Shown: piece by piece, positions 1 through 64,000 of the stretch
How positions within the stretch are numbered: the first letter of the stretch is position 1
How the letters are laid out: the number at the start of each line of letters is the position of its first letter
From: Candidatus Aminicenantales bacterium
Lineage (GTDB): Bacteria > Acidobacteriota > Aminicenantia > Aminicenantales > UBA4085
Direction of reading: 5' to 3'
NCBI GenBank assembly: GCA_049697115.1
Contig: JBAVVD010000060.1
Coordinates: forward strand, 3,301 to 67,300
DNA: 64,000 bases
Made by a program: the position numbers and the translations under genes
Notes under the pieces: model-generated
The model's database searches: none
Told to the model about the DNA's origin: nothing
What the model saw: the letters and a program-made list of their open reading frames with translations, nothing else

Positions 1-654
1 GTGAAAGCCTTTACGAAAAAGCCGGGGAACCTGGATCAAAAACTGCAGCAGCCCGCCCACGACAACGCCTAGGGCCATCCCGTAGATGGGGTCGATTCCG
101 CGTCCGGTCAGATAAGCGAAGAGCGCAATCGGCGTGAGAATGGAAAATAAATTAAAAAAAGACGGGGCAACTGAAGGGACGAAAAATTCGCCCTCGGTGT
201 TGAGAAATGACATCGCCCAGGCCGCCAGCGCGATAAAAAGCAGAAAAGGAAAGATGACGGCCGTCAGGCGGCCGGTGAGCTCCACTTTTCCAGGGATGCT
301 GCCAAAGCCGAAAGCAATGGCCCTGGCCAGAAAAGGGGATAAAAAAATGCCGGCCGCAGTAATGACGCCCACCACAATCAGGAGGGTGTTCAATATATTG
401 GAAGCAAAGAGGTTCTCCGCCTCTTTACTTCTGCTCTTCTCAGCGGTGAGGACAGGAACAAAGGCGGAGGAAAGTGCGTTTTCGGCAAAGAGGTCACGGA
501 GGAGGTTGGGAATACGGAAGGCGGCGTTAAAAGCGTCGGTGGAGCGTCCGGCGCCGAAGAGGGACGCGAAAACCGCTTCGCGGATAAGGCCCATGATTCG
601 GCTGATGGCCGTTCCGATGGTGAACGCCCTGACCCCTCGAGCAATGTCCGTCAT
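1..654 (-). CDS. murJ: Lipid II flippase MurJ (MviN), N-terminal part; gene continues beyond window start
   Basis: Reverse-strand translation from ATG at 654 reads MTDIARGVRAFTIGTAISRIMGLIREAVFASLFGAGRSTDAFNAAFRIPNLLRDLF..., a classic MurJ N-terminus. It is absent from the ORF track because it runs off the window edge. The listed +ORF 134-757 is its antisense shadow. Confidence 0.85.
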   Translation of the reverse strand, partial: MTDIARGVRAFTIGTAISRIMGLIREAVFASLFGAGRSTDAFNAAFRIPNLLRDLFAENALSSAFVPVLTAEKSRSKEAENLFASNILNTLLIVVGVITAAGIFLSPFLARAIAFGFGSIPGKVELTGRLTAVIFPFLLFIALAAWAMSFLNTEGEFFVPSVAPSFFNLFSILTPIALFAYLTGRGIDPIYGMALGVVVGGLLQFLIQVPRLFRKGFH

Positions 655-734
655 ATTTTTTTTATTCTATTGGCTCAGCGTCATAAATTCCAAATCCCGG
701 ACTTCTCAGAGAACTCTTCTCTCTCTTCCATGGG

Positions 735-1553
735 CTATTTTGTCTTTAATTGCTTGACCCTGCCCGCAATCCTTTTTCGAATTTTTTTATAGGAAGGAGG
801 AGGCCCTGTTCTCACCTGCTTTCCGTTGATAAACAGGCCATCGGCAATGCCCCATTCCAGAAAAGTGCCGCGGTCGAAAGTGTCAATCGCCTGAAATTCG
901 ACCCTGTCCCCGAATTCCGAGGCAGCCCGCCGGGCCCTCTCAAATACCATATTCATGGCCGGGCACCAGCCGTTGACGAAAGCCGTAACAGCCGCTTTGC
1001 CTTCCGTCCTTCCGGGTTTCTTCTTTTCCCGAATCCACTTCGGCGGCACAGCCTCGTCCGTGAACGGCTTCCATAAGAGAATCGCTACTCTGTTCTTATC
1101 CACTCTGGAATACCCCTGCTTTTTGAACCAGGAGGCGCGCATGTAAAAAGGCAGCGCCACTCCCCAGGCCACCATGCCCTTGGCGCCCCTGGCTCTGACG
1201 TCCTCCTCAGCCGCCCGGAGCAGGGCTTTGCCCATCCCCTTTTTCTGTTGATTTCCGACTCCCTTTTTCTTATAACCGTGGACCCAGATGCAGTGGACAA
1301 AATAGAGGTCCTTTCCCTCGGCGAAGGAAATCTCGATCGGGACATACTGGATCATGCCGCAGACTTTCCCGCCGTCGCGCGCCAGTTTCACGCCCAGTCC
1401 CTTGTCTTTCATCCGGTGATACCACCGCTCTTTATGATCCCCGGCTTCTTTGATCTCATCCGACCAGTCTTCCAGACAGAGAAAGTACTGGTTCAGGTAT
1501 TCATCGGTGAGGTCAATAATTTCCACGAATTCCTCCTTTTTTGGAATGGCCAA
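735..1553 (-). CDS. GNAT-family N-acetyltransferase with C-terminal thioredoxin-fold domain (CPAM variant of CxxC); TTG start, true start uncertain
   Basis: 272-aa ORF. The central region resembles a GNAT fold and the C-terminus (FVNGWCPAMNMV...INGKQV) a thioredoxin-like fold whose second Cys is replaced by Met. Confidence 0.5.
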   Translation of the reverse strand: MAIPKKEEFVEIIDLTDEYLNQYFLCLEDWSDEIKEAGDHKERWYHRMKDKGLGVKLARDGGKVCGMIQYVPIEISFAEGKDLYFVHCIWVHGYKKKGVGNQQKKGMGKALLRAAEEDVRARGAKGMVAWGVALPFYMRASWFKKQGYSRVDKNRVAILLWKPFTDEAVPPKWIREKKKPGRTEGKAAVTAFVNGWCPAMNMVFERARRAASEFGDRVEFQAIDTFDRGTFLEWGIADGLFINGKQVRTGPPPSYKKIRKRIAGRVKQLKTK

Positions 1554-1775
1554 TCATTCCCATAGAAACAGAAACGCCGTCATCGTATTATTCTATTACG
1601 TTCACCTGAAAAAAATAAGATACCACTCCGGGAGAATAAATAAAATTGAAATAATTCAAGGAATTTGGAAGACATACCGATTGACCTGAAATCCGGACTG
1701 GAATATAAACAAGAGAGGATGTTCGGAAAATCGCGAATGAGCGACCGAATCCATTCTCAATGAAAAGGAGGACGC

Positions 1776-2369
1776 ATGGATCGAAGGATATTTTTTAAGT
1801 CCGCTCTGGCCGGTGGAGGCGCTGTGCTTTTGGCCTCCAGAGCCTATCCGCTTAAATTCTATCCCAATCCGGGCAAACACAAATGGGCCGTTCTCTACGG
1901 AACCCGCTATGGCAGCAACAGAGATGCCGCTGTCTGGATCTCCGAAGGAATGGGGGCTATCGCCGATGTCTTTGATGCCAGGGAAAATCCCGACCTTTCC
2001 TCTTGCGAATTTCTGGTCATCGGCTCCGGTATCTACAATGGAAAAATCGCCCCTCCCCTGGAAGAGTATATCCGGAAAAATCTCACCGCAATCTCGAAAA
2101 AAGTCAAAACTGTGTTTACCGTGTGCGGGGCAGGAGGTTCAGATTACGGCAATTCGTACCTTGACCAGATCGCACAGATCTGCGAGGCCACGCCCCTGCT
2201 CAAAAAGTCATTCCCCGGCCGGCAGACCAAGAAACTGCTGAGCGCGGAGGACTTCAAGGTCCTGGAAAATTACTATCAAAGAACAAACCAGCCATTTGAA
2301 GACTATGATAGAGTCCAGAGAAAAGATTTTCTGCAGTTCGGTGAAGACATATTAAAGAAATCCATATAA
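1776..2369 (+). CDS. Flavodoxin-like domain protein with Tat-like signal (RRIFFKSALAGGGA)
   Basis: 197 aa with the SD aaaaggagga upstream. Twin-arginine-like N-terminus followed by a flavodoxin-fold-like region (VIGSGIYNGK...TVCGAGG). Confidence 0.5.
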   Translation: MDRRIFFKSALAGGGAVLLASRAYPLKFYPNPGKHKWAVLYGTRYGSNRDAAVWISEGMGAIADVFDARENPDLSSCEFLVIGSGIYNGKIAPPLEEYIRKNLTAISKKVKTVFTVCGAGGSDYGNSYLDQIAQICEATPLLKKSFPGRQTKKLLSAEDFKVLENYYQRTNQPFEDYDRVQRKDFLQFGEDILKKSI

Positions 2370-2398
2370 AAAATTTTCCATCGTTCCAGGCTCAGTTG

Positions 2399-3631
2399 AT
2401 GAATTCCAGGGAAAGAATACTCGCCGCTCTTAACCATCAGGAGCCAGACCGGATTCCCATCGATTTCTCCGGACACCGCTCATCGGGCATCTCGGCTGTT
2501 CTCTATCCCAAACTGAGGGCACTTCTCGGCCTGCCCGAACGGCCGGTGCGCGTCTACGACCCTGTCCAGCAAATGGCCGTAGTGGACGCGGATGTGCTGG
2601 ACCGGTTCGGAGTCGACACCATCGAACTGGGACGCGGCTTTGCACTCCGGGAGGAAGACTGGGCCGAGTGGGTTCTTCCTGACCGGACGCCCTGTCTCAT
2701 GCCGGCATGGGCGCTTCCGGAGCGGCAGGAAGGACAATGGGTGATCCGCTCCGGAACCGGCCGGACGATCGCCCGGATGCCCGACGGTGCGTTCTTCTTC
2801 GAACAAACTTACTATCCATTCTCCGCAAAGGATGACCTGACGGCCATTCCCGAAGCCATGAACGAATGCATGTGGTGCGCGGCGGCCCCACCGCCCGGCT
2901 CTCTTGTCCAGGGGCCGGATGGAGACAAAATTCTTGCCGAAGGAGCGCGGCGGCTCAGAGAGTCCACGGACCGCGCTGTTCTTGGACTTTTCGGCGGCAG
3001 CCTGCTGGAGACCGGACAGTTCCTCTACGGCAATGAGAAATTCTTCATGCGGCTAGCCGCCGAGCCGAAAAAGGCGCACGCTTTCCTGGACCGTCTGATG
3101 GAGATTCACCTGGAGAATCTGGAGCGCTTCCTCGGCGCCGCGGGAAAATACATCGACATCATTGTCTTCGGCGATGACCTGGGCATGCAGACCGGCCCCC
3201 AGATATCGCCGGCCATGTACAGGGAGTTTTTCAAGCCCAGGCACAAAATCCTGTGGGAACAGGCTAAAAAATTGGCCGGCATCAAGGTCATGCTCCACTG
3301 CTGCGGCGGCGTTCGCGAGCTCCTGCCCGACTTCATTGAAGCGGGGCTGGACGCCATCAATCCCGTTCAGATTTCCGCCCGCGGTATGGATCCTGGAGAA
3401 CTCAAAGCCGAATTCGGCAGGGACCTCACCTTCTGGGGCGGCGGATGCGACACCCAGCACATGCTGCCCGAACGGTCGCCCGAGGACGTGAGGAAACACG
3501 TCAGGGATTTGCTTCAGATCTGGCGACCCGGCGGAGGATTCGTTTTCCAGCAGGTGCACAACATCCTGCCCAATGTGCCTCCGGCCAATGTGGCCGCCAT
3601 GTTTGAGGCGGTGAATTCGGATAATCCATAA
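2399..3631 (+). CDS. Uroporphyrinogen decarboxylase (URO-D)-family protein (methyltransferase/decarboxylase superfamily)
   Basis: ORF translation shows URO-D family hallmarks (IPIDFSGH..., FGDDLGMQTGPQISP, MLHCCGG). ATG at 2399, one codon after the TTG used in the track. Confidence 0.6.
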   Translation: MNSRERILAALNHQEPDRIPIDFSGHRSSGISAVLYPKLRALLGLPERPVRVYDPVQQMAVVDADVLDRFGVDTIELGRGFALREEDWAEWVLPDRTPCLMPAWALPERQEGQWVIRSGTGRTIARMPDGAFFFEQTYYPFSAKDDLTAIPEAMNECMWCAAAPPPGSLVQGPDGDKILAEGARRLRESTDRAVLGLFGGSLLETGQFLYGNEKFFMRLAAEPKKAHAFLDRLMEIHLENLERFLGAAGKYIDIIVFGDDLGMQTGPQISPAMYREFFKPRHKILWEQAKKLAGIKVMLHCCGGVRELLPDFIEAGLDAINPVQISARGMDPGELKAEFGRDLTFWGGGCDTQHMLPERSPEDVRKHVRDLLQIWRPGGGFVFQQVHNILPNVPPANVAAMFEAVNSDNP

Positions 3632-3641
3632 ACGCATATCC

Positions 3642-5372
3642 ATGCATATCATTGACTTCGGCTTTATCACCCTCTACCTGGCGGTTGTCCTGGGGCTCGG
3701 ATTCTGGTACCAGAAGAAAGCTTCAAGGGACCTCGAATCCTATTTTCTCGGCGGCAAGCGGCTGCACTGGCTGGCTCTCGCCATGTCCGGCTCGGTCTCC
3801 AATTTTGATATCACCGGCACCATGTGGATCGTGTCCATGCTCTTTATCCTGGGCATGAAATCCATGTGGATCCACTGGATGTGGGGATTCCTCATGGGCG
3901 CCTTTTTCCTGGCTTATATGGGAAAATGGGTGCGCCGCTCCAATGTCATGACCGGAGCGGAATGGATGGTGACACGGTTCGGCGATGACCGCGGCGGCCG
4001 AACGGCCCGCACGGCCTATGCCTTGATGGCCGTGCTCACTCAAGCCAGCTTCATCGGCTATGCGTTTCAGGGAATCGGAAAGTTCGTCTCGGTATATCTC
4101 CATCTCCCCTCGACTTTTTGCGCCCTGCTCATCATCGGCATCACAACCATCTATGTGATCCTGGGCGGACTGTACAGCGTAGTGGTCACGGATGTCCTGC
4201 AGACCGTGATTTTAACCATGGCCAGTATTGTCATCGCCGTCCTCTCCTACCGGCTTGTGAATCCTGAGATTCTCGGCCGCCTCCTGCCCGATGGATGGTT
4301 TTCTCTTGTTCCTTCCTGGCGCCTGGAGAATCTGGCGGGAACTGAGAACGCTCCCTATGAGCTATTCGGCGCCCTGGTCATGGTCTGGGTTTTGAAAGGC
4401 CTTCTTCTCAATGCCGGCGGGCCGGCCCAGATGTATGATTTTCAGCGCTTCCTCGCCGCCCGGAATGCCAGAGACGCCGCCAGGACAGGCGCCGCCTGGA
4501 GCTTTTTCCTCATCGTGCGTTGGGCGATGTGCATGGGCCTTGTGCTCCTGGCCCTGTCAGGAATTGCCAATGTCCAGGACCCCAAGAAAGTGATGCCCCT
4601 GGTCCTTCAGAAGTTCCTCCCGGTCGGCCTTCGCGGCCTGGTCATTGCCGGCCTTCTGTCCGCGTTCATGTCCACGTTCAGCTCCACGGTGAACAGCGGC
4701 GCCTCTTATATCGTCCGTGATTTCTGGCAGGCCTTATTCCGGCCTCAGGCCAGCCAGCGGCAACTGGTCAGAGCGGGCTATGCGGCCACAGTGGGGATTG
4801 TCCTTTTCGGCATCCTCATCGGTTTTCAGGCCCGCTCCATTCATCAGATCTGGAACTGGATGATGATGGCCCTGGGCGCAGGTGTGGTCATGCCCAATGT
4901 CCTCCGCTGGTATTGGTGGCGGCTCAACGGCTGGGGGTATGCGGCCGGAACAGCGGCCGGAATCCTGGGCTCAATTCTGGTCCTTTTCATGCCCGAATCC
5001 CCAATGTTTGTCACCTTTCCTCCGATCGTGGCCGCCTCTCTGGCCGTAAGCATCATTGTCTCTCTGATGACTCCCGCCGTCAAAGACACGGTGCTGGTTT
5101 CATTTTTTCAGACCGTCAGGCCGTTCGGTTTGTGGCGCTCCGTTAAAAAAACGGCCGTCATTGCCGGCGCGGCTCCGCTGCCCGCGACAGAACGGCCGCG
5201 GAGAATTCTCCTGAATACCGGACTGGGGATGGCCGCTGTCGCGGCGGCGTACCTTTTTCCGATGTTCCTGGTGGCGCACCGCCACCGTCAGGCGCTCATC
5301 TGGCTGGCTGTGGCCGCGGCCGCCATCACACTTTTATGGCGCACATGGTTCAGGCCGCTGCAGAAGGAGTGA
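3642..5372 (+). CDS. Sodium:solute symporter family (SSF) transporter
   Basis: 576 aa with many TM helices and an N-terminus typical of SSF transporters (YFLGGKRLHWLALAMSGSVSNFDITGTMW). Confidence 0.75.
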   Translation: MHIIDFGFITLYLAVVLGLGFWYQKKASRDLESYFLGGKRLHWLALAMSGSVSNFDITGTMWIVSMLFILGMKSMWIHWMWGFLMGAFFLAYMGKWVRRSNVMTGAEWMVTRFGDDRGGRTARTAYALMAVLTQASFIGYAFQGIGKFVSVYLHLPSTFCALLIIGITTIYVILGGLYSVVVTDVLQTVILTMASIVIAVLSYRLVNPEILGRLLPDGWFSLVPSWRLENLAGTENAPYELFGALVMVWVLKGLLLNAGGPAQMYDFQRFLAARNARDAARTGAAWSFFLIVRWAMCMGLVLLALSGIANVQDPKKVMPLVLQKFLPVGLRGLVIAGLLSAFMSTFSSTVNSGASYIVRDFWQALFRPQASQRQLVRAGYAATVGIVLFGILIGFQARSIHQIWNWMMMALGAGVVMPNVLRWYWWRLNGWGYAAGTAAGILGSILVLFMPESPMFVTFPPIVAASLAVSIIVSLMTPAVKDTVLVSFFQTVRPFGLWRSVKKTAVIAGAAPLPATERPRRILLNTGLGMAAVAAAYLFPMFLVAHRHRQALIWLAVAAAAITLLWRTWFRPLQKE

Positions 5373-5405
5373 AAGCCAGATGTCAAAATTCCCCGGACAA
5401 TGGGA

Positions 5406-5434
5406 TTGACTTTAAATCAGAAAAATCCTACAAT
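5406..5434 (+). promoter_or_regulatory. Sigma70-type promoter TTGACT-17-TACAAT; predicted TSS at or near the leader-peptide ATG (leaderless)
   Basis: Seen directly: ttgact (5406-5411), a 17-nt spacer, tacaat (5429-5434). The ATG at 5441 is 7 nt downstream with no SD. Confidence 0.5.
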
Positions 5435-5440
5435 GCGACC

Positions 5441-5545
5441 ATGCTCCCAGAGACAAATGAAAAGAGAACTTTCATTTGTCTGAATCTCTGCCTTTCATCC
5501 TATTATTTCTATTTCTATTTCGGGCGGTAACGCCCGAACTATATT
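5441..5545 (+). promoter_or_regulatory. Candidate Phe/Tyr leader peptide (MLPETNEKRTFICLNLCLSSYYFYFYFGR) and attenuator hairpins upstream of pheA-tyrA
   Basis: 30-codon ORF ending in TAT TAT TTC TAT TTC TAT TTC GGG CGG TAA. The stop lies in the loop of the GC hairpin cgggcg-gtaa-cgcccg (5521-5536), which is followed by a U-rich aacuauauucuuucc. A perfect 12-bp hairpin, agacaaatgaaa/tttcatttgtct, sits at 5451-5481 inside the ORF. Confidence 0.5.
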
Positions 5546-5602
5546 CTTTCCACCACTGAATTCCTTTTCAAAAATAATTCTTTAAATTTTTACAGGTGAA
5601 CC

Positions 5603-6688
5603 ATGAAAAACATTAACTGGAGGAATATTATGGAACTGAATGATCTCCGCCGGAAAATCGATGAAGTGGACTTCAAAATCTTAAAGCTCTTCAATGAACG
5701 AATGGAATTGGCCATTCAGACAAAAAAGCTGAAACCCGGAATCGAAGATCCTTTGCGGGAGAAAGAGATTCTGCAGAAAGTCGCCCGGCTCAGAACAGAG
5801 CTGCTGAGCCCCAATTTTTTAAATGCTGTTTACGTGCACGTTATTGAGGAAAGCCGCCGCCGGCAGGGAGAGAACCGTCTTCTTGTCGGCTTTCAGGGAG
5901 AGCACGGCGCTTTCAGCGAAGCGGCGGCCAGAAAGTATCTTCCGGACCAGGTTTATATTCCCTTTGCTGAATTCGAAGAGATCTTTCTCTCCGTCGAGCA
6001 AGGGATTCTCGACTTCGGTATCGTGCCGGTTGAAAATTCCCTGGGCGGCGCCGTGACCCAGGTGAACGACCTTCTAATCAAAACCCCGCTCTCGGTCGCC
6101 GGAGAAGTCAATATCCAAATCAGGCACTGCCTGCTGACTTTGCACGGATCGGATCATAAAGAAATCAAAGCCGTTTATTCCCATCCCCAGGCGTTGGCCC
6201 AGTGCAAATCATTCATCCTTCGGAATAAGCTCGAGGGAAGGCCTTATTACGACACGGCCGGGGCGGCCAAAATGCTGGCCATTGAAAGACCCCGGGCGGC
6301 AGCCGCAATCGCCAGTGAGCTCTGCGCCGGATTGTATCATCTGGAAGTCATCAAGGCGGGCATCGAGGACAATCCGAGGAACCTGACAAGATTTCTCATA
6401 CTGGGCAAAGAGCCCGCCAAAGAAGGAAACAAGTGCTCGCTCGTTTTCTCTGCTCCCCATAAAGTGGGAGCGCTCTTCCATGTCCTCAAAATCTTTACGG
6501 AAGCAGGGATTAACCTGACGCGTATCGAGTCAGTTCCCATCGTGGGGAAGGACATTCATTATGCCTTTTTTACGGACTTCCAGGGCTCTGACAGGGAACC
6601 GGTTGTGAAGGAAACCCTGGAGAGGGTGAAACAACAGTCTCTGACGTATAAATTTCTCGGCTGCTACACAGAGGAAAAAATCCAATGA
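5603..6688 (+). CDS. pheA: Bifunctional chorismate mutase / prephenate dehydratase (with ACT domain)
   Basis: CM motif (LRRKIDEVDFKILKLFNERMELAIQTKKLK), PDT domain (LVGFQGEHGAFSEAAARKY...VPVENSLGG) and a C-terminal ACT domain. SD aggtga upstream. Confidence 0.9.
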   Translation: MKNINWRNIMELNDLRRKIDEVDFKILKLFNERMELAIQTKKLKPGIEDPLREKEILQKVARLRTELLSPNFLNAVYVHVIEESRRRQGENRLLVGFQGEHGAFSEAAARKYLPDQVYIPFAEFEEIFLSVEQGILDFGIVPVENSLGGAVTQVNDLLIKTPLSVAGEVNIQIRHCLLTLHGSDHKEIKAVYSHPQALAQCKSFILRNKLEGRPYYDTAGAAKMLAIERPRAAAAIASELCAGLYHLEVIKAGIEDNPRNLTRFLILGKEPAKEGNKCSLVFSAPHKVGALFHVLKIFTEAGINLTRIESVPIVGKDIHYAFFTDFQGSDREPVVKETLERVKQQSLTYKFLGCYTEEKIQ

Positions 6689-7458
6689 AAATCGTTGTGC
6701 TGGGATTCGGTCATATGGGCTCCTGGATCGCCGTGGAGCTGGCCAAACGGCATGATGTTTTTATATACGACATCGATAAAAGAAAAACGAAACGCGTTAA
6801 AAACCTCGGCGTCATCCGGGCCAAAAAAGAAATCCTCCATCTTTCCCCAGGGATTCTGGTCAACGCCGTCAGCCTCCCGAACACCGTCCAGGCTTTCAAA
6901 TCCGTGGCCCGATTTTTACCCGGGGACTGTCTGCTCTGCGACCTGGCCTCGGTCAAAGGCCGGATTGCGGATTACTATCAGGCCTGTCCTTTCAAATTCT
7001 TTTCCGCCCATCCCATGTTCGGCCCCACCTTTGCCAATGTCGAATCTCTCCGGGATGAAAACGTCATCCTCATCAGGGAATCTCATCCGGAGGGCACGGC
7101 CTTCTTTCAACCTTTTTTCCAATCTTTCGGACTTAAAATCCACATCGCCACATTTGCGGAGCATGACCGGATGACTGCCTATTCCCTGACGCTCCCCTTT
7201 GTTTTCTCTCTCGCTTTTGCCGCCTGTCTGGATCAGAAACCGGTCCCCGGAACGACTTTCAAGAAGCAAATGGCGATTGCCAAAGGACTGCTGGCTGAAG
7301 ACGATGGCCTGCTTTCCGAGATTCTCTTCAATCCCCACTCTCTGCCCCAGGTGGAACAGGTGACCCGCCGGCTTGAATTCTTGAAACACATCATCAAGGC
7401 CAGAGACTTCGAAGAAGCCCGAAAGTTTTTCGACAGATTGAGGGAGAATATCCAGTAA
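6685..7458 (+). CDS. tyrA: Prephenate dehydrogenase
   Basis: NAD-binding N-terminus MKIVVLGFGHMGSWIA and a PDH catalytic region (SAHPMFGP). ATGA overlap with the pheA stop implies an operon. Confidence 0.85.
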   Translation: MKIVVLGFGHMGSWIAVELAKRHDVFIYDIDKRKTKRVKNLGVIRAKKEILHLSPGILVNAVSLPNTVQAFKSVARFLPGDCLLCDLASVKGRIADYYQACPFKFFSAHPMFGPTFANVESLRDENVILIRESHPEGTAFFQPFFQSFGLKIHIATFAEHDRMTAYSLTLPFVFSLAFAACLDQKPVPGTTFKKQMAIAKGLLAEDDGLLSEILFNPHSLPQVEQVTRRLEFLKHIIKARDFEEARKFFDRLRENIQ

Positions 7459-7461
7459 CCG

Positions 7462-8670
7462 TTAAATGATGACCAGATGGCCGTCGGCTTCCGCCGCTTT
7501 AAGACGGCCGATTTCCGCACATTCACTGCCCCTGACCGTGCTCAGGTGAACCCATTGCCTTGCCCGCGTGACCCCCACAAAAAGCATCCGCTCCCGCGCT
7601 TCTCCCTTGACCGGAGAAAACGAACTCTCGGTCAGCCGCGGCAGGAAAACGCTGTCAAAGGTCAGCCCTTTGGCTGTCTGGTAGGTCATTATCTTGGGGA
7701 TATCATTCTCTAAATCGTACGGTCCGTGGAGCACATTCTGGGCATCGCTCTCTATCACCTTCTCAATTTCCACTCCCCTCTCCTTCAGGTCTTTCGCAAA
7801 TTCATGGAGGAGGCGGTTGGAGGAAACGACAATGCCGACATTCTCATTCAGGGACTGCCTCATGTGCACGGTGGCGGCTAACTGGTCCAGCTCCGCCTCC
7901 TCGGACGGAGCCACATAGAACAGAGGCATCTTTTTCTCTTGACCCGGGACCGCGATTTGTGCCAGAAATTTACGGCGACTGTCCTCCTCCGATAAAAAAT
8001 AGGAGGCCAGTTGGGCCACGGGCGGAGCATTCCTGTAGATTCCAGAAAGCCTGTCTTTTCTCATTTTCCGCTTGAGCGTTTCCAGAAGAAAAGTCTCTGA
8101 AGTTTTATTTTCGATGAGTTTCTGCTGGAAGTCGGCAAACACGGTCAGATGTTTGGCTGCCCGCTGGAGAATCTCGAAGACATCCGGGCTTAAATCCTGC
8201 CCGTCATCGACAAGGGCGAATTCCAGAATGTTCCGGAGGTCTTCTCTGTCTTCGAGCGCCTGCAAAACCTCTGAACGGATTATCGGGTAGTCGAGCCGCA
8301 AATTCACATAGATTCTGGGCAGATTTCTGGATATGTGCTCTTCATAGAATAACCGGCACCAGTGGTCAATTGTGGTCACGGACTCTTCCGGAAGTCCCAG
8401 AAGACGGATGCCGGACTTAATCGACTCACCGGCCATCTCATTGAAGACAAACAGCCGGTATCGGCTGGGAAGAGCGCCGGACGTTCCGGCAAGATAAGCC
8501 CCCCGGTGAAGGAATGTCTGTGTTTTTCCGGAGCCCGCCGGCCCAAGGATCATACAGTGCCGGTCCGCGGGCATCTCCACGATTTTCAACTGCTCCGGCG
8601 AAAGAGAGGAACGGGCCTTCAGCCGGGATTCTTGTCGGGCGCCCGTTTCGAAAATATTCGGCTTATTCAT
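7462..8670 (-). CDS. Compact UvrD/Rep-like superfamily-1 helicase/ATPase (402 aa)
   Basis: Walker A GPAGSGKT, motif II LVDDGQDL, UvrD_C-like motif V/VI (TYQTAKGLTFDSVFLP, LFVGVTRAR). It has no accessory 1B/2B domains and is much shorter than housekeeping UvrD/PcrA. Confidence 0.65.
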   Translation of the reverse strand: MNKPNIFETGARQESRLKARSSLSPEQLKIVEMPADRHCMILGPAGSGKTQTFLHRGAYLAGTSGALPSRYRLFVFNEMAGESIKSGIRLLGLPEESVTTIDHWCRLFYEEHISRNLPRIYVNLRLDYPIIRSEVLQALEDREDLRNILEFALVDDGQDLSPDVFEILQRAAKHLTVFADFQQKLIENKTSETFLLETLKRKMRKDRLSGIYRNAPPVAQLASYFLSEEDSRRKFLAQIAVPGQEKKMPLFYVAPSEEAELDQLAATVHMRQSLNENVGIVVSSNRLLHEFAKDLKERGVEIEKVIESDAQNVLHGPYDLENDIPKIMTYQTAKGLTFDSVFLPRLTESSFSPVKGEARERMLFVGVTRARQWVHLSTVRGSECAEIGRLKAAEADGHLVII

Positions 8671-8774
8671 CCTCGGGATTTCGACGAACCATCATATCAG
8701 CCCTTCCGGTCAGCTTCAAGAGGACGAGTTCTCTGGGAACCTCTTGTTCTTTGTCCGGGCCTTTTTTCCGGATT

Positions 8775-9299
8775 TTAAATGATTCCGTGCGTCCGCTTCC
8801 ACTCCGCAAATGCTCTGTCTGCGTGTTCCAAAAATTGATCGCGCCGGTTCGGAGAGACTCTGATCTTCATTCTTTTTTTTCGGAGAATTTCTATCTGGCT
8901 TCCGTACGAAGTGATACAGCTGTATCCATACCAGACAATGATTCCTCTGGCCGCCCGCACCGATCGGAGCGTCTCAAATGGAATATTCCAGGAAAAAGCC
9001 CCGAACGTTATCTTGATCCCTTTCTGAAAAACGGAAATCTTACGCGGCAGAAAAAACCAGTAGACGGCCAGAACCAGGACAATCGAAGCGGCAAAGACGA
9101 CGGCCGCCAGGCCGGACTCCTTTCCAGGCTCTCGGGGAAAGATATCCGAGTAATAGGCATCGATGGCAAATAAAATCCCCAGGACCACGAGCAGAACAAA
9201 AGGAATCCCAAGCGCCAGCTTCACCCAGGGATCATATTTGATTCTGTCTTCAAAGAGAATCATGTCCATATCCGGTTCACTCCTTTGAAAATCCGGCAA
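8775..9299 (-). CDS. Membrane protein with bacterial PH (bPH_2/YdbS-YdbT-like) domain; TTG start
   Basis: Two N-terminal TM helices followed by a PH-like beta-rich domain. Co-oriented with the helicase 104 bp downstream. Confidence 0.55.
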   Translation of the reverse strand: MPDFQRSEPDMDMILFEDRIKYDPWVKLALGIPFVLLVVLGILFAIDAYYSDIFPREPGKESGLAAVVFAASIVLVLAVYWFFLPRKISVFQKGIKITFGAFSWNIPFETLRSVRAARGIIVWYGYSCITSYGSQIEILRKKRMKIRVSPNRRDQFLEHADRAFAEWKRTHGII

Positions 9300-9359
9300 A
9301 GAGAGAGATATTTTACTTCATCTCTTTAAGGAATACACTATTACAATAAGCTGCTTCCT

Positions 9360-9553
9360 AATACGAATGCAATAAATGACGTGACAGAATATATAAGGCG
9401 CTGTGGCCGCCCTTAAGCCCCCGTAGCGGAGGGGGGGCCTATCGGCTTATCCGATGGGGGGAACCGACGGGACTGGTTCCCCGGGGTTCGGGGACTGAGG
9501 GCGGCCACAGCGCCGATCAAAGATTATAACCTTATTTATTGCATCCGTAATAG
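9360..9553. repeat. Palindromic ~194-bp intergenic element, copy 1 (arms 9360-9396 and 9515-9553; 16-bp IRs 9397-9412 and 9499-9514; core 9413-9498)
   Basis: Seen directly. IR ggcgctgtggccgccc / gggcggccacagcgcc, outer gcaataaat / atttattgc, and a core containing three GC-rich hairpins. Second copy at 56377-56569 has the core inverted. Confidence 0.85.
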
Positions 9554-9555
9554 CC

Positions 9556-10917
9556 TCAGGCGCCCGGCCCGCGTCTCTGTCTGGCGATATACTCATTGAC
9601 CGTGCGAACGGCAATGTTCGAGAGCCCTATAAGGCCGATGAGATTGCAAAAGGCCATCATGCCGTTGAACACATCGCCCACCGACCACGCGGTCTCCGCT
9701 CCCAGCGCGGACCCGACGAATATCATCAGGCAATACAGCCAGCGGAAGGGAGTCCTTGTTTTTTCGCCAATGAGATAGCAGAAGGAAATTTCTCCATAGT
9801 AGGGATTCGCGACAAGAGTCGAATATCCGAAAAGAAATGAAGAGACGGCCACAATCAGCCCTCCGGCTGCAGGCATGGCCGCGTTGAAGGCGTTCACAGC
9901 CATCTGGGTGCTCGTCCCCTCGGTCCAGGCGCCGGTCACAAGCACGGCGAGAGCGGTCAGCGTGCAGACCACGATCGTATCGATAAAAACATCCAGGGAG
10001 GCAATCATCCCCTGGCGCGCCGGTTCCCCTGTTTTGGCCGCCGCGTGAAACACGGCGGCTGTCCCTGTGCCCGCCTCATTGGAATACGCTCCTCTGGCCA
10101 ATCCGTAGCGGATGGCACCGGCAACGGTCGCGCCGACTACTCCCCCGCCCACGGCCGATGGTTTGAAAGCCCCGACAAAGATGAGGGAGAATGCCTGAGG
10201 AATCTGCGAGGCAAAGGCCAACACCGTGACCAGCGCTCCTCCGATATAGACAAGGACCATGAAGGGGCTCAAAAAGACCGTCACGCGGGCGATGGACTTG
10301 ATGCCGCCGATAATGACAAGCCAGACGAGCAGCGCCAGGCCGGCTCCTGTAATCCAGGGTTCGATTCCGACCTGGGTTTTGAGGGCCAGAGAGATGGAGT
10401 TGGACTGGATTAAAGTTGTCCCAAACAGGGCTTTACTGCCCATGAAAAATGCAAAAATTGCGGCGAGCCACGACAGGCCGAGGCCATTGCGGATATAATA
10501 CATCGGCCCGCCCAGGACAGTTCCGTCCGCGGCAAACTGCTTGAATTTCTGCCCGAGTGCCGCCTCGACAATCTTGGTGGCCATGCCGAAAAAGGCGGAC
10601 ATCCACATCCAGAACACGGCGCCCGGACCTCCCATGGCAATGGCCGTGCAGACTCCGGCAATGTTCCCGTTTCCGATGGTTGCGGCCAGTGAAGTGGTGA
10701 GGGCCTGGAAGGGCGATATATCCCCGCGGATGCCTTCCCTTTTTTCTCCATAGCCTCTTCCACCCAACACCAGCCGGACGGAAAGGCCGAATCCCCGGAA
10801 CTGGAGGAATCGAAGCCTGATAGTTAAATAAAAGCCGACGCCGAGGAGAAGCAAAACCATGTGTGGGCCCCAGACGACGGCCCCGAAGAATCGAATAATC
10901 CGGTCGAACAGCTCCAT
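9556..10917 (-). CDS. Alanine/glycine:cation symporter (AGCS family)
   Basis: 453 aa. N-terminus and TM pattern are typical of AGCS (FQALTTSLAATIGNGNIAGV..., GGPGAVFWMW). Confidence 0.8.
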   Translation of the reverse strand: MELFDRIIRFFGAVVWGPHMVLLLLGVGFYLTIRLRFLQFRGFGLSVRLVLGGRGYGEKREGIRGDISPFQALTTSLAATIGNGNIAGVCTAIAMGGPGAVFWMWMSAFFGMATKIVEAALGQKFKQFAADGTVLGGPMYYIRNGLGLSWLAAIFAFFMGSKALFGTTLIQSNSISLALKTQVGIEPWITGAGLALLVWLVIIGGIKSIARVTVFLSPFMVLVYIGGALVTVLAFASQIPQAFSLIFVGAFKPSAVGGGVVGATVAGAIRYGLARGAYSNEAGTGTAAVFHAAAKTGEPARQGMIASLDVFIDTIVVCTLTALAVLVTGAWTEGTSTQMAVNAFNAAMPAAGGLIVAVSSFLFGYSTLVANPYYGEISFCYLIGEKTRTPFRWLYCLMIFVGSALGAETAWSVGDVFNGMMAFCNLIGLIGLSNIAVRTVNEYIARQRRGPGA

Positions 10918-11059
10918 CTCCGTATCAGGCCACTTCTCTGCCTGCGTTCCCCCCTTATATCACAGGAGAACTGGGTAGACCAATAAATCCGCTTTCCGAA
11001 ACTAAAACGATAGGTTTTAAAAAAGATCGCGCTTGAGCTGGATTTCCCGAGAGACTGGT

Positions 11060-11509
11060 CTATTTGGCCGCTTTGGGTTTACATAGAAGAAGCAACAGAT
11101 TAAAAACTAACAAAACAGCCGCGCTGACCCAGTGGAACCAACCTGTTGCAGCTTGCACAAAGTGAAAAACCACGATAGAAATGACCACCAGGAATCCTGT
11201 AATTATGGCACCGTTGATGATCGCCATATTTTTTTCAACATCTTTTAAGGCGAAGAGGAATAAAATCGCCCAACCCAGCGGGAAAATCCCGTACAATCGC
11301 AGAAAGAATCCTTGAGTTTCAAAGAAGCCTAAGGCAGCAAGCAGACTTTGAGGTGCGAAGGTAAATGTGAGAAACCAGAGAAAAAACAGGACAATGCCAA
11401 TCCAAAGAAGAAGTTTGATACACCCTGGATTTTTTACCATTGAGATTATCCTCCCTGAAATATATTTAAATTTGTCTTCGAAGATATAAAATAAGGTTCC
11501 TGTTGTCAA
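11060..11509 (-). CDS. Hypothetical integral membrane protein
   Basis: 149-aa ORF with 4 predicted TM segments and no recognisable family. The start may be the internal MVKNPG. Confidence 0.35.
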   Translation of the reverse strand: MTTGTLFYIFEDKFKYISGRIISMVKNPGCIKLLLWIGIVLFFLWFLTFTFAPQSLLAALGFFETQGFFLRLYGIFPLGWAILFLFALKDVEKNMAIINGAIITGFLVVISIVVFHFVQAATGWFHWVSAAVLLVFNLLLLLCKPKAAK

Positions 11510-11624
11510 GCGAAAAAACGAATTGGTTCGGGCCTTGGTTTATTCGCTCCCTTTGCGCAGATCCCGGCCTCTCCATCAGACTGTGAAAACAGGAGATGAC
11601 ACTGGCATTTGATACAAAAGGAAA

Positions 11625-11710
11625 TGCCGAGGGCCGGACTTGAACCGGCACGGTTGTTGCCAACCGAGGGATTTTAAGTCCCTTGCGTCTACCAATTCCG
11701 CCACCCCGGC
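11625..11710 (-). tRNA. tRNA-Leu (anticodon UAA), 86 nt, type II with long variable arm
   Basis: Reverse complement GCCGGGGTGGCGGAATTGGTAGACGCAAGGGACTTAAAATCCCTCGGTTGGCAACAACCGTGCCGGTTCAAGTCCGGCCCTCGGCA folds as a cloverleaf with anticodon loop CTTAAAA. Confidence 0.9.
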
Positions 11711-11741
11711 GAAAAACTCACGGGAGCTTTATTTCCAAATC

Positions 11742-11903
11742 CTAGCAGATTTTTCTCGCCAAATTATCATTGATTTCCTTATGACGGGGAACCGTCGAGA
11801 CCTTGTTCTTTTTTCTTTTAACATAAACGCTGTGATTGGCGCCTTCTCTAAGCAATGCACAACCATACTACTCAAGATGCCTGAGGAGTTTCCTTCTTTT
11901 CAT
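11742..11903 (-). pseudogene. hicA: HicA-family toxin homologue interrupted by an in-frame TAG at codon 12
   Basis: Translation MKRRKLLRHLE*YGCALLREGANHSVYVKRKKNKVSTVPRHKEINDNLARKIC matches the HicA pattern (LLxxLE..G, R.G.H, TVP.H.K). Its ATG overlaps the hicB TAA as TAATG. It ends 32 nt before the tRNA-Leu. Confidence 0.55.
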
Positions 11904-12118
11904 TAAATCGAGAGTTCGATTTTTTCTCGAATAACCTTTTTTCCGCTGATTTCTTCTTCAGCAAGCTTTTTATTAGCTTCTAAAACGAGGCGAATCGCTT
12001 CTTTGAGGTTTTGGCGGGCCTCTTTTAATGTCGCCCCCTGAGTATTGGCACCTGGTAACTCTTCGATAAAAGCGATATAGCCGTGTTTGACTTTTTGAAA
12101 AACGGCTGTGAAGGACAT
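11903..12118 (-). CDS. hicB: HicB-family antitoxin (UPF0150)
   Basis: 71 aa. YIAFIEELPGANTQGATLKEARQNLKEAIRLVLE is typical of HicB. Confidence 0.7.
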   Translation of the reverse strand: MSFTAVFQKVKHGYIAFIEELPGANTQGATLKEARQNLKEAIRLVLEANKKLAEEEISGKKVIREKIELSI

Positions 12119-12284
12119 TTGATCTCCTCTTTTTTGTAATTATCATATAAAACGTGGCCAGGGTCAAATCCTATGGTCAAGAATATCGAAGGCGTCAATC
12201 ACGACGCCGAAACCCAAAGGAGATTCAGGGCAAAACGAACAGCGTCCTTGACCTGTCCCGGATTTCTGATTATGCTTCGGCACG

Positions 12285-14189
12285 ATGTTTAGAAGGAAGC
12301 ACCGAGGCAACAAAGCGTCCGCGAGCGGGCTCAGCCAAAAACCGGATTCTTATCCCCCCGAATCCGTTTATAACCATAGAATCAAAACTCTGGACGTCCT
12401 TCTGAAAAAACTAAAAAAACAGGGCACTGCCCTGGGAATCCTGAAACTGAGCCTGGTACTCGGCGCTCTCCTTGCCTTATGCCACGTTTTTACCGCCAGT
12501 CCGGCTATTTCCTGGGGCATCGTCGGCCTGGCTCTGGTACTTTTCATCACAACGGCCGTGATACACGAATCCATTATCCGTAAGGCCAGGCACCTTAACG
12601 CCCTGAAAACCATTAACAAAAACGAAATTAAATTCCTTTGCCACGAGTTCCCCGAGGCCGCCCACACTGGGGAAGAATTCCAGAATTCCGACCATTATTA
12701 TACGCCCGGCCTGGATATCTTCGGTGAAAAGGGTTTATTCCATTACGTGAACCGGTCCGTCACTGCAATCGGCCGGCGCCACCTGGCAGGTTGGTTGCAG
12801 TCCAAGGCCGAGCCGGAGGAAATAAAGAAACGACAAGAGGCCGTGGCAGAACTGTCTCAAAAAATCGACCTTCGTCAAAACGTCGCCAGCTACGGCATGT
12901 TTATAGACGACTCCTCCCAGAAACTCGATTCCCTACTCAAATTCCTCCATGAACCCTTCCTCATCCTGGGCAAAAAATGGCTGCTGGTTTTCATGTTTGT
13001 GTGGCCCATGCTCACCATCTGTGCCGCGGTTTCAATCATTTTTAAAATTCCCCTGGTCGTCTTTCTCTCCTTTGCCTTGAGCCAGTATGCAATCAATAAA
13101 AAATTCTCGAAACAGCTTGCGTATTTATACAGCCTGACGTCCCGAAGCCGAAAAATCTTAAAAGCGTATTCCCGTATCATCGGAGAAATCGAGACCGAAA
13201 ACTTCAACAGCGAAAGACTCATTCAACTGAAAGATCGATTATCTAAGGCTAAACACAGGGCGTCGGTGTGCATTAGCCGATTTTCCAGGCTGATGGAATG
13301 GTTCGATGCCCGAAACGGGATGCTTCACAGCTTATTCAACAATATACTTCTGTGGGATCTCCACTGCGTTTACCACATTGAAAAATGGCGAAAACAAACA
13401 GCCGCCCATGTTCCCCAATGGTTCAACGTGATCGGTGAATTCGAAGCCCTGTCCGGGTTTGCCGCGCTGCATTTCAACAATCCCCAATGGACCATGCCGG
13501 AAATCCATGAGAACTCATTCCGCCTGCACGCCCAAAACCTGGGACACCCGTTGATTCCGGAAAAAGAACGGGTGTGCAGCAGCATCGAACTGGGCAAAAA
13601 TGGGAAGGCCATCCCAGGGGGAAACCTGGCCATCGTTACCGGTCCCAACATGGCGGGAAAAAGTACATTCCTGAAAGCCGTCGGCATCAACACGGTTTTA
13701 GCCTTTGCCGGCGCACCGGTTTGCGCGGAACGATTGGTTATTTCCCCGGTAAAACTCATGACCAGCTTGAAAACAAGCGATTCTCTGGACAAGCATTTAT
13801 CCCTTTTTTATGCCGAACTGCAGCGCTTGAAAATGATCCTGGACGGCATTTCCCGCAGCGAACCGGTGTTTTTCCTCATCGATGAGATACTCAAAGGCAC
13901 CAACGCCCTGGACCGCCAAAAAGGCTCCATAGCCCTGTTGAAACAGTTGATGCGCAGCCACGCCAACGGCATTGTCGCCACGCACGACCTGGAATTAACT
14001 AAATTGGAAAACCTCGAAGAATGGGAAAAGTCCGGCGGCCAATACCCCGAAGGAATAAATATTGCCAATTATCATTTTGACGGTTATATCAAGGAAGATA
14101 AGCTGCTGTTCGATTACCATTTAAAAAAAGGCATGTGTAAAAGTCACAATGCCCTTTTATTAATGAAAAATATGGGCATCGATATATAG
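12285..14189 (+). CDS. MutS-related ABC-ATPase (MutS domain V only) with N-terminal transmembrane region
   Basis: 634 aa. TM helices at the N-terminus and middle, then a MutS ATPase domain (GPNMAGKSTFLKAVG..., FLIDEILKGTNALDRQKGSIALL..., ATHDLELT). No mismatch-binding or connector domains. Confidence 0.65.
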   Translation: MFRRKHRGNKASASGLSQKPDSYPPESVYNHRIKTLDVLLKKLKKQGTALGILKLSLVLGALLALCHVFTASPAISWGIVGLALVLFITTAVIHESIIRKARHLNALKTINKNEIKFLCHEFPEAAHTGEEFQNSDHYYTPGLDIFGEKGLFHYVNRSVTAIGRRHLAGWLQSKAEPEEIKKRQEAVAELSQKIDLRQNVASYGMFIDDSSQKLDSLLKFLHEPFLILGKKWLLVFMFVWPMLTICAAVSIIFKIPLVVFLSFALSQYAINKKFSKQLAYLYSLTSRSRKILKAYSRIIGEIETENFNSERLIQLKDRLSKAKHRASVCISRFSRLMEWFDARNGMLHSLFNNILLWDLHCVYHIEKWRKQTAAHVPQWFNVIGEFEALSGFAALHFNNPQWTMPEIHENSFRLHAQNLGHPLIPEKERVCSSIELGKNGKAIPGGNLAIVTGPNMAGKSTFLKAVGINTVLAFAGAPVCAERLVISPVKLMTSLKTSDSLDKHLSLFYAELQRLKMILDGISRSEPVFFLIDEILKGTNALDRQKGSIALLKQLMRSHANGIVATHDLELTKLENLEEWEKSGGQYPEGINIANYHFDGYIKEDKLLFDYHLKKGMCKSHNALLLMKNMGIDI

Positions 14190-14336
14190 GACTTCCTCAA
14201 GAGTCGTGAACAATCTGAGCCAAGCTATTATCATCAACCTCGCAATACTCCCCTATTTTTCCGTAACCACCTAATTTTTCAGTAAGTTGCTGGCAATGTT
14301 GAGCTTAACGGAGTAAACTCACATTTTCTTCCTGGA

Positions 14337-14378
14337 GGATTTTAAGTCCATTGCGTCTGCCAATTCCGCCACCCCGGC
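14337..14378 (-). pseudogene. 5' half (42 nt, acceptor/D/anticodon arms) of a tRNA-Leu(UAA) gene; truncated after the anticodon loop
   Basis: rc = GCCGGGGTGGCGGAATTGGCAGACGCAATGGACTTAAAATCC, which matches the first 42 nt of the intact tRNA-Leu with 2 mismatches and then diverges. Confidence 0.8.
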
Positions 14379-14388
14379 ATTTTTTTAA

Positions 14389-14416
14389 ATTCTAACATAA
14401 AAAACTATTTCTTCAA
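14389..14416 (-). promoter_or_regulatory. Putative original tRNA-Leu promoter (TTGAAG-16-TGtTAGAAT) retained upstream of the 5' fragment
   Basis: On the minus strand: ttgaag, a 16-nt spacer, then tagaat preceded by TG, ending 11 nt before the fragment's 5' end. Confidence 0.35.
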
Positions 14417-14611
14417 TAAAAACATCTTCTGTTCAGTGACAATCCTACGATGACATTCGGGGATATTCACTCTTGACCGCTTTCAGGAGGTCTATCGCTT
14501 CGAATTCGACTTCAAAGACTCCGGGGATTTCAGGAACATCCGTTGGATATACGAGAGGGATGAATGGAATGTATGTCAGAATTTCAAAGGGCGGCTGTGT
14601 TCCTGGCCGGC

Positions 14612-15604
14612 TCACTCCGTCAGAGGAAAAAACAGGCTGGCGGCGCCGTAAACGCCCACGTTCTTCTGGAGCTTCGCGGGCCGGATGGGAAGCGCCGCAA
14701 TGAAGGGGCGATGGATGGTATATTGCGGAATCGTCCTGCGGATCCTGTCGAACAGAGGTTTCCCGATCTGTGCGACTCCGCCTCCGATTACGATCGCTTC
14801 AGGATCCAGGAGTGACACGATTCCCCCGAGCCACACGCCCAGGTAAAATCCCGTCTCGTCAAGGATCAACCGAGCCACTCGATCGCGGCGGAGCGCCGCG
14901 TCGGCAATCATCTTTGGAGTGATCCGGCTCAGGTCCCCGCGCGTCAGAGTCCGCAGCAGGCTCGGAGTTCCGGGCTCCTGCTCCAGGAGAATTCGCGCGC
15001 GGCGCGCCATGCCGGGTCCGGAGGCCAGCGCCTCAATGCACCCCCGCGTGCCGCAGCCGCAGAGGAAAGGACTGTGGTAGTCAATCAGAACATGTCCGCC
15101 CTCCCCGGCCACGCCGTTCTTCCCATGGTAAATCTTCCTGTCGATGATGATGCCCGTTCCGATGCCGGTGCTGACGGTCACATAGAACACGTTCCTGCAG
15201 CCCACAGCCGCTCCGATGAGCGTTTCCGCCAGACCGGCCCCATTGGCGTCTTTCTCCACCATAACCGGCAGGCCGAACCTCTTCTGGACCAGCCGGGCGA
15301 GCGGCACGTTGTGCCACCCGGGCAGATTCGGGGGGTTGATCACCACACCGGTTGCGGGATTCAGCGGGCCGGGGGAGCAGATTCCGATGCCGCGGAGATT
15401 TTGCTTTCCGCGCGCCAGACGGATCAGGCGCTCGATCAATTTAAAGACCTGCGCCAGGCTGGTTGTCCGGCCTTTTTCGGCCAGCGTCGGCACGACCAGC
15501 GACCGCGTCAGACGCCCTTTTCGGGTCACAAGGCCGCCCGCGATCTTGGTGCCTCCGATATCGATCCCAAGGGTTAATTTCTGCATTGCTGAATTTTTTG
15601 GCAT
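14612..15604 (-). CDS. ROK-family glucokinase / sugar kinase
   Basis: LGIDIGGTKIAGGLV N-terminus and ROK signature region (CGCGTRGCIEA). Confidence 0.8.
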   Translation of the reverse strand: MPKNSAMQKLTLGIDIGGTKIAGGLVTRKGRLTRSLVVPTLAEKGRTTSLAQVFKLIERLIRLARGKQNLRGIGICSPGPLNPATGVVINPPNLPGWHNVPLARLVQKRFGLPVMVEKDANGAGLAETLIGAAVGCRNVFYVTVSTGIGTGIIIDRKIYHGKNGVAGEGGHVLIDYHSPFLCGCGTRGCIEALASGPGMARRARILLEQEPGTPSLLRTLTRGDLSRITPKMIADAALRRDRVARLILDETGFYLGVWLGGIVSLLDPEAIVIGGGVAQIGKPLFDRIRRTIPQYTIHRPFIAALPIRPAKLQKNVGVYGAASLFFPLTE

Positions 15605-15613
15605 GGATACTCC

Positions 15614-16816
15614 TTATTCGTACCTGGCGCGGCCGAATATCGCCAGTCCGAAGACATACATAAAACACACGGCGGGCACCAGCATTGCCGCGTGCATACC
15701 GTAATTGTCCCCAACCCATCCCACCACTGGCGGAATCAGAGCCCCGCCCATGATGGCGGTGCAGAGAAGTCCGGAGATCGTGCCGTGGTTTTCTGTGAAA
15801 CTGTTGATTGTCCCGCTCATCATCAATGTGATGAGGACAGAGGTGAAGAATCCGCAGGCGGCAAATCCAACAGCGGTCAAACTTCTGGACCCGAAGTTGG
15901 CGGCCAGCAGGCAAACCACCGCCATGAATGAATAGAGCCGCAGGATCCTCCGGCTGCCGAACCGGTTGAGAACCGCGCCGCTCACAAGGCGGCCTGTGCC
16001 CTGCAGCCCCCAGAACAGGGCCACGATCAGCGCCGGCAGGGTGGGCAAGACTTTACGGAAGAGGCCGGTGGCCTCGAGATTGACGATGTCCGCGGTCAGC
16101 CCATGGACGCGCTCAAAAAACTTGACGATCCAGGATGCGGTTCCGACCTCTGCCCCGACATAGAAAAAGACGCCCAGGGCGTAGACCCGAACAAGGGGAT
16201 TCTTCAGAATTTTGCCCAGTTGGTCCACGCGGATCCGGTCGCCGGCCGCAGTTACCGTGGACGGAAAGCGCGAAAAGGCCAGCGGCGCCAGCAGCGCCAG
16301 GCAAAGCACTGCAAATAAGATGTAGAGGCTCTGCCAGCTTCGGCCCGTCCCCCGGATGAAGGCCAGCACGAATGGCCCGAGGAAAGCGCCAATACCGCAG
16401 AACCCGATGGTCAGGGTCAGATTGCGATGATAATTCTCCGGGCGGTCCAGATGCTGGATCAGCGGGTTGCCGGCGGTCTGCAGGATGGTCACACCCACCC
16501 CGACTGTAAATATCATGGCCAGCATCAATGGGTAGTCCCGGGCCCATGCCACAACCAGACAGCCCAAACCCATCAGGATCACTCCGGCCAAAATGAGCGG
16601 CTTGGCCCCGAAACGGTCCATGATCAGGCCGGTGGGAATGGAAAAGAGGCCGTAGGCGATGAAGAAGCTGAACGCCAGGAAGCCGGCAGCAAACAGGCTC
16701 AATTGATATTGTCGGATGACTTCAGGAATGATCACGCCCAGGATGTTCGTGATCATGCCAAACGTAAAGTAGGCCAAAAAGAAGAATCCCAAGAGACCGG
16801 AAGGACGCTCTGACAT
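15614..16816 (-). CDS. MFS sugar transporter, FHS (glucose/galactose/fucose:H+ symporter) family
   Basis: 400 aa with 12 TM helices and an N-terminal region like GluP/FucP (FFFLAYFTFGMITNILGVIIPEV...). Directly upstream of the ROK kinase (operon). Confidence 0.75.
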   Translation of the reverse strand: MSERPSGLLGFFFLAYFTFGMITNILGVIIPEVIRQYQLSLFAAGFLAFSFFIAYGLFSIPTGLIMDRFGAKPLILAGVILMGLGCLVVAWARDYPLMLAMIFTVGVGVTILQTAGNPLIQHLDRPENYHRNLTLTIGFCGIGAFLGPFVLAFIRGTGRSWQSLYILFAVLCLALLAPLAFSRFPSTVTAAGDRIRVDQLGKILKNPLVRVYALGVFFYVGAEVGTASWIVKFFERVHGLTADIVNLEATGLFRKVLPTLPALIVALFWGLQGTGRLVSGAVLNRFGSRRILRLYSFMAVVCLLAANFGSRSLTAVGFAACGFFTSVLITLMMSGTINSFTENHGTISGLLCTAIMGGALIPPVVGWVGDNYGMHAAMLVPAVCFMYVFGLAIFGRARYE

Positions 16817-16994
16817 ATAGAGCCCTCCTAAAGGGAGCTAATTGATACAGAGACAATAAGCAAATCGCCGGCTGCGCTGAACATTTTCCGCTCTTTCCAT
16901 TCCCTGAAACATGCCGTATAGTACTTTAAGTGTAAATCCGTAGTCAAGTGAATGGGGCTCGATGTGTGCATCTTCTCGTCCGCGCGCCGTCTTT

Positions 16995-17023
16995 TTGACA
17001 TCGCTTGAATCCTGTGCTATAAA
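16995..17023 (+). promoter_or_regulatory. Near-consensus sigma70 promoter TTGACA-17-TATAAA for the glycerate kinase-pyk operon; adjacent gaatcct repeats / palindrome (17005-17055) are a candidate operator
   Basis: ttgaca at 16995-17000 and tataaa at 17018-17023. A perfect inverted repeat ggaatcct-gtcag-aggattc lies at about 17033-17052 and a direct copy of gaatcctgt at about 17005. Confidence 0.5.
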
Positions 17024-17092
17024 TCCAGGAAAGGAATCCTGTCAGAGGATTCTTCTATCCATAATAAATTAATACAGACATTTTGTGAAACA

Positions 17093-18421
17093 ATGAGCCT
17101 GGCTAAACTAAAGAAAGACGCCCTGGCCATTTTTCAGGCCGGAGTCGAGGCGGTCAATCCCGTTCACGCCGTAAAAAAGCATCTCCGGCTCGTAAAGAAA
17201 AAGCTGTGGGCCGGAGAGAAAACTTATGACCTTGCTGCCTATAACGCTGCCTATGTCATCGGCGCGGGCAAGGCGGCTGCGGCCATGGCGCAGCCCGTCG
17301 AAGAAATACTGGGCAGTCGTTTGAAAGACGGTGTCATCAATGTGAAGTATGGACATACTCTTCCCTTAAAGACTATCCGGACTTTCGAGGCCGGCCACCC
17401 TGTGCCGGACGAAGCGGGACTGCGCGGCATGCGGGAAATCCTCGAGCTTCTCAATCAGACCGGCGAAAAAGACCTGGTGATCTGTCTGCTCTCAGGTGGA
17501 GGCTCTGCCCTGATGCCCTGTCCCGCCGAAGGGCTGACGCTGGAAGACATACAGCAGGTGACCCGGCAGCTTCTCGACTGCGGAGCCGCCATTCCGGAAA
17601 TCAACGCCATCAGAAAGCATATTTCGCGGGTCACGGGCGGGCGCCTGTCTCAAATGGCTTTCCCTTCCTCACTCATTTCCCTGATCCTCTCCGATGTCAT
17701 CGGCGATGATCTCGAAAATATCGCTTCAGGGCCGACTGTGCCGGACCGCACGACTTTCAGCGACGGCTTGCAGATTCTGGAAAAATACGGAATTTCCCAT
17801 AAAATTCCATCCGCTGCCCTCGCACATATAAAAAAAGGTGTCGCGGGGAAAATAGAGGAGACGCCGAAACCGGGCGATCCTGTCTTTGCCCGCACGCAGA
17901 ATATCATCATAGGAAACAACATCACAGCCATCGAGGCGGCCGGACAAAAAGCGGAACGGCTGGGATATCACACACTGATACTCTCTTCCCTCATCGGTGG
18001 GGAGACCAGAGAAGTGGCCGGAGTCCATGCCGCCGTTGCCCGGGAAATCGCCCGAACCGGCCATCCTGTCCCAAAGCCTGCCTGTGTCATATCCGGAGGG
18101 GAGACAACGATCACTATTCGAGGCCAGGGGCTCGGCGGGCGCAACCAGGAATTTGCCCTGGCCGCGGCCACCGCAATCAACGGCCTGGAAAACGGGCTGA
18201 TCCTGAGTGCGGGAACGGACGGGATAGACGGTCCGACCGATGCGGCGGGCGCCGTGGCCGATGGAACGACAGTCGAACGGGCCGTCCGGTCCGGCATGAA
18301 TCCGGAAAGCTATCTTCGGGATAATGATTCCTATCACTTCTTTAAGCGCTTGGACGATCTGGTCATTACCGGCCCCACCTACACAAACGTCATGGACCTG
18401 AGGTTGATCCTCGTGGCCTGA
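17093..18421 (+). CDS. Glycerate 2-kinase (MOFRL/DUF4147 family, GckA/TtuD-like)
   Basis: 442 aa with a family-typical N-terminus (AIFQAGVEAVNPV...) and C-terminal MOFRL region (SGGETTITIRGQGLGGRNQEFALAAA). Confidence 0.8.
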   Translation: MSLAKLKKDALAIFQAGVEAVNPVHAVKKHLRLVKKKLWAGEKTYDLAAYNAAYVIGAGKAAAAMAQPVEEILGSRLKDGVINVKYGHTLPLKTIRTFEAGHPVPDEAGLRGMREILELLNQTGEKDLVICLLSGGGSALMPCPAEGLTLEDIQQVTRQLLDCGAAIPEINAIRKHISRVTGGRLSQMAFPSSLISLILSDVIGDDLENIASGPTVPDRTTFSDGLQILEKYGISHKIPSAALAHIKKGVAGKIEETPKPGDPVFARTQNIIIGNNITAIEAAGQKAERLGYHTLILSSLIGGETREVAGVHAAVAREIARTGHPVPKPACVISGGETTITIRGQGLGGRNQEFALAAATAINGLENGLILSAGTDGIDGPTDAAGAVADGTTVERAVRSGMNPESYLRDNDSYHFFKRLDDLVITGPTYTNVMDLRLILVA

Positions 18422-18433
18422 GAGGAGGAGGCT

Positions 18434-19849
18434 GTGCTGAGAACAAAAATTGTCTGTACCATCGGGCCGGCCTCTCAGTCCCCAAAGATGCTGGAGCAGC
18501 TTATTCAGGCGGGCATGAATGTGGCCCGATTGAACCTCTCCCACGGGACACTTGCGGAGCATTCCCGTATCATCGCTTCTCTCCGGAAAACTTCCTCCCG
18601 TCTGAACACACCCATCTCCATTCTCCTGGACGTGGCCGGTCCCAAGATCCGGATCGGAAAGATCGAAGACGGAACAATCCGGCTTGAGTCCGGAGACCTG
18701 TTTACTTTGACAGCGAGAAAAGTCCGTGGAACCAAGAAGGAGGTTTCCGTCAGTTATCCCCTTCTCCCCAAAAATGTTCGCCCCGGCGATACTCTTCTCT
18801 TGAGCGACGGCATGCTGGAACTCAAAGTCCTTGAGACCGACGGCCGGGACATCAAGTGCCGGGTGGTCATCGGCGGTCCGCTCAGCTCCAAGAAAGGAAT
18901 CAATCTTCCTTCCCGGTCTTTAACGGCGCCCTGTTTAACAGAAAAGGACAAGAAAGACCTCGCCTTCGGCCTTAACAGGGAGGTCGATTATATTGCCCTT
19001 TCATTTGTCAGAACGGCCGAAGATGTGCTTCAGGCGAAGCGTATAATGAAAAAAGCCGGCTCTTTTATTCCCTTGATTGCCAAGATTGAAAAGCATGAAG
19101 CTCTGGTCCATATCAACGAGATTATCCGGGTCATAGACGGGATAATGATCGCACGGGGAGATCTCGGTGTTGAAACACCTCTTGAGAATGTTCCCTCGGT
19201 CCAGAAGTCACTGATCCATAAGTCAAACCTGGCCGGCAAACCAGTCATTACCGCCACTCAGATGCTTCGTTCCATGGTGGATAATCCCCGGCCGACAAGA
19301 GCCGAAGTGACGGATGTGGCCAACGCCGTGCTGGATGGCACGGACGCTGTCATGCTTTCCGAAGAGACAGCGATCGGAAAATATCCGGTCGAGGCCGTGG
19401 CTACCATGAAAAGAATCGCTGAAGACGCAGAAGCCATTTTCCCCTTTGAAATATGGATGCCGCGCACAGAACAAAAAGGTGTGAAATCTATTCCCGAAGC
19501 CATCAGCTGTGCCGCCTGCAATCTGGCCGGTAACATCCAGGCCTCACTGATCATCACTTTTACCCAATCAGGAAGTACCGCTCGCCTTGTGGCCAAATGC
19601 CGCCCCCGTCATCTCATTCTGGCACCGACCCCCCTGGAAAAAACCTTCCGACAACTGGCTCTTATCTGGGGTGTCATTCCGATCCTGAGCAAAAGCATGA
19701 AAAATACCGATGAAATGGTGAAAAAGGCTCTGGCTGCAGCCTTCAAATCCGGCTATGTCCAACCGGGACAAAAGGTAGTCATCACAGCCGGTTATCCTGT
19801 CGGTGAGCCGGGGACAACCAATTTAATCAAGGCGGCCATCCTAAAATAA
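18434..19849 (+). CDS. pyk: Pyruvate kinase
   Basis: TKIVCTIGPAS...NVARLNLSHG and MIARGDLGVE motifs. GTG start with a strong SD aggaggagg. Confidence 0.92.
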   Translation: MLRTKIVCTIGPASQSPKMLEQLIQAGMNVARLNLSHGTLAEHSRIIASLRKTSSRLNTPISILLDVAGPKIRIGKIEDGTIRLESGDLFTLTARKVRGTKKEVSVSYPLLPKNVRPGDTLLLSDGMLELKVLETDGRDIKCRVVIGGPLSSKKGINLPSRSLTAPCLTEKDKKDLAFGLNREVDYIALSFVRTAEDVLQAKRIMKKAGSFIPLIAKIEKHEALVHINEIIRVIDGIMIARGDLGVETPLENVPSVQKSLIHKSNLAGKPVITATQMLRSMVDNPRPTRAEVTDVANAVLDGTDAVMLSEETAIGKYPVEAVATMKRIAEDAEAIFPFEIWMPRTEQKGVKSIPEAISCAACNLAGNIQASLIITFTQSGSTARLVAKCRPRHLILAPTPLEKTFRQLALIWGVIPILSKSMKNTDEMVKKALAAAFKSGYVQPGQKVVITAGYPVGEPGTTNLIKAAILK

Positions 19850-19867
19850 CGGCCGGAGGTGGTTCGA

Positions 19868-20035
19868 ATGAGCAGCCTTCACTTTCTTTTTCCCACTCTG
19901 ATCGCGATTTTTATTTCCTTTCTTTTTGTCAGGGCTGCAGCTATCGCTTTGATGCTGACAGGAATGGAAAAGAAAAAGGCGAAATTCCAGGCCCTCTCAG
20001 CGTTTTCAGGAACGGGCGCGGCTTTGGAGATGTGA
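19868..20035 (+). CDS. Small hypothetical membrane protein (55 aa)
   Basis: ORF MSSLHFLFPTLIAIFISFLFVRAAAIALMLTGMEKKKAKFQALSAFSGTGAALEM, below the track's 60-aa cutoff. One TM helix. Weak support. Confidence 0.2.
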   Translation: MSSLHFLFPTLIAIFISFLFVRAAAIALMLTGMEKKKAKFQALSAFSGTGAALEM

Positions 20036-20139
20036 ACGGTGAGGAGCGGCAAATTGAAAAGAATCCCTCCGGGGATTATAATAACGGCGAACCCAAAAAC
20101 AGATCCGGAGGAAAAACGTCCGCAGGAGCGCAGGAATTC

Positions 20140-21207
20140 ATGTCCGTGAATAAAAAAACCTTCGTCCTCCCTGAAAAACTCTCTCTTGAGAATTTAGCTC
20201 CTCTGTTGAAACTCCTCCGGCAAGAAAAAAAAGGCTCTCGGATCGCCATGGATTTTAAAAACGTCAAGGAATTCGATTCCTCGGGTGTCGCTTTTCTAAA
20301 CTACATCCAAATCCAGCATGAAGATGTCGTCTTTCAGAACATTCCGGATGATCTGGAAAAAGCTCTGGCCCGGTTCAGCTCGGACCGCACCGCGGACATC
20401 CAGGTGCCTGCCCGCCCGCTCTCTCCGGGAAAACTGGAGGTCCTTGCCGACAAGTTCTTAAAGACGTCCGAAGAAATGAAAAAATTTTTCTCTCTTTTAG
20501 CGGATGAAATTTTCCATACCTTCCAGTACATTGGAAAACGCAGAGGAACCTACCCTGGAGACATTCTCCATCAGTTTTTTTTCATGGGCTACAGGTCGTA
20601 TCCCATTGTCTGTATGATTTCCTTCCTGGTGGGAATTACCATTTCATTGACTTCGGCCGCCCAGCTCAAGCTCTTTGGGGCGAATATCTACCTGGCTGAC
20701 TTCATCGGCATCGGCATGGTGAAAGAGCTTGTTCCCCTTATGACCGGCATCATCCTGGCGGGGAAGATCGGGGCTTCCATCGCCGCTGAAATCTCAACAA
20801 TGAAAGTGATGGAAGAAGTTGATGCGTTGAAGACCATGGGGATCATTCCCGAGAAATTTCTCATGGTCCCCCGGTTGATCGCCATTTCACTGGCCGTTCC
20901 GCTGCTTGTGGTTCTGGCCGATATTGTCGGCATATTCGGGGGAATCCTTGTCGCCAAATTCTCATTGGGAATTCCCCCGGCGAGTTTTATCCAGGAAGCG
21001 CTCAGCGTCATCTCCCTGGGGGATTTCTTCATCGGGATAGGAAAGACCATGGTCTTCGGGTGGGCCGTGGTCATCAGCAGCGGCTTCAAAGGATTTTTTG
21101 TTCAGAGGGGCGCGGAAGATGTGGGAGTGGCCACGACGGAGTCTGTCGTCCTTTCCATATCCCTGATCATCATCCTGGATTGCCTCTTTGCTTTTGTCAT
21201 TTATTAA
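20140..21207 (+). CDS. mlaE: MlaE-family ABC lipid transporter permease with N-terminal STAS (MlaB-like) domain fusion
   Basis: N-terminal ~100 aa are STAS-like (IAMDFKNVKEFDSSGVAFLNYIQ), followed by an MlaE permease core (LVPLMTGIILAGKIGASIAAEISTMKV). Confidence 0.7.
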   Translation: MSVNKKTFVLPEKLSLENLAPLLKLLRQEKKGSRIAMDFKNVKEFDSSGVAFLNYIQIQHEDVVFQNIPDDLEKALARFSSDRTADIQVPARPLSPGKLEVLADKFLKTSEEMKKFFSLLADEIFHTFQYIGKRRGTYPGDILHQFFFMGYRSYPIVCMISFLVGITISLTSAAQLKLFGANIYLADFIGIGMVKELVPLMTGIILAGKIGASIAAEISTMKVMEEVDALKTMGIIPEKFLMVPRLIAISLAVPLLVVLADIVGIFGGILVAKFSLGIPPASFIQEALSVISLGDFFIGIGKTMVFGWAVVISSGFKGFFVQRGAEDVGVATTESVVLSISLIIILDCLFAFVIY

Positions 21208-21220
21208 GGCGATTAAAGCG

Positions 21221-21982
21221 ATGGAAGTGATTGCAGCCAAAAATCTTGTCGTCGGCTACGGCGATTCCGTGATCCTTGAAGATCTGAATTTTTTCATTGC
21301 CAAAGGCAAAATCACCGTTATTGTCGGTGAAAGCGGTTCCGGAAAGACAACGCTCTTCAGAACTCTGATCGGACTGCTTCCTCCGTTGTCAGGTGAAATG
21401 TATCTCTCCGGCGTAAAGGTGGATTTTCATTCTGAAAAAAGCCTGCAATCTCTCTACAGGGAAATCGGCGTCCTCTATCAGGGCGGCGCTTTGATCAATT
21501 CACTGAGCCTCTACGAAAATGTGGCCCTGCCCATAAGGATTCACTTTCCGGGACTTCCGAAAGAGATTGAAGCCTCGATTGTCCTTTCCAAGCTGTCCCA
21601 GGTCGGTCTCAGAGAATGCAGCGAAAAATATCCTTCTGAACTTTCCGGAGGCATGAGAAAAAGAGCGGCCCTGGCCCGGGCGATGGTCCTGGACCCTCAG
21701 ATCATCATCTGCGACGAACCGTCCTCAGGCCTCGACCCGATCACCTCATCCAGCCTGGATGACCTGCTGCTGGATCTGAAGTCCCGATGGGGCATGACCC
21801 TCGTTGTGATAACCCATGAATTGCGATCCATTGAAAAAATCGCCGATCGGGTGATTATTTTAAATAATGGAAGAATCCTGTTCAACGGGGAGCAAAGCCT
21901 CCTCGACTCCACGGAAGATCCTTATATCCAGACGTTCTTCCTGAAGAGAGGGAATCATGGTGACCAAAGAGCAAAAAATTAG
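21221..21982 (+). CDS. mlaF: ABC transporter ATP-binding protein MlaF
   Basis: Walker A GESGSGKTT, signature LSGGMRKRAALARA and Walker B IIICDEP. Confidence 0.85.
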   Translation: MEVIAAKNLVVGYGDSVILEDLNFFIAKGKITVIVGESGSGKTTLFRTLIGLLPPLSGEMYLSGVKVDFHSEKSLQSLYREIGVLYQGGALINSLSLYENVALPIRIHFPGLPKEIEASIVLSKLSQVGLRECSEKYPSELSGGMRKRAALARAMVLDPQIIICDEPSSGLDPITSSSLDDLLLDLKSRWGMTLVVITHELRSIEKIADRVIILNNGRILFNGEQSLLDSTEDPYIQTFFLKRGNHGDQRAKN

Positions 21983-22904
21983 ATTGGGAATTTTTCTGGC
22001 AGTCTCTTTGGTGTTGATGATCATTCTTCTCGGTCTCTTTCTCCTTCCCACGCTGAAGGAAGAAGGCGAAACGTATTTCATCAATTTCAAGGGGATCTCT
22101 GTCAATGGACTGTATAATGGGTCCCCTGTCAAATATCAGGGAGTGGAAATCGGCAGTGTCAGTCAGATTACAGTCAATCCCAAGGACCTGAACTCCATCC
22201 TCGTTTATATCAAGGTGAAGAGGCTGTTTCCCGTGAAAAAGGACATGACAGCCACTCTGATCTACACGGGAATCACCGGTCAGAAATTTGTGGAGCTGTC
22301 CGGCGGGAAAAACGACTCAGAGAATCTTTCGCCGCAAGGGGAGATCCGCACAGGTAGAGGCCTGGGCGAAAAGGCCGAAGACATTGTCTCCAACATCGAC
22401 TCCGCCGTCCAGAGCATCAACAGACTTCTTGACCCCAAAAATCAACAAAGAATCTCTCTCTTCCTTGAAAATGCCGAAAAAACATCGGAAGTCATTTCCA
22501 GCGTCCTCGGGAAAAAAAGGGAAAACCTGGAAAATTCTATCACCTATATCGAAAAGGCCTCGCTGGAATTCGGCGAGGTCACGGAGAAGCTCCGCCAGGT
22601 GATGGAAAATCTCCGGCAATTGACCGGAAAGCTGGAAGCCGGCTCTGGAGAGGCTCTGAACAGCCTGACGAAAAGATTTTCGGACGAGGAAATGGGTGAA
22701 GTCATCAAAAATCTCGATGCCTTTATCGAAATCGCCTCGTCCAGCTTGAAAAAGATGGAAAATGTTCTCCTCCTCCAGCAGGAGCAGTTGAAAAACACAT
22801 TGGAAAATCTGGCTGTCGCCATCGACAATCTATCGAAATTTTCCAGAGAGCTGATGGAGGACCCCACCCTTTTTATCAGGAGCCGAAAGGAAAAAAAGAA
22901 ATGA
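21957..22904 (+). CDS. mlaD: MCE-family substrate-binding protein MlaD
   Basis: N-terminal TM helix plus an MCE domain (VNGLYNGSPVKYQGVEIGSV), followed by a coiled-coil tail. Confidence 0.75.
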   Translation: MVTKEQKIRLGIFLAVSLVLMIILLGLFLLPTLKEEGETYFINFKGISVNGLYNGSPVKYQGVEIGSVSQITVNPKDLNSILVYIKVKRLFPVKKDMTATLIYTGITGQKFVELSGGKNDSENLSPQGEIRTGRGLGEKAEDIVSNIDSAVQSINRLLDPKNQQRISLFLENAEKTSEVISSVLGKKRENLENSITYIEKASLEFGEVTEKLRQVMENLRQLTGKLEAGSGEALNSLTKRFSDEEMGEVIKNLDAFIEIASSSLKKMENVLLLQQEQLKNTLENLAVAIDNLSKFSRELMEDPTLFIRSRKEKKK

Positions 22905-23479
22905 AAAAACTGGCAATTGTATTTTGGATACTCCTTTTCCTGGGGGGGTGCATCACCTCCGTTTCCAGAAAATATTATCAACTCCACATCCCCGGAAACA
23001 CAAACCTGGCCCTCCCGACGATCGATAAAATCCTCTTTATCGAACCTGTCGCGGTGGACAATTTCTATGATGATTTCCGGATCATCTACAGGATATCGCC
23101 CTTTGAGCTCAATTATTACTCCTATAACTTCTGGGCTGAAAAACCGGCCAGGCTCATCAGAAATTCCATTTATGATTTCTTTTCCAGGAATAAAATATTC
23201 AAAAAAGTGACCCTCGTACTATCCGAAGAAAATCCGGACCTTGTTTTTAAATCCAAGATTTTTATTATCGAAGAAGTGGATGCCCGGGAGTCCTGGTTTG
23301 CCCGGCTCTCCATGGAGATTGAACTCAAGGATTACTCCTCCGGCCGGATTCTGGTCACGCACAGATTCGACCGGAAAGAAAAACTTCCGGCCAAGGAGGT
23401 TTCTGAAGTGCCTGTCATCCTCTCCCGAATTCTGCGAGAAGAACTGGATACAGTCATTCAACGCTTATCCGGATTGTAG
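22901..23479 (+). CDS. ABC-transport auxiliary lipoprotein (PqiC/YmbA, DUF330-like)
   Basis: Lipoprotein signal (LLFLGGC) and a ~190-aa body located immediately after mlaD, as in Pqi/Mla operons. Confidence 0.55.
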   Translation: MKKLAIVFWILLFLGGCITSVSRKYYQLHIPGNTNLALPTIDKILFIEPVAVDNFYDDFRIIYRISPFELNYYSYNFWAEKPARLIRNSIYDFFSRNKIFKKVTLVLSEENPDLVFKSKIFIIEEVDARESWFARLSMEIELKDYSSGRILVTHRFDRKEKLPAKEVSEVPVILSRILREELDTVIQRLSGL

Positions 23480-23732
23480 AATCCCCCCGGCCAGACCTCG
23501 TCTTCATGTTCTATCGAATCTAGGAAAATGCGGAAGCACCGCCGTTTCGGTGATGACTCAGATTTGGAATAGGGTCCTGTCACGGCTCCTCCCCCTCCGT
23601 CGTGCCACCTTCCCTTGACGATCGCCTGCATCACAGAAATGGAGATGCTACCGGAAAATGCCGTTCATTTGAAGAAAAAAAGTTTATGTGCTACGCTATT
23701 CACGCATCTAAAAATAAATAAAAATTAATCGC

Positions 23733-24896
23733 ATGCGGCTCATACTTTTTACAGGGAAAGGCGGCGTTGGGAAAACAACGCTCTCTGCGGCCACCGCCCT
23801 ACTCTCCGCCAAAAAAGGCCACAAGACTCTCGTTATTTCCACCGATGCCGCCCACAGCCTGTCCGACTCTCTCGAAGTTCCACTCTCCAACACTCCGAAA
23901 AAGATTGCCGCCAATCTCTACGGCCGGGAGGTGAACGCACTCGAGGAAGTCGAGAAGAAATGGGGAGAAATCAAGGCCTATCTGTCTGAATTTTTCGCCT
24001 CCCAGGGAATCGATTCCGTTGAAGCGGAAGAGCTTTCTGTCTTCCCCGGCATGGAGGAACTTTTCAGCCTGATGGAGATCCGCAACTATAAAAAAACCGG
24101 TGAATATGATGTCATTATTGTAGACTGTGCTCCCACCGGAGACACTCTCCGGCTGCTCAGCGCTCCGGAGATAACCGGCTGGTACCTGAAGCATATTTTC
24201 CCCATTCACAGGACCGCCGCCAGGGCCGTCCGGCCGGTGGCCAGTCGCATTCTTCCCTTCCCTTTTCCGCAGGACAGCCTCTTTGAAACCATGAAAAAGA
24301 TCACCTTGCAGCTGGCAGAAATGAAGGAAATCCTCGAGGATTCTCAAAAAACTTCCATCCGCATGATCATTAATCCGGAGAAGATGGTCATCAAAGAAAC
24401 CCAACGCGCCTACACTTTTTTCAACCTTTTCGGCTTTTCCGTCGACCTCATCATCGTCAACCGATTACTGCCCCGGGAAATCCAAGATCCTTATTTTCAT
24501 CAATGGAAAGCCATTCAGGAAAACTATCGTCATTTGATTGAGGAGTGCTTTTCCCCGCTGCCCATTTTTTCACTGAATCTCTTTCATCAGGAGATTGTCG
24601 GTATTCCCCTGCTTGAAAAAATCGGAAAGGAGATCTATGGAGAAAAAGATCCCACCCAGCTCTTTTTCTCACAAAATCCAATGCATATCAAAAAGGAAGA
24701 CCGCCGCTACATCCTTTCGCTGAAGCTGCCCTTTGTCGACAAGGAAAACCTTGACCTCGCCCAGAAGGGAGAAGAATTGCTGGTTCAGGTCGGACATTTT
24801 AAAAGGAACATTCTCTTGCCCCGGATTTTGCTCAATTGTTCAATTCAAGGAGCAAAATTCGAAGGGGAAAGACTGAACATAACCTTCGCACAATAA
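23733..24896 (+). CDS. ArsA/GET3-family ATPase with C-terminal HSP20-like domain
   Basis: P-loop FTGKGGVGKTT, switch regions (DCAPTGDTLRLL), and a C-terminal ~70 aa resembling the ArsA_HSP20 / alpha-crystallin fold. Confidence 0.7.
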   Translation: MRLILFTGKGGVGKTTLSAATALLSAKKGHKTLVISTDAAHSLSDSLEVPLSNTPKKIAANLYGREVNALEEVEKKWGEIKAYLSEFFASQGIDSVEAEELSVFPGMEELFSLMEIRNYKKTGEYDVIIVDCAPTGDTLRLLSAPEITGWYLKHIFPIHRTAARAVRPVASRILPFPFPQDSLFETMKKITLQLAEMKEILEDSQKTSIRMIINPEKMVIKETQRAYTFFNLFGFSVDLIIVNRLLPREIQDPYFHQWKAIQENYRHLIEECFSPLPIFSLNLFHQEIVGIPLLEKIGKEIYGEKDPTQLFFSQNPMHIKKEDRRYILSLKLPFVDKENLDLAQKGEELLVQVGHFKRNILLPRILLNCSIQGAKFEGERLNITFAQ

Positions 24897-25127
24897 GTGC
24901 GGAAAGGAAGGGAGACCGTGGCTGAAGAAAAAACCAAGGAAATCAGAATCACCATCCCTGAGGAACTCTTCTCGTTTTGCCTTGCCAGCCCCGCCTATGA
25001 ACACCTGCTCAGGGCCAAGAAAGAAGCACTTCTTGCCCTCCGAGCCCTCATTGACAGCCGGATTGTCGCTTTGGAGAAAAAAGAAGTTAAAAAGACAGAA
25101 ACGAAGAAAAAAATCAAGATCGACTGA
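24897..25127 (+). CDS. Small hypothetical protein (76 aa, GTG start) following the ArsA-like ATPase
   Basis: ORF starts one nt after the arsA-like stop. Basic and coiled-coil-like. No recognisable family. Confidence 0.3.
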   Translation: MRKGRETVAEEKTKEIRITIPEELFSFCLASPAYEHLLRAKKEALLALRALIDSRIVALEKKEVKKTETKKKIKID

Positions 25128-25200
25128 CAGACTTGATTTCAGATAAGATTTAGATTAATTTTTCTAGATTGAGTTGAAAGAGATTCAATGCCATCTAAAG

Positions 25201-25845
25201 ATGAATAGTTCAAAGGGAGAAACATTCCGCTTTATACCTAAAAACTGGATAATCCTGGCCCAAGGTATTACCGATAAAGGGGCGGACCTCTTTATCCGGC
25301 TCAAATTCACCCCCAACTCCTTAAGCACTCTGGGTATGGCCGCCGGAATAGGAGCCGGTCTGTTTTTTTATATCAGGCGGCCTCTCTGGGCGGGAATTCT
25401 CATCCTGATCTGCGGACTTTTTGACGGCCTAGACGGTAAAGTGGCCCTGAAGACAGAAAGAAAAAGCGCCTACGGGGCCATTCTGGATTCAAGCCTTGAC
25501 AGGTACTCAGAATTTTTTATCTTCATGGGCCTGGCCCTGTATTTTCGACCTCAGTGGATCATGTGGCTGTCCATCCTCGCCTTCTTTGGTTCGTTAATGG
25601 TCAGCTACACCCGGGCCCGCGCCGAAGGATTGGGATTTGAATGCCAAATTGGGATCATGCAGCGCGCTGAACGACTGGTTCTCTTAATTCTGGGTTCCCT
25701 TGTGGGTTCGGTGTTCAATATTTTTCCAATATCCATGGGCATTGTCCTTTCGCTCATTGTCCTCTTCTCCAACATGACTGCCTTCCAGCGCATTCTCTGC
25801 GTGAAAAAAGCAGAAAAACAGGAACATTCCAAAAAGGAGGGTTAG
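25201..25845 (+). CDS. CDP-alcohol phosphatidyltransferase (phosphatidylinositol-phosphate / archaetidylinositol-phosphate synthase-like)
   Basis: CDP-OH_P_transf motif region GLFDGLDGKVALKTERKSAYGAILDSSLDRYSE with multiple TM helices. Immediately upstream of inositol-3-phosphate synthase. Confidence 0.7.
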   Translation: MNSSKGETFRFIPKNWIILAQGITDKGADLFIRLKFTPNSLSTLGMAAGIGAGLFFYIRRPLWAGILILICGLFDGLDGKVALKTERKSAYGAILDSSLDRYSEFFIFMGLALYFRPQWIMWLSILAFFGSLMVSYTRARAEGLGFECQIGIMQRAERLVLLILGSLVGSVFNIFPISMGIVLSLIVLFSNMTAFQRILCVKKAEKQEHSKKEG

Positions 25846-25848
25846 GCT

Positions 25849-26979
25849 GTGGACAGAATCAGAGTTGCGATTATCGGTGTTGGCAATTGCGCATCCTCTC
25901 TCATCCAGGGGATCGAATTCTACAAGAATGCCAGGGAGTCTGACTTTATCCCGGGCGTGATGCATGTCAGTCTGGGCGGCTGTCACATTCGCGACATCGA
26001 ATTTACGGCGGCCTTTGATATCGACAAAAATAAAGTCGGTAAGGACCTCAGCGAAGCAATTTTCACTCCTCCCAACAACACGACCAAATTCGCCGCCGTG
26101 CCCTTTCTCAATGTCAAAGTCTACCGCGGTATGACGCATGACGGCCTGGGAAAATACCTCAGCCAGGTGATCCAGAAAGCGCCCGGCTCAACGGCAGATA
26201 TCATTTCCATTCTGAAAGAAACCAGAACGGATGTGGTCATCAATTATCTGCCTGTGGGCAGTGAGGAAGCCACCAAGTGGTATGTGGAACAGGTTCTGAC
26301 AGCCGGCTGTGCCTTCATCAACTGCATTCCTGTCTTTATTGCCAGCGAAAGATACTGGCAGAGGCGGTTTGAAAGAAAGAACCTCCCCCTCATCGGCGAT
26401 GACATTAAATCTCAGGTCGGCGCGACCATTCTCCACCGGACCCTCGTCAACCTCTATCTGGACCGGGGGATGCCGATTGACAGAACTTACCAGCTCAACA
26501 CCGGAGGCAACACAGATTTTCTCAACATGCTGGAAAGGGAACGTCTCCATTCCAAAAAAATATCCAAGACCAACGCCGTAACCTCTCAGATTAAAGCCCG
26601 AGGTTTGGGAATCGCTCCGGAGAACATTCATATCGGACCGAGCGATTATGTCCCCTGGCAAAAAGACAATAAAATCTGCTTCCTCCGCATTGAAAGCCGC
26701 CATTTCGGCAATGTCCCGACGACTCTGGAATGCCGGCTCTCAGTGGAGGACTCTCCGAATTCCGCGGGAGTCGTCATCGACGCTGTCCGCTGCATCAAGC
26801 TGGCTCTCAACCACCATCAGGCCGGAGTGCTGGTCGGCCCTTCCGCCTATTTTATGAAGACCCCTCCCCATCAGTTTACAGATACGGAAGCTCGAATTCT
26901 CACGGAAAAATTCATACAAAAATATGGGAAGAAACAGATGCCGCGCAAAGCGAAAAGAAAGGACCCAAGAAATAAATGA
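25849..26979 (+). CDS. myo-Inositol-3-phosphate synthase (MIPS)
   Basis: [18 protein letters not shown]-terminal Rossmann region and the conserved MIPS core. GTG start. Confidence 0.8.
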
Positions 26980-29789
26980 AAACCTCAGTCATCCTCCTAT
27001 TCCTGGGAATTATTCTTTTCATCTGGACACCCGCCTGGTCCATTGAGACCGGCGAAATCAAAGGCAAAGTCCTGGATGAAAGCGCGGTCGAGCTGCCCGG
27101 CGTGGAGGTGACGGCCGCAAGCCCTTCCCTTCAGGGCGTCCGTTCCACATTTTCCTCCAGAAACGGGGATTTTTATTTTCCCCTTCTTCCGGTCGGCAAT
27201 TACACCCTGACCTTCAAGCTTCAGGGCTTCAATACAGTCATCCAGGAAAATGTTCAGGTCCATTTGGGAATGGTCACCAGTCTCACCGTGACCATTATCC
27301 CATCGAAAATCGAGAAGGAGGTTGTGGTTAAGGCGGAAACACCGCTGATCGATAAGACCTCCACCGACACTTCTTATCACCTCAGTTCAGAAGACCTGGA
27401 AAAAATTCCGGCCCAGAACCGGACGATTGTCGACGTGGTGAAATTCACGCCCGGAGTCTCGGGCGTTCGGGTCAACACCCGATACGGCACCTCCATTGAA
27501 GGCCAGCCGAGTTTCCGGGGGGAAGGAGAAGAAGGCAACACCTGGGTGGTGGACGGCCTGGCCATCAGCGGCGTCCGTCTGAGAAGCTCGGGAATGCGGC
27601 TCAACTTCGACTCCGTGGATGAAATCCAGATCATTTCAGACGCCTTCAGTCCGGAATTCGGATCCGCCTTCGGCGGCATCATCAACATGGTCACCAAAAG
27701 CGGAAGCAATGAACTCAGAGGCGAATTCTCCCTTGTATTTACAGACAAGTCATTCCAGGCCGCCAGGGAGCCGCAGCTTTCCGTGGTCAGCGAACCGGAA
27801 TATTTCTCCAATTCCAATTGGTATTTTAACCTGGGGGGACCCATCGTCAAAGATAAACTCTGGTTTTTTATCTCAGAAAATTTCTATTCCGATACCGAAC
27901 AGACCACAGACGGCTTTGTCGATTATTTGTTTATCCCTGGAGGGGAGAAAACCACCCGCAACAACAACATTTTTGCCAAGTTGACCTATTCCCCCGGCAG
28001 CCGCCACACGCTCTCGTTAACTACCAGCTACAACAAGTCCTTCCGGCAGAAAGGAGGCACGGGAATCCCGGACTTGTACGAGCAAAAAAGTTACACAGAT
28101 TTCTTTTTCCGGGCCAATTACAAAGGAATCCTCAATCCTTCGATGTTCATCGAAGCCGGACTGGGCCAGGTGCATAGAGACTCCCTGAAAAAGCCTCAGG
28201 ATGAAGACCTCGGGCCCGCTATGTACTACATCGAGGACCTCGCCCAGAATTTCCACAACTCTTACGGCCTTGTGACGGATATAGAGAAAAGGCTGGATTT
28301 CAGCTTCAAATTCACCAAATACCTGGATACGCAGACCCTGGGCCACCATGAGCTCAACCTGGGATTTGAACTCTATCAATTCTCCTCCAATTTCAGGGTT
28401 GATTTCACCGGAAAAGAGGAAGACATCTTCCCGGGAAATGGATTCGATGCCGGGACCAAATACTATTTCGGCTCCTGGAAAGAGGGCCAGATAACACCCA
28501 CTTTTTTCTATGAATACGGGGCTTTTAACTTTAAAAATACCGCTTCGGGGATCGGTGTTTATGTCAAGGATAAAATTATCTGGGATCGGTTCACTCTGAT
28601 GCTGGGGGTGCGCAGCCAGACGCAGCTCTGCACAGACGATAAAGGAGAGAAGCTCTGGTCCTGGAATTTGAGGGACTTTCTTTCCCCGCGCTTTTCTCTC
28701 ACCATTGACCTGACCAAAGACGGCGCGAATGTCCTTAAGCTCGCCTGGGGTAAATTTTCCGATTTGATCACCACAATGCCCATGGGCTTCTTCAATCCAG
28801 GAGCCGGCCTGACCTTCCGCAACTATACATGGAATGGGCCCCAGAATCCCTCCGAAAGCGAACTGCACGATCCCTCGAACTGGGAGTTCGCCAACGAGCC
28901 GCCGTCCGTGCGGTATGAAGTCGCCGAAGACATCAAACCCAATTTTCTGACCCGCACGCTCATCGAATTTGATCGAAGGCTTGCCGCGAACTGGGTGCTG
29001 AAAGCCCGCTACATCCATTCCGAAGCCAAAAACCTTCTCGAAATTCTGGCCGTTTTTGACCTGAATACAAAATACAAATTCCTTTACGACAATTTCGAAT
29101 ATAAAAGACGGAATTATTCAGGATTCGAACTCGAGCTCAATGGAAAAATCGGGAAGAACTTTTTTTTGAACGCTTCTTACTCCCATGCATCGGCCAAAGG
29201 AACGAATCCCGGACAGACCGAATACGGCTCTTGGTCCTCTGAAGAAGGGAGCACCAATTATCTGGGTCTTTTTGGAAATCATATCTTTGTTCCTCCCTGG
29301 CCGGGACTGGAAGACATCAAAGCATGGGCGGACTACTGGCTGGGAGGACTCGGCGGCCGAGACATCGGCGATGAAGGCTGGTATGGAAAGCTGCCCTACT
29401 CTCTTGACCACAATTTCAAGCTGAATTCGATTTTAGTCGCACCCTTTGGAATCATTCTCTCCGCTGCTTTTGAGTACATATCCGGATATTACTGGGAAAA
29501 AAGAGGCTATGTCCCATTTTTCGGCGGCTATTACTCCTTCCCTGAAGGACGAGGCTCGCGGAAGACCTCCGCCCACACGTATCTGGATATCTCTCTGGAA
29601 AAATCTTTTAGGATTCCAGAGTTATCCTTTATCAAAAACGCTTTCTTCTCGGTAAGGCTCGACATTTTTAATGTTCTTAACAGCCAGAAGCCCATTTCCT
29701 ATGTCCGGGAAAATGTGCCCATCTTTGGGTCCATCTGGGGACGTCAGCAGCCCCGCCAGGCCCGCCTCATGATCAAAATAAAATTCTGA
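26976..29789 (+). CDS. TonB-dependent receptor-like outer-membrane protein with N-terminal carboxypeptidase-regulatory-like domain
   Basis: Signal peptide, CarboxypepD_reg-like N-domain ([18 protein letters not shown]...NGDFYF), plug-like region and a long beta-barrel ending in ...MIKIKF (C-terminal Phe). Confidence 0.75.
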
Positions 29790-29827
29790 ATCTTTTCTAT
29801 TCTGAGTGGGTAAAAAAGGAGATCTCC

Positions 29828-29916
29828 GGAAGGGCTGAAGCGACCATTGAAGGTTTAGCCTTCCCGAGGCGCTTCTGGAGGGAACCCGGCTTTGCCGGGC
29901 GGCGAGGATGTCTGAG
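29828..29916 (+). repeat. ~89-bp structured intergenic repeat, copy A (between the convergent TonB-receptor and glmS genes)
   Basis: ~92% identical to the reverse complement of 47623-47711. Contains the hairpin cccggc-ttt-gccggg and other stems. Confidence 0.8.
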
Positions 29917-29926
29917 TATCTCTTTT

Positions 29927-31756
29927 TTATTCGACGGTCACACTCTTGGCCAGATTCCGAGGCTGGTCCACATCCGCTCCTCTTTTGGCCGCAATAAAAT
30001 ACGCAAAGAGCTGCAGCGGAAGGACCGTCAAGAAAGGCGTAAAAAGCGGGTGGATGGAGGGAATAGGGATGACCACATCGACATGATGGGCAATCTCTCT
30101 ATCGTCCTCAAAGGCCACCGCCAGAACATATCCGAGGCGGGCTTTGATCTCGGAAATGTTGCTCAGCATCTTTTCATAAACCCGGTCCTTGGGGACGACC
30201 GCCATGGTCGGCATTTTCTCATCGATCAGCGCAATGGGCCCGTGCTTCATCTCTCCGCCCGGATATCCCTCCGCATGGATGTAGGAAATCTCTTTGAGCT
30301 TCAATGCGCCCTCCAAGGCCACTGGGAAGTTGACCCAGCGTCCGAGATACAGGAAATGGGAAAAGGAAACAAAATTCATGGCGACCTGTTCCAGAGTATT
30401 TGTCTGGCTGAGAATCTTCTCCATTTTGTATGGAATCCGCTGAAGCTCCTGAACAAAAGAAAGGCTTGTGGCCGGATCGATCTTCCCTTTTTGCTGGGCC
30501 AGATAGAGAGCCACCAGAGCCAGGGCTGTCAACTGAGCGGCAAAGGTCTTGGTGGCCGCCACGCCGATTTCAGGACCCGCGTGTGTGTACAGGACGCCAT
30601 CGGCCTCGCGGGCTATGGACGAGCTGACGGCATTGGTGATGGCCAGCACGGCCAGGCCTTTCTTCTTCACCACGCGCAGGGCAGCCAGCGTGTCCGCCGT
30701 CTCTCCGGACTGGGAAATGACTATAGTCAGAGTGTCCTTATCGAGAATGAAATTCCGGTAGCGAAATTCAGAAGCATATTCCACGTCCACGGGAATCTGA
30801 GCCAAAAACTCCAGGAAATATTTGCCCACCAGGCCGGCATGATAGGATGTCCCGCAGGCAATGACCACAGCTTTCCCGGCTTTTTTCAGCACCGAAGGGG
30901 CAATGCCGATCTCCTCCAGTAAGGCCTGGCCTGAATCCAGGGAAGTTCTCCCCGTGAGAGTGTCGCGAACAACCTGCGGCTGTTCATATATTTCCTTGAG
31001 CATAAAATGCTTGAATCCTTTCTTCTCAACCATGAGGGAGCTCCAGCTCAAGATTTCTGCTTTTTTCTCGATGGAGTTTCCCTTAAAGTCAAAGAACTCC
31101 ACCCCCGAGGTCTTGCAGACGGCCATTTCTCCATCATCCAGAAAAACCACTTTTTGGGTGTGTGCCAGGATGGGATTGATATCGGATGAGACAAAATATT
31201 CATTCTCGCCCAGACCGATCACAATCGGCGGCCCGACTTTGGCCGCCACGATCTTATCCAGGTCTCCGGTCGAAATGCAGGCAATGGCAAACGCGCCTTC
31301 AAGTTCCTGGATGGCCCTCCGCACGGCCTCCTCGAGGGAACCCTGAAAATATTTCTCGATGAGGTGAGCGATGACCTCTGTGTCGGTTTCTGTGCGATAG
31401 GTGTGGCCTTCGTCCCTCAGTTTTTGTTTTAAAGCCAGGTAATTTTCAATGATTCCGTTGTGGACAATCACCAGCGAGCCTGTGCAGTCCTGATGCGGAT
31501 GGGCATTTTCCTCGCTCGGCCGGCCATGGGTGGCCCATCGGGTGTGCCCAAGACCGTAGCTTCCGCTTAAAGGCCGCTCCTGAAGACGCTCTTCCAGCGA
31601 CTTTATTTTTCCTTTAACTCTCCTGATCTGAACTTTGCCTTGGTCGACAACGGCAATTCCTGCCGAATCGTATCCCCGATATTCCAATTTCTTCAGTCCT
31701 TCGACGAGCATAGAGACGACATTCTTTGTCCCCAGATAGCCAATGATTCCGCACAT
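29927..31756 (-). CDS. glmS: Glutamine--fructose-6-phosphate aminotransferase
   Basis: True start MCGIIGY (N-terminal nucleophile Cys) at 31756. The track ORF extends 75 codons further upstream. SIS domains at the C-terminus ending ...VTVE. Confidence 0.92.
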   Translation of the reverse strand: MCGIIGYLGTKNVVSMLVEGLKKLEYRGYDSAGIAVVDQGKVQIRRVKGKIKSLEERLQERPLSGSYGLGHTRWATHGRPSEENAHPHQDCTGSLVIVHNGIIENYLALKQKLRDEGHTYRTETDTEVIAHLIEKYFQGSLEEAVRRAIQELEGAFAIACISTGDLDKIVAAKVGPPIVIGLGENEYFVSSDINPILAHTQKVVFLDDGEMAVCKTSGVEFFDFKGNSIEKKAEILSWSSLMVEKKGFKHFMLKEIYEQPQVVRDTLTGRTSLDSGQALLEEIGIAPSVLKKAGKAVVIACGTSYHAGLVGKYFLEFLAQIPVDVEYASEFRYRNFILDKDTLTIVISQSGETADTLAALRVVKKKGLAVLAITNAVSSSIAREADGVLYTHAGPEIGVAATKTFAAQLTALALVALYLAQQKGKIDPATSLSFVQELQRIPYKMEKILSQTNTLEQVAMNFVSFSHFLYLGRWVNFPVALEGALKLKEISYIHAEGYPGGEMKHGPIALIDEKMPTMAVVPKDRVYEKMLSNISEIKARLGYVLAVAFEDDREIAHHVDVVIPIPSIHPLFTPFLTVLPLQLFAYFIAAKRGADVDQPRNLAKSVTVE

Positions 31757-31769
31757 ATGATCCTTCTTA

Positions 31770-33149
31770 TTATTTTTTCTTTCTTCTCCGAGCCCAACCT
31801 GTTTTCTCGATCTGCCTTCCGCGGTTGACAGCCAGAGACCAGGGAGAAACATCCTTGGTAATGGTCGAGCCAGCCCCGACATAGGCGCCTCTGCCGACTT
31901 TAAGCGGGGCCACCAGTTCCGTCCCTGATCCGATAAATGCTTTGGATTCGACCAAAGTCTTGTGCTTTTTAACTCCATCATAATTGCAGGTAATAGTGCC
32001 TGCGCCTATATTGACGTCTTCCTGAATCTCACAGTCCCCGAGATAGGTCAGATGGCCGGCCTTAGAGCGCCTGCCGAAATCCGTGGTCTTCATCTCGACA
32101 AAGTTGCCTACCTTGGAGCCTGAGCGAAGGATGGTTTTGGGCCGGATGCGGGCAAAAGGGCCAACCTGAACATTGTCTTCGATTGTCGCTCCATCGATCA
32201 CTGTGAAACTCAAGATTTTGACTCTATTGCCAACCCTGGTATTAGTGAGATGGGCGCCCGGATAGATCCAGCACTGCTTCCCGATCACTGTCTTTCCTTC
32301 AAGAATAACCGAAGGATAGAGGACCGTGTCCTTTCCTATCCGGACATCCAGGTCTATCCAAACCGAAGACGGATCATAGACTGTCACTCCGCTCCGGGCA
32401 AGCTGCCGGATTTTCCTGTCTCTGAGAACGGCGGCGGCTCTGGCCAGATCAAGTCTGTTGTTAATCTGAAAAACATCCTGGAGAGATGGCGGGCTGAAGA
32501 CATCCATTTTTTTCCGATTTCCGGCCAGAACTCTGGCTATGGCCGCGAGCCAGGATTCATCTTCTTTGCTCAGACCCGAAATTCCCGGTAAAATCTGGAG
32601 AAGATCCCGGACTCGGATGATGCAGAGGTTCGGGGAAACCTCTCTCGAATTCCCGGTTTGAGAGGGTGTCTGTCTTTCCGGAATGACTTTAATCCTCCCT
32701 TTTTCAAGACGCACAATACGGACACATCCCGGCCGACTCTCTGTCTCCATTAGAGTCAATGCATTTCCGTTATTCCGGTGAAAGGACCACAGCGCTTTGA
32801 GCGCGGGAGGTTGAATCAGAGGCATATCCCCGCTGACGACCAGGAGGTCTTTTTCCTTCTCCCTGATTAAAGTTTTTCTGGCCCAGTGAGATAAAATGGC
32901 CTTCATCCCCTGGGACTGCGGCTGGATGAAATCCACACGGGAAAAGCGAACGCTTTTCCTCGCTTCTTCCACGTCTTCCTTCCGGTCCAGAAGGACATAA
33001 AGCCTTTCCGGTTTCATGGAGAGAACAGTCTCCGCGACCTGCTGGAACATGGATTTTCCTAAGATGGGGTGAAGGAATTTGTTTTTTTCCGATTTAAATC
33101 CGGCTTGCCTTCCCGAAGCCAGGATTAGTGACAGCAAGTCTTTCCTCAT
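31770..33149 (-). CDS. glmU: Bifunctional UDP-GlcNAc pyrophosphorylase / GlcN-1-P N-acetyltransferase
   Basis: N-terminal nucleotidyltransferase (LILASGRQAGFKS...KFLHPILGKSM) and a C-terminal left-handed beta-helix hexapeptide region. 13 bp upstream of glmS. Confidence 0.85.
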   Translation of the reverse strand: MRKDLLSLILASGRQAGFKSEKNKFLHPILGKSMFQQVAETVLSMKPERLYVLLDRKEDVEEARKSVRFSRVDFIQPQSQGMKAILSHWARKTLIREKEKDLLVVSGDMPLIQPPALKALWSFHRNNGNALTLMETESRPGCVRIVRLEKGRIKVIPERQTPSQTGNSREVSPNLCIIRVRDLLQILPGISGLSKEDESWLAAIARVLAGNRKKMDVFSPPSLQDVFQINNRLDLARAAAVLRDRKIRQLARSGVTVYDPSSVWIDLDVRIGKDTVLYPSVILEGKTVIGKQCWIYPGAHLTNTRVGNRVKILSFTVIDGATIEDNVQVGPFARIRPKTILRSGSKVGNFVEMKTTDFGRRSKAGHLTYLGDCEIQEDVNIGAGTITCNYDGVKKHKTLVESKAFIGSGTELVAPLKVGRGAYVGAGSTITKDVSPWSLAVNRGRQIEKTGWARRRKKK

Positions 33150-33658
33150 ATCATCCGGGTGATGAGTTTAAACCTCTTGTCCTCCCAGAGTGGTTCAAAA
33201 TCTGTCTCGTTCTGAGCGAGTATCTTAAAAAATTTATCCATTTGAATGGCCTTCTTCAGATACTCCAGAGAAGCTTCATGCTGACCCTTCTGACACAAAA
33301 GATCAGCCATCAGGTAGATAATCTTTGGCTCATCCGGATTCATCTTTTCGGCTTTTTCAAAGAGTTTCAGGGCTTCCTCAAGGTCGCCGCCGTTCATTTT
33401 ATAGACACCATACTGGTAATAATCATCAAGCGTTTTCAAAGGAACGACATCCTTTTCCGTCTTGGCCCGCTGTTCGCTTATGGCCAGATAGATACGGGCC
33501 CGGTCCACGAGCTCCTTCTCCGCCGTATGCTTCTCTAAAAAATTTCTCAAAATTTCAGAGACCCTGTCAAACTTGCCTTTGCGAAATTCCTTCATGGCAT
33601 CCGAATAGATGGAAAGGGCCTTTTGGTATTCATCCTTTTTTGCTCTTTCTTCTTTCAC
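33146..33658 (-). CDS. TPR-repeat protein
   Basis: 170 aa with tetratricopeptide-like repeats (ALKLFEKAEKMNPDEPKIIYLMADLLCQKGQHEASLEYLKKAIQ). Confidence 0.55.
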   Translation of the reverse strand: MKEERAKKDEYQKALSIYSDAMKEFRKGKFDRVSEILRNFLEKHTAEKELVDRARIYLAISEQRAKTEKDVVPLKTLDDYYQYGVYKMNGGDLEEALKLFEKAEKMNPDEPKIIYLMADLLCQKGQHEASLEYLKKAIQMDKFFKILAQNETDFEPLWEDKRFKLITRMI

Positions 33659-33703
33659 CTTGAGTCTCCTGCGAATTTATTAATTTCCCATTTTACTAAT
33701 TTT

Positions 33704-34540
33704 TTACTGATAAGTCCAGAATTCAGGATTGTCCAGGAGAAATCTAACGGCTTTCAAATGAAGGTAGTGACCGGCCCTATCTCCTTTAAAATGTCCGATT
33801 AAGGGGAATCCCAGGAGGGCCAGATCGCCTAAAAGGTCCAGCAATTTATGGCGGACAAACTCATCGGGAAAGCGTAACGGTCCGTTGACCACTTTTTTCT
33901 CATCGAGGGCAATCGTATTGTCCAAGGAAGCTCCCAGGGCTAAGCCCTGGCGCCGGAGAGCGTCCACGTCTCTTAAAAATCCGAATGTCCTGGCCGGAGC
34001 AATCTCCCGGAGGAAAATCTCTGCGTTCATCTCCAGGCTGACCTCCTGCTTTCGGACGGCGGGATGGAAGTAATCAATGCGGTAAGAGAGCCTCAAACAG
34101 GAATCCGGCGAAAAAGAAAAAGAAGCGTCTTTATCGCGAAGGGTAAAAGGCTTAAGAATTTTCATGCATTTTTTCTTCAGATGGAGGCTTTTCACTCCTG
34201 CTTGAAGAAACGCCCGGGCAAAAGGAACCGCGCTTCCATCCAGAAAGGGAACTTCATCTCTGTCCAGCTCTACGACAAGGCTGTCAATTCCGAACGCATA
34301 GAGGGCGGCCATTAAGTGCTCGACCGTTTGAATCCGGAATTTTTCTCCAGTCAGGACAGTGCTGTTTTTGGCTTCGATATGTCGAGGATCAGGGCACAGT
34401 TCCATGCCGCCTAGGTCCACCCTTCGAAAAATAAGTGATCCGGACGTCGAAGGCTTTAAAATCAGGCGGACATCCCGGCCGGTATGAACGCCGACTCCGG
34501 AGAGAGAGATCTCTCTTTTCAGTGTTTTCATTTCAACCAT
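33704..34540 (-). CDS. lpxC: UDP-3-O-acyl-N-acetylglucosamine deacetylase
   Basis: LSGVGVHTG...TVEHLMAALYAFGIDSLVVEL...EVPFLDGSA, canonical LpxC. Confidence 0.9.
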   Translation of the reverse strand: MVEMKTLKREISLSGVGVHTGRDVRLILKPSTSGSLIFRRVDLGGMELCPDPRHIEAKNSTVLTGEKFRIQTVEHLMAALYAFGIDSLVVELDRDEVPFLDGSAVPFARAFLQAGVKSLHLKKKCMKILKPFTLRDKDASFSFSPDSCLRLSYRIDYFHPAVRKQEVSLEMNAEIFLREIAPARTFGFLRDVDALRRQGLALGASLDNTIALDEKKVVNGPLRFPDEFVRHKLLDLLGDLALLGFPLIGHFKGDRAGHYLHLKAVRFLLDNPEFWTYQ

Positions 34541-34653
34541 TTTTATGCAGGAATTCGGCCGTATCGAATGAAACCAAGTATAACCTCTTTTGTTTCTGAC
34601 ATCAAATTAATATTTTCTTTCTGTCCCTTAACAGTTTGTGATAGAATTCGCCC

Positions 34654-35397
34654 GTGAAAGCTCTAATGGAAGATGTCCTGAGAAAAGTTCAGCAGGGAAA
34701 GCTCTCGCCGGAAAGGGCCCTCCGGAAGCTGAAAGATTACCCTTATCAGGACCTGAATTTTGCCAAAATTGACCACCACAGAGAATTGAGAAGGGGCTTC
34801 CCAGAAATTGTCTATGGGCTGGGAAAAACGGATGAACAGATACTGAAAATCGCTCAGGAGATTATCAACAAAGGGAGCAATCTCCTCATCACGCGGGTGG
34901 AAGCCCAAACTTATCAGAAAATAAAGAGAAAACTCCCCCGGGTCGGCTACAACGCCCAGGCGAAGGCCGTGTATTTAGAACAAAAGGAGGCTAAAAAGGG
35001 AAAGGGCAAAATTGTCATCCTCACTGCCGGGACATCCGATATCCCTGTGGCTGAAGAGGCCCATATCACCTGCTCTGTTCTGGGAAATGACGTGGATAGA
35101 ATATACGATGTGGGCGTGGCCGGCCTCCACCGTCTGCTCGGTGAATATGAGAAAATCCAAGGGGCTCGGGTCGTCATAGTCGTGGCCGGAATGGAAGGCG
35201 CTCTCCCGAGCGTCGTGTCCGGTTTGGTATCGGTTCCGGTCATTGCCGTGCCTACAAGCATCGGTTATGGGGCAAGCTTCAAGGGACTGGCCGCCTTGCT
35301 GGCCATGCTCAACTCCTGTCCAGGAGGTGTGGCTGTGGTCAACATCGACAACGGTTTTGGCGCCGGTTATATGGCCAGCCTGATCAATCATCTTTAG
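34654..35397 (+). CDS. larB: PurE-like nickel-pincer cofactor biosynthesis protein LarB (NCAIR mutase family)
   Basis: C-terminal PurE-like domain (IVILTAGTSDIPVAEEA..., VVAGMEGALPSVVSGL) with the LarB-type N-terminal extension. Confidence 0.65.
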   Translation: MKALMEDVLRKVQQGKLSPERALRKLKDYPYQDLNFAKIDHHRELRRGFPEIVYGLGKTDEQILKIAQEIINKGSNLLITRVEAQTYQKIKRKLPRVGYNAQAKAVYLEQKEAKKGKGKIVILTAGTSDIPVAEEAHITCSVLGNDVDRIYDVGVAGLHRLLGEYEKIQGARVVIVVAGMEGALPSVVSGLVSVPVIAVPTSIGYGASFKGLAALLAMLNSCPGGVAVVNIDNGFGAGYMASLINHL

Positions 35398-35446
35398 CGC
35401 GCTCTCCTTGCCTTCCTTTTGCCTATTTTTTTCATTTTTTTTCATC

Positions 35447-35475
35447 TTGACAATTGGGAGATTCAACCCTATATT
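35447..35475 (+). promoter_or_regulatory. Consensus sigma70 promoter TTGACA-17-TATATT upstream of dnaG
   Basis: ttgaca at 35447-35452, a 17-nt spacer, tatatt at 35470-35475. Confidence 0.5.
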
Positions 35476-35511
35476 TACATAAATCGTTTTGTATCAAACA
35501 GATGAATATTA

Positions 35512-37260
35512 ATGGAAATAACTGAAAAAATAAGGCAGGCGGCCAGTATAGCCGAAATTGCCTCTCAATACACGACGCTCAGACTGCGAGGAAAAAAACA
35601 GGTTGGTCTGTGTCCTTTCCACACCGAAAAGACGCCGTCCTTTACGGTGGACGAGGAAAAACAGCTTTTTCACTGCTTTGGCTGCGGTATGGGGGGGGAT
35701 GTTTTTACCCTGGTCATGGAGAAGGAAAACCTCAGCTTCCCTGAAGCCCTGAAATTTCTCGCTCAGAAGTATCACATCCCTCTTCCCCAGGAAAAAATAA
35801 TCTCTCCGACCGCTCTCAAGCAGGAAGAACAACTGTTAAAAATAAACGAATCCGCCCTGGCCTTTTTCAAGAAGAACCTCTACACCACCAATGAGGGCAA
35901 GGCCGCCCTGGATTATCTCAAAAAAAGGAATATTTCCGAGAGCACAATACAGGAGTTTAAGCTGGGCTATGCGTTAAATTCCTGGAATTTCCTGCTCTCT
36001 TATTTTACGGAAAAAGGTGTGGCTTCAAGGCTTCTCGAAAAAGCCGGACTGGTCATCCCCGGGAAAAAAAAGGAAGAAGTCTACGACCGTTTCAGGGGGA
36101 GAGTGATTTTCCCTATTTTCAGCCTGGCCGGAAAAGTCGTCGGCTTCGGCGGCCGGACGCTTTTCAATGCCGAGCCCAAATACCTGAACTCTCCCGAGAC
36201 TCCCGTCTACTTCAAAGGACAGCTCCTTTACGGTTTGAACTTCACTAAAGAGGCCGTCCGGAATGCCGGAGAAATGATTCTTGTGGAAGGGTACACAGAT
36301 TTTACCGCACTTTACCAGGCCGGAGTGAAAAATTGCGCGGCTTCTCTGGGGACAAGCCTGACCTCTCAGCAGGCCTCTCTAGCCCAGCGCTTCGCTCCCA
36401 GAATAATTATTAACTACGACGGCGATTCCGCCGGCAGAGCCGCCGCGCAGCGCGCGATTTCTCTCTGTTTTGAAAATGGAATTCAGACTCAGGTTCTCAT
36501 TTTGCCCAAAAATCTCGATCCCGATGGATTTCTCCAAAAACACGGCCGGGAGGCCTATTCCAGCTTGATGAAAAAAAGCGTCTCCGGCCTCAAGTTTCTC
36601 ATCGACACCGCCGTTCAAGGGAAACATATGGACATTCCGGAAGTCAAAACAAAGGTTCTCAAGGATATCCTGAAAGAGCTGGAAAATATCTCCGACTCTG
36701 TCCTCCGCAGCGAATACCTGAAGAAGACCAGTGAATATCTTTCTGTCGATGAAGCGCTTCTCCGCAGCCTGACTCAGAAAAAACCGGCAGAGATGCAAAC
36801 CGAAATAAGGGAATTTCTGCTTCCCGCTGAGAAAAGACTTCTTCAAATCCTTTTCGAAAAGAAAGACCTGAGGCCCTCCATTTTTGCCGAAATGGAAGAG
36901 GAGGATTTCCGGGGCTTGAAAAGTGAAGCGATTTTTAAGATAATGATAGAACAGCAAAAAAAGGAAAAGGATCTGGTCTTTCAGGAATTGAAACAGGATA
37001 TCGGATCCGCTTTATCGATGTTTCTGGCGCAGGCGCTTATTGAGAAGGGGAAAACACCGACCGTGAGTGAGGCGCGGGACTGCCTCCGCGCTCTGCGGAT
37101 ATGGACCAAAGAAAACCGGATAAAAGAGCTCCAGGTAGAAATCGCCCGCCTTGAAAAAAAGGGAGACGAGGAGAAAGTCCGGTCGCTTCAGCGCCAGAAA
37201 CGGGATTTAACCATGCAAATTCTCCCTGATAGAACAGTCCGGATGAAACATAAAGAGTAA
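35512..37260 (+). CDS. dnaG: DNA primase
   Basis: Zinc-binding CPFHTEKTPSF...CFGCG and a TOPRIM domain (EGYTDFTAL). Confidence 0.92.
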   Translation: MEITEKIRQAASIAEIASQYTTLRLRGKKQVGLCPFHTEKTPSFTVDEEKQLFHCFGCGMGGDVFTLVMEKENLSFPEALKFLAQKYHIPLPQEKIISPTALKQEEQLLKINESALAFFKKNLYTTNEGKAALDYLKKRNISESTIQEFKLGYALNSWNFLLSYFTEKGVASRLLEKAGLVIPGKKKEEVYDRFRGRVIFPIFSLAGKVVGFGGRTLFNAEPKYLNSPETPVYFKGQLLYGLNFTKEAVRNAGEMILVEGYTDFTALYQAGVKNCAASLGTSLTSQQASLAQRFAPRIIINYDGDSAGRAAAQRAISLCFENGIQTQVLILPKNLDPDGFLQKHGREAYSSLMKKSVSGLKFLIDTAVQGKHMDIPEVKTKVLKDILKELENISDSVLRSEYLKKTSEYLSVDEALLRSLTQKKPAEMQTEIREFLLPAEKRLLQILFEKKDLRPSIFAEMEEEDFRGLKSEAIFKIMIEQQKKEKDLVFQELKQDIGSALSMFLAQALIEKGKTPTVSEARDCLRALRIWTKENRIKELQVEIARLEKKGDEEKVRSLQRQKRDLTMQILPDRTVRMKHKE

Positions 37261-37303
37261 AACGGAAGTTATAACAAGGGGATAAATTTATCAAGGAGTT
37301 TAG

Positions 37304-38926
37304 ATGTTTTCTGAAAATAAATACCAAAAAGATGAGATCAGTGAACTCATCTCCAAGGGGAGAAAGCAGGGTTACCTCCTCTTTGAAGATATCGACAAAA
37401 CCTTTCATGACGACATGGAGTCGGAAGAAAATTTCAACGACTTCATGAGTTCCATCGATGACTATGGAATTAAAATCCTTGACACCAAGCAAAAGGAAAT
37501 TATTCCACGAAGGCGAAAAAGCGAACTGCTCTCTCTGCAGGGGCTGGAAAGGACGACCGATCCTGTCAAGCTCTATTTGCGGGAGATGGGGAACATCTCT
37601 CTGCTGACCCGTGAAGGGGAAATTGCCATCGCCAGAGAAATTGAGCGCGGTGAAAAGTCCATCATCAAAGCCCTCTCCAAAACCCGTCTGGTTTTGAATG
37701 AAGTCCTTTCCCTGGAGGGCAAGCTCAAGATTGATCCCGCGATCATCCAGGAAACGTTCGATGTCAGTGAAGACGACATTGCCGAAGGGAAACTCGAAGA
37801 AAAACGGAAGCAAATCCTGGCTAAAATTAAGAAAATCAAGGACCTCAGCCACAAACTGGATAAAATTCCGAACACCAAATCCTACATTCTCGCCCGCAGC
37901 CGGATTATCGTTGAAATGAGCAACCTGATCCGTGAGCTCAATTTGCGTTCGAGCCAGCGGGAAAAAATCATCGGTGTCCTCAGAGAAAAACTGAGAATCG
38001 TCAACGACCTGGAAGAGAAAAAGGAAGATCTGAGCCTGAGCTTGAATAAAATCCGCAAGAAAAAAGAAATCGAAGCGATGAAACAAAAATTGAAAGAGGT
38101 CAACCGCCACCTCCGAAACCACCAGCGGGAAGTCGGGCTGGACTCCCAGAATCTCAGAAAAATCATCCGTTCGATTACGACAGGGAGGAAAATCAGCAAC
38201 CAGGCCAAGAAAGAGCTGGTGGCGGCCAACCTCAGGCTGGTTGTCTCCATCGCCAAGAAATACAGCAACCGCGGCCTTCAGTTTCTCGACCTGATCCAGG
38301 AAGGAAACATGGGTCTGATGAAGGCCGTAGATAAATTCGAATACCGCAGGGGGTACAAATTCTCCACGTACGCCACATGGTGGATCCGGCAGGCCATCAC
38401 CCGCGCCATCGCCGATCAGGCCAGGACGATCCGGATCCCCGTGCATATGATCGAGACCATCAATAAGCTAATCCGTATCTCCAGAAGTCTGGTCCAGGAA
38501 ATCGGACGGGAACCCACCTGTGAAGAAATCGGCAAAAAGATGGACATGCCCGTAAACAAAGTCCGAAAAATCATTAAAATCGCCCAAGAGCCCATCTCAC
38601 TGGAAACACCGATCGGCGAAGAGGAAGACAGCCATCTGAAGGATTTTATCGAGGACAAAATCCTGCCTTCTCCCCCGGATACGGTCATCCACATCAATTT
38701 GAGAGACCAGATTGAAGAGGCCCTCAAATCTCTCACTGAAAGAGAATCTAAAGTTTTAAAGATGAGATTCGGCTTGGGAGACGGAAACGAACACACCCTT
38801 GAAGAGGTCGGACAACAGTTCAAGGTCACGCGTGAACGAATCCGGCAGATTGAGGCCAAGGCTTTGAGAAAATTGAAACATCCCAGTCGGAGCAAGAAAC
38901 TTCGCTCCTTTACCAATGGGAATTAA
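37304..38926 (+). CDS. rpoD: RNA polymerase sigma-70 factor
   Basis: Regions 1.2-4 are present ([34 protein letters not shown]; region 4.2 [27 protein letters not shown]). Confidence 0.95.
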
Positions 38927-39085
38927 CGACCTTCTTTCCTTATTCGCACTCTCCCAATCCTAAAATCGACCTCCCGTAAACATCGCGGATTTCCATAGGG
39001 TCATGAAGGGGACGGCATTCTGCAAAACCATGATCGGACCCTCGTGTGAATCAGGGAACATAAGCCTCGCTCTATGAGTGGCCTT

Positions 39086-39155
39086 GGAGAGTTCCTGTGT
39101 ATTCTCGACCAAACCCACCCTTCCCCCTAGGTCTTCGAACACACAGGAACTCTCC
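39086..39155. other. Perfect 15-bp inverted repeat (ggagagttcctgtgt ... acacaggaactctcc) with a 40-nt spacer, between rpoD and the tRNA promoter
   Basis: Seen directly. Possible rpoD terminator or structured element, though no U-tract follows. Confidence 0.4.
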
Positions 39156-39203
39156 AGGCCCCAATTGAATTTCTATCGGCAAGTTTGGGACGTCGGCAGA
39201 GGT

Positions 39204-39232
39204 TTGACTTGGGGGGGAATATTTGTTATAAG
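39204..39232 (+). promoter_or_regulatory. Sigma70 promoter TTGACT-17-TATAAG driving the CAT-anticodon tRNA
   Basis: ttgact at 39204-39209, a 17-nt spacer, tataag at 39227-39232. The tRNA begins at 39244. Confidence 0.5.
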
Positions 39233-39243
39233 AAACTTTACGA

Positions 39244-39315
39244 GGGCCTATAGCTCAGCGGTAGAGCCACCGGCTCATAACCGGCAGGTCCCAGGTTCGA
39301 ATCCTGGTAGGCCCA
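39244..39315 (+). tRNA. tRNA with CAT anticodon (body resembles tRNA-Ile; likely tRNA-Ile2(k2CAU) or elongator Met)
   Basis: GGGCCTATAGCTCAGCGGTAGAGCCACCGGCTCATAACCGGCAGGTCCCAGGTTCGAATCCTGGTAGGCCCA. The acceptor stem GGGCCTA/TAGGCCC is Ile-like and the anticodon loop is CTCATAA. Confidence 0.85.
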
Positions 39316-39335
39316 TATCGTGTTGAGGCAATAAT

Positions 39336-40082
39336 GTGGATATTGAATTCGACAAATTAATCCACCTCCAATGTGTTGATTCTCAAATAAATCACATCTC
39401 TTTACTTCTCGAACAAATCCCTTCCCAGATAGAAGAAATTGACCGGAAAATCAAGTCCAGCACTCAAATTGTCCTCGAGGCCAAAGAAAAATTGGCTGCC
39501 AATCAGAAAAAAAGGAGAGATTTGGAAGTCCAGGTGAAAGACTTACGGACCCAGATCACAAAGTATAAACGCCAGCAGTCGGCCATTAAAACAAACAAAG
39601 AATATGCGGCTCTCCTGAAAGAAATCGACGAAACTCAGCAGAAGATCGATGCCCTGGAAGAAGAGATCATCAACGAGATGATCCAGGCCGATGACATCGA
39701 GAAAGAGATCAAAGAAGCCATCCAAAAATACCGTGAGGAAGAGCAGAAGTTACAGAAAGAAAAAGCGGCCATCGCCCAAAACAAAAAGGAGCTGGAAGAG
39801 AATAGGGAATGTCTACTCCAAGAAAAAAACGAGCTGGTTCCCAGGATTCCTCGAGACCAGATCAATCTCTACCTGAAGATCTCCACGAAAAAGGGAGGCG
39901 TTGCCCTTTCTCCGGTCCCTGACGATTTCTGTTCCATGTGCCATATGCGCATCCGTCCTCAGGTCGTGGACGAGCTTTTCGGCACGAATACGCTCATCCT
40001 CTGTGAGAACTGCGGGAGAATCCTCTACTGGGAAAAGAAAGACGAAGAGTCCGAAAAATTGGAAAAAACGGCCAAACCTTAA
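39336..40082 (+). CDS. Zn-ribbon coiled-coil protein (COG1579/DUF164 family)
   Basis: Long coiled-coil followed by a C-terminal CxxC...CxxC zinc ribbon (CSMCHMRIRPQ...CENCGRILY). GTG start. Confidence 0.65.
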   Translation: MDIEFDKLIHLQCVDSQINHISLLLEQIPSQIEEIDRKIKSSTQIVLEAKEKLAANQKKRRDLEVQVKDLRTQITKYKRQQSAIKTNKEYAALLKEIDETQQKIDALEEEIINEMIQADDIEKEIKEAIQKYREEEQKLQKEKAAIAQNKKELEENRECLLQEKNELVPRIPRDQINLYLKISTKKGGVALSPVPDDFCSMCHMRIRPQVVDELFGTNTLILCENCGRILYWEKKDEESEKLEKTAKP

Positions 40083-40109
40083 GGCTTGAAAGCGAAATTC
40101 CCCCTCTTT

Positions 40110-41906
40110 TTATCGAGGCTCACCCAAATCATCCAGGTACATGGCGTCAATCAAATTTTTATACTTCTGCTCGATAATATTTCTTTTGACTTTCAGTGTC
40201 GGCGTCATTTCTCCTTTATCGATCTCGAAGTCCCGGTCCAGGAGGGAAATTCTTTTAATTTTTTCATAAGAGGCCAGATTAGGCGTCGTTCTCTCGATCT
40301 CTGAGAGGACAAAATGGATGATTTGTTCGTTCTGGACAAGGGCCGACCGGCTCAAAAAGGAAATCTGGCTGCCCCTGGCGTATTCCTCCAGCTTTTCAAA
40401 GTTCGGGACGATCAGGGCCGAGATAAACCTTCGGCGGTCACCAATGACAACGGCGTTGGAGATTAAAGGATTGGTCTTGAGGATATTTTCAATGGGCTGG
40501 GGCGCAATATTCTTCCCTCCGGCGGTGACAATCAAGTCCTTTTTGCGGTCAGTGATCACAAGGAATCCGTCCTTGTCGAAATGCCCGATATCGCCTGTGC
40601 GGAGCCAGTCCCCTTCAAAGATTTCCTTTGTCTCCGCCTCCTTCTTGTAATAGGCTTTCATGACGTTCGGTCCCCTGGTCAGAATCTCACCGTCCGGAAC
40701 AATCTTAACTTCCACTCCAGGGATGGGCTTCCCCACTGTCCCAAAGCGCAGGTTTTCAAATGTGTTCACTGAGATGACGGGAGAGGTTTCGGTCAGCCCA
40801 TAGCCTTCCAGAACGACAAGTCCGAGGGCGTAGAAAAATTCGGCGATATCCTGGGAGAGGGGGGCTCCCCCGGACACGAAAAACCGCACTCTTCCACCGG
40901 TCTTTTCGATGACCTTGGAAAAAACAAGTTTGTGGGCCAGATTTCTCTTGAACCGGAGAAATCCGGAAATCGGCTGGTTTTCAAGCTTCCGTCTCCCGTA
41001 TTCTTTTCCCACTTTAACGGCCCAGAAGAAAATCTTCCTCTTCAGACCGGAGCTGGCCAGGACATTGTCCATGACTTTGGAATAAATTTTTTCAAAAACA
41101 CGCGGCACGCTGACCATGATATGGGGCCTGACCTCAAGAAGATTTTCGGACACCGTTTCCATTTTCTCCGCATAGCCGATGGTGCAGCCCTTATAAATGT
41201 AGGTAAACGACACCATCCGCTCCAAAACATGCGAGAGCGGAAGAAACGATAGAACAGTATCTTTCTCATCAAACTCAATGACTTCAGCGGTGGCCTTGAT
41301 GTTGCTGATAAAATTGCTGTGGGTAAGGATGACTCCTTTGGGAATGCCCGTTGTTCCTGATGTGTAAATAATCGAAGCTTCGTCATCGGGTTTGACCTGA
41401 AGGGCCAGTTTATTAAAAAGATCGGGCTGCTCCTTGGCGACTTTCTCGCCCCGTTCGATGATCTGTTGAAAGGTGAAGGCTCCGTCAGGGGCCACTGATT
41501 CAAAAGTGATGTAATGTTGGACCTTAGACAGACTGTCCTTGATGGCCTCTATTTTTTTCCATTGATCGAGGTCAGAGACAACCACCGTTGTGGAGTCAGA
41601 ATCTTCGATGATATATTTCGCCTGCTCCGCCACGAGGGAGGTGTAAATGGGGACCGTAATTCCTCCCAGGCAGAGATTGGCAAGATCCGTCATGATCCAT
41701 TCCGGCTTCGTTTCAGAGAGAATAACGAGCTTATCGCCTTTTTTAACTCCCAAACTCATGAGGCCAAGGCAAAAATGCTTTATTTGCTTGCCGAATTCTT
41801 CTGTCGAGATGGGGACATAGCGCCCCTCTTTTTTTACAAGAATGAATTCCGGTTTTGGAAAGGACTTGATCGAATTCAGTAATAATTGAGATAATGTGTG
41901 GACCAT
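40110..41906 (-). CDS. Long-chain fatty-acid--CoA ligase (AMP-dependent synthetase)
   Basis: AMP-binding motif YTSGTTGIPKGV and FadD-like length (598 aa). Confidence 0.85.
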   Translation of the reverse strand: MVHTLSQLLLNSIKSFPKPEFILVKKEGRYVPISTEEFGKQIKHFCLGLMSLGVKKGDKLVILSETKPEWIMTDLANLCLGGITVPIYTSLVAEQAKYIIEDSDSTTVVVSDLDQWKKIEAIKDSLSKVQHYITFESVAPDGAFTFQQIIERGEKVAKEQPDLFNKLALQVKPDDEASIIYTSGTTGIPKGVILTHSNFISNIKATAEVIEFDEKDTVLSFLPLSHVLERMVSFTYIYKGCTIGYAEKMETVSENLLEVRPHIMVSVPRVFEKIYSKVMDNVLASSGLKRKIFFWAVKVGKEYGRRKLENQPISGFLRFKRNLAHKLVFSKVIEKTGGRVRFFVSGGAPLSQDIAEFFYALGLVVLEGYGLTETSPVISVNTFENLRFGTVGKPIPGVEVKIVPDGEILTRGPNVMKAYYKKEAETKEIFEGDWLRTGDIGHFDKDGFLVITDRKKDLIVTAGGKNIAPQPIENILKTNPLISNAVVIGDRRRFISALIVPNFEKLEEYARGSQISFLSRSALVQNEQIIHFVLSEIERTTPNLASYEKIKRISLLDRDFEIDKGEMTPTLKVKRNIIEQKYKNLIDAMYLDDLGEPR

Positions 41907-42162
41907 TTTTCCCTCCTCATAAATGTGTGCTCATTGTAATTTTGCCCTCTGGCTCTGTCAAGCGAAAAAAAAGACCTAAAAAGGGCGAGCGGCCAGTCGT
42001 TTAAATGATGTTTCGGGGCGAGAAGTGAATGGCGAAAAACCCCTCTGAAGACTGAGCGGGCATGGTTTTTCTTCGCAGAAGAAAAGAGCGAAGGATGATG
42101 GGAGCTGATTTTCCTCGCCGGGGAAAATCAGCGCGGTTTTGAGTTATTCACTTCGAGCCCGA

Positions 42163-44637
42163 TTAACTCTCCCGCGCCTTGGCAACAGAGCAGACGCGGT
42201 CCTTCTCTTCGAGCTGAATGAGGCGAACCCCCTGGGTGGCTCTCCCGGAAGGCCGAACCTGTTTTGTTTTGATGCGGATCACCTTGCCGGATTCGGTCAC
42301 AATAAGCAGGTCCTCTTCGGAGATTCCGAGGATTTCCAGAGCATTCCCGATCCTGGAGTTCACTTTCAGATTGATCAATCCCTTTCCTCCCCGTCGCTGC
42401 CGGCGGTAGAAATTGATTTCTGTCTTCTTTCCGTAGCCTTTCAGACTGGCTGTGAAGATAAACCGGTCTTTTTCATCGATGGCCACCATACCGATCACGG
42501 CATCCTTTTTTCCGAGCGAAATCGCCCGCACACCGGTCGCCTGCCGTCCCATGGGCCGGATATCGCTTTCTTTAAATCGGATGGCTTTGCCCAGCTTTGT
42601 GGCAATGATGATATCCTTTTTACCATCGGTGATCTTGGTCCACAGAAGTTCGCTTTTCGGCCGGAGTGTGACGGCGATAATCCCGCCCCGGCGGATATTC
42701 TTGAACTCATCGAGACACGTCTTTTTGATCAATCCATTGGTGGTCAGCATGACAATGAACTTGTTCTCGCTGAAATCCTTGATCGCAACGACAGAAGTCA
42801 CATTTTCTTCCGGCTGAAACTGGATGAGATTGTTGATCGACTTCCCGCGGCCGGAGATGCCGACATCAGGAATCTCCAGGGCCTTCAGCCAATACACCCG
42901 CCCCTTATTGGTGAAAAAGAGAAGATAGCTGTGCGTGGAGCAAACATAGATGTTCTCCACCACATCCTCGGGCCTCATGCTGATGCCCTTCCTCCCTTTC
43001 CCGCCGCGCAATTGGAAGTGGTAGGAGCTGAGGGAAGTCCGCTTGATGTAGCCGGAGGAGGTGTAGAGAACCGCCACATCTTCTTCTTTAATCAGGTCTT
43101 CCGGACGAATCTCGGTAATCATTTCATCCCGGATTTCCGTGCGGCGTTCATCTTGGTATTCCTCTTTGATCTGTTTGAGCTCTTCAACAATAATGTCCTG
43201 GATCAGCTTATCCGAGCCGAGAATTTTCCTCAGCTTCAGGATGGTCTTCTTGAGCTCTTCACACTCCTGAACAATCTTCTGCCTTTCCAGCCGAGTGAGT
43301 TTCTGAAGCTGCATCTCCAGAATCGCCTGGGCCTGGATCTGGGTCATCTTGAACTTTTCCATCAATCCGGTCCTGGCCTCTTCAACGCTCTTGGAAGAGC
43401 GGATGAGCTTGATGATGGCGTCCAGGTGGTCCAGAGCTTTTGTCAATCCTTCCAGAATATGAGCCCTCTGTTCGGCCTTTTTCAGCTCAAAGCGCGTCCG
43501 GCGGCGGACCACATCCTGACGGTGAGAAATGAAATATTTGATTATCTCGATCAAGCCCAACAGCTTGGGCTGCTTATCCACAATGGCCAGGAGGATTATC
43601 CCAAACGATGTCTGAAGGGCTGTGTGCTTGTAGAGGTTGTTCAAGACAACCTCGGGGAGTTCTCCCTTCTTGACTTCAATGACGATGCGCATCCCTTCAC
43701 GGTCGGACTCATCACGGATATCGGCAATCCCTTCGACTTTCTTCTCATTGACAAGCTCGGCCATGTTCTCCAGGAGGCGGGATTTATTCACCAGATAGGG
43801 TATCTCGGTGACAACAATTCTCTCCCTTTCGCCTTTATCCCCACGCTCGATGAGTGTTTTGGCACGGATATGGACAATCCCCTTACCCTCTTTATAGGCC
43901 TCGCAGATGCCCTGCCGGTTGAACATGTAGCCGCCGGTAGGGAAATCCGGTCCGGAGATGAATTCCATCGCCTTGTCCAGACTGGCATTCGGATGCTTGA
44001 GAAGATAGATCGTCCCGTCGATGACCTCAGACAGGTTATGCGGCGGGATATTGGTCGCCATGCCCACGGCGATTCCGGAACCGCCGTTGATTAGGAGATT
44101 GGGAAATTTGGCCGGAAGGACATCGGGCATGGTTAGGCTCTCGTCATAATTGGGGATGAAATTGACCGTGTCCTTCTCGATATCCGCCATGAGCTCCTGG
44201 GCAATCTTTTTCATCCGGACTTCAGTGTAGCGCATGGCCGCCGGAGGGTCGCCGTCAATGGAGCCGAAATTTCCCTGGCCATCCACAAGGGGATAGCGGA
44301 GGCTAAAATCCTGGGCCATGCGGACCAGTGTGTCGTAGACCGCCGTCTCGCCGTGAGGATGGAACTTTCCGATGACATCGCCGACAATGCGGGCTGATTT
44401 CTTGTACGGTTTGTTCCAGTTGGTTCCTGAATCGTACATGGCGTAGAGGGTGCGGCGATGGACAGGCTTCAGCCCATCCTTGATGTCGGGGATCGCCCGC
44501 CCGATGATGACGCTCATGGCGTAGTCCAGGTAAGAGCGCTTCATTTCCTCTTCAAGGCTGACCACAGAAACATCCGCGGCAGCCGGTGGGATTTCTTTTT
44601 TGACGTTTTTCTCTTCATCCATGGGACTCATTCCCAC
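42163..44637 (-). CDS. gyrA: DNA gyrase subunit A
   Basis: [29 protein letters not shown] and the active-site Tyr region, with C-terminal beta-pinwheel repeats. The long +ORF 42139-44094 is its antisense shadow. Confidence 0.95.
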
Positions 44638-44764
44638 TGACTCTGACCGGACTTATGGGCACTCCGGAGGAACCTCTGCCCGCTTCCCGAATGAAACCAG
44701 CCCGCTTATTCTGGCCGGTGTCCATGTCGGGAGTGAAGTGCGCCGTATCCAAAGAAACTCTCTT

Positions 44765-47215
<2,451 letters not shown>

Positions 47216-47227
47216 TCAACGGTAAAA

Positions 47228-47256
47228 ATTATACCAAAAATCCTTATGAAAGTAAA
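47228..47256 (-). promoter_or_regulatory. Putative gyrB promoter TTTACT-17-TGgTATAAT (extended -10) on the minus strand
   Basis: rc of attatacca (47228-47236) is tggtataat. The -35 tttact is rc of 47251-47256. About 72 nt upstream of the gyrB start. Confidence 0.4.
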
Positions 47257-47622
47257 TTAAATTTGAGGGCCGAATCCACAATATTTTGTGGGGGAGGACC
47301 TTCACGGTCCCCATTTTTTGGGGTTTGACTTCATCCTGAAATCTCGCATCTTCTGTCCTGAGACATCTGGATGGAAAGCCGGACTCAAGGGCCCGCATAA
47401 GACACCCCTAAATAAAAAGAAAAGGCTCTCTACTATTTGGAGTGGATGAGAAAAAAGATATCCAGAATGGCTGCGCTCCCCTTCAGGTTTTTCACGCCGT
47501 TCCCTCTCCGCTCCTGGAGGCGGCTGCGGAACTCGCATCATTGATTTGTTCATTAAAAGGAAGATTAAAAAATGGGAGAAAGCTCCCATTTTTTCCAATG
47601 CATATCCCTTTTTCGGGAAAAG

Positions 47623-47711
47623 CTCAGACATCCTCGCCGCCCGGCCAAGCCGGGTTCCCTCCAAGAGCGCCTCGGAAAGGCTAAACCTTCAATGGTCGCT
47701 TCAGCCATTCC
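47623..47711 (-). repeat. ~89-bp structured intergenic repeat, copy B (inverse orientation), in the 570-bp gyrB/GTPase divergent region
   Basis: The reverse complement aligns to 29828-29916 with ~7 mismatches, some within hairpin loops. Confidence 0.8.
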
Positions 47712-47829
47712 GAATATCTTCCTTATATGAATCCACCCCAAATGGAAGAGAACCAATAAAAAGAATGAAATTGAAGAAATTGATAATGGGTCCCCGAATT
47801 CAGTATAATTTTGAGAGGAAGGAAATCCA

Positions 47830-48825
47830 ATGCCGGCCAATCTGCCTCCCCAATATTTTGATACGGAAAGAAAGCTCAAGACGGCCCGGACTCCCCAGGA
47901 AAAAGTTGAGATTCTGGAAGAGCTTCTGTCCATCGTACCCAAGCACAAAGGAACGGAAAAGCTCCAGGCTCAACTCAAGACCAAAATCGCCAGACTCAAG
48001 GACGAAATGCAGAAAAGGCCGGCCTCAGGCCGGCATGGCCCGAGTCACATCATCGAAAAGCGAGGAGCCGGCCAGGTCATCGTCTTCGGTCCTCCAAACA
48101 CAGGGAAATCCACGCTGATCAAATCACTGACCGGAGCTGAGCCGGAAATCGGAAATTACCCTTTCACAACCCGCCTTCCCGCGCCGTATATGATGAAATA
48201 CGAAAACATTCAGATTCAACTTGTCGACACGCCGCCGCTCTCTGCCGACACAATGGAAAGCGGACAGATTGAGCTCATCAAAGTGGCGGACGGAGGTCTG
48301 CTCGTCGTCGATCTTTCCGACTCCGCCACACCTGAAATCCTGGAGGCCCTTCTGGCCAAACTCAAAGAAAAAAGAGTGGAGCTGGTCCGTAAAGACTCCG
48401 TCCCTGCAGAAGACACTCCCGTTCCCCCCTTCCGGAAGAGAGCCTTAGTCATCGCCAACAAGAAAGATCAGGATTCTTCCGGCGAAAATCTCAAAGCTTT
48501 AAAATTTTTCTTTGACAATCAATTGACGATTCTTCCGCACTCGGCAATACACGGCGAAAGTCAGAACGACCTCAAAAAAAAGATTTTCTCCTTTCTTGAA
48601 ATCATCCGCGTCTACAGTAAAGCGCCCGGAAAAAAGCCCGATTATGAAGAACCTTTTGTCTTGAGAAAAGGAAGCACGGTCATGGATATGGCCAGGGCCG
48701 TCCACAAGGACTTTGCCCTGAAACTCACCTACGTCCGGATTTGGAGCCGGAGCAAATATGACGGCCAGATGGTCAACCGCGACCACGTCCTCGAGGATGA
48801 GGACGTTCTCGAGCTCCACATTTGA
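47830..48825 (+). CDS. Obg-superfamily GTPase of the DRG type with C-terminal TGS domain
   Basis: G1 FGPPNTGKST, G2 YPFTTR and a C-terminal TGS-like segment (...VRIWSRSKYDGQMVNRDHVLEDEDVLEL). Confidence 0.65.
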   Translation: MPANLPPQYFDTERKLKTARTPQEKVEILEELLSIVPKHKGTEKLQAQLKTKIARLKDEMQKRPASGRHGPSHIIEKRGAGQVIVFGPPNTGKSTLIKSLTGAEPEIGNYPFTTRLPAPYMMKYENIQIQLVDTPPLSADTMESGQIELIKVADGGLLVVDLSDSATPEILEALLAKLKEKRVELVRKDSVPAEDTPVPPFRKRALVIANKKDQDSSGENLKALKFFFDNQLTILPHSAIHGESQNDLKKKIFSFLEIIRVYSKAPGKKPDYEEPFVLRKGSTVMDMARAVHKDFALKLTYVRIWSRSKYDGQMVNRDHVLEDEDVLELHI

Positions 48826-49963
48826 CTTCGTCCTCCTGAAAAGCCGCTGTTAAAATCTCCAGATAATCCCTGACCCCGGCCTCCCTCGGATTGGAGGAAT
48901 TGGAATTGTTCGCATACGACTTTTGGGCAATTTCCAGAAACTGGCTTTCCTTGATGCCCAGGGTCCGGAAGGCCGGAATGCCCAGGGCACGGGACAAGTC
49001 TTTGATCATTTGGATGAGGGACCGGGCGGCCTTTCTGTCATTGTGTTCCTCAATTCCTGCGATCCTGGCGATTTCCGCATAGCGCCCGACCGAGACAGGG
49101 AGGTTGAACTCCATCACAAAAGGGAAAAAAATGGAGTTGGCCACGCCGTGGGGAATATCGTAAAGAGAGCCGACCGCCTCGGCAATGCAGTGGACAGAGC
49201 CGACGTCGCTGTTGCCAAAGGCCAATCCCGCCAATAGACTCGCTTTCATCAACCCTTCCCTGGCTTCTCTATTTTTTTTGATATCTTTATATGCTCCCTC
49301 GATGAATCGGAAAACCAAAAAAAGGGCTTCGCGGGCAAACACGTCAGTCACGAAATTCGCCGGTTTCACGGAATAGGCCTCAACGGCATGCGTCAGGGCG
49401 TCCAGCCCTGTGGCCGCCACCAAGGGCTGCGGCAGCGTCCGGAGCAAATCGGGATCGACAAGTGCGACCGCCGGAAACATCAGCGGGCCCTTGATGCTCA
49501 TCTTGAACTGGCGTTCCTCGTGGGTGATGACAGAAACCCAGGTGACCTCGCTTCCTGTTCCGCAGGTCGTCGGAATGGCGAGCACCGGAAGAGGCGCGGC
49601 TTTATATTTCCCTCTTCCTTCATAATCGGCGATGTCCCCGCTGTTGGTGGCCAGCAGGGCAATGGCCTTTGCCGCATCCAGAACACTTCCTCCCCCAAGG
49701 CCGATGACAAGGTCAGGCATCCGCTTGCGGACAATCTGGCCGCCCCGGTTGACTGTGCGGCTCTTTGGGTTCGCCTCGATTTCATCAAAAACATGGACAT
49801 TCGGCAACTGGGAAAGCACTTTTCCAGCCAAGCCGGCCTGGACAATTCCCCTGTCCGTTACAAGGAATGGGCGGGAAGCGCCCAGTTCCAAACTTACAAT
49901 CTCTTTGAGCCTGGATAGTGCGCCAGTCTCAAAAATGATGCGGGTGGGATTAAAAAACTGCAT
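48773..49963 (-). CDS. Iron-containing (group III) alcohol dehydrogenase
   Basis: Likely start MQFFNPTRIIFETGA (49962 by my count; the track uses GTG at 50041). Fe-ADH motifs GGGSVLDAAKAIA and the His-rich metal site. Confidence 0.8.
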   Translation of the reverse strand: MQFFNPTRIIFETGALSRLKEIVSLELGASRPFLVTDRGIVQAGLAGKVLSQLPNVHVFDEIEANPKSRTVNRGGQIVRKRMPDLVIGLGGGSVLDAAKAIALLATNSGDIADYEGRGKYKAAPLPVLAIPTTCGTGSEVTWVSVITHEERQFKMSIKGPLMFPAVALVDPDLLRTLPQPLVAATGLDALTHAVEAYSVKPANFVTDVFAREALFLVFRFIEGAYKDIKKNREAREGLMKASLLAGLAFGNSDVGSVHCIAEAVGSLYDIPHGVANSIFFPFVMEFNLPVSVGRYAEIARIAGIEEHNDRKAARSLIQMIKDLSRALGIPAFRTLGIKESQFLEIAQKSYANNSNSSNPREAGVRDYLEILTAAFQEDEVKCGARERPHPRGRGRG

Positions 49964-50127
49964 TATTTGCGGAAATTCCGGGCATTTGGATTGGTCATGT
50001 TCCACACGGCCGCCCCACACAGAGAACTGAATAAAGTCCACACGACTTCTTAATGGACCGCCTTCCTCCAGAACCTCTCGGAAAATGGAACTCCAGCGAA
50101 TGAGGATCTCTCAATAGTGATTCCGTT

Positions 50128-50961
50128 TTAAATGCGGATGGAAATTCCTCCCCGCAGCAGGAAGCCGTTCCAGATTCCATAATCCACCAGGAGATACACA
50201 TTCTTCGTGATCATCCCTTTGACCCCGAAGCTGAGCTGGATAAAGGGCAGAAAGCCTGGATAGGTCATTGGCTCTCCTTCATCGCCCTCTTCTTTCTTTC
50301 GCTCCTCATCTTCTTTCTTTAACTGCGCGAGAGTCTTGGAGGCGGATTCTTCAATAATCTCAGAGCTGCCGTCCGGATTAAGTAAAGTCCCTATAAAAGA
50401 ATAGGTCAATGAGGCGTTGTCGAGAGCCGAACCGCCGGCAAAGCCAAAGCCCAGAGTAATGTAGGGCCGGACCCTCCAGGAGGGCTTGATGTCCCAGCGA
50501 AAGCTCAAATGAAATGACAGCGGCTTTATAAGGAATTCGCCATTCGCATCCGCCTGAAAAGAGCCGGTTTCCCCGAGTTCATTTTCCAGGACCAGAGAAG
50601 TGGCCAGACTGGGCAGAGACAGCTTCATGGTTGTTTTTTCGACGGAGAGGCCCAGGCTGAAGGAGCCCTCTTCGCCCCCCGGATACCATCGGAATTCAAA
50701 ACCGAAATTATTTCCTCCCGAGTCGAAGTCGACAACATTTGTGTAGCTTGTTTCCTGCCATTCCGGATTATCCTCCTTGATCTTATCCACCATATTCGTC
50801 TTGATTCCATCGGCGATCATATCCTCGACCATGGATTCCAGCCAGTTGATGCTCCAGGAAGAAAAATGAAATCCGAACTCAATCTTTCCCTTAGCCGAAA
50901 GGGGAAGAGTCAAGACCATCAGAAGACACAGAAGGACGGATATTCCCATAATTTTTTTCAT
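50128..50961 (-). CDS. Hypothetical secreted / outer-membrane beta-rich protein
   Basis: Signal peptide MKKIMGISVLLCLLMVLTLPLSA (internal start) and a beta-strand-rich body with alternating hydrophobics. No family recognised. Confidence 0.35.
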   Translation of the reverse strand: MKKIMGISVLLCLLMVLTLPLSAKGKIEFGFHFSSWSINWLESMVEDMIADGIKTNMVDKIKEDNPEWQETSYTNVVDFDSGGNNFGFEFRWYPGGEEGSFSLGLSVEKTTMKLSLPSLATSLVLENELGETGSFQADANGEFLIKPLSFHLSFRWDIKPSWRVRPYITLGFGFAGGSALDNASLTYSFIGTLLNPDGSSEIIEESASKTLAQLKKEDEERKKEEGDEGEPMTYPGFLPFIQLSFGVKGMITKNVYLLVDYGIWNGFLLRGGISIRI

Positions 50962-51302
50962 TTTCCTTAAATTCTCTCTCCTCATATGAAAATACATTTC
51001 TTTTTTGAGTTTTTTAAATCTATAGGACGGAAAAATAAAAGTCAAGAAGAAAATAGGCTCCGCTCCGAATAGAAGAAATTCCATAAAAAAAGGATTGTAA
51101 CTTTACGACTCACTGTTTCGTATCAACAATCGGATGAATGTTCACTATTGCTTTTCTGTCCAATCCTCCTATATATTTTCAATTCATGTCTCAAGTCCCT
51201 GTCGACCGGATCCAACGTTTCTTCTTCTTGTCTGCCAAGGAAAAAGGAGGAGTGATCCCAAAGAGCTTTCAAAAAAGCCGATTCTTATAAAAAGGAGGTC
51301 CA

Positions 51303-52919
51303 ATGGCGAAAAAGACACTCAGACTCAGCGGTCTTATTGTCTGTGTCTTTCTTCTTCTTTCATTCCAAACTCAACTTCGATCGGACGATGACCTTCACCG
51401 GGTCTGGGCCGTGAAGGACTGCCGCATTATCTCTCTCTCCGGCCCGCCCATAGAAAAAGGCACCATTGTCATCCGCAATGGAATGATCGAGGCCGTCGGC
51501 CCAAATATATCCATCCCCCCTGACGCCGAAGTCATTGACGGAAGCACGCTCACCGCTTATCCGGGCCTGATCGACGGTCTCGGTCAGTACCTGCTTAAGC
51601 TGCCCGAGGAAAAGTTCGATATCACTAAAGTCTATACAGGAGAATTCACGGACAAGGACAAAGGCCTAACTCCCGAGCTCAATGCCTTCGACTTTATCGA
51701 CCTGGGGAAAGTATCTCTTGAAAAATACCACACTTTCGGATTCACGGCCGCTCATGTGCTTCCGGAGAAAGGAGTTCTCGCCGGCCAGGCTTCGTTTTTC
51801 TCGCTGAGCTCTTCGGAAAAAACCAAGGCCCTGCTTCTCAAGGATACATGCCTCGGCATTGGATTTTCTCCGGCTTCTTTCCTGGTCTATCCCAACTCTC
51901 TCATGGGCGTCGCGGCGCTCCTCCGCCAGACATTCCAAGATGCCTCTCATTATCGCCGGATCCAGTCCCTGTGGAAAAAGGAAATGAAAGGCATGGGCCG
52001 CTCCGAATACGATGCCCGTCTTGAGGTCATTTCGGATTATGTGACCGGAAAAAAATCCATCGTCTTTCTCTGCCGGAACCAGCACGACATCCGAAGAGCT
52101 TTGAGCATTGCCGATGAGTTTAATCTCAATTACTTTATCTGCGATCTCGGCAGTGAAGCGTCCGCTCTCATTCCCGAATTGAAGCGGGCCAAGGCCAGGG
52201 TCCTCTGCACAGTCGGATTTAAAGTGCCGGCCACGAGCATTCATTCTCAGCTCGGGAGAGAGGAACGAGAAAAAGCAGAGAAAGAAATCTACCCCAAGAA
52301 TCCGGTCAAACTGGCCGAGGCGGGAATTCCTTTTGTGTTCTCCTCCCTGGGAACGGACGCCCCCAAAAGTTTCCGGGAGGGAATCCTTCAAGCCATAGAA
52401 GCCGGTCTCTCCCAGGAAAAAGCCCTTGAAGCGTTGACCAAAAACGCCGCCGCTTTCTTTGGACTGGACCAAGCGCTGGGCACTATTGAGCCGGGGAAAA
52501 TTGCCAATCTGGCACTCGCCGAAGGAGACATCCTGGGCAAAGAGGCCAAGGTGACGCATATTTTTGCCGATGGACAGAAATTCGAGGTCAAAGCGGCCAA
52601 AGCCAAAGAAGGAGAAAAACCCGCTGTCAATATCACTGGAAAATGGGAACTCAACGTGGAAGGAGGAATCAAGCTGACCGTTGAATTCACGCAGGAAGAA
52701 GACTCTCTTTCCGGCCGGATGACCACTCCTTTCGGCGTCTTTGACTTTACCGGTGGAACCGTATCCGGAAAAGAAATCTATTTCGAGATGTCCCTGTCGA
52801 TCGGAGGACAGGAGCTCGACCTCTATTTTTCAGCCACCGTGGAAGAGGACACGATGAGAGGATCGGTCGTTCAGGGCACTTCCGGATCGGCGGAATTCAC
52901 CGGAAAACGCATTCCTTAG
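51303..52919 (+). CDS. Secreted amidohydrolase-family metal-dependent hydrolase (paralogue 1, with extra C-terminal beta-sandwich domain)
   Basis: Signal peptide. Amidohydrolase N-terminal beta-domain (IVIRNGMIEAVGPNISIPPDAEVIDGSTLTAYPGLID) and a C-terminal ~110-aa extension. Confidence 0.65.
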   Translation: MAKKTLRLSGLIVCVFLLLSFQTQLRSDDDLHRVWAVKDCRIISLSGPPIEKGTIVIRNGMIEAVGPNISIPPDAEVIDGSTLTAYPGLIDGLGQYLLKLPEEKFDITKVYTGEFTDKDKGLTPELNAFDFIDLGKVSLEKYHTFGFTAAHVLPEKGVLAGQASFFSLSSSEKTKALLLKDTCLGIGFSPASFLVYPNSLMGVAALLRQTFQDASHYRRIQSLWKKEMKGMGRSEYDARLEVISDYVTGKKSIVFLCRNQHDIRRALSIADEFNLNYFICDLGSEASALIPELKRAKARVLCTVGFKVPATSIHSQLGREEREKAEKEIYPKNPVKLAEAGIPFVFSSLGTDAPKSFREGILQAIEAGLSQEKALEALTKNAAAFFGLDQALGTIEPGKIANLALAEGDILGKEAKVTHIFADGQKFEVKAAKAKEGEKPAVNITGKWELNVEGGIKLTVEFTQEEDSLSGRMTTPFGVFDFTGGTVSGKEIYFEMSLSIGGQELDLYFSATVEEDTMRGSVVQGTSGSAEFTGKRIP

Positions 52920-52929
52920 GAGGAAAGCC

Positions 52930-54294
52930 ATGGAGTCTAGACTTAAAGTCACCATCATTATTGTTGTCCTTGTGCTGGGCAGTCTTTCGCCTTCCCTTGC
53001 GTCCGAGAAAAGCCTTCTGCTTAAAAACGGCAACATCATCCCGGTGAGCGGCGAAAACATCTTAAATGGGGACATCCTGATTCAGGGGAAAAAGATCGCC
53101 AGAATCGGTCACGATCTGACGGCGGGGCCGGATACGGAAGTCATTGACCTCAACGGAAAATGGGTCATTCCCGGAATCATCGACTCCCACTCCCATATTG
53201 CCGTCGAAGGCGGAGTGAATGAAATGGGCGACCTCATTACCGCCGAAGTGGACATTCAGGATGTGATCAATCCCGAAGACATCAATATCTTCTATGCCCT
53301 GACCGGAGGTGTGACCGCCGTCCACACCATGCACGGCTCGGCCAATCCGATCGGCGGCCGCGGCGTGGTTCTCAAGCTCCGCTGGGGAAAAAGCGCCAGT
53401 GAGATGATTTTTGAGGGCGCTCCCCTCACAAGCAAATGGGCGCTCGGTGAAAATCCGAAGCAGGCGAATTCTTCTAGACCCGGAAGAGCCCGCTATCCAA
53501 GATCAAGGATGGGTGTGGAAGCTTCCATCAGAAAGGAATTCGAAGAGGCCAGAGAATACATGCGGAAGTGGAATGAATACGCCCAAAAAGTCAGGGATCC
53601 CAAACAGACGAGAGGAAGAAGGCCCCTGCCCGTTCCGCCCAAAAAAGATTACCGTCTGGAAGCCATCGCTGATATACTGAGAGGCAAATACTGGGTTCGC
53701 TGCCACGCCTACCAGTCCGAGGAAATGCTTTCCATCATGCGTCTCTGTAAGGAATACGATGTGAAGCTTGTCTGCTTTGAGCACGGCCTGGAGGGTTATC
53801 GGATCACGAATGAACTGGTGAAATACGGCGTGGCCGTCTCAACCTTTGCCGATTTTTGGGCCTACAAGTGGGAGGCCTTTCAGACGATGCCCCATGCCGC
53901 GGCACTGATGGCCAAAAGAGGGGTTCTGGTAGCCCTGAATTCCGACGATGCGGAACGGATGCGCCGCCTCTTTAACGAAGCCGCTAAAACGGTCCGCTTC
54001 GGCGGCCTGTCGGAGCGTGAAGCACTGAAGACGATCACCCTCAATCCGGCCATCATCTTGGGCATTGACAAACAAACAGGAACGATCGAAGTCGGGAAAG
54101 ACGCCGACCTGGCCGTCTTCAGCCGCCATCCTCTGGACCCCTACACCATCTGCGAGATAACGCTGGTGGACGGGAAAGTCTATTTTGACCGCACAAAATA
54201 CCTTGAGGACAGAAAACGCGCTGAGGAACAGAAAAAGAAACCAGAGGAGGACGTCCAAAAGCCCAGGGAAAAGAAAAACGGAGCGGAGGTCTGA
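52930..54294 (+). CDS. Secreted amidohydrolase-family hydrolase (paralogue 2)
   Basis: Signal peptide and a metal-binding HSH motif (PGIIDSHSHIAVEGG). Confidence 0.7.
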   Translation: MESRLKVTIIIVVLVLGSLSPSLASEKSLLLKNGNIIPVSGENILNGDILIQGKKIARIGHDLTAGPDTEVIDLNGKWVIPGIIDSHSHIAVEGGVNEMGDLITAEVDIQDVINPEDINIFYALTGGVTAVHTMHGSANPIGGRGVVLKLRWGKSASEMIFEGAPLTSKWALGENPKQANSSRPGRARYPRSRMGVEASIRKEFEEAREYMRKWNEYAQKVRDPKQTRGRRPLPVPPKKDYRLEAIADILRGKYWVRCHAYQSEEMLSIMRLCKEYDVKLVCFEHGLEGYRITNELVKYGVAVSTFADFWAYKWEAFQTMPHAAALMAKRGVLVALNSDDAERMRRLFNEAAKTVRFGGLSEREALKTITLNPAIILGIDKQTGTIEVGKDADLAVFSRHPLDPYTICEITLVDGKVYFDRTKYLEDRKRAEEQKKKPEEDVQKPREKKNGAEV

Positions 54295-54296
54295 CC

Positions 54297-55589
54297 ATGA
54301 AAAAAGTCAAAATTCTGACTGCAGCCATAGGACTTCTGGCCATCTGGCTGGCCGGCCAGGGATATCCCCAAAAAATCCTGATCAAGAACGCCGTCTTCAT
54401 TCCCGTTGTCGGCGAGGACCTGGAACGCGGAAGCCTGCTTATTGAAGACGGCAAAATCGCCGCTATCGGCCGGGATATTCCGGTTCCGGAAGGGACGGAA
54501 ATCATCGACGCTTCAGGGATGTTTGTCTACCCCGGATTCATAGACGCTTTCACTCATTTCGGCCTCCTGGAAATCGGAGCCATCGGTAGTACGGTTGACG
54601 TCCGCGAGATGGGAAAAGAAAATCCCGAACTTCGCGTGGCCTGGGCCATCAATCCCCAGTCGATCCATTTCGCCACTTCCCGTATCAACGGCACGACCAC
54701 AGCCGTGGTTGCCCCCCAAGGGGGGACTTTTCCCGGCTTGACGGCTCTCATCAAGATGGACGGTTGGACATTCCCTGAAATGAGAGTCCAAGAGGTAGCC
54801 ACCTCAATGATCAACTTCCCCATGACTCCCCGTCCACCGAAGGAAGGGGGCACTCAACAGGCGGAAACCAAACAGGACGTCACCTCCAAACTGGTGGAAA
54901 AAATCAAAGAATATCTCGACGAAGCCCGACGCTATCTCCAGCTCAAAAAACTGGCTTCGGAAAATCCGGCAATGACTCCCCCTGCGCCCAACCCAAAGTA
55001 TGAGGCATTAGCTCCTGTGCTGGATGGAAGCCTTCCGGTGATTGTCTCTGTGGAAAAATCAAGGGACATCGAACTGGCATTGAAATTCATAAAGGAGCAG
55101 AAACTCAAGGCCATTTTCCGCGGGTGCGCCCAGGGCTTCAAGGTGGCTGATCAAATCCAGAAAGCAGGGATTCCCGTCATCATTGATAATCTCTACACGA
55201 ATCCGTCCGAGCCTGAGGACGGCTATGACGCTCCTTACCGGAACGTGGCAGAACTGGCCAAGGCCGGAGTACTGATCTGCTTTTCTTCTGGAGAAGATCC
55301 CTCCACCGGCAAAGACCTGCCCTATCAAGCGGCTAAAGCAGTGGCCTTTGGGCTCGACCGCACAGAAGCGATCAAGGCTCTGACCATCAATCCGGCCCGT
55401 ATTTTCGGCCTTGCATCGAGGCTGGGCAGTCTGGAGCCGGGTAAGGACGCGGACCTGTTTATCACCACCGGAGATCCGCTCGACTTCAAATCGGAAGTGA
55501 AATATCTTTTCATCAACGGAAAACCCATCGACCTCGACAACTGGTGGGAGACTCTGTACGACAAATGGAAATCGCGGCCGATTAAATAA
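54297..55589 (+). CDS. Secreted amidohydrolase-family hydrolase (paralogue 3)
   Basis: Signal peptide. VYPGFIDAFTHFGL and the amidohydrolase fold, with the C-terminal GKDADLFI motif shared with paralogue 2 (GKDADLAVF). Confidence 0.7.
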   Translation: MKKVKILTAAIGLLAIWLAGQGYPQKILIKNAVFIPVVGEDLERGSLLIEDGKIAAIGRDIPVPEGTEIIDASGMFVYPGFIDAFTHFGLLEIGAIGSTVDVREMGKENPELRVAWAINPQSIHFATSRINGTTTAVVAPQGGTFPGLTALIKMDGWTFPEMRVQEVATSMINFPMTPRPPKEGGTQQAETKQDVTSKLVEKIKEYLDEARRYLQLKKLASENPAMTPPAPNPKYEALAPVLDGSLPVIVSVEKSRDIELALKFIKEQKLKAIFRGCAQGFKVADQIQKAGIPVIIDNLYTNPSEPEDGYDAPYRNVAELAKAGVLICFSSGEDPSTGKDLPYQAAKAVAFGLDRTEAIKALTINPARIFGLASRLGSLEPGKDADLFITTGDPLDFKSEVKYLFINGKPIDLDNWWETLYDKWKSRPIK

Positions 55590-55718
55590 ACACAAATGGC
55601 CAATTCTCCATCCGGAGGACATCTGGAGAAATATTTTTGTTGACCTCATTGATTCACCGCGGGGATTCTGGTATCTTCATTATTCCTTGAAGGCAGATTA
55701 AAATCGACGGAGGTCATT

Positions 55719-56306
55719 ATGCCTATAAAAATTTTCCTCCCCTTTGGAGTGGCGTTTTTTCTATTGGCCATTCCCTTTCTGAGCGCGGAGGCCGCAGAAA
55801 ATCCCAAAGTTCTTCTTCAGACGACAAAGGGCGACATCACTATCGAGCTTTACCAAGATAAGGCCCCCATCACGGTGAAGAACCTTCTCTCTTATGTGGA
55901 TAAAAAATTCTACGACGGGACCATTTTCCACAGAGTGATTAAAGGATTCATGATTCAAGGCGGAGGGCTTACGGCGGACTTTGTTGAAAAACTCGCTGAT
56001 TCTCCCATCAAAAATGAAGCCGCCAACGGATTAAAAAACCTGAGGGGAACGATCGCCATGGCCCGGATGCCGGAAATCCACAGCGCCACCTGCCAGTTTT
56101 TCATCAATCATGTGGACAACGCCTATCTGGACCATCGCAGCAATACGCCTGAGGGGTACGGCTACGCCGTATTTGGTAAGATCATAAAGGGGCTGGAAGT
56201 GGTCGACGCCATAGCCGCATCCCCCACAGGGACAATCAAAGGAAACGCCGATGCTCCCCGGCAGACCATCACCATCCTCTCAGTGAAAAGGTTGGAAAAC
56301 AAGTGA
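55719..56306 (+). CDS. ppiA: Peptidyl-prolyl cis-trans isomerase, cyclophilin type (secreted)
   Basis: Signal peptide and the cyclophilin core (FHRVIKGFMIQGGG...ARMPEIHSATCQFFIN). Confidence 0.85.
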   Translation: MPIKIFLPFGVAFFLLAIPFLSAEAAENPKVLLQTTKGDITIELYQDKAPITVKNLLSYVDKKFYDGTIFHRVIKGFMIQGGGLTADFVEKLADSPIKNEAANGLKNLRGTIAMARMPEIHSATCQFFINHVDNAYLDHRSNTPEGYGYAVFGKIIKGLEVVDAIAASPTGTIKGNADAPRQTITILSVKRLENK

Positions 56307-56376
56307 GCTGAAACAGCTCCGGAAGCCCCTCCAAGTATTTCATTCGCACCGCGGTGAATCCGCTGGGATTCCAATT

Positions 56377-56569
56377 AATACGAACGCAATAAATGACGTG
56401 ACAAAATATATACGGCGCTGGGGCCGCCCTCAACCCCCGAACCCCGGGGAACCAGTCCCGTCGGTTCCCCCTTCGGATAAGCCGATGGGGGCCCCCTCCG
56501 CTACAGTGGCTTGAGGGCGGCCTCAGCGCCGATCAAAGATTGTCACTTTATTTATTGCCTCCGTAATAG
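56377..56569. repeat. Palindromic ~193-bp intergenic element, copy 2 (IRs 56414-56429 and 56515-56530; core 56430-56514, inverted relative to copy 1)
   Basis: Arms match copy 1 in the same orientation (aatacgaaNgcaataaatgacgtgacaNaatatata... / ...gatcaaagattNtNacNttatttattgcNtccgtaatag). The core is the reverse complement of copy 1's core (~90% identity). Confidence 0.85.
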
Positions 56570-56600
56570 ATTAATGAGACAAACAGATTAGTCAATAGCG

Positions 56601-56810
56601 ATGTCCTGGAAAGCTTTTTTTGACTGGGTTTTTTCTTTTGTTCATCTCGCCCTCCTTCTCGGAATCCTTGTCTATGCCGGGGTGGCACTGATCCAGGCAA
56701 ACATCGCCCGTTTCGGGGTGGTCTTCGGATGCCTTATTGGATATTACGTTCTTGTTCTTCACCCGGCTGTGAAAAAGGAAATAGAAAGAAAAAGAAAAAA
56801 AGATAAATGA
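56601..56810 (+). CDS. Small hypothetical membrane protein (69 aa)
   Basis: Two TM helices and a KR-rich tail. Overlaps the start of the M23 peptidase gene by 4 nt. Confidence 0.35.
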   Translation: MSWKAFFDWVFSFVHLALLLGILVYAGVALIQANIARFGVVFGCLIGYYVLVLHPAVKKEIERKRKKDK

Positions 56811-58057
56811 AAAAGAAAAAAAGACGGATTCTCTTCCTCGTTCTGAGCGTTTTCTCTGTCCTTGTGGCCTTTTCGTTCATTTTTGTTCACCTCGCAAAGA
56901 AGAGATCCTCTCTCCGCCGGGAGGAATCATCTCCTCCCGCGGCCGAAGCTGCGGCGGACGCTCTTGTAGAAACAAAGGTCATCCTCCAGAAAGGAATGAC
57001 CCTGTCAGACCTTCTCAGCCGCTATCATTTTTCGCCGGCTGAAATCCACCGTTTAAGAGAACAAACAAAGCCGGTCTTCAGCCTCAATCGAATCAAGGCC
57101 GGACAGGAGATTTGCTTTGTGACTGATGCGGACGGCCGGATGAAATCCATGAAATATCAGATCGACGACCTCCATTATCTTCTCATCCAGATCAAGGACG
57201 AGAACTATGCGGCGTCGATCGAAGAATATGCCTATGAGACGCGAGTGGATGCAATCTGGGGAACCATCGAGGACAACCTGGTTTCTGCGTTCAACGAAAA
57301 AAATGAAGGGAATAAACTGGCCCTGGATATGGCGGAGTGTTTTGCCTGGGATATCGACTTCTACACCGATCTCCGTCAGGGAGACTCTTTCCGCGTGATT
57401 TTTGAAAAGAAATATCTCGACGGCCAATTCACCGGCTACGGAAATATTCTGGCGGCGGAATTCGTCAACCAGGGAAAAAAATTCCAGGCCTTCCGTTATG
57501 TCTATCCGGACACAAAAAAGTGGGACTATTTCGACGGGGAAGGGAAATCCCTGAGAAAAGAGTTTCTGAAATCCCCGATCAAATACGGCCGGATTACCTC
57601 TCGCTTCAGCCTCAGACGGCTCCACCCTATCCGAAAAGTCTACCGGCCCCATTTCGGAGTGGATTACAGCGCTCCCATCGGCACACCGGTTCAGGCGACA
57701 GCGGACGGCACAGTGACGCTTGTCGGCTGGAACGGAGCGTCCGGCCGAATGGTCCGAATCCGCCACGCGAATAATTACGAGACCATGTATCTTCATCTCC
57801 AAAAATATTTCGTCAAAAAAGGGGATCCGATCAAAGGAGGCGAGACTGTGGGAACCGTTGGTTCATCCGGCGAGTCCACAGGTCCCCACCTGGATTATCG
57901 GATTAAATTTCGAGGAAGCTATATCAATCCTCTGGCCTGGAGATTCAAGCCCGTGGCGCCTGTCCGGCCGGAATATCTGGAAGACTACAAAAACACCGTG
58001 GCCAAATTCTCTTTTTTTCTGAACCTGCCCCTTTTTATCTGGTCCCGTCTTTATTAA
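56807..58057 (+). CDS. M23-family metallopeptidase (LytM/OapA-like)
   Basis: N-terminal TM segment and the M23 catalytic region (HFGVDYSAPIGTPVQATADGTV...HLHLQKYFVKKGD...GSSGESTGPHLDYRI). Confidence 0.8.
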   Translation: MKKKKRRILFLVLSVFSVLVAFSFIFVHLAKKRSSLRREESSPPAAEAAADALVETKVILQKGMTLSDLLSRYHFSPAEIHRLREQTKPVFSLNRIKAGQEICFVTDADGRMKSMKYQIDDLHYLLIQIKDENYAASIEEYAYETRVDAIWGTIEDNLVSAFNEKNEGNKLALDMAECFAWDIDFYTDLRQGDSFRVIFEKKYLDGQFTGYGNILAAEFVNQGKKFQAFRYVYPDTKKWDYFDGEGKSLRKEFLKSPIKYGRITSRFSLRRLHPIRKVYRPHFGVDYSAPIGTPVQATADGTVTLVGWNGASGRMVRIRHANNYETMYLHLQKYFVKKGDPIKGGETVGTVGSSGESTGPHLDYRIKFRGSYINPLAWRFKPVAPVRPEYLEDYKNTVAKFSFFLNLPLFIWSRLY

Positions 58058-58182
58058 TTATTGTTGATTTTCGCTTCACTCAAAGAGCCCAAACGTCCTC
58101 TGTCATGTTTTTTCTGATTGACAATAAATATCCATGAAAATACAATAACCTCATCCATTTAAATAAAATCCAAGGAGGTTCA

Positions 58183-59283
58183 ATGAAAATTACTCTCAGT
58201 GTCTTAAAAGCAGATATCGGGAGTATCGGCGGACACATCAAGCCCAGCCAGGCTGTCTTTGACGAAGTCAAAAATTTTGTCCAGAAAAACGGCAAAGGTC
58301 TAATCATCGATTCTTATTTCAGCTCAACGGGTGACGACATCGCCATCCTCTGCACTCATGAAAAAGGTGTCTCAAACGAAAAAATCCATAAGCTGGCCTG
58401 GGATGCCTTCCTGTCAGGGACTGAAGTGGCCAAAAAACAGGGGCTTTACGGCGCCGGACAGGATCTGCTGAAAGATTCCTTCAGCGGAAACATTAAAGGC
58501 ATGGGTCCGGCTGTCGCCGAGATGGAGTTTAGTGAGCGGCCCAATGAACCCTTTATCTTTTTCGCCGCTGACAAGACCGACCCCGGCGCTTACAATCTGC
58601 CCTTCTATCTGGCCTTCACTGACCCGATGTACTGTGCGGGACTGCTCCTGAGTCCCAAAATGAGCGAAGGATTCACCTTCCGCATCATCGACGTGGGCTA
58701 CACAAAAAAAGACAAAATTATCGAGCTCAACGCTCCGGAAGAAACCTATGATATCGCCACCCTGCTCAGGGACAACGAAAAATACGTCATCGAAAGCATC
58801 ATCTCCCGAAACACAGGAAATCAATCCGTATCCATCTCCACCACGCGCCTGCACAATATTGCCGGCAAATATACGGGAAAGGACGATCCGGTGGCGCTCG
58901 TCCGGGTCCAGGGAGAATTTCCCGCCACCGGAGAAATTCTGGCGCCCTTTCAAATCGGTCCTTTGGTCGCCGGCTTCATGAGAGGAAGTCATAACGGTCC
59001 CCTCATGCCGTGTCAGTTGAATTCCACCATTTCCTATTTCGACGGACCTCCGGTGGTCACCGGCGCGGCATTCTGCGTCAGGGAGGGAAAATTGACCGAA
59101 CCCGCGGATGTCTTCGACCATCCTTTCTGGGACTACGTCAGAGCAGAAATATCACGGAAAGCCGCAGATATCCGAAGACAGGGCTTCTCTGGAGCCGCCA
59201 TGCTCCCTTACAGCGAACTCGAATACGGCGGTATTGTCGAAAAGTTAGCCACGCTGGAAAAGAGATTCACATACAGAGATTGA
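58183..59283 (+). CDS. fbp: Bifunctional fructose-1,6-bisphosphate aldolase/phosphatase (class V FBPase)
   Basis: MKITLSVLKADIGSIGGH... and full-length similarity to the archaeal/deep-bacterial FBP aldolase/phosphatase family. Confidence 0.8.
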   Translation: MKITLSVLKADIGSIGGHIKPSQAVFDEVKNFVQKNGKGLIIDSYFSSTGDDIAILCTHEKGVSNEKIHKLAWDAFLSGTEVAKKQGLYGAGQDLLKDSFSGNIKGMGPAVAEMEFSERPNEPFIFFAADKTDPGAYNLPFYLAFTDPMYCAGLLLSPKMSEGFTFRIIDVGYTKKDKIIELNAPEETYDIATLLRDNEKYVIESIISRNTGNQSVSISTTRLHNIAGKYTGKDDPVALVRVQGEFPATGEILAPFQIGPLVAGFMRGSHNGPLMPCQLNSTISYFDGPPVVTGAAFCVREGKLTEPADVFDHPFWDYVRAEISRKAADIRRQGFSGAAMLPYSELEYGGIVEKLATLEKRFTYRD

Positions 59284-59465
59284 AAACAATTTCGCAATCC
59301 GGATCCCAATTTTCATCCGAAAAGGGACCCGGAGAGCGGCGGGATTCAAATTCGATTTAGAGCGGACAGACTTCGAGAGAAGCGGCTTCCAAGAGGTTCC
59401 CATCGGCCGTTATGAAGCTCGCTCATTGAAACGAAAATTTTTATACAGGAAAAGCGCAGCCCCAC

Positions 59466-59915
59466 ATGAAGACATTTAAAAATCCGGTTCCCACGGTGGA
59501 CATCATTATCGAAATTGAAAGATCGGATGGAAGGAAAGGAATTGTCCTCATTCAAAGGAAGAATCCTCCGTTCGGCTGGGCTCTTCCAGGCGGATTTGTC
59601 GATTACGGCGAATCTCTAGAAAAGGCCGCTGTCCGTGAAGCGGAAGAAGAGACCTCCCTCAAAATCAAGCTCCGCTATCAGCTTCACACGTATTCCGACC
59701 CGGTTCGCGATCCCCGCCAGCACACAATTTCCACGGTCTATGTGGCCCGGGCCAGGGGCATGCCGAAGGCTCAAGATGATGCCCAAGAAATACGGATATT
59801 CACTCCAGAGGAAATCAATTTCACCCTGGCTTTCGATCATAAAAGAATTCTGAACGATTATTTCAAGCGAGAAGGGATGACAAAAAATGGATACCCCCAA
59901 AGGAAAAAAGTCTGA
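59466..59915 (+). CDS. NUDIX hydrolase
   Basis: Nudix box [24 protein letters not shown]. Confidence 0.8.
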
Positions 59916-60147
59916 TCGTGATATAAAACTTAAAGAACTGATTAAAGTGTGGGGCCCTGTGGAAGCCGAAGTTATTAAAAGCTTTTTGGAGAGTCACGGT
60001 ATATCGTGCCTTTTTCAGGGCCGTGTGGTTCATGCCGTTCACCCATTTTCAACAGATGGCCTTGGAGAAATTCGGATATTTGTGTCCGAAAATGACCTGG
60101 CCACGGCGAAAAAACTGCTGGAAAGCCGGGAGGGCGAGCCCGCCTAA
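59887..60147 (+). CDS. DUF2007-like small protein (putative signal-transducing protein)
   Basis: 86-aa ORF overlapping the NUDIX 3' end. Weak family resemblance only. Confidence 0.35.
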
Positions 60148-60249
60148 AAAGTTCTCTTCCATCAACTGACTATATTTAGTGTCTTTTTAAGAAGTTCCCC
60201 ACCATATTTAGAATCATAAAAAATTTCAGCATTTTAAAGCTATTTTTGC

Positions 60250-60312
60250 TTGACTTTTATAACCTTCTTGCTTATATTTCATGAAAATGGGATAAAACGG
60301 GACAAAATGGGA
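60250..60312 (+). promoter_or_regulatory. mraZ/dcw promoter TTGACT-17-TATATT (60250-60278) followed by three 10-bp-phased (T/C)GGGA MraZ-box-like repeats (60288-60292, 60298-60302, 60308-60312)
   Basis: Seen directly. The repeat spacing is exactly 10 bp and the third box overlaps the mraZ RBS. Confidence 0.55.
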
Positions 60313-60315
60313 AAT

Positions 60316-60774
60316 ATGTTACTTGGAAGCTGCACAGCGAAGCTCGATAAAAGCGGGCGGATAAAGATTCCCGAAAAATTCCGCACCGCTATCGAAGAAC
60401 AATATGGAAAAATGCTTTTCATCACATCTCTGGAGGATGAATCTGTCCAGCTTTTCCCCCTACCCGTCTGGGAGGAAATGACGGGAATCACCAATAAAGG
60501 AACCCTTCATCTCGATCCTACGGTCAGAGAATTTTTACGCCGGGTCAACCGCAAAGGGGCCTACGCCGAAATTGACTCGAAGGGGCGGATTCTGATCAGT
60601 CAGCCCTTGAGGGAAAAAGCCAATTTCCAATGCGAGGTGGAAGTGATTGGCCTGACCAACCACCTGGAAATATGGGACAAGAGTATCCTCGATGAAAAAC
60701 TGGAAAACAAACCCCTGACCCACGAAGACTTTAAAAACATCGCCAAGCTTATGAGTAATGGGAAACTGGAATGA
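60316..60774 (+). CDS. mraZ: Transcriptional regulator MraZ
   Basis: MLLGSCTAKLDKSGRIKIPEKFR matches the MraZ N-terminus, and there are two SpoVT/AbrB-like repeats. The track ORF begins upstream inside the promoter. Confidence 0.85.
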   Translation: MLLGSCTAKLDKSGRIKIPEKFRTAIEEQYGKMLFITSLEDESVQLFPLPVWEEMTGITNKGTLHLDPTVREFLRRVNRKGAYAEIDSKGRILISQPLREKANFQCEVEVIGLTNHLEIWDKSILDEKLENKPLTHEDFKNIAKLMSNGKLE

Positions 60775-61688
60775 ATGGCGGAGAACATATTCCAGTCCTG
60801 CTCGAAGAAACCCTCGAATATCTAAATATCCATCGAAAAGGAATTTATATCGACTGCACTCTCGGTCTGGGAGGCCATGCCTCAGAAATCCTTCAAAGAA
60901 ATCCGAACGCCTCCCTCATCGGCTTTGACCTGGACGAACGGTCGCTTCTCAAAGCGAAAGAAAATCTCAGTCCCTTTGCGCAACGCGTGACGCTGTATCA
61001 TTCCGATTTTAGATATCTCCCCGACCTCAACCTCAATTTTTCTAAAGTCCGGGGAATTCTGATCGACCTCGGGATGTCATCCTTCCAGCTCAACTCTCCG
61101 GAAAGAGGTTTCAGCCATACACTGGAAGGGCCCCTGGACATGCGGATGGACCTGCGGAACAAAACCACCGCTTTTAAAATCCTTCATAAATATTCCGAAC
61201 CAAAGCTGGCACAAATCTTCCGGGATTTTGGAGAACTCAAGCCGGCCAAAAAGCTCGCCAAGGTCATCGCCTCTCGAAGGAGAATCAAAGAAATTGAAAC
61301 AACCACCGAGCTCCGCCAGCTGGTGGAGGATATCTTTTCCTGGAGGCCTCAAAAAGGGAAGATCCATCCCGCCGCAAAAGTGTTTCAAGCCCTCCGCATT
61401 GAGGTGAACCAGGAATTAAAAGACCTTGACGCATTTCTTGAGCGAGTGGCCTACCGTGTCCCGCCCCAGACCCGAATTGTTGTCATATCCTTTCATTCTC
61501 TGGAAGACCGAATCATCAAACACACATTTTTAAGCCTCTCCATGTCCCCGAACAACCATAATATCCTGCGCATCTTAACCAAAAAGCCTGTGACACCGGG
61601 TCCCGAAGAGATTGACCGCAACCCGAGAGCCCGCTCGGCCAAGATGCGAGCGGCGGAGAGAATTCCAAATGGTACGAAAAAAGTATAG
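60771..61688 (+). CDS. rsmH: 16S rRNA (cytosine1402-N4)-methyltransferase
   Basis: HIPVLLEETLEYL...YIDCTLGLGGHA...GMSSFQL motifs. Confidence 0.92.
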   Translation: MNGGEHIPVLLEETLEYLNIHRKGIYIDCTLGLGGHASEILQRNPNASLIGFDLDERSLLKAKENLSPFAQRVTLYHSDFRYLPDLNLNFSKVRGILIDLGMSSFQLNSPERGFSHTLEGPLDMRMDLRNKTTAFKILHKYSEPKLAQIFRDFGELKPAKKLAKVIASRRRIKEIETTTELRQLVEDIFSWRPQKGKIHPAAKVFQALRIEVNQELKDLDAFLERVAYRVPPQTRIVVISFHSLEDRIIKHTFLSLSMSPNNHNILRILTKKPVTPGPEEIDRNPRARSAKMRAAERIPNGTKKV

Positions 61689-61968
61689 TCCAAAAGAAAT
61701 CGCCGGGGCCGCTTTTTGTCTCCTGGCGGCCATTCTTATTCTCACTCTTTACATCTGGCATCTCACCGAGAATATTCGCCTTGGATACGAAATTAAAAAA
61801 CTCGAAGGCCAAGTCTCCTCCCTTCGCGAAGACGTGAATCAATTGGAGGTCCGGAAGACTACGCTCCTCGCACTCGATCGCGTGGAGAGAATTGCCAGGG
61901 AAGAACTCAAAATGGCGGATCCCAAAGACGGCCAGATTATTTATGAGGATTTCCAGCCAGAGCCTTAG
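61669..61968 (+). CDS. ftsL: Cell division protein FtsL
   Basis: Short bitopic protein MVRKKYSPKEIAGAAFCLLAAILILTLYIW plus a coiled-coil, sitting between rsmH and ftsI. Confidence 0.7.
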   Translation: MVRKKYSPKEIAGAAFCLLAAILILTLYIWHLTENIRLGYEIKKLEGQVSSLREDVNQLEVRKTTLLALDRVERIAREELKMADPKDGQIIYEDFQPEP

Positions 61969-61980
61969 GTCATAAACCTG

Positions 61981-63744
61981 ATGAATCATCACTTTCAGAA
62001 TAAAGCCCGGAAAAGGACCCTCATCCTGACTCTTTTCCTCAGTCTGTGGTTCTGCGGAATCGTCCTGCGTCTCATTCATCTTCAAGTCTTCAGCTATTCA
62101 CGCCTCCGCGCTGAAGTCCTCGAACAAAACCAGAACAACAGGGCCATTCTCCCCCGCAGAGGAACGATTTTTGACCGGCACGGTAAAATTCTGGCCAGAA
62201 GTATTCCGGCCCAATCGGTCTTCTATATTCCCTTTAAAAAAGAGCCGGTGGAATCCCAGATGCAAACCATCCTCCAGCTCAAAGAGATCCTCGATCTTTC
62301 AGAAAAAGACTTGGAAAGAATTAAAAGTCGACTGGAGAAAAGGGACCATTTTATCTGGATCAAGAGAAAAGTGGATCCGGACAAGTGGACAACCGTAAAG
62401 AGCCTGGGCCTGAGCGGAATTTTCGCCCAGGAGGAAAATAAAAGATTTTATCCCATGGGAACACTGGCGGCGCACATCCTGGGCGGCGTCAATATCGATG
62501 ATCAAGGCACGAGCGGAGTGGAATTCAAGTACAATCCCATCCTCCAGGGGAAAAAAGGCCAGGCCATCATTTTGAGAGATGCCAAAAAAAGAACATACAA
62601 TCTGGAAGTCATTAAAGAAGCGGAACGGGGAAAAGACATCATACTCACCATCGATGAGACAATCCAGTACATCGCCCAGAAGGAACTGGAAAAGGCCGTG
62701 CTCGAGAATAACGCCTCATGGGGAACGGTCATTATTTCCCATCCTCCCTCTGGAAATATCCTGGCCATGGCCAGTTTTCCGACTTATGACCCGAATGAAT
62801 ATCCCCCACCCGCTCCAGAATTAGAAATCAACCGCGGCATCCGCCACAATTTTGAACCGGGCTCGACTTTTAAAATGATCACAGCCTCGGCCGCCCTGGA
62901 AAATCACTCTATCGGCCTCAGCGATACTTTCGACTGCCGGGAGGGTGTGATTCGTGTGGCCGGAAGGCCGATTCGAGACCATAATAAATTTAAAATTCTC
63001 TCATTCCCTGAAGTTTTTATCCATTCCTCGAATATAGGGACTATTCAAGTCGGCCAGAAGATTGGGGAGAATTCTCTTTATGAGACGATTCTGACTTTTG
63101 GGTTTGCCCGAAAGACCGGGGTCGGCCTTCCGGGCGAAGAATCCGGAATTCTTCTCCCCTTGAAAAGCTGGAGCCGGCGCTCTCTGGCATCTGTGTCTAT
63201 TGGCTACGAAATCTCTGTGACCGCCATTCAGATTCTTCAGGCAATGAATGTCATTGCCAACAGGGGAATACTTGTGCCTCCCAAAATCGTCAAAAGAGTC
63301 CTGGGCTCGTCCCAAAGGCTCGACGAAGGCGCTGGAGATAAAAAGAGAATTCTCTCTGAGAGAACCGCTTCGGAGCTTGTTTCGATCCTCGAGCGGGTGG
63401 TTCTGGAAGGAACCGGCCAGACCGCTCAAGTCAACGGCTATACCATCGCTGGAAAAACAGGGACGACTCAAAAATATGATCCTGAAATCGGTACGTATTC
63501 TTCCTTAAAACACCTGGCCTCCTTTGTCGGTTTTACTCCCGTGGACAAGCCCGCGCTGTCCATCATCATCGTTCTGGACGAGCCTAAAAAGTCGGCCTAT
63601 TACGGCGGCCAGGTCGCCGCTCCTGTCTTCCGAAATATCTCTTCAAAAGTCCTCCGCTATTTGCATATTTATCCGCAAAAAAAACAGCTTCCCGGCCTCA
63701 TCACAGCAAAAATATGGAGAGAGAACGATCATGAAGCTCAATAA
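61981..63744 (+). CDS. ftsI: Peptidoglycan D,D-transpeptidase FtsI (PBP3-like class B PBP)
   Basis: N-terminal TM, dimerisation domain, and transpeptidase motifs STFK (EPGSTFKMITA), SSN (HSSNIG) and KTGT (AGKTGTT). Confidence 0.92.
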   Translation: MNHHFQNKARKRTLILTLFLSLWFCGIVLRLIHLQVFSYSRLRAEVLEQNQNNRAILPRRGTIFDRHGKILARSIPAQSVFYIPFKKEPVESQMQTILQLKEILDLSEKDLERIKSRLEKRDHFIWIKRKVDPDKWTTVKSLGLSGIFAQEENKRFYPMGTLAAHILGGVNIDDQGTSGVEFKYNPILQGKKGQAIILRDAKKRTYNLEVIKEAERGKDIILTIDETIQYIAQKELEKAVLENNASWGTVIISHPPSGNILAMASFPTYDPNEYPPPAPELEINRGIRHNFEPGSTFKMITASAALENHSIGLSDTFDCREGVIRVAGRPIRDHNKFKILSFPEVFIHSSNIGTIQVGQKIGENSLYETILTFGFARKTGVGLPGEESGILLPLKSWSRRSLASVSIGYEISVTAIQILQAMNVIANRGILVPPKIVKRVLGSSQRLDEGAGDKKRILSERTASELVSILERVVLEGTGQTAQVNGYTIAGKTGTTQKYDPEIGTYSSLKHLASFVGFTPVDKPALSIIIVLDEPKKSAYYGGQVAAPVFRNISSKVLRYLHIYPQKKQLPGLITAKIWRENDHEAQ

Positions 63745-64000
63745 ACTGCTGAACGGCGTTCCTGTCCTCCATGTTTCAGGCAACCGCCAGGTTGAAATCC
63801 GGGGAATTGCCTGTTCCTCCAAAAAACTCATGCCTCGATACTTGTTTGCGGCTTTGAAAGGATTAGAAAAAGACGGTTTTGATTATGTCAAGGAAGCTCT
63901 CACTAAAGGCGCCGCCGCCATTCTTTCCGAACGGCCGAAACTCCCTGAAATAAAAAAATCCTGGATCCAGGTCTATGATTCCCGCGAAGCCCTGGCTCTC
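63731..64000 (+). CDS. murE: UDP-N-acetylmuramoyl-L-alanyl-D-glutamate--2,6-diaminopimelate ligase, N-terminal part (continues beyond window)
   Basis: MKLNKLLNGVPVLHVSGNRQVEIRGIACSSKKLMPRYLFAALKG... is a typical MurE N-terminus. Position in dcw order after ftsI. Confidence 0.85.
   Translation, partial: MKLNKLLNGVPVLHVSGNRQVEIRGIACSSKKLMPRYLFAALKGLEKDGFDYVKEALTKGAAAILSERPKLPEIKKSWIQVYDSREALAL

Follow-up and report, generated by a model that had tools for sequence, protein, structure and literature searches.

In the pheL-pheA system of E. coli, a leader peptide rich in Phe codons is encoded ahead of pheA, and charged tRNA is sensed via the speed of the ribosome. The pheL ORF is SD-led, its regulatory codons are for Phe only, and its RNA holds the alternative hairpins 1:2, 2:3 and 3:4 and a U-tract terminator. 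The tnaC-tnaA leader of E. coli and the rutA-boxB-rutB site of lambda tR1 are Rho-dependent, and TnaC responds to free Trp, sensed by the nascent peptide when the stop codon is reached, and not to hungry codons. Most documented cases of leader-peptide attenuation come from Proteobacteria and Actinobacteria, and a few are from Firmicutes (PMC2965389). The leader peptides of Streptomyces are encoded on leaderless transcripts, several of which have no U-tract terminator (PMC8079986), and leaderless poly-Cys sORFs of mycobacteria are attenuators; in this Ms5788A type the codon run lies at the 3' end of the sORF, a spacer of ~70-100 nt leads to the first biosynthetic gene, an intrinsic terminator is absent, and the codon tract forms a very stable duplex with the downstream SD, the regulation being translational (bioRxiv 10.1101/834739). 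For C. glutamicum, a passage of PMC11802643 citing Neshat 2014 describes the leader peptide aroR, which carries Phe-Tyr-Phe and is encoded ahead of aroF (DAHP synthase). Our full-text literature search for leader peptides in Aminicenantes returned nothing relevant.

The leader described here lies upstream of pheA-tyrA in a 64-kb stretch of DNA (hereafter the window, meaning the whole stretch that was analysed) from a Candidatus Aminicenantales bacterium, and its closest precedents are the actinobacterial leaderless leader peptides, such as aroR. As with aroR and the actinobacterial trpL, ilvL and leuL leaders (Corynebacterium, Streptomyces), a short ORF is predicted to lie on a leaderless transcript. 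The mixed Phe/Tyr regulatory codons and the location upstream of aromatic amino-acid biosynthesis genes are also shared with aroR as that passage describes it, and a typical U-tract terminator, which is missing from several actinobacterial leaders, is not conserved here (PMC8079986 and the relevant passage of PMC11802643). Unlike aroR, which has three aromatic codons according to the same passage, the leaders found here belong to the phylum Ca. Aminicenantota and have a much longer run of five to seven codons, four to seven of them aromatic; this run directly adjoins a conserved hairpin whose loop contains the stop codon, and no terminator/antiterminator pair was found. An independent origin of the Aminicenantes leader and aroR is likely.

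With pheL the leader shares the Phe-codon-rich peptide before pheA and, presumably, the sensing of charged tRNA via ribosome speed. It differs in its predicted leaderless start, its alternating Tyr/Phe codons, the presence of tyrA in the operon, and a single conserved hairpin for which we found neither an antiterminator, nor a conserved U-tract, nor a matching Rfam model. The likeness to the Ms5788A type extends to the leaderless sORF, the codon run at its 3' end, the length of the spacer and the apparent lack of a conserved intrinsic terminator, but the complementarity of tract and SD was no better than in shuffles, and it is the local stop-codon hairpin that forms the conserved RNA feature. 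As in tnaC, the ribosome held where a short leader ORF ends would adjoin a C-rich, G-poor region, here a candidate for Rho loading by its composition, and, as with boxB in lambda tR1, a hairpin sits between two pyrimidine-rich halves.

Table 1. Features of the leader and of the operon behind it, in coordinates of the window
Feature	Position	Strand	Basis or remark
-35 hexamer TTGACT	5406..5411	+	TTGAC[AT] at same relative position in 6/6 family loci
-10 hexamer TACAAT	5429..5434	+	17-nt spacer from -35; TAnnnT with 17-nt spacer in 6/6 loci
Leader ORF, 29 codons, MLPETNEKRTFICLNLCLSSYYFYFYFGR*	5441..5530	+	ORF map; frame kept in 6/6 loci
Perfect 12-bp hairpin AGACAAAUGAAA / UUUCAUUUGUCU, 7-nt loop	5451..5481	+	arms 5451-5462/5470-5481; z = -2.08
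Regulatory run TAT TAT TTC TAT TTC TAT TTC (YYFYFYF)	5501..5521	+	seven aromatic codons
Stop-codon hairpin UUCGGGCG-GUAA-CGCCCGAA	5519..5538	+	8-bp stem; 5' arm begins at last Phe codon
Spacer, G-poor, C>G, pyrimidine/A-rich; candidate Rho-loading (rut-like) region (putative role)	5539..5618	+	base composition; includes weak U-rich tail
pheA Shine-Dalgarno GGAGG	5619..5623	+	6 nt 5' of ATG at 5630
pheA, bifunctional chorismate mutase/prephenate dehydratase with ACT domain, 352 aa	5630..6688	+	Pfam CM_2 + PDT + ACT
tyrA, prephenate dehydrogenase, 257 aa	6685..7458	+	Pfam PDH_N; ORF map

The promoter matched the consensus at 10 of 12 positions and ranked among the best of the first 20 kb in a consensus scan, which returned 27 promoter-like sites there against 11.8 expected from shuffles. 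Only six nucleotides (GCGACC) separate the -10 hexamer from the leader ATG. The A of this ATG lies 7 nt past the -10 hexamer, so the predicted transcription start would give a leaderless mRNA, and the ATG has no possible SD because the promoter occupies that place. The ORF, which had so far been unannotated, ends in YYFYFYF-G-R-stop, with the UAA (5528-5530) inside the GUAA loop of the stop-codon hairpin; across all six frames of the window no other F/Y/W run is as long as its aromatic run, the runner-up having five residues. An earlier note, made from this DNA before our analysis, had described the near-consensus promoter with its 17-nt spacer, the 29-aa ORF, the seven tandem Tyr/Phe codons two codons ahead of the stop and a perfect 12-bp hairpin in the 5' part of the ORF, and all of these were recovered as described. 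It had also placed the stop in the loop of a GC hairpin with a 6-bp stem; the hairpin and the position of the stop stood, and the stem proved to be 8 bp. Its description of the U-tract as imperfect was borne out as well, as the tail CUAUAUUCUUUCC received a weak TransTermHP-style score of -2.60 (cutoff -2.5).

The pheA start needed revision. The earlier note had it about 70 nt beyond the hairpin, at 5603, which is 27 nt too early: the start is most likely at 5630, since GGAGG lies 6 nt upstream and the deposited 352-aa protein begins there, so that the distance from hairpin to pheA becomes 91 nt (99 nt from the end of the leader ORF). The PheA of the window is 100% identical to NCBI MGB8952853.1, from a Ca. 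Aminicenantales MAG. tyrA shares 4 nt (ATGA) with pheA and closes the operon, as the next gene is convergent. Between leader and pheA, the best 78-nt stretch starts at 5541 and has a C/G ratio of 2.67 (99.7th percentile of the window); at the six loci introduced below the best such ratios ranged over 2.07-3.40, and none fell below the 99.6th percentile of its locus. This C>G skew could simply mirror pyrimidine-rich codons and anti-SD-like tracts.

The anatomy of the module is conserved. We found it in five other distinct Aminicenantes-like metagenome loci (L002, L013, L016, L017 and L023), six loci in total with the window, among which PheA or DAHP synthase identity is 59-93%; these six distinct instances probably represent four or so independent lineages. 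The plan is TTGAC[AT]-17-TAnnnT-6 nt-ATG, then an ORF of 20-34 residues that ends in an aromatic run, with UAA in a hairpin loop. The spacing from the -35 hexamer to the ATG is identical at 6/6 loci, the 6-nt gap always ending in C, which would put the start of a leaderless transcript at the leader AUG. The distances from promoter to hairpin (78, 63, 60, 57, 93 and 51 nt) are all multiples of 3, and frame 0 is open between the two at every locus despite the six different lengths. That two independent anchors, promoter and hairpin, keep the frame at six lengths is evidence that the leader ORF is translated, and a translated leader peptide with aromatic codons, on a predicted leaderless transcript, appears well supported by these comparisons. 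The N-terminal parts of the leaders resemble each other in neither sequence nor length, in keeping with what is expected of leader peptides.

Behind the module we observed pheA-tyrA in the window and L002, aroG-pheA-tyrA in L017, and aroG-aroB-aroD-aroE/K-aroA-aroC-pheA-tyrA in L013, where this layout was seen whole; L016 and L023 start likewise with aroG-aroB-aroD, after which the fetched stretch ends. Across the six loci the module was found exclusively ahead of operons making Phe and Tyr. L008, an aroG-pheA locus of a low-GC relative, had no such leader, and the near-identical strains L017-L022 showed no polymorphism in theirs and were thus uninformative on strain variation. A PheA search of genome contigs gave one distant Faecousia match (33% identity) and no relatives. 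Apart from three chance matches, all antisense to an rplT-like region, the DNA pattern TWYx5-GGNCGNTAACGNCC hit only the L002 contig in metagenome data; it was too narrow because it demanded the window-type 3' arm TAACGNCC. The wider pattern TAYTTYGGGCNNTAAGCCCGA had no match in viral contigs.

The relatives have four to seven aromatic codons in the last five to seven positions ahead of Gly-Arg/Leu-stop, and the runs read YYFYFYF, FYFWFYF, FYFGFYF, FYYFYF and YYVYF, the last of these, from L023, with only four aromatic codons among five. Between the window and L002 the run differs only by synonymous changes (TAT>TAC and TTC>TTT), with an in-frame 6-nt indel 5' of it, and in other family members Phe and Tyr codons are swapped within the run. 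The Trp position of L013 is Gly in L016, where it covaries with the hairpin extension (UGG:CCA versus GGG:CCC), which indicates that part of the run is constrained as RNA. Trp sensing had been considered from this Trp codon, which lies before a whole shikimate operon, and was rejected, the sister locus L016 having GGG with compensation in the hairpin extension. The earlier note had named the lack of a conserved Y/F-rich leader ORF at homologous loci as a ground for refutation, and its view of a leader ORF tied to pheA-tyrA withstood this check: five more loci have the module with the same geometry, the frame kept and changes that are synonymous or swap Phe and Tyr.

The stop-codon hairpin of the window folded locally at -15.2 kcal/mol (z = -4.67; 0/200 shuffles were equally stable), and the hairpin was significantly stable at all six loci (z = -2.8 to -6.05). 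The motif TTYGGGC-N3-7-GCCCGAR with UAA in the loop occurred once per locus at 6/6 loci, and the RNA block UAUUUCGGGC..UAA..GCCCGA was invariant among them, including the non-coding 3' arm, although its flanks diverge. The stem being identical in all instances, its core offers no covariation. In L023 the Arg codon has become CUC (Leu) with the stem base kept, which argues that the constraint is on the RNA and not on the Gly-Arg residues. The 12-bp hairpin in the 5' half of the leader ORF is lineage-specific and not conserved; some hairpin occurs at a similar place in 4/6 loci, and none in L017 and L023. We also considered the stop-codon hairpin as the terminator of the upstream symporter gene, and rejected this because it sits 3' of the conserved promoter and the upstream genes differ at every locus. 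If the hairpin itself were the off signal there would be a kinetic problem, in that a ribosome stalled at the first aromatic codons stops short of the stem, which melts only when the stall falls on roughly the last three of them.

Intergenic DNA often contains short ORFs and hairpins, and the promoter scan records consensus matches only, so that promoter-like site, ORF and hairpin might have come together by chance in an AT-rich intergenic region. This explanation is effectively refuted by the comparative data, the composite module recurring in five further divergent loci, and neither the uniqueness of the seven-codon run in six frames of 64 kb nor the stability of the hairpin agrees with it. 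It is also very improbable that the module is no translational sensor at all and that its Phe/Tyr codons are incidental to a protein- or ligand-bound RNA element (pyrimidine tract plus hairpin) or to an aromatic-rich micropeptide. Such a view would account for the invariance of the core at the nucleotide level and for the covariation of the UGG/GGG codon with the hairpin extension, and actinobacterial ilvB and leuA leaders with mutated regulatory codons did deviate from the prediction of classical attenuation (PMC1262725). It is opposed by the frame kept between independent anchors, by run changes that are synonymous or swap Phe and Tyr, by the ATG lying exactly at the predicted +1 in 6/6 loci and by the restriction of the module to operons making Phe and Tyr; a micropeptide would further be at odds with the unconserved N-terminal sequence.

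The two remaining alternatives keep the ribosome as sensor and differ in the output. Translational attenuation of the mycobacterial poly-Cys type would have the aromatic tract or the C-rich spacer, once vacated by the ribosome, pair with the SD region of pheA or aroG, a stalled ribosome would prevent this, and loss of transcript would be secondary polarity. Pairing of a codon tract with the SD is proven for leaderless poly-Cys sORFs (bioRxiv 10.1101/834739), and the actinobacterial LEU element pairs Leu codons with an SD (PMC1262725). In free-RNA folds the SD was indeed mostly paired (probability of being unpaired 0.05 in the window, 0.01 in L002 and 0.14 in L016), and its MFE partner in the window and L002 was the pyrimidine tract in and just 5' of the aromatic run. 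This output is nevertheless rather doubtful, because in thermodynamic modelling a ribosome footprint on the run hardly altered SD accessibility at any of the six loci, duplex energies of tract or spacer with the SD were no better than those of mononucleotide shuffles at 5/6 loci (the best result, from L023, had an uncorrected p of 0.04), and the stop-codon hairpin, more conserved than any other RNA feature, would have no role. A classical pheL-type attenuator, in which the hairpin at 5519-5538 and its U-rich tail are an intrinsic terminator that a stalled ribosome blocks by covering the 5' arm or by way of an antiterminator, we consider unlikely. The window hairpin passed a simple terminator scan (8 bp, 6 GC, 5 U in 8), its borderline tail score just passed the cutoff, as did that of L013 (-3.03), and the regulatory codons adjoin the stem, which a ribosome on the last three aromatic codons would melt. 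Four of the six family members (L002, L016, L017 and L023) are, however, essentially without a U-tract, with tail scores of -1.5 to -1.96 and 0-1 U in the first 8 nt, and terminator-like sites in this genome scarcely exceeded shuffle expectation. With no antiterminator, moreover, the sign would be wrong, because a ribosome stalled on the earliest hungry codon (codons -9 to -7) would let the hairpin form. MFE and centroid folds of the full leader gave two independent hairpins and no competing pairing, and ribosome footprints imposed at three stall positions at the six loci exposed no alternative helix. The mutually exclusive antiterminator and terminator structures envisaged by the earlier note were therefore not recovered on folding, and its comparison with the architecture of E. 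coli pheL was not upheld, given the lack of an antiterminator, of an Rfam match and of conservation in both the U-tract and the 12-bp hairpin. The Rfam models scanned included known amino-acid leaders (Phe, Trp, His, Leu and Thr), the Phe model being, we presume, RF01859. No relevant family reached its gathering score in the whole window, and no leader family appeared in 5300-5700 even at E <= 10 or in the six related loci at E <= 1; the only weak matches, rseX and gltS, were chance ones driven by the stop-codon hairpin.

We therefore favor the view that the module is a ribosome-mediated sensor of Phe/Tyr supply controlling pheA-tyrA, which we hold to be probable on the comparative evidence; the sensing and the direction of regulation are what we infer from the sequences. 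A sigma-70-type promoter would start the transcript at the A of the leader AUG, and the leaderless mRNA would presumably be bound directly by 70S ribosomes. Only the end of the 29-codon ORF would matter, namely the seven Tyr/Phe codons followed by Gly-Arg-stop, where the last Phe, Gly and Arg codons and the stop would double as 5' arm and loop of the hairpin. A shortage of charged tRNA-Phe or tRNA-Tyr would make the ribosome dwell on the run, where it covers the pyrimidine-rich tract together with the base of the hairpin, and the operon would be expressed at a higher level. When charged tRNAs are plentiful, it would terminate in the hairpin loop and leave, the hairpin and its flanks would be free, and expression would be attenuated. 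The output step is the least certain. Our preferred reading is premature termination, Rho-dependent or by another non-canonical signal, as the strongly C>G spacer suggests; it is base composition by itself that brings Rho into consideration. The loading site, masked by a stalled ribosome, would combine the aromatic-codon tract with the hairpin and with the C-rich, G-poor spacer, and a weak intrinsic terminator may contribute in the window itself. More tentatively, this may be an undescribed, Aminicenantes-wide design in which a leaderless leader peptide, its hungry-codon run, the stop-loop hairpin and the C-rich tract form a split Rho-loading site with neither terminator nor antiterminator, the operon being switched on when a ribosome stalled on the Phe/Tyr codons masks this site.

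The module is most likely a known type of switch, now in a new phylum and without a classical terminator, in which the ribosome senses a shortage of Phe or Tyr. It provides a clear and comparatively supported case of a leader peptide in an uncultured candidate phylum, suggests that Aminicenantes use leaderless translation, and adds a small ORF and a corrected pheA start to the annotation. A promoter, about 25 codons and one hairpin would make up a compact natural design by which ribosome stalling is turned into gene control without the textbook terminator and antiterminator. For the metabolism of Aminicenantes MAGs, it implies that Phe and Tyr synthesis are apparently co-regulated by the supply of charged tRNA. 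If the reading as a split Rho-loading site is true, these leaders would represent an independently evolved, Rho-coupled form of amino-acid sensing by leader peptides in a candidate phylum without known regulation of this kind.

The earlier note had described a promoter, a leader ORF, a Tyr/Phe run, a stop codon within a hairpin loop, and a perfect 12-bp hairpin in the 5' part of the ORF, and all of these read as described in the window; the stem that it put at 6 bp, however, measures 8 bp. The promoter matches the consensus at 10 of 12 positions, and promoter-like sites are enriched in the first 20 kb (27 versus 11.8 in shuffled sequences). The Tyr/Phe run is the longest F/Y/W run in the six frames of the 64 kb, and local folding of the stop-codon hairpin gave -15.2 kcal/mol (z = -4.67). 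Downstream of the leader, pheA (domains CM_2, PDT and ACT) overlaps tyrA (PDH_N) by 4 nt. The pheA start, previously placed at 5603, was replaced by 5630 because the deposited protein MGB8952853.1 (Ca. Aminicenantales MAG) starts there, 6 nt after GGAGG. Ahead of the leader ATG the same frame has no stop as far back as another ATG at 5336, which lies within the 3' end of a symporter gene, and the ORF finder returned a 64-aa ORF from this position (5336-5530, plus strand); annotation software might call this longer, spurious product and not the 29-codon leader.

Features of the leader region in the window
Feature	Position	Strand	Basis or detail
-35 hexamer TTGACT	5406-5411	+	sequence
-10 hexamer TACAAT	5429-5434	+	17 nt after -35
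Leader ATG	5441	+	6 nt after -10
Leader ORF MLPETNEKRTFICLNLCLSSYYFYFYFGR	5441-5530	+	29 codons
Perfect 12-bp 5' hairpin	5451-5481	+	folding
Run of seven Tyr/Phe codons	5501-5521	+	sequence
Stop-codon hairpin UUCGGGCG/CGCCCGAA	5519-5538	+	8 bp, UAA in GUAA loop

The earlier note proposed a search for a Y/F-rich mini-ORF in homologous loci, and the same module was found at five further distinct loci, reached through PheA homologues and, starting from one of them, through DAHP-synthase homologues. All six share one spacing: TTGAC[AT] and TAnnnT are separated by exactly 17 nt, and TAnnnT and the ATG by exactly 6 nt, the last of which is C. Each locus has a single occurrence of a UUCGGGC(G)-loop-(C)GCCCGAA hairpin, whose 5' arm starts at the last Phe codon and whose loop contains the UAA. 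The module is not universal among close PheA relatives, since the 140-nt AT-rich region (2033-2172) upstream of the aroG-pheA operon of a low-GC relative (L008; PheA 57% identical) has no aromatic leader ORF. Many relatives of PheA (55-58% identity) and of DAHP synthase (73-76%) carry the label of DPANN archaea, namely Candidatus Micrarchaeota or Bilamarchaeum, and some of them lie on contigs 200-680 kb long; these labels suggest that genes have passed between such archaea and Aminicenantes-like bacteria, or that sequences were mis-binned.

Leader peptides and downstream genes at the six loci
Locus	Leader	Genes
Window	MLPETNEKRTFICLNLCLSSYYFYFYFGR	pheA-tyrA
L002	MAIEKKFFICVNSLPYYFYFYFGR	pheA-tyrA
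L013	MLTTGNRLTNVTRSFYFWFYFGR	aroG-aroB-aroD-aroE/K-aroA-aroC-pheA-tyrA
L016	MNTTGISSAASRSFYFGFYFGR	aroG-aroB-aroD... (fetched stretch ends in aroD)
L017 (= L018-L022)	MLSSEIVDSARPTGSPFSVKSALSASFYYFYFGR	aroG-pheA-tyrA
L023	MLFVIAGPSIRATYYVYFGL	aroG-aroB-aroD... (fetched stretch ends in aroD)

The leader frame was checked between two independent anchors, the promoter and the hairpin. The distances between them (78, 63, 60, 57, 93 and 51 nt) take six distinct values, all divisible by three, and frame 0 is open between the anchors at every locus. Between the window and L002 (PheA 73% identical), the run shows only TAT>TAC and TTC>TTT changes, and an in-frame 6-nt indel lies directly upstream of it; Phe and Tyr codons are swapped among the other loci, and over their N-terminal two-thirds the peptides of different loci resemble one another neither in sequence nor in length. 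This pattern, which a leader peptide predicts, suggests that selection acts on the reading of the aromatic codons rather than on the protein product. Constraint as RNA also acts on part of the run. The last leader codon of L023 is CUC (Leu), not CGN (Arg), and keeps the paired C; therefore, the Gly-Arg end of the leader reflects the stem. An extension of the stop-codon hairpin covers four codons of the run (L013 225-261; L016 1405-1442), with a compensatory change from UGG paired with CCA in L013 to GGG with CCC in L016, so that the Trp/Gly peptide position is constrained as RNA. For this reason the Trp codon of L013 was rejected as evidence for Trp sensing.

At the six loci the A of the leader ATG occupies the usual transcription start position relative to the promoter, which fills the space for an SD sequence; with this conserved geometry, leader translation would have to be leaderless. 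A second candidate leaderless mRNA in the window is that of a 634-aa MutS-family ORF (12285-14189; MutS_III and MutS_V domains), where TTGACC-17-TATGCT, 8 nt and the ATG follow one another (12248-12287, plus strand), and this promoter hints that ordinary genes of the organism also use leaderless starts. Another possible leaderless upstream ORF, the 24-codon MFQGMERAENVQRSRRFAYCLCIN, begins 5 nt after TTGACT-18-TACTAT (16947-16838, minus strand) and adjoins the upstream side of an MFS transporter gene (15614-16816, minus strand); it has no obvious regulatory codon run.

The earlier note interpreted the leader as a pheL-type attenuator. The sensor half of that reading, a ribosome reading Phe/Tyr codons beside a structured element before Phe/Tyr genes, is well supported, whereas the classical terminator/antiterminator output is not. 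The leader folds into two independent hairpins, and the alternative pairing that might compete with the terminal one was found neither in the leader folds nor when ribosome footprints were imposed at three stall positions at the six loci. Counterparts of the 5' hairpin occur at only four of the six. The U-tract is not conserved across these loci; tail scores from a TransTermHP-style formula were borderline against the cutoff of -2.5 in the window (-2.60) and L013 (-3.03), and -1.5 to -1.96 at the remaining four. Canonical terminators are hardly enriched in the window's genome. Furthermore, given standard ribosome footprint dimensions, a ribosome halted on the first hungry codon would not reach far enough downstream to melt the stem, and therefore a lone terminator hairpin would have the wrong sign. 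Intrinsic termination, perhaps restricted to the window lineage, is an unlikely output.

Translational control at the SD is also rather doubtful: tract:SD and spacer:SD duplexes, as in mycobacterial-type sequestration, were not better than shuffles at five of the six loci, and SD accessibility was unchanged under the imposed footprints. Besides the hairpin, the loci keep a G-poor, C-rich spacer before the SD of the first gene (best 78-nt window C/G = 2.07-3.40, at least the 99.6th percentile of each locus). From this base composition we favour, tentatively and at somewhat less than even confidence, premature termination that would be factor-dependent (Rho-type) or otherwise non-canonical. The pyrimidine-rich codon tract, hairpin and C-tract would form an entry site, which a ribosome stalled on the run would mask, giving the right sign at any stall position in the run. 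Output by some other mechanism seems quite improbable. The spacers of L017 (1454-1471) and L023 (1418-1435) have a 17-nt block in common, UCCCAAGGGAAAAAACCG, which lies after the C-rich tract and before the SD. The block is predicted to pair with different partners, a U-run on its upstream side in L017 and one on its downstream side in L023.

In L024, from a different lineage (its DAHP synthase shares 76% identity with the L013 enzyme), a distinct aromatic-rich mini-ORF, MAIAGSSGTWSYSFGAFSFGYRYQENH, with interspersed W, Y and F codons lies between trpB-trpA and aroG-aroB (1348-1470; identical in L025). Folding predicts two strong helices next to each other, of which the first covers the mini-ORF and the second, AUCAGGAAAACCAC...GUGGUUUUUCUGAU, has the UAG stop within its loop. 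The arrangement resembles an aromatic leader of independent construction, whose stop codon would again lie in the loop of a hairpin.

The leader region matched no Rfam family; two tRNA genes (11625-11710, minus strand; 39244-39315, plus strand) are the window's only matches above gathering score. The module shares its working principle with E. coli pheL but falls outside that family: it matches no Rfam model, has no antiterminator and has a predicted leaderless start. Its closest precedents are the leaderless leader peptides of actinobacteria. In C. glutamicum, the aroR leader peptide ahead of aroF contains Phe-Tyr-Phe and is reported to react to a shortage of Phe (PMC11802643, citing Neshat et al. 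2014). All eight leader peptides of Streptomyces lividans are reported to be leaderless, and several have no U-tract terminator (PMC8079986). For mycobacterial poly-Cys sORFs, Rho dependence was suspected at first (PMC1262725), and translational action was shown later (bioRxiv 10.1101/834739). A full-text search found no relevant literature on leader peptides in Ca. Aminicenantota, and attenuators of its wider relatives are essentially uncharacterised (PMC2965389). New in the module are the phylum Ca. Aminicenantota, the long alternating Tyr/Phe run, and the invariant hairpin, which encloses the stop codon in its loop and lacks terminator features; its interest would rise if the output were a new Rho-coupled or hairpin-only design.

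Follow-up and report, generated by a model that had tools for sequence, protein, structure and literature searches.

Two palindromic repeats with oppositely oriented structured cores in an Aminicenantales genome belong to a family of small mobile repeats

Introduction

A stretch of 64 kb from a Candidatus Aminicenantales bacterium, the whole of which was analysed here and is called the window, holds two copies of a palindromic element whose arms have the same orientation in both copies and whose core is reversed between them. The question raised by this pair is how the centre of a small repeat comes to be turned over between arms that have stayed in place, and what kind of element it is. The initial annotation read the arrangement as the trace of a site-specific inversion of the kind known from phase-variable promoter switches, and named as alternatives a structured RNA or terminator family and a MITE-like element with an invertible centre. 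Here we compare the two window copies (copy 1 at locus 1, copy 2 at locus 2) with related loci in other genomes; the family loci compared are designated by L-numbers.

Results and Discussion

Two copies of one element with oppositely oriented cores

Both palindromic copies are real, and each extends two bases further left than first annotated, to 9358 and 56375, respectively. Each consists, in order, of a 39-nt left arm, a 16-bp inverted repeat with the pattern GGCGCTGNGGCCGCCC, a core of 85-86 nt, the complementary repeat and a 39-nt right arm. The parts are as follows, with P1 to P4 denoting the paired stems of the predicted fold.

Copy 1, whole element: 9358-9553, 196 bp, G-rich structured strand on plus; from direct reading, covariance model and fold.
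Copy 1, left arm: 9358-9396, plus; terminal inverted repeat CTAATACGAATGCAATAAAT, then the arm-specific segment GACGTGACAGAATATATAA.
Copy 1, 5' strand of P1, the left 16-bp inverted repeat: 9397-9412, plus.
Copy 1, core: 9413-9498, plus, 86 nt.
Copy 1, P2: 9417-9421 with 9483-9487, plus.
Copy 1, junction strand CGUAGCGGAGGGGGGG: 9422-9437, plus.
Copy 1, P3 hairpin: 9438-9458, plus.
Copy 1, P4: 9459-9466 with 9474-9481, plus, loop ACGGGAC.
Copy 1, second G-run: 9490-9493, plus.
Copy 1, 3' strand of P1, the right 16-bp inverted repeat: 9499-9514, plus.
Copy 1, right arm: 9515-9553, plus; arm-specific segment GATCAAAGATTATAACC, then terminal inverted repeat TTATTTATTGCATCCGTAATAG.
Copy 2, whole element: 56375-56569, 195 bp, G-rich structured strand on minus; arm order on the plus strand as in copy 1.
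Copy 2, left arm: 56375-56413, plus; 35/39 identity to the left arm of copy 1.
Copy 2, left inverted repeat GGCGCTGGGGCCGCCC: 56414-56429, no strand assigned; from a repeat-pattern search.
Copy 2, core: 56430-56514, minus, 85 nt; reverse complement of the copy 1 core, 76/86.
Copy 2, P4: 56447-56470, minus.
Copy 2, P3: about 56471-56491, minus.
Copy 2, junction strand: about 56492-56505, minus.
Copy 2, P2: 56506-56510 with 56441-56445, minus.
Copy 2, right inverted repeat GGGCGGCCTCAGCGCC: 56515-56530, no strand assigned; from a repeat-pattern search.
Copy 2, right arm: 56531-56569, plus; 35/39 identity to the right arm of copy 1.

The arms keep their plus-strand orientation, as had been claimed: aligned directly, left and right arms each agree at 35 of 39 positions, against 29 of 39 (left) and 27 of 39 (right) when compared as swapped partners. 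The reversal of the core between the 16-bp inverted repeats is likewise borne out, with 76 of 86 positions matching as reverse complement and 50 of 86 in direct alignment, the best of 500 shuffles reaching 56. A covariance model built from relatives gives copy 1 a score of 132 bits on the plus strand and copy 2 a score of 114 bits on the minus strand, against 25-27 bits on the wrong strands of both, and it detects no third copy in the 64-kb window. Four exact matches to the inverted-repeat pattern occur in the window, against 0.15 expected by chance. A fifth match to this pattern, with 2 mismatches, at 2880-2895, is an unrelated site. Arms, P1 and core of the window pair are about equally diverged (88-90% identity), and the arms of the window copies match each other as inverted repeats at 28-29 of 39 positions. 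At the window loci the flip is read from two different loci of one strain and not from an in-place comparison.

An independent Logan contig (L119, run SRR27973968) is identical to copy 2 in three consecutive parts, namely its right arm, its right inverted repeat and 65 nt of its core, and the orientation of copy 2 is therefore not an assembly artefact. Exact-protein look-ups with the flanking genes placed the window organism in this one sample only (SRR27973968), and a metagenome scan with the 21-mer of the window's own arm gave 0 matches.

The gene context of both loci is as described initially. Copy 1 lies 2 nt past the stop codon of a Na/Ala symporter gene (9556-10917, minus strand) and about 90 bp upstream of the start of a bPH_4 protein gene (9269, minus strand), which is accompanied by a UvrD-like helicase gene. 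Copy 2 lies 69 bp past a cyclophilin gene (55719-56306, plus strand) and 32 bp ahead of a 69-aa ORF (56601-56810, plus strand), with an M23 peptidase following. The genes of the window are housekeeping genes only, and the 50 window ORFs of at least 90 aa include no recombinase, as the initial annotation had remarked, and no transposase. No gene-like ORF was found in the elements themselves, which are overlapped by chance reading frames of 50-55 aa.

A dispersed and mobile repeat family

The 21-mer of the third hairpin, GGAACCGACGGGACTGGTTCC, which belongs to P4, occurs exactly twice in the window, on opposite strands, and family copies were ascertained by exact matches to it in a species-representative genome collection. 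The exact 21-mer is present in more than 117 stretches, in about 42 species-level assemblies among the matches listed. Altogether the element of the window is known in more than 120 copies from about 40 genomes, which are mainly those of Aminicenantes, with some of Patescibacteria. Among the matches listed, most hosts are labelled Candidatus Aminicenantes, Saccharicenans, or are bins called 'uncultured Eubacteriales' or 'Clostridiales', the others being one Acidobacteriota, one Desulfaltia and four Patescibacteria (Yanofskybacteria, Woykebacteria and two others); the source sequences are mostly metagenome-assembled genomes or bins, and some of these taxonomic labels are doubtful. In several genomes 5-10 or more copies are spread over different contigs. 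The viral collection lacks the 21-mer, BLAST with the core gave no match among the phages and plasmids of the respective collections, and a literature search with motif strings and keywords found no published description of the core motifs or of the family. These small mobile repeats, which are frequent in Aminicenantes, form a family not described before.

The outer layer of the window copies (shell A) is known from 20 complete copies; 18 of these have a length of 195-201 bp, and internal insertions are present in the remaining two, of 218 and 309 bp. Shell A ends in CTAATAC...GTATTAG, flanked by Y-TA and TA-R in nearly all of these 20 copies; the left ends of copy 1 and copy 2 include CTAATA and TTAATA, respectively. 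Its terminal inverted repeats are imperfect (ATACRAAYGCAATAAAT), the repeat CTAATACRAACGCAATAAAT being present at both ends with at most 4 mismatches. The outermost base is Y at the left end and R at the right, and its variation at one end is independent of that at the other, as duplication of TA at Y-TA-R sites would give. The flanks thus suggest that TA may be duplicated at insertion, and the TA could also belong to the repeat. Removal of copy 1 would leave CTAG two bases past the symporter stop codon, and removal of copy 2 would leave TTAG. The end sequence that would bound a cognate IS630-like or other transposase is ATACRAACGCAATAAAT. No transposase was found in the window or beside the ORFs examined in the family loci, and no autonomous one with matching ends came to light.

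Mobility was observed as an insertion opposite an empty site. In L105 an element lies between a stop codon and the start of dinB, whereas the orthologous junction in L078 is uninterrupted (GTATTAGTG); the empty site of L078 reads TTAG, and the element of L105 has a degraded right end. For locus 1, 49 symporter orthologues from metagenomes (about 70% identical) provided no adjoining element, no synteny and no empty site. Being small and non-coding, with terminal inverted repeats, dispersed copies and presence or absence at orthologous sites, the elements have the properties of MITEs; the reading as a MITE-like element with an invertible centre, at first only an alternative, agrees with the shell, the terminal repeats, the mobility and the recurrent flips described below.

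Relatives differ in their shells. A second shell type has the ends GGAAGCATCTC and GTAAGCATCTC, and further shells comprise a variant of this type with a different P1 and a long-armed type (L055, L091, L100). For the second type, an 8-bp duplication was seen in L106 alone and does not hold generally. At least four shell types contain the same core, which in the Patescibacteria and some Aminicenantes copies has no shell around it, and Saccharicenans has tandem arrays of it, with a period of 144 bp repeated 2.9 times in L065 and one of 106 bp repeated 2.7 times in L035. Two explanations that invoke a single-strand mode of movement were rejected. Transposition tied to the lagging strand would bias the orientation of the core relative to local GC skew, which is 42:49 and without bias; the window lies within a single replichore, yet its two cores point opposite ways. 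Relics of the IS200/IS605 type (PATE) were rejected on the same two observations and on the presence of terminal inverted repeats.

The core is a covarying three-way junction

The inner layer is a module of about 105 nt in which stem P1 closes a three-way junction of P2, P3 and P4. The covariance model, built from 21 copies, recovers 105 copies in 762 kb of loci, and the supported structure has a long variable P1, an internal loop and then the junction. P2 comprises 5-6 bp; the junction strand R-UAGCGGA-R-GGGG and the loop ACGGGAC are near-invariant; P3 is a variable hairpin in which large insertions are tolerated; and P4 (GGGGAACCG/UGGUUCCCC) carries the loop ACGGGAC and is uninformative for covariation, as the copies were selected through it. 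Of the three core hairpins drawn in the initial annotation, the first (gcccccGTAGCGGAggggggc) needs correction, being an alternative pairing that competes with the long-range P2, which covariation supports. The whole element folds as a rod, composed of a terminal-repeat helix, an internal loop of about 14 by 14, P1 and the junction, with z-scores against shuffles of -8.3 and -8.0 for the two window copies. The internal loop holds exactly the arm-specific sequences, including GACGTGACAGAATATATAA of the copy 1 left arm.

The stems covary strongly. Paired cells amount to 93% and both-side changes occur in 29 of 38 pairs (counts of cells, not of independent events), and the score for covariation reaches 0.446, compared with 0.134 in shuffles and about 0.07 in slid controls, in a model-fitted alignment that leans towards structure. 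G-U outnumbers A-C by 207:71 in P1-P3 and by 44:4 in P3 alone, and the G-rich strand is the more stably folded one in 100 of 107 copies. The wobble bias and the greater stability of the G-rich strand indicate that the fold of one strand is selected, either as RNA or as single-stranded DNA; judged from these patterns, selection appears to act on the fold of the G-rich strand.

Measured by covariation, support for the core is as strong as that for many accepted RNA families, and the core has no Rfam entry. A search of the window against Rfam 15 at gathering thresholds gave two tRNAs only, and nothing on the element at E <= 10. The best Rfam match anywhere, a chance-level alignment to SAM-I (17.8 bits, E = 0.11, gathering score 44), was rejected; its junction topology is different and the window copy is unmatched. 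Compared by eye, the core junction bears, to our knowledge, no likeness to hammerhead or twister ribozymes. The alternative of a structured RNA or terminator family divides into a part that stands, a structured nucleic-acid family, and a part that does not. Neither strand has a T-run after P1 or after the element as a whole, scans flagging weak half-P1 hairpins only, and an intrinsic terminator was rejected as a GC-rich hairpin without a U-tract directly after it. P1 as a captured terminator stem was also rejected, on account of the lacking U-tracts and of the position of P1 within the inserted DNA in L105.

Recurrent flips of the core

Further copies show that arms and core do not always invert as one unit. 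Flips of core relative to arms recur in at least four subfamilies and in roughly a fifth of copies. L033 and L093 are flipped relative to L002, L026, L030, L031, L048 and L111, and the closed chromosome OY969586 carries both configurations (L031 versus L093); L073 is flipped relative to L007, L010, L041, L046, L066, L069 and L108; the whole lineage of L068, L088 and L094 is flipped; and in other shells the same holds for L095 (second shell type) and probably for L027/L118. Among 22 scorable shell-A copies outside the window, 18 have the majority state and 4 are flipped, with three more scored by eye, and the flipped states cluster by sublineage instead of approaching 50:50.

The breakpoints lie within a 24-bp perfect repeat in L033 and L093 and within the inner 9-11 bp of a bulged P1 in L073; in L033 and L073 they fall inside the longest perfect repeat. 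In L088 and L068, P1 and core are inverted as a unit with breakpoints outside P1, at the arm/P1 junction, where there is a repeat of only about 5 bp, so that recombination between inverted repeats explains that lineage poorly. Copies within a single genome have unrelated P1 sequences, of which the metagenome-assembled genome CAZIDN01 has at least five. Together these observations point to occasional recombination between inverted repeats, or re-insertion of a core cassette, and not to a phase-variable switch.

We consider it probable that each copy is a non-autonomous mobile repeat (MITE) of nested, two-layer construction, whose core can flip between inverted repeats and is then inherited or spread in its new state. 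The outer layer would be a shell of about 196 bp with imperfect terminal inverted repeats and TA at each end, inserting at Y-TA-R sites, and the inner layer would be the module of about 105 nt, in which a perfect inverted repeat (P1) closes P2, the variable P3 and the invariant P4. With inverted repeats around it, the core could flip and leave the arms untouched, either when the two P1 halves occasionally recombine within the molecule or allow a switch of template during replication, or by antiparallel gene conversion from another copy. The flipped form may then persist or spread by transposition, and copy 1 and copy 2 would represent a single young subfamily in its two states. The strand-specific wobble bias and the 94-96% identity of cores across unrelated shells are left unexplained by a transposon that acts purely at the level of DNA. 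Our best guess is that the core is a cis-acting fold that probably serves the element's own propagation or RNA processing, not the regulation of host genes. We regard as tentative the further idea that this core of about 105 nt is a structured RNA or single-stranded DNA module shared across phyla and itself the mobile unit, nesting at the tips of shells in either direction and amplifying into tandem arrays.

A related but unlikely reading explains the window pair by independent or repeated insertion, the core being a mobile cassette (the inner 8-9 bp of P1, GGCYGYCC, and the three-way junction) that is inserted or copied, either way round, into the middle of palindromic elements already present. 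With P4 excluded, cores are 94-96% identical between elements whose outer P1 and arms are unrelated and cannot be aligned, L032 (shell A) and L095 (shell B) being an example, in which P3, variable elsewhere, is also near-identical; core and inner P1 thus behave as a cassette common to different shells, in keeping with the range of shelled and shell-less contexts described above. The repeated unit in Yanofskybacteria ends exactly at the outer edge of P1, the joint inversion of P1 and core in L088/L068 has the corresponding breakpoints, and a small unrelated MITE inside the P3 loop of L020 indicates that nesting occurs in the family. However, shell A ends always enclose a core, no empty shell being found in 860 kb of loci, and the breakpoint of L073 lies inside P1. 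The equal divergence of arms, P1 and core in the window pair is better accommodated by a flip within one lineage than by fresh insertion. Moreover, we know of no enzyme for such movement of a core cassette, and none was found.

Orientation relative to genes and the case for a host function

The G-rich strand is antisense to the flanking genes or operons at both window loci. The observation that the two cores have the same orientation relative to transcription is thus correct for the window and fails as a pattern: family-wide, 21 cores are antisense, 13 sense, 17 between convergent and 14 between divergent genes, and the shared orientation in the window is a coin-toss coincidence. No consistent neighbouring gene was found across the loci examined. 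Promoter scans gave no match in copy 1 and a single weak one in copy 2, where it lies in the flipped segment and is directed away from the gene downstream; within the core and next to it they detected neither a convincing promoter nor a convincing terminator, and none for the G-rich strand. A possible outward promoter in the arm, TTGTCA-N17-TATTAG, noticed by eye, was dropped as the scanner does not accept it.

These results bear on the proposal that the core is a structured RNA with a function for the host (as a small RNA gene or protein-binding decoy, as an element for processing or stability, or as a ribozyme or aptamer), with incidental arms and an orientation that sets the transcribed strand. 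The strong covariation, the strand-specific wobble bias and the invariant single-stranded motifs would all be expected of such an RNA, as would the RNA-type tetraloops in P3 (for example GAAA and CUUG), the conservation of the motif across two phyla and the synteny of the tandem-array locus in three Saccharicenans genomes. GGA is present in both conserved single-stranded motifs, and CsrA-type binding sites contain GGA, a likeness that we treat as a lead only. Yet the G-rich strand has no detected promoter or terminator, the orientation of neighbours is mixed and no gene recurs among them, both window copies are antisense to the surrounding operons, there is no Rfam match, and the flip is left unexplained by this proposal alone, which we judge distinctly improbable.

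The interpretation from which the analysis started, a programmed, recombinase-driven inversion in which the 16-bp repeats are crossover sites and an invertase is encoded elsewhere in the genome, fares worse still and is very unlikely. It draws on the near-perfect inverted repeats around a segment of about 86 bp, on the recurrence of flips in several subfamilies, and on the internally palindromic P1 halves of some subfamilies, which resemble recombinase cores (GGGCGGC-GCTTAG-GCCGCCC); Bacteroides, moreover, has global invertases encoded far from their targets. Nevertheless, P1 is unrelated between copies within one genome, breakpoints differ among events, flipped copies are a lineage-clustered minority, the core is without a convincing promoter, its orientation relative to genes is random, and no recombinase is present within the 64 kb. 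The independent assembly of the same sample has the same single orientation from the right inverted repeat into the core, and the strand-specific covariation of the structure already accounts for the perfection of P1.

An artefact of assembly or transcription is barely credible, for although the element is repetitive and short-read contigs, including those of the independent assembly, break at it, L119 matches copy 2 without a difference from the right arm through the inverted repeat into 65 nt of the core, reads are much longer than a 16-bp repeat, and both configurations occur in many unrelated assemblies, among them closed chromosomes such as OY969586.

Comparison with known systems

Correia repeat-enclosed elements (CREE), which duplicate a TA target, are the nearest known system. 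In the portions of the literature cited here, these elements of Neisseria, also called NEMIS, are 69-151 bp long, intergenic and multicopy, with terminal inverted repeats, a conserved core and variant ends, and their transcript folds into a long, RNase III-sensitive hairpin (PMC2649163; PMC5039591; PMC10969869); inversion at a fixed locus is reported there as well (PMC10969869, citing Elbeyioglu et al. 2016). The present family shares with CREE the small, intergenic and multicopy character, the terminal repeats with a core, the variant ends, the long hairpin and the inversion. It differs in host phylum and has no sequence similarity to CREE; here the core and not the ends is most conserved, and it is a covarying three-way junction with an inverted repeat of its own, common to unrelated shells, also solitary or arrayed, and of cross-phylum range. 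Neither an outward promoter nor an IHF site is evident here.

Elements of the REP/BIME/REPIN type, which RAYT transposases mobilise, are likewise multicopy, intergenic and palindromic units defined by their structure, occur singly, in inverted pairs and in arrays, are mosaic, have the fold of one strand under selection and receive insertions of other elements. However, REPs are simple hairpins of 20-40 nt with a 5' GTAG, in contrast to the branched structure of about 105 nt described here, in which the GTAG of the core is ATAG or CTAG in many copies and there is no replication-strand bias. Invertons (fimS, hin, the Mpi targets of Bacteroides) resemble the family in having a short segment between inverted repeats in both orientations. 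They have a recombinase-specific repeat consensus and a promoter, neither of which was found here. At a fixed locus, invertons also vary in orientation within a population; for the window, the single independent contig shows the orientation already described.

Minute hairpin-loop inversions in chloroplast non-coding DNA are said to have been described by Kelchner and Wendel in 1996. These, together with the QMITE2 element of Coxiella, for which inversion between strains at a fixed locus is documented (PMC5896051), offer a parallel to the flip itself, as recurrent, enzyme-free turnovers between short inverted repeats that are homoplasious across lineages. The loops in those cases are neutral spacers, whereas the flipped segment here is a conserved structured module. 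The enterobacterial ERIC (IRU) sequences are imperfect palindromes of about 127 bp, transcribed and intergenic, with orientation-dependent effects on mRNA through RNase cleavage (PMC10969869). They share with our family the imperfect palindrome and the intergenic position; they have no similarity to it in sequence or architecture and lack a nested invertible core.

Conclusions

A flipped core between inverted repeats should not be called a phase switch without population-level evidence. The loci studied here bring to light a large family of repeats that has gone unannotated in phyla little studied so far, and one that is troublesome in practice, as assemblies break at its copies. Its pattern of conservation is the reverse of that of a normal MITE, as the ends vary between subfamilies and the centre is almost invariant. 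The occurrence of this core in three contexts (nested, solitary and arrayed) across Aminicenantes and Patescibacteria makes it a good candidate for a functional RNA of a new kind or for a new form of structure-directed mobility. Should the core itself prove mobile, it would represent a mobile element of a new class, one recognised by its fold, or else a catalytic or protein-binding RNA, likewise of a new class, that hitch-hikes on MITEs.

Distribution and arrangement of the core

Several copies of the core lie without a shell in low-GC Patescibacteria genomes, on the following database sequence stretches:
L017:1185-1293, shell-less core copy
L029:5805-5910, shell-less core copy
L039:3128-3230, shell-less core copy
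L087:4050-4156, shell-less core copy
L113:2624-2730, shell-less core copy
L099:286-440, shell-less core copy

Their junction strand and P4 are the same as in other cores, while P1, P2 and P3 differ (one P3 reads GCGAAGC); these copies are a case of the core being conserved across phyla. With a score of 17.8 bits and E = 0.11, one of them (L017:1194-1282) aligns weakly, end to end, with the model for the SAM-I riboswitch, a match put down to chance.

In Saccharicenans genomes, the core is repeated as tandem arrays of 3-4 units, all co-oriented, with periods of 144 bp (L065) and 106 bp (L035):
L065:5800-6370, core tandem array
L035:3039-3350, core tandem array
L038:26-270, core tandem array

The full closing stem is retained in the last unit only. 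Three genomes share the array locus in synteny, with convergently oriented housekeeping genes on either side (one fucose isomerase-like, the other GH113); the L035 array follows a GGDEF gene.

The P1 halves are each partly palindromic themselves (e.g. GGGCGGC-GCTTAG-GCCGCCC), and either P1 strand can thus form its own small hairpin. Such halves are found in L016 and its relatives and at:
window 9395-9413, partly palindromic P1 half
window 56412-56427, partly palindromic P1 half

Nested and flanking repeats

Three genomes (L020, L042 and L107) carry a second, different MITE of ~125 bp, with ends TTGGAAGGGGG..CCCCCTTCCAA, in the P3 loop of the core, which is an instance of repeats nesting within repeats:
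L020:4395-4525, minus strand, ~125-bp MITE in P3 loop

In the second shell type, a single element (L106:5720-5920) is bordered by an 8-bp direct repeat, CCTGACAC; none was seen at the other copies of that type.

Genomic setting of the two window copies

GC skew is negative throughout window 1-64000, placing the window within one replichore. Its genes are housekeeping ones (dnaG-rpoD, gyrB-gyrA, lpxC, pyk, the mla operon and mraZ-mraW-ftsL-ftsI), with two tRNA genes:
window 11625-11710, minus strand, tRNA gene
window 39244-39315, plus strand, tRNA gene

Window 51303-55589 holds three successive paralogous amidohydrolase genes (538, 454 and 430 aa), with the cyclophilin gene and then copy 2 just downstream.

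Among Logan contigs of the source sample, the end of L001 coincides precisely with the outer boundary of copy 1, and L119 begins within the conserved copy 2 core; these breaks suggest that the source genome holds more copies of the element.

What the first reader, a model, noticed from the sequence alone, without database searches (positions are those of the whole stretch)
11625..14425. 2.6-kb islet between an intact tRNA-Leu(UAA) and a promoter-bearing 5' half-copy of the same tRNA, carrying hicB, an amber-interrupted hicA and a membrane MutS-like ATPase
The intact tRNA-Leu (11625-11710, minus strand) lies 32 nt downstream of a hicB-hicA(pseudo) pair. About 2.6 kb upstream on the same strand there is a 42-nt copy of the tRNA's 5' half (14337-14378). 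It has 2 mismatches, breaks exactly after the anticodon loop, and still carries what looks like the native tRNA promoter (TTGAAG-16-TGtTAGAAT). That geometry would arise if an element inserted at the anticodon-loop region and supplied its own 5' half, so that the intact gene is now a hybrid. This would be the mirror image of the usual 3'-end duplication, and the 2 mismatches fit a foreign 5' half. No integrase remains, so the islet would be a decayed remnant. Its cargo is a toxin-antitoxin pair with the toxin inactivated, plus an unusual 634-aa protein that combines TM segments with only the MutS ABC-ATPase domain. Membrane MutS-like ATPases have no established function, and sitting next to a TA module on an island raises a defence or abortive-infection role as a possibility.
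Basis: partly seen in the sequence, partly recalled or inferred. Interest (0 to 1): 0.6.

Follow-up and report, generated by a model that had tools for sequence, protein, structure and literature searches.

The report
Decayed mobile-element remnant splitting tRNA-Leu gene
A 2.6-kb stretch lying between a leftover front half of a leucine tRNA gene and the working gene is the worn-down remnant of a mobile element that rebuilds the tRNA gene with its own front half, and the same junction turns up in many environmental genomes, so this is one member of a recurring and little-described element family.

Summary
An intact tRNA-Leu(UAA) lies at 11625-11710 (-). A 42-nt copy of its 5' half with 2 mismatches lies at 14337-14378 (-), still behind a consensus promoter. 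Between them are hicB, a hicA pseudogene and a MutS-like gene.

About 85 nt next to the fragment (14252-14336) match a conserved element arm found after the same junction in 11 other copies on 10 metagenome contigs. A sister element type gives a clean empty/occupied pair (L145/L149). Other contigs carry arrays of up to four 5'-half copies. A tyrosine integrase gene ends 10 nt before the tRNA in L200.

The window's copy has no integrase and lacks the arm's TGACACA repeat pair, so it is an immobile, CIME-like remnant.

Corrections:
- hicA has two in-frame amber codons, not one.
- One of the two mismatches is unique among 127 copies, so it looks like decay rather than foreign origin.
- The MutS-like protein belongs to a very large family and shows no defence link.

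Toxin-antitoxin operons reading straight into the tRNA 5' end recur across these elements. The rebuilt tRNA is therefore probably transcribed from the element.

The parts
11625..11710 (-). Intact tRNA-Leu(UAA). Inferred to be a hybrid: 5' part (about positions 1-41) from the element, 3' part native. Acts as the attR side.
   Evidence: ARAGORN; Rfam tRNA 58 bits. The hybrid status is inferred from the geometry and from arrays in L184 and L162.
11669..11710 (-). 42-nt 5'-half repeat copy inside the intact gene.
   Evidence: blastn 42/42 self-match, with its partner at 14337-14378.
11718..11903 (-). hicA toxin pseudogene. Amber codons at 11870-11868 and 11744-11742, both replacing Lys. TGA stop at 11720-11718, 7 nt before the tRNA.
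   Evidence: Translation; Pfam HicA_toxin E = 1e-10 with K restored. Intact homologues in L087 and L094 have K at both positions.
11739..11747 (-). TGCTAGGAT, an extended -10-like motif created by the second amber codon, 28 nt upstream of the tRNA. Candidate internal promoter (inferred only).
   Evidence: Read from the sequence. Homologues have TG(C/T)AA(A/G)GAT at this place. The consensus scan, which needs both hexamers, did not call it.
11903..12118 (-). hicB antitoxin gene, intact, 71 aa.
   Evidence: Pfam UPF0150/HicB-like, weak. 2,132 homologues, best 86% identity. hicB remnants abut tRNA-Leu 5' ends in L201, L123, L160 and L197.
12139..12167 (-). Promoter-like site of the hicBA operon (TTGACC-17-GATAAT). 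Probable source of the hicB-hicA-tRNA transcript.
   Evidence: 10 of 12 matches. No minus-strand terminator-like site lies between it and the tRNA.
12285..14189 (+). Membrane MutS-like ABC ATPase, 634 aa: about 4 TM segments, weak MutS_III, MutS_V with Walker A GPNMAGKST. It lies between the att repeats; whether it is cargo or a later capture is unresolved.
   Evidence: Pfam, NCBIfam all below cut-offs, PDB MutS/MutS2 domain V only, hydropathy and codon usage, family size.
14252..14336 (-). Remnant of the element's left arm ('type A'): TCCAGGAAGAAAA, a hairpin, then TTGCCAGCAACTTACTGAAAAATTA... It is truncated before the TGACACA-N4-TGACACA repeat pair.
   Evidence: Alignment of 12 copies (A2). 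blastn against the arm consensus: 37 nt at 89% (E = 2e-6) plus 14/14 at the junction. Hairpins have different stem sequences. The repeat pair is absent from the window.
14337..14378 (-). Displaced native 5' half of tRNA-Leu(UAA) (attL side), decaying.
   Evidence: The stem T is unique among 127 copies.
14389..14416 (-). Orphaned native tRNA promoter, TTGAAG-16-(TG)TAGAAT.
   Evidence: Same design as the promoters upstream of intact tRNA-Leu genes in L103, L202 and L211.

Best explanation
The 2,626 bp between the two 5'-half copies (11711-14336) are the remnant of an integrative element that recombined with the tRNA-Leu(UAA) gene in its anticodon stem-loop, in the rare reversed orientation.

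The element's attachment site carried tRNA positions 1-41. After integration, the native promoter and native 5' half were left upstream as a dead fragment joined to the element's left arm. The element's own 5' half was joined to the native 3' half, giving a working hybrid gene.

The recombinase was most likely a tyrosine integrase of the kind encoded directly upstream of tRNA-Leu in L200. The window's copy has lost it, together with the inner arm that carries the TGACACA repeat pair (probable arm-type binding sites). It is therefore now fixed, a CIME-like remnant.

The hybrid tRNA has lost its own promoter. It is probably made by read-through of the element's hicB-hicA operon, whose frame ends 7 nt before the tRNA, and/or from the extended -10 (TGCTAGGAT) that the second amber mutation in hicA created. 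The toxin has since been killed by two Lys-to-amber changes.

Shown: the repeat, the arm homology, site polymorphism in relatives, arrays, integrase adjacency, and the hicA lesions.

Inferred: the crossover position (3' of the two mismatches, that is within GGACTTAAAATCC), the identity of the recombinase, and the route of tRNA transcription.
For: - The repeat is real and unique in the window.
- A metagenome scan with the 42-mer gave 106 intact genes and about 20 5'-half fragments, all of which break after ...AAAATCC.
- 11 of those fragments continue with the same arm as the window.
- L145 and L149 share flanks at 97-98% identity and differ by a 1,314-bp insert flanked by the 42-nt repeat.
- L184 has 4 copies, L162 has 3 and L197 has 2. 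In L184 and L162 the first copy reads AATTGG while all later copies, and in L184 the intact gene too, read AAGTGG.
- A Phage_integrase ORF (E = 2e-32) ends 10 nt before the tRNA in L200, whose tRNA variable arm is identical to the window's. Homologues lie upstream of the tRNA or a fragment in L190, L182 and L112.
- TGACACA-N4-TGACACA occurs in only 6 of 226 loci: five type A arms and the L200 integrase 3' end, always in the tRNA's orientation.
- A co-oriented integrase, toxin-antitoxin or other cargo gene ends within 45 nt of the 5' half in many loci.
- Recombination with the 5'-distal part of tRNA genes is documented but uncommon (PMC6563490, citing Zhao and Williams 2002).
Against: - No empty site could be found for this lineage. 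Its nearest relatives are only about 69% identical in a housekeeping protein, and synteny is lost there.
- No integrase was found in the islet or its immediate flanks. A tblastn of the L200 integrase and a motif screen of ORFs of 150 aa or more over the whole 64-kb window also found none.
- Only about 85 nt of the arm are conserved in the window.
- MutS-like shows vertical-looking divergence and genome-typical GC (0.49 against 0.51). That is odd for recent cargo.
- The link between the type A arm and the L200 integrase rests on one shared repeat motif.
- No expression data exist.
- The taxonomy of the metagenome loci was not determined.
Confidence: 0.8

Rival explanations
1. The islet was never autonomous. 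It is a cassette of a tRNA-anchored gene-capture array. In this reading, small integrase-less units that each end in a tRNA-Leu 5' half are inserted one after another into the tRNA gene by a recombinase encoded elsewhere, much as integron cassettes are inserted at attI.
For: - Arrays of 2-4 copies exist with one or two genes per unit and no integrase inside.
- A 1.3-kb unit holding only two genes (an HEPN-like protein and a nucleotidyltransferase) is present in L149 and absent from L145. The same unit sits behind a different upstream unit in L213.
- Cargo is rich in toxin-antitoxin and conflict genes.
Against: - Decay of once-autonomous elements followed by accretion explains the same pattern. 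This is the CIME model (PMC5704250), and tycheposon islands show it too (bioRxiv 10.1101/2020.12.28.424599).
- Autonomous copies with an integrase exist (L200).
- Genes lie in both orientations, and units range from 0.2 to 3.8 kb.
- No trans-acting integrase was identified next to any array.
Confidence: 0.25
2. The promoter, 5' half and conserved hairpin arm have been exapted as a small RNA gene or as an antisense regulator of the convergent MutS-like gene. They are kept by selection rather than being debris.
For: - A near-consensus promoter is retained.
- The 42-mer is 95% intact.
- The arm hairpin is kept with different stem sequences in different copies.
- Transcription from the orphan promoter would run antisense into the 3' end of the MutS-like gene.
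Against: - The fragment carries a stem-breaking change found in none of 127 other copies.
- The same 5' half is joined to at least two unrelated arm families and to gene ends.
- Downstream genes differ in every locus.
- No Rfam family matches.
Confidence: 0.07
3. hicBA and the membrane MutS-like ATPase together form a defence or abortive-infection module carried as island cargo.
For: - Other elements at this site carry conflict genes: the TOTE primase domain with a ResIII helicase, AbiEi/AbiEii, PIN, a RelA_SpoT-domain protein and GIY-YIG.
- The two genes are divergently arranged, with promoter-like sites back to back.
Against: - MutS-like has only P-loop-level PADLOC hits.
- Its homologues lie in unrelated contexts, with no adjacent hicBA and no tRNA-Leu: L003 and L005 have no TA pair at all, and L002 has only a different, longer hicB/hicA pair about 4 kb away behind five other genes.
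- None is found in 120 tRNA-Leu loci.
- The family is huge and its divergence looks vertical.
- hicA is dead.
Confidence: 0.08
4. The arrangement is an assembly chimera or a chance local duplication.
For: The source is a metagenome-assembled genome. The Logan contig L001 ends inside the tRNA, at window 11682.
Against: - L001 independently spans hicA, hicB, MutS-like, the fragment and ROK at 100% identity.
- The two copies share no exact 31-mer, so they cannot mislead a k-mer assembler.
- The arm next to the fragment is conserved in 10 unrelated contigs.
- The repeat has E = 1.8e-14.
Confidence: 0.02

Closest known systems
Reverse-orientation tRNA/tmRNA integrative elements (Zhao and Williams 2002, J Bacteriol 184:859; archaeal cases cited in PMC6563490)
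   Same: The element recombines with the 5'-distal part of the gene. It must therefore bring the 5' part and a way to transcribe the rebuilt gene. What is left behind is a 5' fragment rather than a 3' fragment.
   Different: - The target here is bacterial tRNA-Leu(UAA).
- The family includes integrase-less units in arrays.
- The tRNA-proximal end is usually a toxin-antitoxin operon or the integrase gene reading into the tRNA.
- I could not read the 2002 paper (not held), so details of that element come from memory and from its citations only.
CIME (cis-mobilizable element) and accretion at att sites (PMC5704250)
   Same: The element has lost its integration genes but keeps both att-derived repeats. 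Tandem accumulation occurs at one target gene.
   Different: - CIMEs were defined for ICE/IME derivatives at the 3' ends of genes in Firmicutes.
- In the window one arm is truncated and lacks the putative arm-type sites, so even mobilisation in cis or trans is doubtful.
Tycheposon islands of Prochlorococcus (bioRxiv 10.1101/2020.12.28.424599)
   Same: tRNA-anchored islands are built by repeated integration. Partial tRNA copies separate the units, and decayed remnants are common.
   Different: Different recombinases, hosts and tRNAs. The 5'-half orientation and a toxin-antitoxin operon reading into the tRNA are not features I found described there.
HicAB type II toxin-antitoxin system
   Same: A Pfam HicA_toxin match and a HicB/UPF0150 match, encoded as adjacent overlapping genes.
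   Different: - The toxin carries two nonsense codons.
- HicB is a short 71-aa form with no recognisable DNA-binding domain.
- The gene order is hicB then hicA.
MutS family ABC ATPases (MutS1, MutS2, KamC)
   Same: MutS domain V with Walker A and Walker B motifs, and part of domain III.
   Different: - No mismatch-binding domain I, no connector or clamp, and no Smr domain.
- About four transmembrane segments.
- All NCBIfam scores are far below the family cut-offs (for example 117 bits against 480 for MutS).

Membership tests
tRNA-targeting site-specific integrative element (genomic islet) | Direct repeat of part of the tRNA gene flanking the inserted DNA, with an intact gene at one end | tested here: met
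   A 42-nt repeat at 11669-11710 and 14337-14378, 95% identical, E = 1.8e-14.
tRNA-targeting site-specific integrative element (genomic islet) | Integrase gene inside the element | tested here: not met
   No recombinase domain among the ORFs of the islet or its flanks. tblastn with the L200 integrase against the window found nothing.
tRNA-targeting site-specific integrative element (genomic islet) | Presence/absence polymorphism at the same site | tested here: inconclusive
   Met for a sister element with the identical junction (L145 empty, L149 occupied). Not testable for the window's own lineage, because no relative is closer than about 70%.
tRNA-targeting site-specific integrative element (genomic islet) | Element-specific arm sequence next to the core, shared by independent insertions | tested here: met
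   The type A arm aligns in 12 copies including the window.
Reverse-orientation (5'-half) tRNA integrators | The duplicated block is the 5' part of the gene, and the displaced fragment keeps the native promoter | tested here: met
   The fragment covers positions 1-42 and sits behind TTGAAG-16-TGTTAGAAT.
Reverse-orientation (5'-half) tRNA integrators | The element supplies transcription for the rebuilt gene | not testable with these tools
   Only sequence-level candidates exist: the hicBA promoter at 12167-12139 with no terminator before the tRNA, and TGCTAGGAT at 11747-11739. RNA data are needed.
CIME | Both att sites retained and integration genes lost | tested here: inconclusive
   Both core repeats are retained and the integrase is absent. 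However, the arm is cut after about 85 nt and the TGACACA repeat pair is missing.
Integron | intI integrase next to attI, with cassettes bounded by attC | tested here: not met
   No integrase was found next to the arrays examined. The repeats are tRNA halves, not attC, and genes lie in both orientations.
HicAB toxin-antitoxin | HicA domain and HicB domain in one operon | tested here: met
   Pfam HicA_toxin E = 1e-10 (stops replaced by K) and UPF0150/HicB_lk weak hits; the genes overlap by one base.
HicAB toxin-antitoxin | Intact toxin reading frame | tested here: not met
   Two in-frame TAG codons, at codons 12 and 54.
MutS1/MutS2 mismatch-repair or endonuclease proteins | Score above the curated family cut-off; domains I-IV (MutS1) or an Smr domain (MutS2) | tested here: not met
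   NCBIfam: 117 bits against a cut-off of 480, 91 against 642, and 74 against 400. Pfam finds only MutS_V and a marginal MutS_III.
Known anti-phage defence systems (PADLOC) | Match to a defence-system protein model | tested here: not met
   MutS-like gives only 25-residue P-loop matches (E about 1e-3). hicA gives nothing and hicB only a stray weak Cas8b match (E 0.004, 14.6 bits).

The most novel reading that the evidence does not exclude
tRNA-Leu(UAA) serves, in a set of uncultured sediment and soil bacteria, as the anchor of an integron-like capture platform.

In this reading, short integrase-less units, often a single toxin-antitoxin or conflict gene set, each carry a tRNA 5' half as their attachment site. 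A trans-acting tyrosine integrase stacks them in front of the gene. Each new unit takes over transcription of an essential tRNA and so makes itself hard to lose.

The window's islet would be one old, frozen unit of such a platform.
Probability: 0.25. Interest if true: 0.8.

Novelty: new variant of a known kind. Interest (0 to 1): 0.55.

Why it matters
Integration into tRNA genes almost always replaces the 3' end, because that spares the promoter. Here a whole family does the opposite at one tRNA.

The comparative data point to how the promoter problem is solved. A toxin-antitoxin operon, or the integrase gene itself, reads straight into the rebuilt tRNA.

If that is correct, the host's only reader of UUA codons becomes dependent on element-driven transcription. 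That is a second addiction layer on top of the toxin-antitoxin pair, and it could explain why such remnants persist after the integrase and the toxin are gone.

The site also behaves as a small hotspot for toxin-antitoxin and conflict genes in poorly studied phyla.

For genome annotation, 5' tRNA halves with good promoters should be read as island boundaries, not as pseudogene noise.

Tried and rejected
- **Synteny through ROK.** The genome-contig scan gave best relatives at 70% identity in Terriglobia MAGs, with tRNA-Pro upstream and no tRNA-Leu.
- **Synteny through glycerate kinase**. Only the glycerate kinase / pyruvate kinase pair is conserved. No empty site can be recovered for this lineage.
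- **Contexts of the three closest MutS-like homologues**. All differ and none has tRNA-Leu. pheA lies nearby in L002, but at only 47% identity, so it was not pursued.
- **GC content as a mark of foreign DNA**. MutS-like is genome-typical. The ROK and MFS flanks are the high-GC outliers. MutS-like's codon-usage distance is only slightly high. Rejected as evidence either way.
- **Viral contigs.** The 42-mer and two junction patterns gave nothing apart from one chance hit inside a large phage ORF, probably a portal gene (read by eye, not scanned).
- **Rfam on the fragment and arms**. No family matched; only weak tRNA-like hits deeper in some arms.
- **Group I intron in tRNA-Leu(UAA).** Considered and rejected. 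The break lies after the anticodon loop, and a complete uninterrupted gene is present.
- **IS200/IS605-type insertion.** Considered because of the subterminal hairpin. Rejected because the 42-nt duplication and the integrase adjacency fit site-specific recombination better.
- **Integrases inside arrays.** I looked for them and found none. The 311-aa and 335-aa ORFs without Pfam hits look like secreted proteins.
- **HicB homologue contexts**. These are ordinary scattered toxin-antitoxin loci, several with a dead hicA.
- **Literature.** The 2002 papers by Williams are not held.


Full report
**1. What is in the window**

ARAGORN finds two tRNA genes in the window. One is tRNA-Leu(UAA) at 11625-11710 on the minus strand, and Rfam scores it at 58 bits.

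A blastn of this gene against the whole window finds one other match. Positions 1-42 align to 14378-14337 at 95.2% identity, E = 1.8e-14. The two differences are T>C in the D-loop and G>T in the 5' strand of the anticodon stem. Identity stops after ...AAAATCC, three bases into the 3' strand of the anticodon stem.

A near-consensus promoter, TTGAAG-16-TAGAAT with the TG extension, ends 10 nt before the fragment. It has the same layout as the promoters in front of intact tRNA-Leu genes in several metagenome loci, for example L103, L202 and L211.

Between the two copies lie three genes:
- **hicB** (11903-12118, -; weak UPF0150/HicB hits).
- **hicA** (11903-11718, -).
- **A 634-aa MutS-like gene** (12285-14189, +; MutS_V 1.5e-24, marginal MutS_III).

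An independent Logan assembly, L001, reproduces 11682-23338 exactly. The two repeat copies share no exact 31-mer. The arrangement is therefore not an assembly artefact.

**2. Corrections to the description**

hicA has two in-frame TAG codons, at codon 12 (11870-11868) and codon 54 (11744-11742). The frame then runs on to a TGA only 7 nt before the tRNA. With Lys at both places the 61-aa product matches Pfam HicA_toxin end to end (E = 1e-10). Intact homologues in L087 and L094 have Lys codons at both positions.

Several homologous hicBA loci (L088-L093) also carry a dead hicA with other lesions. Toxin loss is therefore recurrent in this family.

The second amber changes TGCAAGGAT-like sequence into TGCTAGGAT. 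This is an extended -10-like motif 28 nt before the tRNA. That is an observation only; its function is not shown.

**3. The fragment is one end of a recurring element**

I scanned metagenome contigs for the 42-mer, leaving the two mismatch positions degenerate.

Among about 127 copies, 106 are intact tRNA-Leu(UAA) genes. About 20 are 5' halves that all break at the same place.

Eleven of these, on 10 contigs (L113, L128, L129, L160, L179, L184, L188, L197 twice, L206 and a degenerate one in L134, with a 5'-truncated one in L193), continue with the same sequence as the window. That sequence is TCCAGGAAGAAAA, a hairpin, then TTGCCAGCAACTTACTGAAAAATTA.... I call this the type A arm.

The window shares about 85 nt of it (14252-14336). 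Against the arm consensus, blastn gives 37 nt at 89% (E = 2e-6) plus 14/14 at the junction.

The hairpin is kept with at least four different stem sequences.

A second arm family, type C/D (GAAATGGAGGGTTTAGCTATTTTCTTTAAAATCAGC...), follows the same junction in L135, L149, L162, L184, L188 and L213.

**4. Direct evidence that these are insertions**

L145 and L149 share upstream and downstream flanks at 97-98% identity. L149 has 1,314 extra bp flanked by the 42-nt repeat, and L145 has an uninterrupted gene. The insert encodes a nucleotidyltransferase and a small partner that looks HEPN-like to me but has no Pfam hit.

L213 carries the same insert at 96% identity and the same downstream flank. 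Upstream of its fragment, however, lies a different sequence, also found in front of intact genes in L137 and L177. There it is the end of what I read as an MntA/HepT pair. That reading is mine and was not checked with Pfam.

L184 has four copies of the 5' half (5410, 7077, 10360, and the intact gene at 12494). Single genes lie between them: an ATPase_2/DUF234 protein, a Ser/Thr kinase with TPR repeats, and a peptidase S9. L162 has three copies and L197 has two.

In L184 and L162 the first copy reads AATTGG. Every later copy, and in L184 also the intact gene, reads AAGTGG. That is what is expected if each incoming element brings its own 5' half and pushes the older one upstream.

**5. The recombinase**

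No unit inside the arrays encodes an integrase.

A motif screen of all ORFs found a tyrosine recombinase in L200 (Phage_integrase, E = 1.6e-32). It ends 10 nt before an intact tRNA-Leu(UAA) whose variable arm is identical to the window's. A HerA-like ATPase lies upstream of it. Homologues lie directly upstream of the tRNA in L190 and L182, and upstream of a 5' fragment in L112.

The exact doublet TGACACA-N4-TGACACA occurs in only 6 of 226 fetched loci. Five are type A arms, where it lies about 140-160 nt from the junction. The sixth is the 3' end of the L200 integrase gene, 51-68 nt before the tRNA. In all six it has the tRNA's orientation.

I infer that these are arm-type binding sites on both sides of one attachment site, and that the L200-type enzyme serves the type A elements.

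The window has no such doublet even with two mismatches, no integrase homologue, and no recombinase domain among nearby genes. Its element is therefore a frozen remnant. It fits the CIME idea of an element that kept its att repeats but lost its integration genes (PMC5704250), with the reservation that one arm is truncated.

**6. How the rebuilt gene is probably expressed**

Integration in this orientation cuts the 3' two-thirds of the tRNA off from its promoter.

Across the loci, the gene that ends within 45 nt of the 5' half and points into it is, repeatedly, one of the following:
- the integrase (L112, L190, L200, and decayed copies in L143 and L182);
- a nucleotidyltransferase of a two-gene toxin-antitoxin-like unit (L135, L149, L213);
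- a HepT-like gene (L137, L177; my reading);
- hicB or its remnants (L201, with 87% identity to the window's HicB over 53 residues; L123; L160; L197).

In the window, hicB-hicA has a promoter-like site at 12167-12139 (10 of 12 matches). No terminator-like site lies between it and the tRNA.

The most economical reading is co-transcription of the tRNA with the element's terminal operon, possibly helped by the new TGCTAGGAT. This step is inferred and needs RNA data.

**7. The two mismatches**

The D-loop position is polymorphic among intact genes (78 T, 49 C), so it says nothing about origin. The stem G>T is found in none of 127 other copies and breaks a G-C pair. It is best read as decay of a fragment that no longer has to fold.

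If the differences predate integration, the crossover lay 3' of them, within GGACTTAAAATCC. That region is the anticodon loop and its flanks.

**8. The MutS-like protein**

It has Walker A (GPNMAGKST) and Walker B motifs. It aligns to solved MutS and MutS2 structures only over domain V and is far below every NCBIfam cut-off. It has two hydrophobic blocks consistent with four membrane segments.

It is not rare. 18,571 cluster representatives match at E <= 0.001 and 3,165 at E <= 1e-30. All 150 listed hits (nearly all ~600 aa) align along nearly the whole query, including the membrane part.

Its best hits, in Aminicenantes, are 70-71% identical. A neighbouring housekeeping gene, glycerate kinase, peaks at the same level, 69%. 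Its divergence therefore looks vertical, and the organism simply has no close sequenced relatives.

GC (0.49) and GC3 (0.60) are genome-typical. Its codon-usage distance is slightly high for its length.

Its three closest homologues lie in three unrelated neighbourhoods without tRNA-Leu. None occurs in the 120 tRNA-Leu loci. PADLOC gives only P-loop matches.

Whether it arrived with the element or was captured later cannot be decided. There is no direct support for a defence role.

The only indirect point in favour is that other elements at this site do carry conflict genes: the TOTE primase domain with a ResIII helicase, AbiEi/AbiEii, PIN, a RelA_SpoT-domain protein and GIY-YIG. But arrays also hold secreted proteins, kinases and peptidases.

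**9. Comparison with what is known**

Recombination with the 5'-distal part of a tRNA gene is documented but much rarer than with the 3' part (PMC6563490, citing Zhao and Williams 2002 and several archaeal cases).

Tandem accretion with partial tRNA copies between units, and decay to integrase-less remnants, are also known (PMC5704250; the tycheposon preprint, bioRxiv 10.1101/2020.12.28.424599).

To my knowledge three things have not been described together:
- a widespread bacterial family using the 5' half of tRNA-Leu(UAA);
- arrays of small integrase-less units at that site;
- a toxin-antitoxin operon or integrase gene reading straight into the rebuilt tRNA.

I therefore rate it a new variant of a known kind. 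The window's own copy is an old, immobile example.

**10. Limits**

- No empty site exists for this lineage.
- The taxonomy of the metagenome loci was not determined.
- The integrase-arm link rests on one motif.
- Several gene identities in related loci are my reading of the sequence, not profile hits (HEPN-like partner, MntA/HepT, the toxin in L113).
- No expression or recombination data are available.

Noticed in passing
window 7129-7141 (+): An exact 13-nt copy of the anticodon stem-loop core (GGACTTAAAATCC), in the opposite orientation, inside a prephenate-dehydrogenase-like gene. E = 0.06, probably chance.
   Followed up: no
window 7462-9299 (-): On the 3' side of the tRNA lies a 402-aa UvrD-like helicase that matches a PADLOC 'NERD+UvrD' candidate (1e-17) and GajB models, followed by a bacterial PH-domain membrane protein. 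This could be a defence gene pair on the classical island side of the tRNA.
   Followed up: partly
window 14612-16816 (-): The ROK kinase and MFS transporter next to the fragment have the highest GC in the window (0.62 and 0.59, GC3 0.75, against a window mean of 0.51). The best ROK relatives among species-representative genomes are Terriglobia, at 70% identity. They may themselves have been acquired horizontally.
   Followed up: partly
window 14189-14416 (-): The orphaned tRNA promoter points into the 3' end of the convergent MutS-like gene, and the arm hairpin is not followed by a T-run in that direction. Read on the plus strand, the same hairpin is followed by TTTTCTTCC and could end the MutS-like transcript.
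   Followed up: partly
L160 5288-5362 (+); L197 1535-1609 (-): About 160 nt beyond the junction, some type A arms run into a weak tRNA-like sequence (Rfam tRNA 23.5 bits, below the 29-bit threshold; not called by ARAGORN) that ends ...GGCCCCGCCA. It may be a second decayed tRNA target or part of the attachment site.
   Followed up: no
L099, L178, L186: The same tRNA-Leu(UAA) also carries classical 3'-type repeats in other contigs (copies starting at positions 10-22 and running to the 3' end). Both ends of this gene are therefore used by different element families.
   Followed up: no
L088-L093 (hicB at 5001-5216): In a set of near-identical contigs, the hicA next to a HicB 80% identical to the window's is also dead: an amber at codon 5, a frameshift, or an N-terminal deletion. 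Toxin loss with antitoxin retention is recurrent in this family.
   Followed up: partly
L160 about 4850-5086: Upstream of a type A fragment, the start of the HEPN-like gene of the type C unit (MGEFKK...) is fused to the last 20 codons of a hicB-like gene. This is a mosaic left by deletions between units.
   Followed up: no
L134 2673-2924 (-): A degenerate 5' half with a type A arm lies 124 nt downstream of an intact tRNA-Leu(UAA) with a different T-arm. The simple model does not predict this order. It may mean two tandem tRNA-Leu genes or a more complex rearrangement.
   Followed up: no
L002 8001-14291: In the contig of the closest long MutS-like homologue (69% identity), pheA and a different, longer hicA/hicB pair lie within 5 kb. 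The window also has pheA 5.6 kb away. The pheA proteins are only 47% identical, so the linkage may be chance.
   Followed up: partly
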